A DNA stretch of 32,000 nt from Demequinaceae bacterium. GTDB taxonomy: Bacteria > Actinomycetota > Actinomycetes > Actinomycetales > Demequinaceae. The notes beneath the pieces are model-generated. The model searched no databases, was not told where the DNA came from, and worked only from the letters and a program-made list of their open reading frames with translations. The stretch is taken from contig OZ252279.1 in NCBI GenBank assembly GCA_965250005.1, positions 1,968,754-2,000,753 of the forward strand, in the 5' to 3' direction. Shown piece by piece: positions 1 to 32,000 of the stretch; the first letter of the stretch is position 1, and the number at the start of each line of letters is the position of its first letter. The position numbers and the translations under genes are program-made.

Positions 1-982
1 AGTGTTCCATGACGATTTCACGTGTGTGAGCCAGTTTGGTCCGCGCCATCGACGGGAACAGGTGGTGCTCGATCTGGTAGTTGAGGCCACCGAGCATCGC
101 GGTGGCGGGGAATCCGCCTGACACGTTGCGCGACAGCACCACTTGCTTGGTGAAGAAGTCGAGCTTGCTGTCCTTGGGGACCACCGGCATGCCCTTGTGA
201 TTCGGCGCAAATGACATGCCCATGTAGAGGCCGAAGAGCGCGAGTTGCAGGCCGAAGAAGGCAAACGCCAGGCCTATCGGCAGTGCCCAAAACAGCAGGC
301 CGAGGTAGATGATGAAGCGGCCCGTGATGACCGCGAGTTCGAAGGAACGGCCGTCGATGCGGCGCTTCGATGTGAGCCACCGGAACGATGCAACGTGCAG
401 GTTGAGGCCCTCAAGCAGGAGCAACGGGAAGAACAGTGTTCCCTGGTGGCGGGTAAAGAGAGCCATGCGCCCGGTCTTGGCTTCGGCGGCTTCGGGGTAA
501 AACGAGAGCAGATCAGCCGCGATATCGGGATCTCGGCCTACCTGGTTGGGGTTCGCGTGGTGGCGGTTGTGCTTGTTGACCCACCACGAGTAGCTCACGC
601 CGAGCACCAGCACGCTCAGCACGCGGCCCAGTCGGTCGTTCGATGGGCCTGAGGAGAAAACGGCGCGGTGCGATGCCTCGTGCGCGAGAAACGCGAATTG
701 GGTCAGGACGAACGCGAGTACGGCCGCCAGAATCAACTGGAGCCACGAGTCGCCCAGCAACACGAAGCCCGTGAGGAGCCCGAGGACGGCGAGTCCGAGA
801 CCGGCTGCCAGCGCAGCGTAGAAGCCCCTTGCGCGGTTGAGTAGGCCGGCATCGCGAACCGTAGTGAGTAGCGAAGCGTACGTTTGTGTGAAGGGGACCT
901 TGCTCAAGTCGCGCGTGTAGTCAGCAGAGGTGAGGGGCTTTGCGGGCGCAGGTGCGGACGCGGGTGCGGCGGCAGTGCTCAT
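1..982 (-). CDS. Membrane fatty-acid desaturase (partial; the 3' end runs off the window edge)
   Basis: Absent from the ORF track because it has no stop codon inside the window. The reverse-strand frame from the ATG at 982 stays open to position 1 and reads MSTAAAPASAPAPAKPLTSADYTRDLSKVPF... It contains the three histidine boxes of membrane desaturases (HEASH, HNRHH, QIEHHLFP) and several hydrophobic spans. Confidence 0.85.
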   Translation of the reverse strand, partial: MSTAAAPASAPAPAKPLTSADYTRDLSKVPFTQTYASLLTTVRDAGLLNRARGFYAALAAGLGLAVLGLLTGFVLLGDSWLQLILAAVLAFVLTQFAFLAHEASHRAVFSSGPSNDRLGRVLSVLVLGVSYSWWVNKHNRHHANPNQVGRDPDIAADLLSFYPEAAEAKTGRMALFTRHQGTLFFPLLLLEGLNLHVASFRWLTSKRRIDGRSFELAVITGRFIIYLGLLFWALPIGLAFAFFGLQLALFGLYMGMSFAPNHKGMPVVPKDSKLDFFTKQVVLSRNVSGGFPATAMLGGLNYQIEHHLFPSMARTKLAHTREIVMEH

Positions 983-1132
983 GCGGGGACGCCTTCCGGG
1001 CGTAAAGATCGACTTCCCAGTCGCGGAATGAGCGGGTGCTCGGCGGGCGGATGTCCCCACCATACGGGGAAACTGGCGTGTCGTCACTGTTGACGATCTC
1101 TCTTGTCGGCGAGTATATGTTATTATCTACGT

Positions 1133-1492
1133 ATGAATGCGGATAACCAGAAGAACGAGCTACGGCCGGATGATCCCTACGTGGAACTTGCCGTAGAGGT
1201 ATTTGCGCTGCTTGCAGACGTGACCCGGGTCAGAATCGTGCTTGCGCTCGCGCGCGGCGAACTATCTGTGAACCAAATAGCGGAGGCGGTTGGCAAGCCT
1301 CCAGCGGCCGTATCTCAACACCTCGCCAAACTTCGCATGGCGCGGGCCGTAACGACACGCCACGAGGGAACGCGAGTCCACTACAGGCTCGCGAACGACC
1401 ATGGATTGCGACTCGTGGCCGACGCCATAGAGCAGGCCGAACACACTGTCGACGCGGCCCCTCGCCACCACCACGGGGACCACGGCCAGTGA
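1133..1492 (+). CDS. ArsR/SmtB-family metal-responsive transcriptional repressor
   Basis: ORF track gives 1103..1492; I prefer the internal ATG at 1133 (MNADNQ...). The winged-HTH core LADVTRVRIVLALARGELSVNQIAEAVGKPPAAVSQHLAKLRMA is typical of ArsR/SmtB. It has a His-rich C-terminal tail (HHHGDHG). Its stop overlaps the GTG start of the downstream CDF gene. Confidence 0.85.
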   Translation: MNADNQKNELRPDDPYVELAVEVFALLADVTRVRIVLALARGELSVNQIAEAVGKPPAAVSQHLAKLRMARAVTTRHEGTRVHYRLANDHGLRLVADAIEQAEHTVDAAPRHHHGDHGQ

Positions 1493-2505
1493 ATCCAAGG
1501 AGGGCGGGCGCGCGTGCTGAAGCGCGTGGAGCGCGCGGGCGCGAGGAACGCGGCCTGATCGGTTGGCTGCGCCACACGTTCACGCCGCACTCCCACGACG
1601 GGGCCGATCGCGTTGACGACGCCCTCGAATCAAGTTCCCAAGGCATTCGAGCTGTCAAGGTCAGCCTCTGGGTACTCGTCGGGACAGGGGTCCTTCAGCT
1701 CGCAGTCGTCATGGTCAGCGGCTCCGTTGCACTGTTTGCCGACACCGTCCACAACTTCTCGGACGCGCTCACCGCCGTTCCGTTGTGGATCGCCTTTGCG
1801 CTCGCGCGCCGCCCCGCTACGCGCGCCTTCACGCATGGCCTTGGGCGAGTGGAGGACCTCGCGGGGCTGTTTGTCGTGCTGATGATCGCCGTCTCGGCTG
1901 CGGTCGTGATTGTCGAGTCCGTCCGACGGTTCCTTAACCCACGGGACATCGACAACGTGGGTCTGGTCCTTGCGGCGGCCGTCGTTGGTTTTCTTGGCAA
2001 CGAGGCGGTCGCCGTCTATCGGATACGTGTTGGTCATCGCATTGGCTCAGCGGCACTCGTGGCCGACGGGTTGCACGCACGAACCGACGGCCTCACGTCG
2101 CTAGCCGTCGCCGCGGGCGCTCTGGGCGTGTGGTGGGGATATCCGCTAGCCGACCCGATTGTCGGGATCGCCGTTGGTATTGCGATCCTGGTGGTCCTCG
2201 TCTCTGCGGCGCGGAGCGTTGGTAGGCGACTCCTCGACGGAGTCGAACCCGGGCTCGCGGCGAGCGTTCGCAGCGCGCTAGACGCGACTGACGAAGAGGT
2301 CGAAGTGGGCGAGGTTCGTATCCGATGGGTGGGGCACCGGCTGGACGTGGGAGCAGTGCTCGAGGTCAAACCCGGGACCACGCTCGAAGATTTTCGATGT
2401 GCGTCTCGCGCTGCCGAGCGATCGGTTCGCGCGGGCATTTCACATGTGGGGCGCGTCGACATCGTTCTCGGGAGCTCCCCGGTCGAAGCCCAGGCCGAGG
2501 GTTAG
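1489..2505 (+). CDS. Cation diffusion facilitator (CDF) family divalent-metal efflux transporter
   Basis: 338 aa with about six hydrophobic spans. CDF-typical segments are SVALFADTVHNFSDALTAV and GLHARTDGLTS, and the N-terminus is His-rich (HTFTPHSHDG). The start overlaps the stop of the ArsR-family gene (GTGA), which suggests a regulator-effector operon. Confidence 0.85.
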   Translation: MNPRRAGARAEARGARGREERGLIGWLRHTFTPHSHDGADRVDDALESSSQGIRAVKVSLWVLVGTGVLQLAVVMVSGSVALFADTVHNFSDALTAVPLWIAFALARRPATRAFTHGLGRVEDLAGLFVVLMIAVSAAVVIVESVRRFLNPRDIDNVGLVLAAAVVGFLGNEAVAVYRIRVGHRIGSAALVADGLHARTDGLTSLAVAAGALGVWWGYPLADPIVGIAVGIAILVVLVSAARSVGRRLLDGVEPGLAASVRSALDATDEEVEVGEVRIRWVGHRLDVGAVLEVKPGTTLEDFRCASRAAERSVRAGISHVGRVDIVLGSSPVEAQAEG

Positions 2506-3395
2506 GGGTGCTCGCGTTCGGACGCAATATGGCGGCGCGCTTCCACGGAGGCGTGGTCGGATCGCTTGCCGTAGAGTCGCCTCTCGGTTGACTTGATCGT
2601 GGCGATCAGTGCGAAGCTGAGGCTGACCAGCAACGCCCACGATCCCATCCGGCCCACGTGAACTATCTGCCAGACGTCTGCTTGGTTCGGGTACTGCCAC
2701 GCGCCGAGGAACGTGCCCGCGTTCTCTGCAAGCCAGACCACCGCTCCGACCAAAACGAAGCCCACCGCGAGCGGTATGTGAAAGCGTTCAACGCCCACGG
2801 TGAAATGTATGCGCGTGCGGCCCAACACCACGAGCAGGACAAACGCAAGAAGCCAGCGCACGTCAACAAAGAAGTGGTGGGTGAAGAAGTTGACGTAGAG
2901 GAGCACCGCGATCGACGTCACCAACTGCGGGCGGTATTCGGTCACGCGGAAGTCAAAGCGCCGCCACGCCTGGCACAAATAGGAGCCGACGGCGGCGTAC
3001 ATGAAGCCCGCGTAGAGCGGTACGTCTCCCACTTTGGCCACGCCCTCGTCCGGGTACTCCCACGAACCCAAGTGCACCTTGAAGATCTCGAGGGCGAGTC
3101 CCAGCAAGTGGAACCCGGTGATTACTGCCACTTCGCGGGTGGTTTCCCACTTGGCGACCCACAGGGCGATGGTCAGGATCACGCCATAGATGAGGAGCGC
3201 GTCGTAGCGGGCAATCGGCAAATCGAGCACGGCGGTCACCGCAATACCCGCGAAGATTAACGTGGCGAATAGGCAGGAGACTGCTTGCTCGCGCGTGAAG
3301 ATCCACGCTAGCTGCCACACGCGTGCCGCGGTCCACGGCGGCGACTGCGCGGCGAGTCGAATCGGAGGACGCTTGGCCCCCAGATCGGTCGCCAT
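2502..3395 (-). CDS. Polytopic membrane protein, DUF817-like
   Basis: ORF track gives 2502..3497; I prefer the ATG at 3395 (MATDLGAK...), which is preceded by a GAGGA Shine-Dalgarno. About eight hydrophobic spans with WEYP/WQYP motifs. The family assignment is from memory of DUF817 proteins and has not been searched. Confidence 0.55.
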   Translation of the reverse strand: MATDLGAKRPPIRLAAQSPPWTAARVWQLAWIFTREQAVSCLFATLIFAGIAVTAVLDLPIARYDALLIYGVILTIALWVAKWETTREVAVITGFHLLGLALEIFKVHLGSWEYPDEGVAKVGDVPLYAGFMYAAVGSYLCQAWRRFDFRVTEYRPQLVTSIAVLLYVNFFTHHFFVDVRWLLAFVLLVVLGRTRIHFTVGVERFHIPLAVGFVLVGAVVWLAENAGTFLGAWQYPNQADVWQIVHVGRMGSWALLVSLSFALIATIKSTERRLYGKRSDHASVEARRHIASEREHP

Positions 3396-3500
3396 AGTGC
3401 TCCTCGCTTCGGCGGGCTTCCGCACGCTCTCGCGGCGGTGCTGGCAGTTCAACGAACGAGCGCGCGGCGAAGTGCCCTTGGCATCAGTTAGCCTCACCTC

Positions 3501-4466
3501 ATGACAATTGCCCTGATCGAGCTCATCAGCGGACTGGTGGTACTCGGATGGAGCGCAGACCGGTTTGTGCTCGGCTCATCTGGGGTCGCCAAGCACTTTG
3601 GGATCCCGCCGCTGCTCATCGGCATGGTCGTGATCGGGTTCGGCACGTCGGCGCCGGAATTGGTGGTCTCTGGTTTCGCGGCGAGCGGCGGCAACCCCGA
3701 GATCGCGCTGGGCAACGCCTACGGCTCAAATATCGCGAACATTGCCCTGATTCTGGGCATCACGGCGATCATCGCGCCGATAGGCGTGAAGCGCGGAATT
3801 CTGCGGCAAGAAATACCCATCTTGCTCGCCGCTACGGCGCTCGCATTCTGGCTTTTTCGCGACTACAGCCTTTCGCGCATTGACGCGGGCATTCTGCTCG
3901 TTGCGTTCGCGGCGTTCATTGTCTGGAGCATCCGGACTGGGCTGCGCATCAAGAGGGACGCGCTCGCGGACGACGTCAAGGAACACGCCAAGGAGCATGA
4001 TCTCTCGAAGCGCCGTGCGTGGATGTGGCTGCTCGTGGGCCTTGTGCTGCTTGTGGTGTCTTCGCACTTCCTTGTCGAAGGCGCGGTGACAGTCGCGCGC
4101 GAGATCGGTATGAGCGACCTTGTCATCGGGTTGACGGTCATTGCTATTGGCACATCGCTGCCCGAGCTCGCGAGCGCTATCGTCGCCTCGCGCAAGGGCC
4201 AGAACGACTTGGTTCTTGGCAATATCATCGGCTCGTCGCTCTTTAACGGGCTGGCAGTTGTGGGCCTTGCCGGCATGATCTCACCCGCGGTCGTGGAGCA
4301 GCAGATTCTCTCGCGAGACCTGGTGGTGCTCGGCGCCGTCACCGTGGCACTCTCTCTGTTCGGCATGCATTGGGGGCGCGACGGCCGCATCAACCGGATC
4401 GAGGGCTCCGCGCTCGTGCTCGTGTTTATTAGCTACACGGCCTACCTTCTAACAACGTCGCTGTAG
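3501..4466 (+). CDS. Ca2+/Na+ (cation) antiporter, CaCA family (YrbG-like)
   Basis: 321 aa with two internal alpha-repeat signatures, GFGTSAPELVVS and GTSLPELASAIVASRKGQNDLVLGNIIGSSLFN, separated by a charged cytoplasmic loop. Confidence 0.9.
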   Translation: MTIALIELISGLVVLGWSADRFVLGSSGVAKHFGIPPLLIGMVVIGFGTSAPELVVSGFAASGGNPEIALGNAYGSNIANIALILGITAIIAPIGVKRGILRQEIPILLAATALAFWLFRDYSLSRIDAGILLVAFAAFIVWSIRTGLRIKRDALADDVKEHAKEHDLSKRRAWMWLLVGLVLLVVSSHFLVEGAVTVAREIGMSDLVIGLTVIAIGTSLPELASAIVASRKGQNDLVLGNIIGSSLFNGLAVVGLAGMISPAVVEQQILSRDLVVLGAVTVALSLFGMHWGRDGRINRIEGSALVLVFISYTAYLLTTSL

Positions 4467-4483
4467 CGCTTAGGCTGATCCTC

Positions 4484-5323
4484 ATGGCACGCAACGAGGC
4501 CGAGGCAGACGCCGCCGCAGATGCGGCGGGGCAACTGCATGGGTCGCACGTCGACGATGTCGACATTGACCACCCCGCACTCTCGCTGCGCGGCCTGTCC
4601 AAGTCATTTGGTGCGACGGTCGCGGTCGACGGGATCGACCTCGACATACCGGCAGGATCCTTCTACGGCATGGTGGGTCCCAACGGCGCCGGCAAAACCA
4701 CCACACTGTCGATGGCGACCGGGCTACTCGTGCCGGACAGCGGCACAGTCGACGTCCACGGCATCAGCCTGTGGCACTTTCCCGCGGAGGCGAAACCGCT
4801 GCTGGGTGTCTTGCCTGACGGGTTGCGCAGCTTCGACCGCCTGACAGGGGCGGAGCTGATTTCTTATGCAGGGCTATTGCGTGGCATGGAGACGGCTGTT
4901 GTGAGGGAGCGACGCGACGACTTGCTCGCTGCGCTTGACCTCGAGGACGCCGGTCGAACGCTTGTCACCGATTTCTCGGCGGGCATGTCCAAGAAGGTGG
5001 CGCTCGCGTGCGCGCTGGTTCACGCACCGCGCGTGCTCGTCCTGGACGAGCCTTTCGAGGCAGTCGACCCCGTTTCCGCAACCGGGATCAGGCGCATATT
5101 GTGGTCGTTCGTCGACTCTGGCGGGACGGTGGTGATGTCTAGCCACGTCATGGCGCTCGTCGAGCGCCTGTGCGATCACGTCGCGATCGTGGGCGAGGGC
5201 AAGATCCTCGCGGCGGGCACCCTTGACGAAGTACGCGGCGACATGGACCTCGAGAGTCGATTCGTCTCGCTTGTGGGCGAGGTCAAGGAGCAGCGTGACC
5301 TCCCATGGTTGAAGCAGTCTTGA
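4484..5323 (+). CDS. ABC transporter ATP-binding protein
   Basis: 279 aa with Walker A GPNGAGKTT, a signature-like FSAGMSKKVALA, Walker B VLVLDEPFEAVD and an H-loop SSHVM. Confidence 0.9.
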   Translation: MARNEAEADAAADAAGQLHGSHVDDVDIDHPALSLRGLSKSFGATVAVDGIDLDIPAGSFYGMVGPNGAGKTTTLSMATGLLVPDSGTVDVHGISLWHFPAEAKPLLGVLPDGLRSFDRLTGAELISYAGLLRGMETAVVRERRDDLLAALDLEDAGRTLVTDFSAGMSKKVALACALVHAPRVLVLDEPFEAVDPVSATGIRRILWSFVDSGGTVVMSSHVMALVERLCDHVAIVGEGKILAAGTLDEVRGDMDLESRFVSLVGEVKEQRDLPWLKQS

Positions 5324-5324
5324 C

Positions 5325-6929
5325 GTGATAAGGACGGTCCTGAGCCTGAGGCGCACCGTCACGCTGCATCAACTGCGTCGCGAGCGGTGGCGCATGCTGG
5401 TGCTAATCGGCGGCGCAATCTGGTCCATCAGCCTCTTCCCGTCGGCCGTCTGGGCCTCGCGAATCCTGGGCTTCAACGCCGTCGACCTCAAGTACGATGC
5501 GCTCGTGGCGATAGTGGCGGTCGTCATGATCGGGTGGGTCGTGGTACCGATCCTCATCACGGGCCTTGACGACACGCTCGACCCCGGGCGGTTCGCGTCC
5601 CTAGGCGTGAGTGCGAAGCGACTGATGCCCGGGCTGACGGTGTCTGCCTTGCTCACGGTCCCCGCGATCTTTTTCCTCATCGTGCTCGTGATTCTTGCCT
5701 TTGCGTGGCAGCCCGAAGGCAGGGGCGCATTCGCGTTCGCGATCACGGGGGCGATCCTGACCCTGCTTACGTGTGTATTCTCTGCACGGGTGTCGGTGAT
5801 GTGGGCGTCGCGAGTCCTGCAGTCGCGTCGTTCGCGCGAGGCTACGTTTCTCACAATTATCATCGGAGCGCTCCTCATCACGCCCGCGATCTACTTGGTC
5901 GTGGCCGATGGTCTGGAGATTGTCCTCGACTACGACATCCGGCTGCTGGTCGACCTGATGGGCGGCACACCCGTTGGCGCGCCAATCCAGGCCGCGGTGG
6001 ATGCCTCGAAAGGCGCGTGGGTGGCCGCCTCGTGGCATCTCGCCGTGTCTGGAGGATGGATTGTGCTGCTGCACTTCGTGTGGCGCGTCAACGTCGAGCG
6101 TGTGCTGGTCAACCCGATCTACCGCGGGGGCGGTGCGCGTGAGCGCGAGGACACCGTCCTTGCGGCGGCCGAGCGCGCCGAGCGTTCGGGACTGGTGCCG
6201 CCCGGTGCGCGGGCGACCAACGCTATGAAGGCGCGGGCGCTGCGGTACTGGTTCACCGACCCGCGCTACTTGTCCGGGATCATCTCGGTGACCGTGTTCC
6301 CGATCCTCTTCTTCATGCTCGTCTACCCAATCTTCGGGTCGCCTGCGGCCGTCGTGATGGCTGTCCCCGTCGTGCTGGCCGGCTCAATCGGGTGGGGTCG
6401 CCACAACGACGTCGCTATGGACAACTCCGCGCTCTGGCTCGATATTGTGTCCGGAAGCCTGGGGCAGCGGCTGATGCGGGGGCGGGTAGCGGGCACTCTC
6501 ACGTGGGCGGTGCCGCTCGCTGCCGCTGCCATCACGGTCGCGGTGGTAGTGAGCGGGAGGTTGGATTTGCTGCCCGCGATCGTCGGTGCCGTAGTCGGAG
6601 TCTTGGGAACATCGCTCGGCGTTTCCGTCGTGACGTCCGTGTCCATGCCCTATCGCGCACCCGCGCCTGGCGAAAACCCGTTCGGGGCTGAGGTGGGTTC
6701 CATTGGCGCCGGCTTGCTTGCTCAGTTTGTGTCTTCGCTTGCGTCAAGCATCGTGGCGGTTCCCGTTTCGCTTCCGTTGCTTGCGGCCGTCCGCTGGGAT
6801 GCCAATTGGGGATGGGCTGGCCTTGTGGTTGGCAGTGCGACGGGAATCATTGTTCTCATGGTTGGAGCGCGATGGGCTGGCACACTGTACGACCGGCGCA
6901 GCGGACGGCTCGTCGGGGCCGTCTCTTGA
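5325..6929 (+). CDS. Polytopic permease partner of the upstream ABC ATPase (putative ABC exporter membrane protein)
   Basis: 534 aa with about 12 hydrophobic spans. Its GTG start lies 1 nt after the ATPase stop. No specific substrate can be inferred. Confidence 0.6.
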   Translation: MIRTVLSLRRTVTLHQLRRERWRMLVLIGGAIWSISLFPSAVWASRILGFNAVDLKYDALVAIVAVVMIGWVVVPILITGLDDTLDPGRFASLGVSAKRLMPGLTVSALLTVPAIFFLIVLVILAFAWQPEGRGAFAFAITGAILTLLTCVFSARVSVMWASRVLQSRRSREATFLTIIIGALLITPAIYLVVADGLEIVLDYDIRLLVDLMGGTPVGAPIQAAVDASKGAWVAASWHLAVSGGWIVLLHFVWRVNVERVLVNPIYRGGGAREREDTVLAAAERAERSGLVPPGARATNAMKARALRYWFTDPRYLSGIISVTVFPILFFMLVYPIFGSPAAVVMAVPVVLAGSIGWGRHNDVAMDNSALWLDIVSGSLGQRLMRGRVAGTLTWAVPLAAAAITVAVVVSGRLDLLPAIVGAVVGVLGTSLGVSVVTSVSMPYRAPAPGENPFGAEVGSIGAGLLAQFVSSLASSIVAVPVSLPLLAAVRWDANWGWAGLVVGSATGIIVLMVGARWAGTLYDRRSGRLVGAVS

Positions 6930-6952
6930 CCCTGCGCGCGTAGCATGGAGGC

Positions 6953-7255
6953 ATGAACGAACCGCAGCCTTTGCCGGAATCGGCGCCCGATGAGCAGACC
7001 AGCGCAGGCACCACCACGATTGTGCGCGAGCATACTCGCGAAGTTGTGGAGCCAGGCGACGGAGAACGTTTCGCACACTACGTTCGCAAAGAGAAGATCA
7101 CCGAGTCCGCCGTTACCGGCGAGCCCGTGATCGCATTGTGCGGAAAAGTGTGGGTTCCCGGGCGAGACCCGAATAGGTTTCCCGTGTGCCCGGCTTGCAA
7201 GGAGATCATCGACTCCGCGTTCGGCGCCGGTGACGGCGACGGCGCGGGCGACTAG
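6953..7255 (+). CDS. DUF3039 domain-containing protein
   Basis: 100 aa. The core ERFAHYVRKEKITESAVTGEPVIALCGKVWVPGRDPNRFPVCPACKEI matches the actinobacterial DUF3039 pattern, which is Cys-pair and zinc-ribbon-like. A GGAGG RBS sits just upstream of the ATG. Confidence 0.75.
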   Translation: MNEPQPLPESAPDEQTSAGTTTIVREHTREVVEPGDGERFAHYVRKEKITESAVTGEPVIALCGKVWVPGRDPNRFPVCPACKEIIDSAFGAGDGDGAGD

Positions 7256-7258
7256 CGC

Positions 7259-7546
7259 GTGGACACGCAGGGCGTCACGCAGACAGGTTCCGAGGCCGGA
7301 ACGCGCACGGCGGACTCTTGGGTCACGATTGTCTGGAACGACCCTGTGAACCTCATGAACTACGTGACACACGTGTTTCAGGTGCACTTTGGGTGGAATC
7401 GTGCGGAGGCGGAGAAACGCATGAACGAGGTTCACGAGAACGGTCGGTCAGTCGTGTCGAGCGGAGGACGCGAGCAAATGGAGTTAGACGTGCAGGCGAT
7501 GCATTTGTACGGGTTGTGGGCCACCATGCAGCGAGGTGGCGAGTGA
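7259..7546 (+). CDS. clpS: ATP-dependent Clp protease adaptor ClpS
   Basis: 95 aa. The core [45 protein letters not shown] is the canonical ClpS fold sequence. The GTG start lies 3 nt after the DUF3039 stop. Confidence 0.9.
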
Positions 7547-8169
7547 GAGCGTTCCGTGCGCGCGACGGCATCGCGGTCGCAGAACTTGATTCCGACGAAC
7601 GGAAGGTTGTCGCCCGTATCGTGGCAGACGTGGGCCTGCTCCTTGGCGACGAGGTTTTTGGCATGGACACGTCGACCTCTCACGGTGACGACGAGGAATA
7701 CATCTTCCGGCACCTGCGCGGGCTGGAGGAGTCCCTCGCTGCGCCAGACGACCCAGCTATCCTGCGACTGCTCCCCAACGCGTCGGACGACCGCGAGGTG
7801 TCTGACGAGTTTCGGCGCCTCACCGAGCCGGATCTGCGCACGCTCAAGGTGGACCGCCTGCGCCGCGTGTGGGAGCAACTGAGCGAAGAGGGCCCGGAGT
7901 GGTCGGTCGCCCTCGAACAAGTTCTGCCCACAGCGGCGGCGCTAACGGATGTCCGACTGGTGATCGCCTCGCGACTGGGCCTGGACACCGACGAGGACGC
8001 GGAACGGTTGCACGCCGAGATTGAGCTTGCCGCGCACGCGATGGAGACGGACGCGGATGAGCAGTTGGGAGTGGATCCCGAGCGGGTGTGGCTAGGAATG
8101 CTCTATCGAGCCCTCACCTGGTTGCAGGACTCGCTCGTCGGAATCGTGACGGAGGACGGCGATGAGTAA
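7543..8169 (+). CDS. DUF2017 domain-containing protein (ClpS-associated, function unknown)
   Basis: ORF track gives 7318..8169, but the first 75 codons overlap clpS out of frame. I prefer the GTG at 7543, which overlaps the clpS stop (GTGA). The acidic 208-aa product ([27 protein letters not shown]...) sits in the position DUF2017 occupies downstream of clpS in Actinomycetota. Confidence 0.65.
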
Positions 8170-8968
8170 CGCTCCTATTGGGGTATTTGATTCGGGAGTG
8201 GGAGGGCTGACGGTCGCACGCGCCATCATGGACGTGCTACCGAACGAGGCGATCCACTACGTGGGCGACACCGCCCACGGACCGTACGGTCCGCTTCCCA
8301 TCGCCGACGTACGCCGGCACGCGCTCGAGATCATGGATTCGCTCGTCGAGGGCGGCGTCAAGATGCTCGTGATCGCGTGCAACAGTGCATCGGCCGCTGT
8401 GCTGCGTGACGCGCGCGAACGCTTCGCTCAGGACCGCGGCGTGCCCGTGCTTGAGGTGATCGTGCCCGCTGTTCGGCGTGCTTCGCAACTCACCCGTAGC
8501 GGCAGAATCGGTGTGATCGGCACCGTCGCCACCGTCACCTCGGGCGCCTACGAGGACGCCCTCGCCGCGGCGCCCGGACTTGAGGTAACGTCGCAAGCGT
8601 GCCCGCGGTTTGTCGAACTTGTTGAGGCCGGGATCACGTCGGGCGCTGAAGTCATCTCCGTGGCGCGCGAGTATCTTCAGCCCCTTCAGGCCGCGGACGT
8701 AGATACCGTCATTCTTGGTTGCACGCACTACCCGATGCTCCAGGGGGCTCTTGGCTACGTGCTGGGAGAGGGCGTGACTCTCGTGGACAGCGCAACCGAG
8801 ACGGCGATGGACGTCTACCGAGAGCTTGCTCGCCAGGGCATCGAGCGGACCGCAACGAAGCGACCAGAGCACCGCTTTGGGGCAACCGGCGAGACCCGCC
8901 GGTTCGAAGAACTGGCGCAGCGGTTCCTCGGGCCCGTGGTTGGCACTGTGGAGGGCGCGAGCCAATGA
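8162..8968 (+). CDS. murI: Glutamate racemase
   Basis: 268 aa with [17 protein letters not shown], the catalytic Cys motifs IACNSASA and LGCTHYP. The ATG overlaps the end of the upstream gene by 8 nt. Confidence 0.95.
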
Positions 8969-9735
8969 AGTTGCGGGTGGTCGGATGCTCCGGCGGCGTG
9001 CCCGGGCCCGCGTCGGCAGCATCGTGCTACCTGCTCGAAGCAACGCAGGGCGGTCGCACATGGCGCCTGGTATTGGACTTGGGAAGCGGGTCGCTCGGCA
9101 CGCTCCAGCGTTGGTGCGACCCGCGTGACGTTGATGCGATAGCCATCACCCACCTTCATCCCGACCACTGCGCCGATCTTGCTCCCATGCACGTGTACCT
9201 GGCGCACCACCCAGACGGGGAGTCGCGACCCGTCCCCATCTTCGCGCCGTTCGGAACGCTTTCGCGCATCAACCAACTCCGCGGCGCCGCGGAACCGAGC
9301 CAGGTGCTCGACGTTCACGCGTGGCAGACGGGTGTGATGGTTGAGGTGGGCCCGCTTCGAGTGACCAGTGAGGCCGTTGACCATCCCGTCCCTGCATACG
9401 CCTTGCGTATTGAGGGCCCCCGCGAGGACGGATCGGGGAATGCGGTTATCGCCTATTCGGGGGACTCCGATATGTGCCAGGGGCTCGATGTCGCCGCGGC
9501 TGGCGCCGATATTTTTTTGTGCGAGGCCACTTACCTTGCATCCCAAACGTCAGAGGCTGGGGTTCACCTGACCGCCCGGCGAGCGGGACAGACGGCGGGG
9601 CGAGCCGGTGTCGGCAAGCTCGTGCTTACGCACATTCCGCCGTGGACAGATCCGAACGAGAGCCTTGCGGAAGCGCGCGAGGTATACGACGGCGATCTCA
9701 TGTTGGCTGTTTCTGGGCTTCAACTGGCGCTCTAG
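8965..9735 (+). CDS. MBL-fold metallo-hydrolase (Rv1339-like position; candidate cyclic-nucleotide phosphodiesterase)
   Basis: ORF track gives 8719..9735; I prefer the ATG at 8965 ([11 protein letters not shown]...), which overlaps the murI stop (ATGA). It carries the HxHxDH motif in [13 protein letters not shown]. The gene order murI-MBL-rph-rdgB mirrors M. tuberculosis Rv1338-Rv1341. Confidence 0.75.
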
Positions 9736-9751
9736 CGATTAGGCTCAAGCC

Positions 9752-10486
9752 ATGACAGATGCCGTTCGCGCCGATGGCCGCGCTCTCGACCAACTTCGCC
9801 CAGTCACGTTCGAACGCGATTGGCAACAGTCCGCGGAGGGCTCGTGCCTCATGTCGTTCGGGGACACCAAGGTGCTTTGCGCAGCTTCGTTCACGCCGGG
9901 CGTCCCGCGCTGGAAAAAGGGAGGCGGCGAGGGCTGGGTGACCGCCGAGTACGCCATGCTTCCGCGAGCAACGGGAAGCCGCAATTCGCGCGAGAGCGTG
10001 CGCGGCAAGATTGGCGGGCGTACCCACGAGATTTCTCGGCTGATCGGCCGCTCGCTACGGGCCATTGTTGACGTCAAGGCACTCGGAGAGAACACCATCA
10101 TGCTGGACTGCGACGTGCTCCAGGCTGACGGAGGCACTCGCACCGCAGCCATCACCGGCGCCTACCTCGCGCTTGCCGATGCCGTGGCTTGGGGCAAGGA
10201 AAACGGCGCCATTCCCGCTACTGCGAGCCCGCTTCTCGACACGGTCAGCGCGATCAGCGTCGGAATCGTCGACGGAACTCCCATGCTCGATTTACCCTAT
10301 GTCGAGGACGTGCGAGCGGAGACCGATATGAATGTAGTCATGACAGGCAGAGGCTTGTTTGTCGAGGTGCAGGGCACCGCGGAGGCCGCCCCGTTCGACA
10401 AGTCTGAACTCGATGCGATGCTCGCGCTCGCAACTGCGGGAAACGCCACCCTGGCAACCGCCCAAGTTGCCGCGCTGGACGGCTAG
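9752..10486 (+). CDS. rph: Ribonuclease PH
   Basis: 244 aa. [19 protein letters not shown]..., [17 protein letters not shown] and [19 protein letters not shown] are typical RNase PH segments. Confidence 0.95.
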
Positions 10487-10488
10487 CG

Positions 10489-11946
10489 ATGGCGGTCGAA
10501 CTTGGTGCGCGCCTGGCTATCGCGACGCATAACATGCACAAGGCGCGCGAGATCATGGACATCCTCGCGGACACCGTCCCTGATCTGACTCCTCGACAAG
10601 TTGTCACATCCAAGGACGTGGGTTCAGTCGCTCCCGACGAGACCGGATCCTCGTTCGAAGAGAATGCGCTCATCAAGGCTCGCGCGCTCGCCCGTGACAC
10701 GGGATTGCTGTCAATTGCCGACGACTCCGGGCTGTGCGTCGAGGTAATGAACGGATCGCCCGGCATCTTCAGCGCGCGGTGGGCGGGAACGCTTGGCGAC
10801 GACGCGGAGAATCTCAGCCTGCTAGTCGCGCAACTCGCGGACATCCCCGTTGCGCAGCGCGGCGCAAACTTCACGTGTGCGGCAGCCGCGGTGCTTCCTG
10901 ACGGCACCGAAATCGTCAAGGTTGCGCGCGTTGAGGGAGACCTCACAACTGCCCCGCGCGGAACTGGCGGGTTTGGCTACGACCCCATTTTCATGGCCGA
11001 CGGCAAGGACGTCACCAACGCGGAGTTGTCCCCTAACGAGAAGAACGCCATGTCGCACCGGGGCCAAGCCTTCCGGGCACTCGCTGTTGAGATTGCGAAG
11101 CTCATCCCGTCCGAATCCGTGCCGATGACATCAGAAATCATGACGGTCGGCGCTGCCGCAGCGCAAGCCGCCGCGGCGGCAGCGCAAGCCGCCGCTGACG
11201 CCGCCGTAGGCGCGGCCAAAGAAGCTGCGGCTCAGGCCGCGGCCCTGTCAGGGACCAATCGGGCGCTGGCAGAAGAGGGCGGGCCCGCAGACACCGCACC
11301 AGCACCGTCGCCGCAGGGCGCGCCTGCCGAGCCGCGGGGAGTTGCCGCAACAGAAGCTCAGGCGCAGCCCGCTCCTTCTGCCGCCGTGTCGCAAGCCGTG
11401 GCGGAACCTGGGCGGGAAACATCACCTACACCGGATACCCCGCCTGAGCCTCTAGAGGGCGCTGGGTCGGAGCCCGCGCCGGGCTTCTTTGCCCCATCAG
11501 ACATCATCAAGGCTGGGCTCAACGTGCTCGTGCTCGGCCCGGTGCCGTTCACGTTTGGCGAGGAGCCCCACTACTACCCGGCCGAAGGTGACCAGTTTTG
11601 GAAGTTACTCGCGAGCGCCGGGTTTACGCGGTCACTCATAAAGTCGGACGAGGACCAAAAAGTGCTTTCCTACAGCGTCGGGCTGACGTGCGACGTAGAC
11701 GGGATCAAAGACAAAGTTGAGCGCACGCGTCCCAAGTGGCTCGCTGTCAACGGCAAGGATGTCGCGGTCGCGCTCGGAAAGAATCTCGGCCGCCCGGCTC
11801 CCGGCTTCGGCGTACCTGAATGGCAGTTGGGAACGACCAAGATCTACGTGCTCCCCGGCAGCGGAGCGGACGTGGTGGGTCCGTGGGGCTCCAAGACTTC
11901 GCGCCCAGCGTGGTGGAAGGATCTGGCCGAACTGATCCGCACGTAG
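10489..11946 (+). CDS. rdgB: RdgB/HAM1 non-canonical purine NTP pyrophosphatase fused to an Ala/Pro-rich linker and a C-terminal Mug/TDG-like UDG-superfamily domain
   Basis: Single uninterrupted 485-codon ORF. Residues ~1-205 carry RdgB motifs (IATHNMHKAREI, ETGSSFEENALIKA, ADDSGLCVEVMNGSPGIFSARW, FGYDPIF, KNAMSHRGQAF). Residues ~206-334 are low-complexity A/P/Q-rich. Residues ~335-485 (DIIKAGLNVLVLGPVPF...QFWKLLASAGFTRSLIKSDEDQKVLSYSVGLTCDVD...IYVLPGSGAD) align by eye with E. coli Mug (DILAPGLRVVFCGINPG...[36 protein letters not shown]...IWVLPNPSGLS). Confidence 0.8.
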   Translation: MAVELGARLAIATHNMHKAREIMDILADTVPDLTPRQVVTSKDVGSVAPDETGSSFEENALIKARALARDTGLLSIADDSGLCVEVMNGSPGIFSARWAGTLGDDAENLSLLVAQLADIPVAQRGANFTCAAAAVLPDGTEIVKVARVEGDLTTAPRGTGGFGYDPIFMADGKDVTNAELSPNEKNAMSHRGQAFRALAVEIAKLIPSESVPMTSEIMTVGAAAAQAAAAAAQAAADAAVGAAKEAAAQAAALSGTNRALAEEGGPADTAPAPSPQGAPAEPRGVAATEAQAQPAPSAAVSQAVAEPGRETSPTPDTPPEPLEGAGSEPAPGFFAPSDIIKAGLNVLVLGPVPFTFGEEPHYYPAEGDQFWKLLASAGFTRSLIKSDEDQKVLSYSVGLTCDVDGIKDKVERTRPKWLAVNGKDVAVALGKNLGRPAPGFGVPEWQLGTTKIYVLPGSGADVVGPWGSKTSRPAWWKDLAELIRT

Positions 11947-11982
11947 CCTCTGGCTCTTTGGGGGTGTGGCCGTCGTACCGCA

Positions 11983-12525
11983 CTAGTGCAGTGCGCCCAC
12001 CGAAGCGAGACCTTGGCGAAGAAGCACGGCTTGACCTCCGTGCATCTCGCGCCCGATCTGGGCGCTTGCGGCCTCCTCTGGCGTGACCCAGGTGATGTCC
12101 AACGCGTCGCGAGACGGCTCGCAATCACCGTCGACGGGTACTACGAATGCCAACGACACCGCGTGCTGACGCGAGTCGTAGAATTTTGACACCCCAATGG
12201 TAGGGAAGTACTCAGCGACGGTGAACGGCTGGGGCGACGGGGGGACACGCGGCATGGCTACCGGTCCGAGGTCCTTCTCGATGTGGCGTACCAGGGCGTC
12301 GCGAATGCGCTCGTGGTACAGGACGCGCCCCGACACGAGGGCGCGAGTCATCGCGCCGTCGACCGCGCGCAACAGCAGGCCTACCTCGGTCACCTCACCG
12401 GTGGCGTTGATGCGCACGGGGATCGCATCGACGTAGACCATGGGAAGGGTCTTGCGGATGTAGTCCAACTCTTTGTCTGAGAGCCAGCCGCCAGGCTCGG
12501 GAGGTGCCTCGTCCACGTCGGTCAT
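11983..12525 (-). CDS. Nudix-fold-like protein with a degenerate Nudix box (DUF4916-like)
   Basis: ORF track gives 11983..12555 with a TTG start; I prefer the ATG at 12525 (MTDVDEAPPEPGGWLSDKELDYIRKTLPMVYVDAIPVR...). The segment GRVLYHERIRDALVRHIEKDLGP fits the spacing of the Nudix box Gx5Ex7REUxEExGU, but the catalytic RE..EE is replaced by RH..KD. The family name is from memory. Confidence 0.55.
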   Translation of the reverse strand: MTDVDEAPPEPGGWLSDKELDYIRKTLPMVYVDAIPVRINATGEVTEVGLLLRAVDGAMTRALVSGRVLYHERIRDALVRHIEKDLGPVAMPRVPPSPQPFTVAEYFPTIGVSKFYDSRQHAVSLAFVVPVDGDCEPSRDALDITWVTPEEAASAQIGREMHGGQAVLLRQGLASVGALH

Positions 12526-12591
12526 ACCATATTTGTACCTTGTCGGTGCGCCCAATTCACGCCCCGCGCCGGGGTATGTGAGGCTTATTGT

Positions 12592-12617
12592 GGAATACGT
12601 TCGTGGTAGCCCGCGTT
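12592..12617 (+). promoter_or_regulatory. SigH/SigR-type (thiol-oxidative-stress ECF sigma) promoter upstream of trxA
   Basis: GGAAT (12592-12596), an exactly 18-nt spacer, then GTT (12615-12617). This matches the published GGAAT-N18-GTT consensus of Streptomyces SigR and mycobacterial/corynebacterial SigH. It lies about 40 nt upstream of the trxA ATG at 12657. No other ggaat I noticed on the + strand of the bacterial part is followed by GTT at this spacing. Confidence 0.6.
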
Positions 12618-12656
12618 ATCGCATCCGGAAGCACGTGGCCACATGAAAGGAACAAC

Positions 12657-13028
12657 ATGGCAACCGTGGAACTCACCACAGAAACGTTTGATCAAACAGT
12701 GAGCAAGGACGGCATCGTCCTTGTGGACTTCTGGGCGGAATGGTGCGGGCCGTGTAAGCGATTCGGGCCCATCTTCGAGGAGTCGTCAGAGAAGTACGGT
12801 CAGATCACTCACGCCAAGGTTGACACCGAAGCTCACGGCGAACTGGGAGCGAAGTTTGGCGTCACGGCCATTCCTACCCTCATGGCATTTCGCGATGGCG
12901 TCATGGTCTTCAACCAGGCGGGCGCTCTTCCGGCTCCCGCACTACAGCAGGTGATCGATGCCGTCGAGGGCCTCGACATGGAAGACGTCCGCAAGCAGAT
13001 CGCGGAGCACAATTCCGACCACGCCTAG
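12657..13028 (+). CDS. trxA: Thioredoxin
   Basis: ORF track gives 12588..13028; I prefer the ATG at 12657, preceded by an AAAGGA RBS. The 123-aa product has the WCGPC active site (VLVDFWAEWCGPCKRFGPIF). Confidence 0.95.
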   Translation: MATVELTTETFDQTVSKDGIVLVDFWAEWCGPCKRFGPIFEESSEKYGQITHAKVDTEAHGELGAKFGVTAIPTLMAFRDGVMVFNQAGALPAPALQQVIDAVEGLDMEDVRKQIAEHNSDHA

Positions 13029-13059
13029 TGTCACATCACCTTGTCCCGGCGAGGATAAC

Positions 13060-13095
13060 GGAGGCCCCTCCTGAGTCCAGGAGGGGCCTCCGTTT
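13060..13095 (+). terminator. Intrinsic terminator hairpin downstream of trxA
   Basis: Perfect 12-bp GC-rich stem ggaggcccctcc / ggaggggcctcc with an 8-nt loop, followed by gTTTc. It starts 32 nt after the trxA stop. Confidence 0.7.
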
Positions 13096-13101
13096 CGCCA
13101 G

Positions 13102-13186
13102 TGGTGCGCGAGGGGGGACTTGAACCCCCACGTCCGAAGACACTGGTACCTAAAACCAGCGCGTCTGCCAATTCCGCCACTCGCGC
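13102..13186 (-). tRNA. tRNA-Leu (anticodon UAG), CCA encoded
   Basis: The reverse complement reads GCGCGAGTGGCGGAATTGGCAGACGCGCTGGTTTTAGGTACCAGTGTCTTCGGACGTGGGGGTTCAAGTCCCCCCTCGCGCACCA. It has a 7-bp acceptor stem, anticodon loop TTTAGGT (UAG), a long variable arm and a GGTTCAAGTCC T-arm. Confidence 0.9.
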
Positions 13187-13237
13187 GAGTAACCCAGGAT
13201 ACGGCCTTTCGGCGGGGACCTTCGCGCGGGTGAGTCG

Positions 13238-13705
13238 CTAGGAGAGCCGGAGGTCGCGACGCAGCTTCGCCACGTGGCCCCCCGCCTTGACGTTGTACTG
13301 CGCGAGTTCGATCAGGCCTGCGGGATCGACGACGAAAGTTGAGCGAATGACACCGACCGAAATCTTCCCGTAGTTCGTTTTGTCGCCCCACGTTCCGTAT
13401 GCAGTGTGGACGGACTTGTCCGGGTCGGAGGCCAACGGAAACGTCAGGGATTCCTTCTCGCGGAATTGCGCGAGTTTCTCGGGGGAGTCAGGAGACACGC
13501 CGACGACAACGTAGCCCTCGCTCGCGAGTGAGGCAAGGGAGTCACGAAAGTCGCACGCCTGCTTGGTGCAGCCGCTCGTCATCGCGGCGGGGTAGAAGTA
13601 GATGATGACGTGCTTGCCACGGTGATCAGCGAGCGCGAAGGTTCCCTCGTCGGTGTCGAGCGTGAAGTCGGGGGCGACGTCGCCCACTGAGAGTTTTGTA
13701 GTCAT
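13238..13705 (-). CDS. bcp: Thioredoxin-dependent thiol peroxidase (peroxiredoxin Bcp)
   Basis: 155 aa. VIIYFYPAAMTSGCTKQACDFRD contains the peroxidatic Cys motif of Bcp/PrxQ, and the rest is AhpC/TSA-like. Confidence 0.9.
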   Translation of the reverse strand: MTTKLSVGDVAPDFTLDTDEGTFALADHRGKHVIIYFYPAAMTSGCTKQACDFRDSLASLASEGYVVVGVSPDSPEKLAQFREKESLTFPLASDPDKSVHTAYGTWGDKTNYGKISVGVIRSTFVVDPAGLIELAQYNVKAGGHVAKLRRDLRLS

Positions 13706-13816
13706 GTTGCTCAGAATATCCTGGTGCGTACGGTCGCCTAGTCCAAAGCGGGGGCGGTGCCGTTGCGGTCAGACCCTGGTGTCGGTACCGTCAGAACCAC
13801 CGAGGGGCGGTGTTCG

Positions 13817-16800
13817 ATGGCGAACCAAGCGCGCGGGGGATCCGCAGCCGTGAGTTGTCCGCTGTGCGGAGACATGGTCGACCGGTCGCTCGAATCCCGT
13901 TGCGCCTCATGCGGAATGGACGCGAGCGACCCGGCCGTGGATCAGGTACTTCAGGCGGATGCGGACTGGCAGGCTTATCAGCAGCAATATGACTCGCTGC
14001 TTCGCGATTGGGACGGTCTCAAGGTTCGGCGCGAAACGCTGATCACTCACCTGCTGGCGACGCGAGTCATGCCGGGCGCAACGTCCGCCGTAGCCGCGCC
14101 CGCTGAGGCGCCAGGTCATGCCGCTGCTCTGGCTGTTCCGGCTTCCGCTGCCGTCGGTGCGGCATCCGCAACGGCCGCTGCGTCTCCCCCTCCCTCCTGG
14201 TCCGACGCTCCGGCGCCGACCGCTAGGCGGCCCAAGCCTGTGCGCGCTACACCGCGCAAACTCACCGCACCCAACTTGCTGGGTGTCTCTGGAGCCGCAC
14301 TGCTGATTGCGGCGGCCTTGGTCTTTATCGCCATCACGTGGGCCACCATCTCGCCTGTTTTGCAGGCGCTCGCGATTCTGGCAGTAGCGGCAGGCACAGC
14401 GACACTGTCGCGCTGGCTCACACGGCAAGACTTGCCCGTTTCTGGCGGTGCTGTCGGCGTGGTCGCCATGACATTCGCCGGGGTCTCCGTCATTGGGTTC
14501 GACCGCGGTACTGACCTTTTTGGCTCCTATGTGGCCCCAGCGGCAATGGCGATCACTACGCTCGCCGGTATTGTCATGTCGCGGCAAGGCATCCGGTGGG
14601 TGGGATCCACGGCGGCGGCGTCCCTCATGGGCATCGGGGTCGGTTTCACTTTCGCGAGTTCGGACGTGCTGTCTTTCACTCACGCGGCGCAATGGGCGGT
14701 TACCGGGGCATTGACGTCGCTTGCAGTGCTGGCGAGTTACCAGATATGGAGGACTGACGCTCAGCGCGCGGTGGTGAAGTACGGAGCGGTTGGGTGGATC
14801 TCTGCTACCGCGATTCCCGCAGTCTTCAATGGGTCCGCAGGAGCTGACCTCGCGTTGCCGACGGTCGTCGCTGCGCTCTTTTCTGTGATTCTTCTGGTGG
14901 TGCTTGCCTCGTGGTGGCCGCTCGTGACACTCGGACCCGCAACAGTTCTGTTCACCGCGCTCAGCGCGTCCTCGAGCTACTTGGCAGGAGGAACAGCCTG
15001 GCTCTATGTGGCGGGAGCCGCCATTGCCGCGGGCATTATCAGTCTCGTGGGACGACGCGTGCGTTCGGAGTGGGCGCCACCGATTTTGTGGGGCCTGTTG
15101 CCTGCCTTCGTTGCAGGGGTTATAGGGACGGTCGCGGCTGTGATCGGAGTCACGGTCAGTTTCTTGTTCTTTGGGTCGCCCGTTAATGTCGGCCAAACGA
15201 GCCTCTGGGCTGGCGCAGCCACTCTGCTTCTCGCTGCCGCTTGCGGCGCGTTCCAATGGTGGCAGCACGGCACAGGGGTCGCGAGAAGCGTTCAGGTGAT
15301 GGGCGCGATTGCCGCAACAGCAGGGGCGCCTCTGCTCGCGTACGCAATCGTCGACCTCAATTTCACGGGCCGGAGCCATGCACTCGCGCTCGGGTTGCTG
15401 TGCGCAGGGCTTGCCATCGCCGCAACGGCGATGATGTTCCGCGACTCGGCAGCGCGCTGGACCGCTGTAATCGGAGCGACGGCGTGGACGACCGTTTCGG
15501 GGTTGGTGGGAGCATACGTGCTCGCCACTAACGCCCTCCCTCTACCTGCAGGGATTGCCGTTGCGTTTGCGGCAGTGGCGATTCTTGCCGTCGCGGCGAC
15601 CCGCTTCCCGCGGGTGACTGCCGGTCCCGCGGCCTTCCTGGCCACCTACTCGGTCGGTGCGCTCATCTTGGCGGTGGGTGGAGGCCAGGCGCAAATGTGG
15701 GCTGGCGCTGCCGCCGTAGGCGCGATGCTGCTCTGGGCCACCTTTCGCTTGCCTGCAAGGTGGAGGCTCCCGGTCAGCCTGGGAGCAGTTCCGGCGGTAC
15801 TGGTCTCCGCATTTATCACCCTCGGAAGCGCGATCCGCGTGTTTGAGCGCTTCTCCGACGGGGGTAGCAGCGGTGCGATCGAGGCGGCCAGCGTGTGGCC
15901 CAGTCTCTCCGGAATCTTCGCCGCAGTCGGTTTGGCTGCGTTCGCCCGCATGGACGCGCTCACGTCCAGAGCCGCTGCCATCTCCGGAATCGGTGTAGCG
16001 ATGGTTCTGGCAGGGGCCGTGACCGGCACGTACGTGCTCGCGGGAGCGTTGGGGCTTTCCGGCGCGTCGAGCGTCGCGGTTAGCGGCGCGACCATTGCGT
16101 TGCTGGTAGCAGCCGTTGTGATGATGTGGCCGGGCAGCGGCGCGCGCTGGGGAAACGGAATTGGCGCGACTGGCCTGCTTACCATCGCGGGTCTCAACGG
16201 GGCAGCGGCTCTGGCAGATCCCGATGGGTCTCTGTGGCTCGGAATCGCGACGGTCGTTGGCCCCATCGTGGTTCTTGCCGTGTTTGCGCGGTGGTGGCCA
16301 CGCCTGACGCTTGGTCCAGCCGCGCTGCTGGCGACCGTCGGCGCCGCCTCGGGGGCAAGCCATGCGAACCTTCCGGTGGCCGCCCACGTGACGGCGGCAC
16401 TCGCGGCTGCGGCGAGCGTAGCCTGGCTTGTCACATTCCTTGCGCCTCGATTCATACGTCCGCTGCTTGTGGGGACGGTGCCCGCGGTAATTGTCGGCGG
16501 TCTGTGGGTTGCTGCCGTCGCGCTGCAGTCGATGGCGGCCACTCTGTCTGGGAGTGGTGGCGAGCTGAGTCAGCGAGATGCCACGTGGGCACTCGCGGCA
16601 GCTTTGCTTTTGGTGATCGCGATGGCGAGTAGCAGACGGCTAGCCCAGTTCGGCCAACTCGCGGCGGCGGCGGCACTCGTGGGCAGCGTGGCGGTCCTCG
16701 GCGCCGCAGTGGTTGGTACGGCCCTACTCGCGCCCACGTGGGACGGCGCTAACATCCCCATGGCTGCCGCGGCGCTCGCGTGCACCATCGGTGCGGCAAT

Positions 16801-18346
16801 AGCCATCCCGGTATGGCGTGAGCGGCCCATGCGGTACGTCTCAGGAATCGGCCTGGTCGCCTGGCTGACTGCGACGCAGGCACGGGGACTCTTCGACCTC
16901 TACTGGAGCCCCGAGACATGGCGGGTGGGGTTATCCGTCGCTGCGATCGCGATCGCCCTCCTCGTGACATTTGGTCGTTGGTGGCCCCGGGTCACGCTAG
17001 CATCCGCCGCGTTTCTGTTCACCGCGGCGGCGCTTGCGGGCCTTGGCCACTGGGCGGCGCCCGAGGCGTCGCTCCTCATGCTTTCAGGCGCCGTTGTCGG
17101 CGTGGCGTGGATCGCGGCGGCCGTCACGCGCGGTCGCAGGCTGCCGCTCATCTACGGCGTGGCGCCCGCAAGTGTGGCAGTCGCCGCCGTTCTCGCCTGG
17201 AACCTTCCCGTGAGCCTCGCGAATGCTGTGGGCCTGCTCGACTCAAGGTTTGAGCGCATCGAGTACTGGACGGCGGCGCTAGCGGTGGCGGGCGCGGCAG
17301 CGGTCTTCGCATGGAAGCCCGCGCGCGAGCGAGCCGGCTGGGTGGCGTTGCCGTTCGCGGCTGTCGCTGCCGCGCACGTTCCTCAGTACGCCGCATGGAT
17401 GGGACTCGCCGCGCTTGGCGCCATCGCTGTTATCTTCCGTCAGCGCCTGCGCACACCGCCAGAGGCTGTACTCATCTACGTGGTCGGTTCGCTCACCTAC
17501 ACGCGAGCGCCGCGTGACCTCGCGATAGCAGCACTCATTGGGTTCGCGCTCGCGCTCTGGACCGCCGCGCACGTCGAGGGCAATCGCAAGCAGGGCGCGC
17601 TGGCGCTTGTGCCGGCATTTGCCGCCGCGGCGGCGGCAGGCGGGGCCGCGACGTTCGGCGCGACCCAGGCGTTCATTGCGCTCGCGGGGCTTGTAGCCGC
17701 CATGGCGGGCGCGGTGCTGCTCGCGCGCTCCAGGCTCGCGCCGCTCCCGATCGTCACACGCTCCGTGGTGGCTGCCACCGCGCTCGGGATCCCTCCGCTC
17801 GCCGGCAGCCTCTCGGCCATCGGGATGCTCATGCTTGTATCCGGCGCCGCGATGCTCACCATGGCCGTACTCGGTTGGCGTCCCGCTCGTTTCCTCACCG
17901 CGCTCGCCTTCTCCCTGGGCTCGGCGCTCATCTTCGCTGATGCTGGCGTCACCGTGATCGAGGCCTATTCCGGCGTGCCAGCCCTCACCACGCTTGGCGT
18001 GGGGCTGTGGTGGCTGTCGGACGACGCTCGCATGCGCACCTTCGCGGCGCTGTCTCCGGGTTTGGGCCTGCTGGTGCTGCCCAGCGTTGTCGCGCTCGCC
18101 TTGGACGTGAACCATGTCGCACGCACGCTCGCGATGACGGGAGGAATCCTCTTGCTGGCGTGGTGGGGAGTGAAAGCACGCTGGTTTGCTCCGGTCATCG
18201 CAGCGGCTGTTGGCGCAGCGAGCGTGTCCGTCACTCAAGTGATTGGCAGCTCCACTGTGGTGCCAATCTGGATTTCGCTCGGCACGGTTGGCGCACTGCT
18301 CGTTACGCTCGCTGCGACATACGAGAAACTCAAGGATCTGCGTTGA
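13817..18346 (+). CDS. Giant polytopic membrane protein with an N-terminal zinc ribbon and repeated ~230-aa transmembrane modules (SCO7613-like architecture; function unknown)
   Basis: ORF track gives 13757..18346; I prefer the ATG at 13817, preceded by a GAGGGG RBS. The N-terminus has CPLCG...CASCG, followed by a short helical region and an Ala-rich linker. The rest is almost entirely hydrophobic helices. The anchor motif (W/R)(W/F)P(L/R)(V/L)T(L/A)GPA recurs at nt 14912, 15602, 16292 and 16979. Confidence 0.8.
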   Translation: MANQARGGSAAVSCPLCGDMVDRSLESRCASCGMDASDPAVDQVLQADADWQAYQQQYDSLLRDWDGLKVRRETLITHLLATRVMPGATSAVAAPAEAPGHAAALAVPASAAVGAASATAAASPPPSWSDAPAPTARRPKPVRATPRKLTAPNLLGVSGAALLIAAALVFIAITWATISPVLQALAILAVAAGTATLSRWLTRQDLPVSGGAVGVVAMTFAGVSVIGFDRGTDLFGSYVAPAAMAITTLAGIVMSRQGIRWVGSTAAASLMGIGVGFTFASSDVLSFTHAAQWAVTGALTSLAVLASYQIWRTDAQRAVVKYGAVGWISATAIPAVFNGSAGADLALPTVVAALFSVILLVVLASWWPLVTLGPATVLFTALSASSSYLAGGTAWLYVAGAAIAAGIISLVGRRVRSEWAPPILWGLLPAFVAGVIGTVAAVIGVTVSFLFFGSPVNVGQTSLWAGAATLLLAAACGAFQWWQHGTGVARSVQVMGAIAATAGAPLLAYAIVDLNFTGRSHALALGLLCAGLAIAATAMMFRDSAARWTAVIGATAWTTVSGLVGAYVLATNALPLPAGIAVAFAAVAILAVAATRFPRVTAGPAAFLATYSVGALILAVGGGQAQMWAGAAAVGAMLLWATFRLPARWRLPVSLGAVPAVLVSAFITLGSAIRVFERFSDGGSSGAIEAASVWPSLSGIFAAVGLAAFARMDALTSRAAAISGIGVAMVLAGAVTGTYVLAGALGLSGASSVAVSGATIALLVAAVVMMWPGSGARWGNGIGATGLLTIAGLNGAAALADPDGSLWLGIATVVGPIVVLAVFARWWPRLTLGPAALLATVGAASGASHANLPVAAHVTAALAAAASVAWLVTFLAPRFIRPLLVGTVPAVIVGGLWVAAVALQSMAATLSGSGGELSQRDATWALAAALLLVIAMASSRRLAQFGQLAAAAALVGSVAVLGAAVVGTALLAPTWDGANIPMAAAALACTIGAAIAIPVWRERPMRYVSGIGLVAWLTATQARGLFDLYWSPETWRVGLSVAAIAIALLVTFGRWWPRVTLASAAFLFTAAALAGLGHWAAPEASLLMLSGAVVGVAWIAAAVTRGRRLPLIYGVAPASVAVAAVLAWNLPVSLANAVGLLDSRFERIEYWTAALAVAGAAAVFAWKPARERAGWVALPFAAVAAAHVPQYAAWMGLAALGAIAVIFRQRLRTPPEAVLIYVVGSLTYTRAPRDLAIAALIGFALALWTAAHVEGNRKQGALALVPAFAAAAAAGGAATFGATQAFIALAGLVAAMAGAVLLARSRLAPLPIVTRSVVAATALGIPPLAGSLSAIGMLMLVSGAAMLTMAVLGWRPARFLTALAFSLGSALIFADAGVTVIEAYSGVPALTTLGVGLWWLSDDARMRTFAALSPGLGLLVLPSVVALALDVNHVARTLAMTGGILLLAWWGVKARWFAPVIAAAVGAASVSVTQVIGSSTVVPIWISLGTVGALLVTLAATYEKLKDLR

Positions 18347-18398
18347 TGGGCAGCTGAGTTTCGGTGTCAGGGGAGAGCCTGGTAAAGTTGCTGGCCGC

Positions 18399-18474
18399 GC
18401 GCCTCTAGCTCAATTGGTAGAGCATCTGACTCTTAATCAGAGGGTTCAGGGTTCGAGTCCCTGGGGGCGTACCA
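18399..18474 (+). tRNA. tRNA-Lys (anticodon CUU), CCA encoded
   Basis: GCGCCTCTAGCTCAATTGGTAGAGCATCTGACTCTTAATCAGAGGGTTCAGGGTTCGAGTCCCTGGGGGCGTACCA. It forms a cloverleaf with anticodon loop CTCTTAA and a GGTTCGAGTCC T-arm. Confidence 0.9.
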
Positions 18475-18478
18475 ACAG

Positions 18479-18510
18479 CGAAGGCCCGGTCCAATTGGAC
18501 CGGGCCTTCG
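18479..18510. terminator. Bidirectional hairpin terminator between tRNA-Lys (+) and the betaine-binding protein gene (-)
   Basis: Perfect palindrome cgaaggcccggtcca-at-tggaccgggccttcg, giving a stem of about 13 bp once a loop is allowed. It lies between two convergent transcription units. Confidence 0.65.
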
Positions 18511-18551
18511 CCATTCTGAGGGCGGGTGCCCTCAACAATTCGAGACGAGCG

Positions 18552-19535
18552 CTATCCCAGTGTGCCGTCCGAAGAGAAGATCAGACCGAGGACAACTTCG
18601 CCGGTCTTGATGGCGGTCTTGGTGAGCGGGCCACCGACATCGAGCGAGCGGAACTCGCTGATCTCGAAGCCGTAGGTCTCTTCAAGGCCGAGTTGGCAGA
18701 ACTCGCGCTCCGGGCACTCAGCAGGTCCGCCGAGTGAGATCGGACCGCAGGTTGCGGCCAGTTCCGACAGCGACGTGACGCCCCACTCGTCGGCGAATGC
18801 CTGGGTGGTGGCGAAGGCGTTCTGGTCCTGGGCGGCGGAAACGAGGCTGAACGTGATGCCCGTTTCATCTCCGAGCGCGAAGAGCGCCTGAACTGTGGCG
18901 TCGACGTCGCCCGAACTCACGGGTGCCGCCTCAGCGCCGTTGACCTGGCGGTTGAGGAATTCAGCGGCTGTGGCAGCGTACTCGGGGACCACGTGGATCT
19001 CGCCGCCGATGAGGGCGGGCATATATGTTTCCCGGTTTCCGATGGTGCGAACCTCCACGTCGAAGCCTGCGGTGCGCAGAACCGCGCCGTAGATCTCTGC
19101 GACGGTGATGTTCTCCGAGAAGTTCGCGGCGCCGACGACGACGGAGCCGCCGCTTTGGAGCGGAGCCGAGATGCCGGTGCTGGTCACGAAATCAGCGGCA
19201 ACCTGCTCGGACGTCTCAAAGTCGACGTCCGTGCGTTTGTTGAGCTGGATTAGGGTGGACGTGTCGAGGACCTTCGAGACCTCGTCGAGCGCTGCGCCAA
19301 CGGCGGGGTCGAGTGCGATTTCCTGGTTGATGGCCGGGATGATGTTATCCGCATTTTGGAGGTGCAGGTCGTCAGTAAGGACCACGAGGGCGTCGCCAGC
19401 GATCGGCGTACACGTGACTGCTCCGGTTGCGGACGACGTTGTGGTCGGGATGGGATCTTCGGCGGCTGTGGAGCAGGCCGAAAGAGTGAGGACGGACGCC
19501 ACGGCGGCCGCCAGAATTCTAGTTGAGTTTCGCAC
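18552..19535 (-). CDS. ABC transporter substrate-binding lipoprotein, glycine betaine/choline (OpuAC-type) family
   Basis: ORF track gives 18552..19565; I prefer the GTG at 19535, preceded by AGGAGA. The product begins MRNSTRILAAAVASVLTLSACS, a lipobox signal peptide. The body (VVVGAANFSENITVAEIYGAVLRTAGFDVE...IGGEIHVVPEYAATAAEFLN) resembles osmoprotectant-binding proteins. Confidence 0.8.
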   Translation of the reverse strand: MRNSTRILAAAVASVLTLSACSTAAEDPIPTTTSSATGAVTCTPIAGDALVVLTDDLHLQNADNIIPAINQEIALDPAVGAALDEVSKVLDTSTLIQLNKRTDVDFETSEQVAADFVTSTGISAPLQSGGSVVVGAANFSENITVAEIYGAVLRTAGFDVEVRTIGNRETYMPALIGGEIHVVPEYAATAAEFLNRQVNGAEAAPVSSGDVDATVQALFALGDETGITFSLVSAAQDQNAFATTQAFADEWGVTSLSELAATCGPISLGGPAECPEREFCQLGLEETYGFEISEFRSLDVGGPLTKTAIKTGEVVLGLIFSSDGTLG

Positions 19536-19657
19536 TTCTTCTCTCCTGTTAGGTTTCAAGGTCACTCACACAACCCATTCGGCCGCCACATTGTTCCCGC
19601 GATCTGGATGGAATCTGTGAGTCGACTGAGGCTAGCGTGCTTGAGCGCTCAGATTGA

Positions 19658-20389
19658 CTACATGGGCGCGTGGGCGAGTCTGCGGACGGACTCCGGCGTG
19701 AGGCGGCGCTCGAGGCGTCCGAGTAGTGCGTCGACTCCCAGGCTGAGGCCCGCGACCAGGACTGCGCCGGCCAGCACTTGGCCGTAGCGCTGCGTGGCGA
19801 ACCCAAAGTTGATGATGACGCCCAGGCCCCCGCCAGCGACTAGTGCAGCCAGCGGGATTGTTGCGACTGCCTGGACGGTGGCGACGCGTAGGCCGGTGGC
19901 GACAAGAGGCCACGCGAGAGGAAGTTCGAGGCGGGTAATCAGTTGCCGGCGATTCATGCCTTGGCCGCGCGCCGCGTCCCGCAGGTCCGCGTCAACATTC
20001 ATCATTCCCGTGTACGCGTTGGTCAGGATGGGGGGGATGGTGAAGATGGCGACGGCGATGATGATCGCGCGGTTGCCAAACCCGATCGAGCCGGCCGCGA
20101 ACATCATCAGCAACGCGAGCGTCGGGATCGCGCGGGAGACATTCGACGTGACGACGGTGGCGGCCCCGCCGCGCCGAAAGTGACCCAGGAAGAGTCCCAC
20201 GGGCAGCGCGACGAGCGCTGCGAGCCCCACGGCGCCAGCGGTCATGCCCAGGTGGTCAATCGTGAGGCCAATAATTGAGTCCCTGGCGGGCTTGAGACTG
20301 CCGTTGGCGCCCTCGATGAAGATTCCGCGCTCGCCTGTCCAGTTGGCCCAGGTGGTGATCCATGCCCAGGCGTCGCCGAGGATGCTCAT
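19658..20389 (-). CDS. ABC transporter permease (osmoprotectant uptake type)
   Basis: ORF track gives 19658..20410; I prefer the ATG at 20389, which overlaps the upstream permease stop (ATGA). Multi-span protein with the binding-protein-dependent permease EAA-like loop (DAARGQGMNRRQLITRLELPLAWP). Confidence 0.85.
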   Translation of the reverse strand: MSILGDAWAWITTWANWTGERGIFIEGANGSLKPARDSIIGLTIDHLGMTAGAVGLAALVALPVGLFLGHFRRGGAATVVTSNVSRAIPTLALLMMFAAGSIGFGNRAIIIAVAIFTIPPILTNAYTGMMNVDADLRDAARGQGMNRRQLITRLELPLAWPLVATGLRVATVQAVATIPLAALVAGGGLGVIINFGFATQRYGQVLAGAVLVAGLSLGVDALLGRLERRLTPESVRRLAHAPM

Positions 20390-21048
20390 GCGGACCGCCT
20401 TTTTAGCCATGGTGTGAGCCCGCGCCCCAGCAGCATCAGCGCGACGTCAAACGTGAGCGCAAGGGCGACAACGAGCAAGCCGGACGTCGCGATTTCGGCG
20501 CGGAAGCCGCGCGAGTAGCCGCGAAACATCAACTGACCGAGGCCACCGTAGCCCACGACAATTCCTACTGTTACAAGGGCAACCGTGGTGACCGTCGCCA
20601 CGCGCAGGCCAGCGACGATGGCTGGGAGCGCGTTCGGGATTTCCACCGCCAGTAGCAGGCGGAGGCGCCCGTAGCCCAGGCCTCGCGCCGCATCGATAAC
20701 GTCGGGGTCAACTCCCTGAAGTCCAGTTAGTGTGTTCTTGACCAGCATCAGCATGGCGTACATCACGAGCCCTATCAGCACGGTCTTTTCGCCGATGCCC
20801 GTGTACGGCGCAAGGATCGCGAAGAGCGCGAGCGACGGAACCGAGTAGGCGACTGCCGAGACGCCCAGAATCGGCCCCGCGAGCCTTGGCACGTAGCGCG
20901 CGAGCGCGGCAAGCGGGAGCGCGATGACCAGCGCGATTCCTATCGCCTTGACCGTGAGCTCCGCGTGAATCGCGAGGTGCTCCTCGATGGTGTCCCAGTT
21001 GCGCGTGACGTAGTCCCAGCTGAGCCAGGGGTTCGCCGGTTGGTCCAT
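20386..21048 (-). CDS. ABC transporter permease (osmoprotectant uptake type)
   Basis: 220 aa, multi-span, with the EAA-like loop [24 protein letters not shown]. It is the first gene of the minus-strand permease-permease-binding protein operon. Confidence 0.85.
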
Positions 21049-21104
21049 GCCACGACGCTACCTGCTTGGCAGTGCACCTCGAGCGAGGAGGTAGCGTTGC
21101 ACGC

Positions 21105-21875
21105 ATGGCAGCGAAGAAGGCGGCAGGCGCCGGCATCAGTTTTTCGAGCGTGCGCAAGGAGTATGCGGATGGCACGGTCGCCGTCACCAAGCTAGATCTC
21201 GATGTACGCGCGGGCGAGCTCTTGTGCCTCGTTGGTCCATCCGGCTGCGGCAAGTCCACCATCCTGAGGATGATCAATCGCCTTGTTGAGCCGACGGCCG
21301 GGAGAATCACGCTCGGCAGCAAAGACGTCATGGATCAGGACGCGGTGGAACTTCGCCGGCACATCGGCTACGTGATCCAGCATGTGGGTCTGTTCCCGCA
21401 CCGCACGGTTGCTCAAAACGTCGCCACCGTGCCAGGGCTGATCGGATGGGGCAAGAGCAGGACGACGGCACGAGTCGACGAGCTCCTCGAGCTTGTTGGC
21501 CTACCTCGCGGTACGTACGGCTCGCGCTACCCCCACCAATTGAGCGGCGGAGAGCGTCAGCGCGTGGGCGTCGCACGCGCCCTCGCAACCAAGCCGCCGG
21601 TGTTGCTCATGGACGAGCCGTTCGGGGCTGTCGACCCGCAGGGCCGCCGCCGCTTGCAGCAGGAGTTCCTTGCGATTCACGAAGAGCTGGGCACGACCGT
21701 GCTGATGGTGACCCACGATATTCGCGAGGCGACGGCTCTGGGCGACAGAATCGCGGTCTTCTCGGACGGCGGCGTGCTGGAGCAACTCGACAAGCCATCG
21801 AAGGTCCTGGCCAAACCGGCAAACGAGTTTGTGGCCACCTTCGTGGCTGACTTTGACCTGCCTGCGCGCGCCTAA
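21105..21875 (+). CDS. ABC transporter ATP-binding protein (OpuCA/OsmV-like core, no C-terminal CBS domains)
   Basis: ORF track gives 21066..21875; I prefer the ATG at 21105 ([13 protein letters not shown]...). It has Walker [11 protein letters not shown]-loop, signature [14 protein letters not shown], Walker [13 protein letters not shown] and H-loop VTHD. It is transcribed divergently from the permease operon across a 56-bp gap. Confidence 0.85.
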
Positions 21876-22564
21876 GACTTCGGCTTGGAGGCCCTCTTCT
21901 TGGGCTTGTTCTTGATCCTGAGTCCGCGACCTGTTCGCCAAACAGAGAAGTTGCTGCGCGCGGCCCGATCCTCCGCTTGTTTCTCGCCCTTGCGCTGACG
22001 GCGGCGGCGGCCGGTTGTCACGACTCGGTAAACCGCTACGCCCATGCCGAATAGCACGAGGATCACGAGCCACGGGAGCAAGATCGCAGAGAAGCTCATG
22101 GTCACAGCAACGGCGTCCTCAGCGAACGATGCGATGGGGGAGCCTGTACCGCCCGTCGCGGCATTCACAGCGGTGCGGGAGGCGGACTTGCCCACGTGAA
22201 CCACCAGCGCAACGATCGCTCCCAGCGTGTACCCAAGCCACGAGTTCTCTTGCCAGAAGTCGCTCGCTTCGACCCCTGCGGCAGCGGAGCTGGCGGCAAA
22301 GATCACGGAGCCTGAGAGTGGGCGAACCGCTGTTTGGATGATGTCGTTCACGTGGTCTACGCCAGGGATCTTGTCCAGAACCAGTTCAGCGAGCAGGAGC
22401 ATCAGGAAGATGATGATCGCGGGCCAGGAAGCTAGCCAGCCAAGGCTCGTCGGCAATTCGATCAGGCTCGTAAACCGAGCGAGCATGCTCACGATGACAA
22501 GCGGGATGAAGGCGTTGAGACCCGCGGCAGCGGAAAGTCCGGTGCCGGTCAGTGCGGCGAGCAT
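21872..22564 (-). CDS. DUF4126-like membrane protein with a basic C-terminal tail
   Basis: ORF track gives 21872..22627; I prefer the ATG at 22564, preceded by AAGGAGGA. The N-terminus MLAALTGTGLSAAAGLNAFIPLVIVSMLARF and the segment LAELVLDKIPGVDHVNDIIQTAVRPLSG are typical of DUF4126. The C-terminus is Arg/Lys-rich. Confidence 0.65.
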   Translation of the reverse strand: MLAALTGTGLSAAAGLNAFIPLVIVSMLARFTSLIELPTSLGWLASWPAIIIFLMLLLAELVLDKIPGVDHVNDIIQTAVRPLSGSVIFAASSAAAGVEASDFWQENSWLGYTLGAIVALVVHVGKSASRTAVNAATGGTGSPIASFAEDAVAVTMSFSAILLPWLVILVLFGMGVAVYRVVTTGRRRRQRKGEKQAEDRAARSNFSVWRTGRGLRIKNKPKKRASKPKS

Positions 22565-22658
22565 GATCCTCCTTGAGTGCAAGTTCTGCGCGATGTGTAC
22601 GGAATAACGATAGCCTGGGATCGGCACGTAGGCGCGCGCTATACAGAGAGGACGTCAC

Positions 22659-22919
22659 ATGGGTATCGTCAGCGCAGCAATCGCGGGTGCGATCGTTGCA
22701 TTCATCGTTTGGCTGTTGAAGAAGCGGAAGACTGGGATCGCCTGGTGGGCACTTTGGCTCAGTGGCATCGCGGGCGCGCTCATTGGGTACCAGGCCGCGG
22801 GCCTGCTCGGGGTCGAGTCCACGAGCGGAGTCGATTGGATTCGATGGGCCCTCAGTGTGGTCGCGGCATTTCTCGTCATTTGGTTGGCCAGGAAGCTCTT
22901 CAAGGGCGGCAAGAAGTAG
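22659..22919 (+). CDS. GlsB/YeaQ/YmgE-family small stress-response membrane protein
   Basis: 86 aa with three hydrophobic Gly/Ala-rich helices (MGIVSAAIAGAIVAFIVWLL..., WWALWLSGIAGALIGYQAAGLLG...). Size and pattern fit the transglycosylase-associated family. Confidence 0.65.
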   Translation: MGIVSAAIAGAIVAFIVWLLKKRKTGIAWWALWLSGIAGALIGYQAAGLLGVESTSGVDWIRWALSVVAAFLVIWLARKLFKGGKK

Positions 22920-22950
22920 CCTTCACCCGGTCCTCTGGACCGGGAAACGA

Positions 22951-22980
22951 CGAAGCCCGCGGCGGTTGCCGCGGGCTTCG
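22951..22980. terminator. Strong GC hairpin between the GlsB-family gene (+) and tRNA-His (-)
   Basis: 13-bp perfect stem cgaagcccgcggc / gccgcgggcttcg with loop ggtt. A second smaller hairpin, cccggtcc-tct-ggaccggg, lies at 22926-22944. Confidence 0.65.
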
Positions 22981-22986
22981 CACGTA

Positions 22987-23064
22987 TGGGGTGCCTGACG
23001 GGACTTGAACCCGCGGCCTCTGCCACCACAAGGCAGCGTTCTAACCAACTGAACTACAGGCACC
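22987..23064 (-). tRNA. tRNA-His (anticodon GUG) with encoded G-1 and CCA
   Basis: The reverse complement reads GGTGCCTGTAGTTCAGTTGGTTAGAACGCTGCCTTGTGGTGGCAGAGGCCGCGGGTTCAAGTCCCGTCAGGCACCCCA. The anticodon loop is TTGTGGT, and the extra 5' G is characteristic of tRNA-His. Confidence 0.9.
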
Positions 23065-23130
23065 ATCGGCCCTTGCGAGCCAGGCGCTAGTGTATCGCGC
23101 CGGGTCGGCCAGGGAAGACCCAGGCTTGAG

Positions 23131-23736
23131 TTATTCGCTGGGCTTGGTGACGGACTGGGCGTGGACGCGGGCGGTGTCGCTGTCCGGGCCGGGAGAGTCA
23201 ACAAAAACGGCTTCGCGGTAGTAGCGTAACTCGCGGATGGAGTCCTGGATGTCGCCCAGCGCGCGGTGGCCGCCCGTTTTTTCAGGCGACTGAAAATAGG
23301 CACGCGGGTACCAGCGCCGCGCGAGCTCCTTGATCGAACTGACGTCGATGACGCGGTAGTGGAGCCATGCGGATAGTTCGGGCATGTCGCGCTCGAGGAA
23401 CACTTTGTCCATCCCCACGGTGTTGCCCGCGAGCGGGGCCTTGCCCTCGGGGACGTGTTCCTTGATGTAGTCGAGCACTTCTGCTTGCGCGTCGGCCATG
23501 GTGAGGCCGTCGTCTAGCTCGGGGAGTAGCCCCGAGGTCACGTGCATGTCGTGCACGAACTCAATCATCTGGTCCAGCGCCTTTTTGGGGGGCTTGATGA
23601 CCACGGAGACGCCCTCGCCCAGTTGATTGAGCTCGCCGTCGGTGACGATCGCGGCGACCTCGATGAGTGCGTCGGTTTCCACGTTGAGTCCGGTCATCTC
23701 GCAGTCGATCCAAACCATGTGGTTGGGGGCAGCCAT
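23131..23736 (-). CDS. orn: Oligoribonuclease
   Basis: 201 aa. MVWIDCEMTGL... is the DEDDh exonuclease motif I, and ...HRALGDIQDSIRELRYYR is motif III. Adjacency to tRNA-His is typical of Actinomycetota. Confidence 0.95.
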   Translation of the reverse strand: MAAPNHMVWIDCEMTGLNVETDALIEVAAIVTDGELNQLGEGVSVVIKPPKKALDQMIEFVHDMHVTSGLLPELDDGLTMADAQAEVLDYIKEHVPEGKAPLAGNTVGMDKVFLERDMPELSAWLHYRVIDVSSIKELARRWYPRAYFQSPEKTGGHRALGDIQDSIRELRYYREAVFVDSPGPDSDTARVHAQSVTKPSE

Positions 23737-23762
23737 GGGACAACTCTAGGCCCGGTCGTGAC

Positions 23763-24857
23763 TCACGCGGGCCATGCGCCTCTGGAGTACGCGTGCGGCC
23801 ACAAATCGGCGTCGACTCCGAGCTGGTGCGCTGCTCGTAGCGCGAAATGAGGGTCGCGCAAGAATTCGCGGCCGGCGAGCACCGCATCTGCCTGCCCGGA
23901 GGCGACGATCTTCTCTGCCTGGTGCGCCTGGGTTATCTGCCCGACGGCGCTGACGGGCCCTCCAGTGGCCTCGCGTATTGCGGCCGCGAAGGGCACCAAA
24001 TAGCCGGGGCCCGTGGGAATCTTGACCCCTGCGACATTGCCGCCGCTGGACACGTCGATCAGGTCCGCGCCCGCTTCGAGACACCAGCCTGACACTTGGG
24101 TGGCGTCCTCGAGGGTCCAACCGGCTGGTTCGGCCCAGTCGGTGGCAGACAGCCGGACGAAAACGCACGTGGAGTCGCCCGCTTCGGAGCGAACGGCGCG
24201 CACAATATCGAGCAGAAGCCGTGAGCGGTTGTCGAGCGACCCACCGTATTCGTCGGACCGCGCGTTTGGTAGCGGCGACAGGAACTCGTGGATCAGATAG
24301 CCGTGTGCGGCGTGGACCTCGACCACGTCAAAGCCGGCATCGACCGCGCGCCGGGTGGCGGCGCGAAATGCCTCGACGATGTCGGCCAACTCTGCCGCGG
24401 TGAGCTCGCGGGGCGCAGCGAGCCCGGGGAAGGGGATGTCCGACGGGCCGACGGTCTGCCATCCACCGTCGCTCGCCGCCTGTGTACCGCGGCCACTCCA
24501 ACTCCGGTACGTGGAGCCTTTGCGCCCCGCGTGCGCGAGTTGCAGGCCAGCCTTCGCGCCCTGGGCATGAATGAAGCGGACGGTCTGTTCCCACGCGGCC
24601 CGCTGTGCGTCGTTCCATACTCCGGTGTCCCAGGCAGTGATCCTTCCTTCTGGGACCACGGCGGTCGCCTCGGCGATCACGAGCCCGGCGCCGCCGCGGG
24701 CCTGCGATCCGAGGCTTACCAGGTGCCAGTCCGTTGGCACACCGTCTTGGTTCTCCACGGAGTACTGGCACATTGGCGCCACCCAGAGGCGGTTCCTGAA
24801 GGTGTGCCCGCGAAGCGTGAGCGGCGAGAAGAGCGAGGATTCGAGGGCGGCTGCCAT
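23763..24857 (-). CDS. NADH:flavin oxidoreductase / NADH oxidase, Old Yellow Enzyme family
   Basis: 364 aa. LFSPLTLRGHTFRNRLWVAPMCQYS, VEVHAAHGYLIHEFLSPLPNARSDEYGGSLDNR and VSAVGQITQAHQAE are canonical OYE/NamA-like segments. Confidence 0.9.
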   Translation of the reverse strand: MAAALESSLFSPLTLRGHTFRNRLWVAPMCQYSVENQDGVPTDWHLVSLGSQARGGAGLVIAEATAVVPEGRITAWDTGVWNDAQRAAWEQTVRFIHAQGAKAGLQLAHAGRKGSTYRSWSGRGTQAASDGGWQTVGPSDIPFPGLAAPRELTAAELADIVEAFRAATRRAVDAGFDVVEVHAAHGYLIHEFLSPLPNARSDEYGGSLDNRSRLLLDIVRAVRSEAGDSTCVFVRLSATDWAEPAGWTLEDATQVSGWCLEAGADLIDVSSGGNVAGVKIPTGPGYLVPFAAAIREATGGPVSAVGQITQAHQAEKIVASGQADAVLAGREFLRDPHFALRAAHQLGVDADLWPHAYSRGAWPA

Positions 24858-25028
24858 ATCTCAGCGGATCCACGTTCTGCGGGTTGCGAAGGCCATGTTG
24901 CCAACCCTAATCGCGTCAGCGCCCGTCAGTTGCGGCCTGCGCTCGTTGCTCTCGGACGACACCAGGCGGCCAAGTTTGCTGGGTCTTGACGCGGGGGGCC
25001 GACCGCCCCTGTCTCCCTAGCAAATCGG

Positions 25029-25105
<77 letters not shown>

Positions 25106-25204
25106 TGGCGCCGTGCGCGCCTACTAGAGTAGACCGTGGCGCCGATGGCGGTGCGCCCGGCGCGGGTTCTTGGTGGATTGGCAGTCAGGGGGCACGCTAG
25201 TCTC

Positions 25205-26794
25205 ATGAGCATCCGGCCGGTGAAATCTTGGGCGTACCCCGGCGCGCTGCTGGACGCGTTGCGCGCGACCCGCAACGCCGCCGCCGCCGTGGAGTTCCCC
25301 TTCGACTCTGAGTACGGAGAAAAGGGGCGCGAACTCATCCATAACATTACGGAGCAGCTCGACCAACACCTCATTCCACGCGTGGTGGAGAAGTCGTCCC
25401 CGGCGATCGTCGTGGTGTCCGGATCCACAGGCTCGGGCAAGTCGAGCATCGTCAATGCGCTGCTAGGAGAGCAGCTCACGGCTTCTGGCGTGTTGCGTCC
25501 GACGACCATGGCCCCGCACCTCTTCCACCACCCCCTGGATTCTGAGCTACTCAGCAGCGCCTCGCGCAAGGCCGAGGTACTCGCATCCGATGCGATCCCG
25601 CGCGGGCTCGCCGTGGTGGATTCCCCGGACATCGACTCGCTTGTTGGCGCGAACCGTGAGGTCGCGCGCGAGCTACTGGACGCCGCCGACCTATGGGTAT
25701 TCGTGACCACTGCCGCCCGCTACGGCGACGCCGTCCCGTGGGACGTGCTGCGCGCGGGTGCTGATCGTGGCGCGTCGATCGCCGTCGTGCTGAATCGAGT
25801 GACGGTGGACGTCGCCGCTCACGTGCGCCGGGACTTGGTGGACCGCTTGCGCCGCGAGGGTCTGGACTCGCTACCGCTGTTCGTCATCCCGGAGGAGCCC
25901 GAGGGCCTGGACCAACTGCCTGCCGACGTGGTCAAAGGCCTGGGCCGCTGGCTGGACGGCGTGGCCAGCGCAAACGCCACATCGATCATCGAGCGGACCA
26001 TGGAGGGCGCAACTGAGGCGCTCAAGGAGTGGCTGGAGAAGCTCGCCGGCCTGATGGACACACAGGCAGAAGCGGTGAAGCAGGCGCGCGGCGACGTGCG
26101 GCGTGCTGCGGCGCGCGCCGAGCAAGAGGGCGGTGAGTACTGGTTCCGTGAGATCGCCGCGGGGCCCGTCTCTACTCGCTGGGCGCAGACGGCCGGGTCC
26201 GGGGGCCCGCTCTTCAAGATTCGCGGAAGTGCTTGGGCAAAACGGCGCACCGCCCGCGAGGACCGCGACAAGGCACTTGACGAGATTCGCGCTGAGCTAT
26301 TTGAAGCGGTGACGGGCACCCTCGCATACACGGCGGGACAGGCCTCGGAGAGGATGACGGATGCGCTGGGCCGCACAGACGATGGCCCCGGCGTGTGGAT
26401 GCTCGCGCAACGCGACCCCGCAGACGCTCAGGGTGTGCGAGAGCGGCACGCGCGCGACGCCGCCATCGGGTGGTTCACGGTGTGCGAAAGAACCGCGACG
26501 GGGCTTCCCAACGTGCCCGCAGCGATCGAATTGGTGGGCGAGCAGGGGCTCGCAACGACGTTTGCGTCCGCAGTGCTCGGCATCCCGCCAGCGCGGCAGG
26601 CGCTCGCGCTCATGGTGGGATCGGGGCTCCAAGAGACGTTCGACAACATGCGGCTCCAGCTAGGCGCCGCGCGCCGGTACTGCATCAATCGCGAGGCGCT
26701 CGACACTATTCGGCCCACGGACCTGGCCGGCCTCATCCCGGAGGCGTCGGCTGAGATTCGACTGCGCCGCGCCGAACTCAGAGGCCTCCTGTGA
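25205..26794 (+). CDS. Dynamin-like / P-loop GTPase, first of a coupled pair
   Basis: ORF track gives 25136..26794 with a non-ATG start; I prefer the ATG at 25205, and the start is uncertain. P-loop VVVSGSTGSGKSSIVNALLG, switch threonines RPTT, VVDSPDIDS (G3-like) and VLNRV (G4-like), followed by a roughly 330-aa helical C-terminal region. Confidence 0.7.
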   Translation: MSIRPVKSWAYPGALLDALRATRNAAAAVEFPFDSEYGEKGRELIHNITEQLDQHLIPRVVEKSSPAIVVVSGSTGSGKSSIVNALLGEQLTASGVLRPTTMAPHLFHHPLDSELLSSASRKAEVLASDAIPRGLAVVDSPDIDSLVGANREVARELLDAADLWVFVTTAARYGDAVPWDVLRAGADRGASIAVVLNRVTVDVAAHVRRDLVDRLRREGLDSLPLFVIPEEPEGLDQLPADVVKGLGRWLDGVASANATSIIERTMEGATEALKEWLEKLAGLMDTQAEAVKQARGDVRRAAARAEQEGGEYWFREIAAGPVSTRWAQTAGSGGPLFKIRGSAWAKRRTAREDRDKALDEIRAELFEAVTGTLAYTAGQASERMTDALGRTDDGPGVWMLAQRDPADAQGVRERHARDAAIGWFTVCERTATGLPNVPAAIELVGEQGLATTFASAVLGIPPARQALALMVGSGLQETFDNMRLQLGAARRYCINREALDTIRPTDLAGLIPEASAEIRLRRAELRGLL

Positions 26795-28143
26795 GCGTTT
26801 CGTTCACGCACCTCGAGCCTCCGAGCGAGACCACGTTCCTGCGGGAACGGGTGATGCGGCTGCGCTCCTCGATGGAGTGGGCGAGTGACGCGATCTCCGC
26901 CAAAGTGCGCGCCAAGGTGGAGGAGGCAATCACGCGCTGCGAGCAGCGCCTCGACCTGGGCGTGGACTACACGATCGTCGCGCTCGCGGGCGGCACGGGT
27001 TCTGGAAAGTCGTCGCTGTTCAACGCGATTGCGCGGACCGACTTCGCAATGCCCGGCGTCTCGCGGCCCACAACCGCGCACATTAGCGCGGCAACGTGGG
27101 GCGGCAAGGCCACGCCCATCCTCGACTGGCTCGAGGTTGCGCCTGAGCGGCGCCTCGCGTGCAAAACAGCGCTCGACGCGGACTCTGAGCCCGAGTCCTC
27201 GCTCAACGGCATGATCCTTCTGGACCTTCCGGACCACGATTCGGTCAGTGTAGCCAACCGCGCGATCGTCGACGCCGTCGCCCCCATGGCGGACCTGCTC
27301 GTTTGGGTGGTGGACCCGCAGAAGTACGCGGACCAGGCGCTGCACGCGCGCTATCTCCAGGCGGTCGCGGACGTGAACGCGCCGTCGGCCGTCATCCTCA
27401 ACCACATCGACCGGCTTGGCCGCGAAGACACCGACTCGGTGGCGTTCGACATTCGCCGGCTGCTCGCAGACAAGGGCATCGACGACGTGCCGGTGCTGCT
27501 AACGTCGGCGCGCACGGGCATGGGTGTTGACACCGTTCGCGCGGCGCTCGCCGCAGCAGTGCAGAAGCGATCCGTTGCGGCCGAGGCGGTGCGATCAGAG
27601 TTGGTGGCGGCCGGGCGACTGCTCGCTAAGGTGCTCGCGAAAGACGCGGACCCGGCACTTCCTGACTTCCCCCAGTTTGTTGAGTCACTCGCCGTTGCCG
27701 CTGGTGTCGACGCCCGCGCCGATGCGGCGTCCCAGGTGGCCTCGGGGGCCGGGGGCTCCGTGCCCGAGATTGCCGCGCTTACGGCGGCGGCCGTCGATCC
27801 GCTGCGCGAGGCGTGGCTGGACGGCGCCACGGTGGGTCTGCCGCGCGCGTGGCGCAAGGTGCTCGCGAAGGCGATCGGCCGTCCTCGCGCGCTCGCCGAG
27901 GCTGTGAACGGCGCGCTTGGTGCGGCCCCATGGCCCGAGGTGCCCGCGGAGAAGAAGCGGTTCCGACGCACCAAGATCGGAGCCGGTGTGGCCACCGAGA
28001 TTCGCGATGTGGGCCGCGCAGTTATTGCGCACGCCATCAAGGACGAGATTGTTGAGCCCACGCAGACCATGCACCAGGCGTACCGCGCACTGGATGAACT
28101 CACGCATCTGGGCGACGCGCAGACGCCACGCACCGCAGCTTAA
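26791..28143 (+). CDS. Dynamin-like / P-loop GTPase, second of a coupled pair
   Basis: 450 aa. The GTG start overlaps the upstream stop (GTGA). P-loop VALAGGTGSGKSSLFNAI, RPTT, LLDLPDHDS and ILNHID (NKxD-like), followed by a helical C-terminal region. Confidence 0.7.
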   Translation: MSVSFTHLEPPSETTFLRERVMRLRSSMEWASDAISAKVRAKVEEAITRCEQRLDLGVDYTIVALAGGTGSGKSSLFNAIARTDFAMPGVSRPTTAHISAATWGGKATPILDWLEVAPERRLACKTALDADSEPESSLNGMILLDLPDHDSVSVANRAIVDAVAPMADLLVWVVDPQKYADQALHARYLQAVADVNAPSAVILNHIDRLGREDTDSVAFDIRRLLADKGIDDVPVLLTSARTGMGVDTVRAALAAAVQKRSVAAEAVRSELVAAGRLLAKVLAKDADPALPDFPQFVESLAVAAGVDARADAASQVASGAGGSVPEIAALTAAAVDPLREAWLDGATVGLPRAWRKVLAKAIGRPRALAEAVNGALGAAPWPEVPAEKKRFRRTKIGAGVATEIRDVGRAVIAHAIKDEIVEPTQTMHQAYRALDELTHLGDAQTPRTAA

Positions 28144-28171
28144 GCGGGTGTTGGCCCCCCACGGGCAATCG

Positions 28172-28840
28172 CTACTGGGTCGCCGGTGGCGCCTCTAGCG
28201 TCTTGCGCGCCTTGGCCGCGAGCTTCACGGCAACCTCGTGCCAACCGGCGCGATCCTTCTTGGTGGGCTTGTCTTTGATCCCGGGCGAGGCGAGCTTCTT
28301 GAAGAACGGGTGCTGGGCGGCGTCGGCGATCGCGCCCGCGTACTTGAGCAACGCGTCGGCGGAGTGGTAGCGCACCAGGTAATCCTCGGAGGCCGCGCTG
28401 ATCTCGAGCGCGTCATTCGCCTCGAGCGAGGGCTCGAGTTTGCCGACCGCCATCGCGGCGTCGATGCCGAAGACCCAGTGATTTCTCCCAACCAATACGT
28501 CGAGCATGGTGCTCCGGTGCACCGGGTCTCCGGTGACCTGGAAGAGCGTCTCGGCCTGCTTCAAGGTGAATGAGGCGGACGGCGGGTTCTCGTACGCCTT
28601 GAGGTGCTCGAGCGCCTCGGGAACTTTTCGCCCAGCGGCGATGAGCCGGCCGATGGACTCGGCGGCCATCGCGGCCGTAACAGCGACGCCCTCGATCAGC
28701 ATCGCCTCGACCAGTTCCGGGTCCTCGCGATGCGCCTTCTCGATCGATGACCAGTTCGCACCGTCGTGCCACACCATGTACGGGTCGCCGAACACATCGA
28801 CGTGCCAGGTGTCCCACGTGGGCGCGAGCTTCTTTGCCAT
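28172..28840 (-). CDS. Hypothetical protein (predicted alpha-helical, basic C-terminus)
   Basis: 222-aa ORF with an ATG start and GC3-rich codon usage like its neighbours. I recognise no motifs. The C-terminus is KKLASPGIKDKPTKKDRAGWHEVAVKLAAKARK. Confidence 0.55.
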   Translation of the reverse strand: MAKKLAPTWDTWHVDVFGDPYMVWHDGANWSSIEKAHREDPELVEAMLIEGVAVTAAMAAESIGRLIAAGRKVPEALEHLKAYENPPSASFTLKQAETLFQVTGDPVHRSTMLDVLVGRNHWVFGIDAAMAVGKLEPSLEANDALEISAASEDYLVRYHSADALLKYAGAIADAAQHPFFKKLASPGIKDKPTKKDRAGWHEVAVKLAAKARKTLEAPPATQ

Positions 28841-28983
28841 GTCGCCAGGGTATCCGGAGACCGGTGTCCCCAGCCCGCTGCGGGGGAGAGCCGACGGCCG
28901 GAGCCAACCGCCGCGTCGTCCCTGGTCCGCGCGAGGGCGAGCCTGGTTGCAGCCGCAAGTAGCGGCGCCTCAAGGAGGGCGCG

Positions 28984-29361
28984 ATGAATGATCTGACAAT
29001 GACTGTGAACGGCTGGGTGGCCACTCAGCCAGCCCAGCATGTGGGGCCGTCGGGGGTGCGGCTCACCAGTTTTCGGATGGCGAGCACGTCCCGGTACTAC
29101 GACCGGGAGAAGCAAGAATGGGTGGACGGCCGCACCGAGTGGTTCTCCGTCAAGGTGTTCCGGAACGCCGCGATCACCGTGGCGAACTCTATTCACAAGG
29201 GGCAGCCCGTTGTGGTTCACGGGCGCTTCCGGACATCCGAGTGGGAAGGCGACTCCGGGACGCGCGTGGACCTCGTGATCGACGCGACAAGCGTGGGGCA
29301 CGACTTGACGCGCGGTACAGCGGACTTCTCGCGGGCAGTGGGCGATGGTGCACTAACCTAA
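28984..29361 (+). CDS. Single-stranded DNA-binding protein paralogue (OB fold), apparently cut at its 3' end by the sequence junction
   Basis: AAGGAGGG RBS upstream. The OB-fold SSB pattern is VNGWVATQP...RLTSFRMAST...EWFSVKVFRNAAITVANSIHKGQPVVVHGRFRTSEWEGDSGTRVDLVIDATSVGHDL. The last 2-3 codons and the TAA stop lie in the AT-rich foreign sequence, so the native C-terminus is probably missing. Confidence 0.7.
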   Translation: MNDLTMTVNGWVATQPAQHVGPSGVRLTSFRMASTSRYYDREKQEWVDGRTEWFSVKVFRNAAITVANSIHKGQPVVVHGRFRTSEWEGDSGTRVDLVIDATSVGHDLTRGTADFSRAVGDGALT

Positions 29362-29362
29362 A
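29353..29362. other. Compositional breakpoint: high-GC bacterial DNA joins AT-rich eukaryote-like DNA
   Basis: ...gggcagtgggcgatggtgcac | taacctaaaattaaaactggttttgactataaaatat... Coding density, GC content and repeat content all change within fewer than 10 bp. Confidence 0.9.
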
Positions 29363-29599
29363 ATTAAAACTGGTTTTGACTATAAAATATGATCGGTTTC
29401 AGTTCGGTTAACCTTATGAATACAGCTCTATTTATTATACAGCTTAAATGGTACATGTATGGATGTGTAGGAGATCTAATAGAATGTATGTAAAATAATA
29501 CTTCTTGACATACATTTTGGTGGATGAAGGAAAAAAAGGGGATGTGGAAGTCGAAGGAGGGGAACTACAACATGAAGAGGTGAGGAAAAGCAAGAGGAG

Positions 29600-29760
<161 letters not shown>

Positions 29761-30160
29761 AAAATAAATAGTAGTAAAAGTACTTAAAGAAGAAGAAGAA
29801 ACAAAAAGAAGAAATGGAATGATGGAAAATATGAAAAAAGAAGGAAGAAAATGAGACTGAGAGATTGGGCAACAAATCAAGCACTGTACTTGGAATGGCA
29901 AACAAATAGAAAACAGCATAGTTAAATGTAAAAACCTGAACTTTAACTTTCAAACTTGTACTTTGCCAGAACTTGAAGAAGGAAACACTCATTAGAAGAA
30001 TTTCTTCTATGTGATATGGAACATTACTTCATAATTTGATCTACATGTATGAAGTGATGTCCTTGGTTTCCATGGCTACATAAACATCTAACACTTTACA
30101 CTGGAAGAGGGGGAGCTCATATTTCCATGAAGTAACCATGGAAACAACATGCCCTCATCT

Positions 30161-30729
30161 TAAAGGTAGTGGATCCCATTTGCAGTCTCAAAATGTGAGA
30201 CTGGATAAAAAATAATGGCATGTAGAAGTAAATACCATGTAGGAACTCTCTGTAAAAAATAAGAACTGGAAACTAACTTTAGGTTGATTTTTTATGAATA
30301 AATTATTTAGCTCTGAATTTGAGTTAATGTATGGGCCATACAAAAATTGTCAATAGGGCTTACACACTAAACTCTATTTTAGAGTTTTATCTCTTACTGT
30401 ATACGCCATATATTTCGCGAGTCTAATTTTTCGCGAATCCGGACTTCAATACATTTTCGCGAGTGGGTATATTCGCGATCGAGGAGGAGAGCAATGGATG
30501 GATCGGAGGTTAATTTATTTTCGCGTGTTGTTGAATTCGCGAAAAGCACCGACTCGCGAAATTCGCGAAAATAAAACCCCCGCGAAATATATGGCGTATA
30601 CAGTATTTGAAAATTTTACAACTTACAACTATAAGATTTCATATTCATCATCACACTACTATATATTTATCATCCTTGCATAGTTTTGTGATGTTTAAGG
30701 ATATCTGCAAATAGGATCTACTACCTTTA
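30161..30729. mobile_element. Non-autonomous TIR element (MITE-like, ~570 bp) with TTAA/TA flanks
   Basis: The left end ttaaaggtagtggatcccatttgcag (30160-30185) and the reverse complement of the right end, ttaaaggtagtagatcctatttgcag (30705-30730), match at 24 of 26 positions. There is no coding capacity. A subterminal 8-bp hairpin cagtctca/tgagactg lies at 30183-30203. Confidence 0.6.
30397..30603. mobile_element. Nested MITE-like element (~207 bp) with perfect 23-bp TIRs and TA flanks
   Basis: ctgtatacgccatatatttcgcg (30397-30419) is the perfect reverse complement of cgcgaaatatatggcgtatacag (30581-30603). TA sits immediately outside both ends. The interior carries at least eight copies of a (t)tcgcg(a) core. 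It lies wholly inside the 30161-30729 element. Confidence 0.7.
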
Positions 30730-31289
30730 ACAGGAAACAAACATCATTGCTGAACTGTTAATGCATTTAAGCAAACTCTACCTGTTTTAAATTGGTTGTG
30801 TACTCAGGGCTAAAAATACATAGATTTAATTAATGGGGTCTTTTTCCTAGTTTGTCAGGGAATTTAAGGGGCCCATAAAAATTTGTTAAGAGGGCTGTGT
30901 TTATAGCTTATGGGGGGCTATAAAATATACAAATCTATAGACATTCTTGTATTTTACTGCTATTTGTAATACATTCCTAAATAAAAGTGTACATAACTGT
31001 ACTGCAAAGTTGTACAAAATAACAATTTTTACCATTAGGCACCTAAATCAGTACACAAATAAAGAATTAATTTCCTATGATTTCCAGAGCTCATTAGCCT
31101 CAAGCCTGTGTACATGTACTTTGAGCAATGGTTAATCATACTGACACACAGATGTTTAACAACATAATTGCCCTGATTTTATGGACCTGAATAACTACGG
31201 GTAAATCATATCTATTTTAACAGGGCTTATTTCCTACATTTATACAGAGTATGCAGAATGAAGAGGCAAACTCCCCTTAGGCTAGTCTC

Positions 31290-31661
31290 CTAGGGTGTGT
31301 TTATCGCATTTTTCTGAATTAGAAACAGGCGATAAACAGGCTTTTGATACCCATAATCAAACGCCGATACAAACGCGTATACAAACCCGTTTCTCGGACG
31401 TCGTGTTTATCGGCCCGTTTCTAGTAGGGGGTATAAAACGTTTGTCTCTGCTTCTCTGCGCAGCTGCAGTGCTTTCTAGCTCATCGGGTGACCATCGGGC
31501 GATCAAAAGCCACAAATTTGTGGCTTTCAAATCAGGTAGGCTAAACGGCTATCAAAACGGCTTTGCGTTTATCGAGGGCGATCTGGTAGGCTAATCACGA
31601 ATCAAAACACTGTTTAGAACGCAGAAACACGACAGAAACAGGGCGATAAACACACCCCTAG
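31290..31661. mobile_element. MITE-like element (~370 bp) with ~18-bp TIRs and internal copies of the terminal motif
   Basis: The left end ctagggtgtgtttatcgc (31290-31307) matches the reverse complement of the right end, ctaggggtgtgtttatcgc (31643-31661), with one 1-nt indel. The terminal motif cgataaac/gtttatcg recurs internally at least five times. Confidence 0.55.
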
Positions 31662-32000
31662 ATACCAAATGGCTTAAACATTAAAGGGGGGGAAATTGTG
31701 CTAGTTGTGAGATGAGTCTATTTCCTATAAAATTTTCCATAGTTTTCATGAAACAATCTTATGTGTAAACAGTTATTGTTTTTGTAATTTGTATAATAAC
31801 ATGCAAGGTTATGTAAACAAAAGTGGGAGTACATACCTTTCAATACAAACAACATTTTGACTGCAGACTGCAGTGTCCTTAAAAGCACATTAAAAGGCGA
31901 ATCTATTTTGTTTGCCCAATGGGTGTACATAAATATGTTCTCTACCTGGTTCAGTAATAGTGATTTACACAATCTATTGTTCACATACATGTAGTTCAGT

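What the first reader, a model, noticed from the sequence alone, without database searches (positions are those of the whole stretch)
29340..29420. Bacterial-to-eukaryote-like junction cutting an ssb-like gene
Up to about 29355 the sequence is tightly packed with GC3-rich actinobacterial genes. From taacctaaaattaaaac onward it is AT-rich and lacks credible ORFs. That downstream part carries a roughly 19-unit perfect AGT microsatellite and nested TIR elements, features of eukaryotic (probably invertebrate-type) genomic DNA rather than of a bacterial island, phage or plasmid. The change happens within fewer than 10 bp, inside about codon 123 of an ssb-like ORF whose stop codon comes from the AT-rich side. 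I see no target-site duplication, att-like repeat, integrase or compositional gradient at the joint. The simplest reading is a chimeric join: assembly or scaffolding error, a contaminant contig fused to host DNA, or deliberate concatenation. The more interesting alternative is a very recent transfer of at least 29 kb of intact bacterial DNA into a eukaryotic genome.
Basis: partly seen in the sequence, partly recalled or inferred. Interest (0 to 1): 0.8.

Follow-up and report, generated by a model that had tools for sequence, protein, structure and literature searches.

The report
Assembly chimera: bacterial contig joined to animal DNA
A marine actinobacterial chromosome breaks off mid-gene into animal DNA, almost certainly through an assembly error in a public metagenome-derived contig, because the same record also holds the intact gene, so it is not a gene transfer.

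Summary
At window 29354/29355, GC falls from about 0.65 to 0.23-0.33 within 40 nt, inside codon 124 of an SSB gene. The stop codon comes from the AT-rich side.

The left side (1-29354) is an intact, syntenic Demequinaceae chromosome segment. The right side is animal DNA: a perfect (AGT)19 run, strong CpG depletion and multicopy MITEs.

Three results decide the reading:
- **The join is in a public record.** The chimeric 125-aa product is already in the public protein collection, on a 2,000,753-bp NCBI/ENA contig. The window builder did not create it.
- **The cut region exists intact elsewhere in that record.** A contig of that same length (taken to be the same record) also carries the intact 163-aa SSB. 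It also carries a second version of the neighbouring 222-aa gene that differs by one inserted C. At least 1.18 kb next to the joint is therefore present twice, and one copy runs on normally.
- **The animal DNA traces to a low-coverage metagenome.** The right-hand MITE has 96-99.7% identical copies on 2-4x linear contigs of ENA metagenome assembly ERZ26222911, next to LINE elements.

The best reading is a chimeric read or graph misjoin plus false duplication in a long-read metagenome assembly (confidence about 0.9). Real transfer in either direction is not strictly excluded (about 4%). Interest is low.

The parts
1..29354 (.). Demequinaceae-type bacterial chromosome segment. It is tightly packed with intact housekeeping genes and four tRNA genes.
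   Evidence: GC is 0.58-0.72. Coding fraction is about 87% by GC3-supported ORFs. Pfam/NCBIfam hits include RNase PH, RdgB/Ham1, thioredoxin, Bcp, Orn-type exonuclease, OYE oxidoreductase, ABC transporters and a dynamin-like GTPase pair. tRNA-Leu, Lys, His and Arg are present. Gene order matches Demequinaceae/Demequina genomes up to window 29345. Nine of ten proteins tried are found exactly on one 2,000,753-bp NCBI/ENA contig.
28984..29361 (+). SSB-family gene cut after codon 124. Residue 125 (acc, Thr) and the stop codon (taa) come from the AT-rich side.
   Evidence: PF00436 E=7e-18. P0001 is this exact 125-aa product. P0002 is the intact 163-aa form, identical for residues 1-124. Relatives are 139-205 aa long.
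29353..29356 (.). The breakpoint, most likely between 29354 and 29355.
   Evidence: P0001 and P0002 diverge after Leu124. The CTA codon is rare on the bacterial side at 5% of Leu codons. The 40-nt GC profile shows the step. No SMRTbell adapter is present and no repeat sits at the joint.
28172..28840 (-). A 222-aa lineage-specific ORF next to ssb. A second version with one extra base exists in the same public record, which marks the duplicated segment.
   Evidence: P0159 (222 aa, this copy) and P0160 (208 aa) are both on a 2,000,753-bp contig. Inserting one C at 28758/28759 (minus strand) reproduces P0160 exactly. The ORF has no Pfam or NCBIfam family. No relative aligns to this stretch at the DNA level.
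29355..32000 (.). Animal (marine-invertebrate-like) non-coding DNA.
   Evidence: GC is 0.33-0.40. Stop codons run at 6.2 per 100 codons against 1.95 on the bacterial side. CpG observed/expected is 0.09 outside the two CpG-rich MITEs (5 CG against 46 GC). Microsatellites and MITEs shared with low-coverage LINE-bearing contigs of ERZ26222911 are present.
29602..29753 (+). Adjacent (AGA)n and (AGT)n microsatellites. The perfect (AGT)19 run is at 29665-29721.
30155..30735 (.). Outer inverted-repeat element (31-nt arms, 87% complementary). The arms' own outermost bases include TTAA at both ends. It encloses the inner MITE.
30397..30603 (.). Inner MITE with perfect 25-nt inverted repeats, CpG-rich (TTCGCGA repeats). 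The outermost TA of each arm is readable as a TA duplication. A partial 87% copy lies in L017.
31293..31657 (.). Multicopy MITE (GGGTGTGTTTATCGC ... GCGATAAACACACCC) with a 3-bp flanking duplication (CTA here).
   Evidence: Copies at 99.7% (L017), 96.8% (L019) and 96.2% (L022) identity, each in different flanking sequence, all in ERZ26222911. Flanks are CTA/CTA in the window and TTA/TTA in L019. Twenty-one related ORF products exist, all from ENA only.

Best explanation
The joint is an assembly artefact in a public, metagenome-derived 2.0-Mb contig of an uncultured Demequinaceae bacterium.

The bacterium was sequenced together with small amounts of DNA from an animal. That animal is probably a marine invertebrate. 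The only named relative of its LINE element is from a sea urchin.

At the ssb gene the assembler left the bacterial chromosome and continued into animal sequence. The cause was either a rare chimeric long read (two molecules ligated in one library insert) or a false edge in the assembly graph. The true bacterial path, with the rest of ssb and the genes beyond it, was also kept in the same contig. The segment next to the joint is therefore present twice.

Shown: the joint is in the public record. The cut gene and its neighbour exist a second time on a contig of the same length, with ssb intact there. The right side is multicopy animal DNA from a low-coverage fraction of one ENA metagenome.

Inferred: that the record is a bin or MAG from that same sample, that the assembler was metaMDBG (judged from contig names), and the exact arrangement. 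The arrangement could be a chimeric tail at an overlapping contig end or an internal insertion.
For: - The exact chimeric product P0001 (125 aa...GDGALT) and the intact P0002 (163 aa...GDGAL-GEPEAP...) are each recorded on one contig of 2,000,753 bp, sources NCBI+ENA.
- Nine further window proteins lie on a contig of that same length. The 222-aa neighbour of ssb has a second version, P0160, on it. One inserted C at 28758/28759 explains P0160 exactly. At least 28172-29354 is therefore duplicated in the record.
- Relatives always have a full-length SSB (139-205 aa) followed by further bacterial genes.
- The bacterial genes are all intact at about 87% coding density.
- The MITE at 31293-31661 is 99.7%, 96.8% and 96.2% identical to copies on ERZ26222911 contigs ctg798282_3x_l, ctg894616_3x_l and ctg339048_2x_l. 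These contigs also carry LINE RT/zf-RVT ORFs and satellite DNA, with GC 0.38 and CpG o/e 0.48-0.73.
- The step is abrupt, with no TSD, att site, integrase or gradient.
- Preprint 10.1101/2025.04.22.649783 documents cross-domain chimeric contigs and false duplications in long-read metagenome assemblies, most often with metaMDBG. The metaMDBG paper itself names chimeric HiFi reads as a source of false graph links.
Against: - I could not retrieve the 2.0-Mb record or any reads. Read support, coverage on each side, and the position of the second copy are unknown.
- No 'empty-site' animal contig spanning the joint was found.
- No adapter sequence sits at the joint, so a ligation chimera is not directly demonstrated.
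- The link between the record and ERZ26222911 is indirect. It rests on shared MITE copies only.
Confidence: 0.9

Rival explanations
1. A very recent transfer of at least 29 kb of Demequinaceae DNA into the animal's nuclear genome, like Wolbachia insertions in insects. Under this reading the window shows one true bacterium/host junction.
For: The joint is seamless, with no N gap, and is present in a public record. Real nuclear insertions of bacterial DNA can be multi-copy and rearranged, so a second ssb copy on the same contig is not by itself incompatible (own knowledge).
Against: All roughly 25 bacterial genes are intact, with normal codon bias and no decay. Bacterial CpG is not depleted (1.22) next to host DNA at 0.09. 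The animal fraction is known only as 2-4x contigs of up to 50 kb. A 2.0-Mb contig at that depth is implausible unless it is bacterial. Demequinaceae relatives come from environmental MAGs and free-living isolates, not germline symbionts (record titles). The window contains no eukaryotic flank on the left.
Confidence: 0.02
2. A real insertion of host DNA into the chromosome of a bacterial subpopulation by illegitimate recombination after DNA uptake. The assembler would then have placed both alleles, with and without the insert, in one contig.
For: The record appears to be a bacterial contig and holds both an interrupted and an intact ssb copy. The long-read assembly preprint describes contigs that concatenate alternative subpopulation alleles. 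A human L1 fragment in Neisseria gonorrhoeae is a precedent (own knowledge).
Against: A true insertion should leave the ssb 3' part at the far junction, not a second full copy plus a second copy of the upstream gene. The window shows no far junction. There is no microhomology or mobile-element end at the joint. The nearest inverted-repeat element starts 800 nt away. Uptake of non-coding animal DNA by an actinobacterium has no precedent that I know of.
Confidence: 0.02
3. The window was made by deliberately concatenating unrelated sequences, for example as a synthetic control, and the joint exists nowhere in public data.
For: The change is abrupt and mid-codon, with no biological signature.
Against: The exact chimeric product, including the Thr and stop contributed by the AT-rich side, is already in the public protein collection from an NCBI/ENA contig.
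Confidence: 0.01
4. The AT-rich side is a bacterial genomic island, phage or plasmid remnant rather than eukaryotic DNA.
For: AT-rich islands and MITEs do occur in bacteria (own knowledge).
Against: There are no credible ORFs, and stops run at 6.2 per 100 codons. The right side has perfect (AGT)19 and (AGA) arrays and CpG o/e of 0.09. Its MITE copies lie on contigs with LINE reverse transcriptase/zf-RVT and satellite DNA, and the best named homologue of that LINE ORF is from the sea urchin Diadema antillarum. The one phage search, with window 4400-29360, found only short (about 50-85 nt) matches on the bacterial side; the AT-rich side itself was not compared with phages or plasmids. No integrase was found.
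Confidence: 0.01

Closest known systems
Cross-domain chimeric contigs and false duplications in long-read metagenome assemblies (preprint 10.1101/2025.04.22.649783; chimeric HiFi reads noted in the metaMDBG paper, PMC11392814)
   Same: A sudden shift in GC and gene-level taxonomy inside one contig. The two parts come from different domains of life. A duplicated stretch lies next to the error. The contig names in the linked sample look like metaMDBG output.
   Different: The diagnostic used in that work, 100% read clipping and a coverage jump at the breakpoint, could not be applied here because no reads are available.
Contamination mistaken for horizontal transfer in animal genome projects (for example the tardigrade Hypsibius dujardini controversy; own knowledge)
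   Same: Intact, uninterrupted bacterial genes sit next to animal DNA in an assembly, and the donor is a free-living-type bacterium.
   Different: Here the record seems to be a bacterial contig carrying a piece of animal DNA, not an animal assembly carrying bacterial scaffolds.
Genuine bacterium-to-animal insertions (Wolbachia nuclear insertions in insects and nematodes; own knowledge)
   Same: Tens of kilobases of bacterial DNA directly abutting animal repeats. There can be several copies.
   Different: The donor here is not a germline endosymbiont. There is no gene decay, no evidence of spanning reads, and no animal flank on the other side.
Actinobacterial second SSB paralogue (the gene that is cut)
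   Same: An OB-fold SSB domain (PF00436). The best NCBIfam match is the actinobacterial subfamily NF005851, below its cut-off.
   Different: The intact form ends ...EKAEELALSA, not in the canonical acidic D-D-D-I-P-F tip of housekeeping SSB (the tip motif is own knowledge). It is always found after a dynamin-like GTPase pair.

Membership tests
Chimeric (misassembled) contig | Abrupt change of base composition at one point | tested here: met
   GC 0.65 to 0.225 between adjacent 40-nt windows. The 500-nt profile shows 0.67 against 0.33.
Chimeric (misassembled) contig | Change of gene-level taxonomy or domain of life at the same point | tested here: met
   Left side: synteny with Demequinaceae. 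Right side: MITEs shared with LINE-bearing, CpG-depleted contigs, with the best named relative from a sea urchin.
Chimeric (misassembled) contig | The interrupted sequence exists uninterrupted in the same data | tested here: met
   Intact SSB P0002 and a second copy of the neighbouring gene (P0160) lie on a contig of the same 2,000,753-bp length.
Chimeric (misassembled) contig | Reads clipped at the breakpoint, with a coverage jump across it | not testable with these tools
   No reads are available and the record is not retrievable. The only indirect hint is that animal contigs in ERZ26222911 are labelled 2-4x.
Bacterium-to-animal lateral transfer (nuclear insertion) | Animal sequence on both sides of the bacterial block | tested here: inconclusive
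   The window is bacterial from base 1 to 29354 and shows only one junction.
Bacterium-to-animal lateral transfer (nuclear insertion) | Signs of residence in the host: pseudogenisation, host-like CpG depletion, host repeats inserted into the bacterial block | tested here: not met
   All genes are intact at 87% coding density. CpG o/e is 1.22. No MITE or microsatellite lies left of 29354.
Bacterium-to-animal lateral transfer (nuclear insertion) | Independent reads or PCR spanning the junction at host depth | not testable with these tools
   Needs the raw data of the source sample.
Integrative mobile element / genomic island boundary | Integrase or transposase, att or target-site duplication, or a tRNA at the boundary | tested here: not met
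   No such domains were found. No repeat spans the joint. The nearest tRNA is 4.2 kb away.
SSB (PF00436) family, for the cut gene | OB-fold SSB domain above the Pfam cut-off | tested here: met
   65.1 bits against a cut-off of 26, residues 6-104.
SSB (PF00436) family, for the cut gene | Complete C-terminal tail | tested here: not met
   39 residues are missing relative to P0002. The 120 homologues listed are 139-205 aa long.
Eukaryotic MITE (element at 31293-31657) | Terminal inverted repeats, short flanking duplication, many near-identical copies at unrelated sites, no coding capacity | tested here: met
   15-nt perfect inverted repeats. Flanks are CTA/CTA and TTA/TTA. Three further copies at 96-99.7% sit in different flanks, and 21 related ORF products exist. 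The flanks of the L017 copy do not match each other.

The most novel reading that the evidence does not exclude
The joint is biological. Either a subpopulation of this Demequinaceae bacterium has integrated a piece of its animal host's non-coding DNA into ssb, or the animal carries a very recent insertion of at least 29 kb of Demequinaceae DNA. In both cases the duplicate copy in the record would reflect the assembler stringing two alleles together.
Probability: 0.04. Interest if true: 0.85.

Novelty: not a real feature. Interest (0 to 1): 0.1.

Why it matters
As biology it does not matter much. It is a misjoin between a bacterial chromosome and low-coverage animal DNA.

As data hygiene it does matter. 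A 2.0-Mb, apparently near-complete actinobacterial contig in NCBI/ENA carries at least 2.6 kb of animal DNA, a truncated ssb gene and a falsely duplicated segment with a frameshifted gene. These errors have already passed into public protein collections as P0001 and P0160. Such joins are what produce false claims of inter-domain gene transfer.

If the joint were real in either direction, it would be a rare case of very recent large-scale DNA exchange between an animal and a free-living-type actinobacterium.

Tried and rejected
- **Phage or prophage origin of the bacterial block.** A megablast of 4400-29360 against 50,697 phage records gave only short (about 50-85 nt) matches, none covering even 1% of the query; one falls under an annotated phage tRNA gene. 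Rejected.
- **Retrieving the source contig.** Exact look-ups of the cut SSB, the intact SSB, the 222-aa neighbour and Orn in the gene-position index all returned 'not on record', although the proteins are in the protein collection.
- **GTDB representatives.** There is no 100% match. The best relative is 83% aa identical, so the species is not among the representatives. This used the only genome-contig scan.
- **Search for an 'empty site' animal contig.**
  - Ten ORFs from the AT-rich side are not in the collection.
  - P0137's contig is only another MITE copy.
  - A 25-mer next to the joint and the MITE ends have no exact match in JGI metagenomes or IMG/VR.
- **Linking the bacterial lineage to ERZ26222911.** A near-identical strain protein (P0162) turned out to come from another sample, ERZ24794553.
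- **SMRTbell adapter at the joint.** Absent with up to 3 mismatches.
- **Telomere reading.** The 'aacctaa' at the joint resembles one CCTAA unit, but it is a single unit, so I dismissed it.
- **Paper search for the sample accession.** Nothing found.

Full report

Yes. In 500-nt windows GC is 0.58-0.72 from base 1 to 29000 and 0.33-0.40 from 29501 to 32000. In 40-nt windows it drops from 0.65 (29320-29359) to 0.225 (29360-29399), with no gradient.

The ORF at 28984-29361 encodes a 125-aa protein with a Pfam SSB domain (PF00436, 65 bits, residues 6-104). Its last sense codon (acc) and its stop (taa, 29359-29361) lie on the AT-rich side.

The perfect (AGT)19 run is at 29665-29721, inside a roughly 30-unit imperfect array. 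An (AGA) array precedes it.

The nested inverted repeats exist. The outer arms are at 30155-30185 and 30705-30735. The inner arms are perfect 25-nt repeats at 30395-30419 and 30581-30605. A third element has arms at 31293-31307 and 31643-31657.

**2. The left side**

Bases 1-29354 carry about 25 GC3-supported ORFs that cover about 87% of the sequence, plus four tRNA genes.

The products are ordinary chromosomal functions:
- cation efflux, a Na/Ca exchanger and ABC transporters
- RNase PH, RdgB/Ham1, thioredoxin and Bcp
- a betaine-type ABC system
- an Orn-like exonuclease and an OYE flavin oxidoreductase
- a pair of dynamin-like GTPases, then SSB

None is an integrase or transposase. There is no similarity to phage genomes beyond short matches of about 50-85 nt.

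SSB homologues are named Demequinaceae or Demequina. A scan of GTDB species representatives returned 16 loci. DNA alignment shows conserved gene order (oxidoreductase, tRNA-Arg, GTPase pair, ssb) with Demequinaceae MAGs and Demequina isolates, up to window position 29345.

In those relatives ssb is full length. It is followed by more bacterial genes: a sugar ABC operon in L004, and PadR or ABC-F genes in L020 and L021.

**3. The right side**

It has no credible ORFs. Stop codons occur at 6.2 per 100 codons against 1.95 on the left. Outside the two CpG-rich MITEs, CpG observed/expected is 0.09 (5 CG against 46 GC in 2,068 nt).

A 99-aa ORF inside the third MITE has a 100% identical product, P0122, on ENA metagenome contig ERZ26222911:ctg798282_3x_l. 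Twenty further relatives exist, all from ENA only.

At the DNA level only the MITE is shared. Identity is 99.7% in L017, 96.8% in L019 and 96.2% in L022, with different flanks each time. The element ends are GGGTGTGTTTATCGC and GCGATAAACACACCC. The 3-bp flanks are CTA/CTA in the window and TTA/TTA in L019. This is the pattern of a eukaryotic MITE.

The contigs carrying these copies are AT-rich (GC 0.38) and CpG-depleted (0.48-0.73). They carry satellite arrays and LINE ORFs with RVT_1 and zf-RVT domains. The only named homologue of one such ORF is from the sea urchin Diadema antillarum, at 50% identity. That is a weak pointer to a marine invertebrate.

All four contigs I looked up belong to ERZ26222911 and are labelled 2x-4x and linear. 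From my own knowledge, the name format ctgN_Nx_l is that of the HiFi metagenome assembler metaMDBG.

**4. The decisive evidence**

The protein search with the SSB domain returned two 100% matches:
- **P0001** is the exact chimeric 125-aa product (...GDGALT).
- **P0002** is an intact 163-aa protein (...GDGAL-GEPEAPADPP...EELALSA). Its tail is homologous to those of relatives.

Each is recorded on one contig of 2,000,753 bp, from NCBI and ENA. The joint is therefore in a public record, so the window builder did not make it. That record also contains an uninterrupted ssb.

The exact look-up of ten more window proteins found nine, all on a contig of the same length. One of them is the 222-aa ORF directly upstream of ssb (28172-28840, minus strand). 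It has a sibling, P0160 (208 aa), on that contig.

P0160 is identical from residue 29 onward but starts in another frame. Inserting a single C at 28758/28759 on the minus strand reproduces P0160 exactly.

The record therefore holds a second copy of at least 28172-29354 (1.18 kb or more). That copy differs by one base and continues normally through the 3' end of ssb. Identical duplicate proteins would be invisible to this test, so the duplicated stretch may be longer.

**5. The breakpoint**

P0001 and P0002 agree through Leu124, encoded by cta at 29353-29355. CTA is only 5% of 878 Leu codons on the bacterial side. The third base therefore most probably already belongs to the animal side. The break is most likely at 29354|29355, with a possible range of 29353-29356. 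Thirty-nine residues of SSB are missing.

There is no adapter, no repeat or microhomology detectable from one side alone, and no mobile-element end at the joint. The nearest inverted-repeat element starts 800 nt downstream.

**6. The mechanism I consider most likely (confidence about 0.9)**

A long-read metagenome contained an abundant Demequinaceae bacterium and a thin (2-4x) fraction of animal DNA. A chimeric library molecule, or a false edge in the assembly graph, led the contig path from ssb into animal sequence. The correct continuation was also retained in the same contig. This produced a false duplication, and one copy carries a consensus indel.

The simplest arrangement is a linearised circular chromosome whose two ends overlap, with a chimeric animal tail on one end. 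An internal insertion flanked by duplicated sequence is the alternative. I cannot tell these apart without the record.

Both error types are documented for long-read metagenome assemblers, especially metaMDBG. Cross-domain chimeric contigs and false duplications are described in preprint 10.1101/2025.04.22.649783. The metaMDBG paper itself mentions chimeric HiFi reads that link unrelated genomes in the graph.

The inferred steps are that the 2.0-Mb record derives from the same sample as ERZ26222911, the identity of the assembler, and the arrangement.

**7. Rivals**

- **Real bacterium-to-animal transfer (about 2%).** Nothing supports it. There is no gene decay, and CpG o/e is bacterial (1.22) right up to the joint. 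The window has no left animal flank. The donor family is free-living. A 2-Mb contig could hardly be assembled from a 2-4x genome.
- **Real insertion of animal DNA into a bacterial subpopulation (about 2%).** It would explain a bacterial contig holding both alleles. However, it predicts a split ssb, not a full second copy plus a second copy of the upstream gene, and it has no precedent in this group.
- **Deliberate concatenation.** Refuted by P0001.
- **A bacterial island.** Contradicted by the microsatellites, the CpG depletion and the company the MITEs keep (LINE elements).

**8. Verdict**

This is not a biological feature, and its interest is low except as a contamination and misassembly flag for a public record. 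Mapping the source reads across 29354/29355 and locating the second copy in the 2,000,753-bp record would settle it.

Noticed in passing
window 28172-28840 (-): A 222-aa ORF with very high GC3 (0.88) and no Pfam or NCBIfam family sits between the dynamin-like GTPase pair and ssb. No relative aligns to this stretch at the DNA level, and L004 has only about 200 bp there. It looks like a lineage-specific gene insertion. A frameshifted duplicate (P0160) exists in the same public record.
   Followed up: partly
window 25136-28143 (+) and 28984-29361 (+); L020, L021, L003-L010: Two tandem dynamin-like/GTPase genes (552 and 450 aa) followed by an SSB paralogue form a conserved gene neighbourhood across Demequinaceae. 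The intact SSB ends ...EELALSA and lacks the canonical acidic tip of housekeeping SSB. The function of this trio is unexplored here.
   Followed up: partly
window 10489-11946 (+): A 485-aa ORF has an N-terminal RdgB/Ham1 domain (residues 8-205). Residues 337-404 give a weak match to G/U mismatch-specific DNA glycosylase (NF007570, E=2e-10, well below cut-off). This could be a fusion of two DNA/nucleotide-sanitising activities, or an over-extended ORF.
   Followed up: no
window 13757-18346 (+): A 1,529-aa ORF has no Pfam hit but carries an NCBIfam SCO7613 C-terminal membrane-protein domain (residues 1357-1524). It has three internal copies of a 48-nt motif (14912, 16292, 16979) encoding WWP-type hydrophobic segments. 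It is a large repetitive membrane protein of unknown function.
   Followed up: partly
window 30155-30735, with inner element 30397-30603: One inverted-repeat element is nested inside another. The outer arms' own outermost bases include TTAA, and the inner arms' include TA, readable as possible target-site duplications. The inner element is CpG-rich (TTCGCGA repeats) in otherwise CpG-poor DNA, which suggests a young insertion.
   Followed up: partly
L017 2840-4022: The animal contig ERZ26222911:ctg798282_3x_l carries a G-rich satellite array (GC skew 0.98) that reads as long repetitive ORFs on both strands (WNEVEIGEWIGVK... on one strand, HSPISTSFHFTPI... on the other). The metagenome's gene caller called these as genes, an example of spurious proteins entering databases.
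   Followed up: no
L023 (ERZ24794553:NODE_173751, 1,559 bp): A closely related strain (roughly 93% aa identity to the 450-aa GTPase, estimated by eye from the printed sequences) occurs at about 2x coverage in a different ENA metagenome. The bacterial lineage is therefore not confined to one sample.
   Followed up: no
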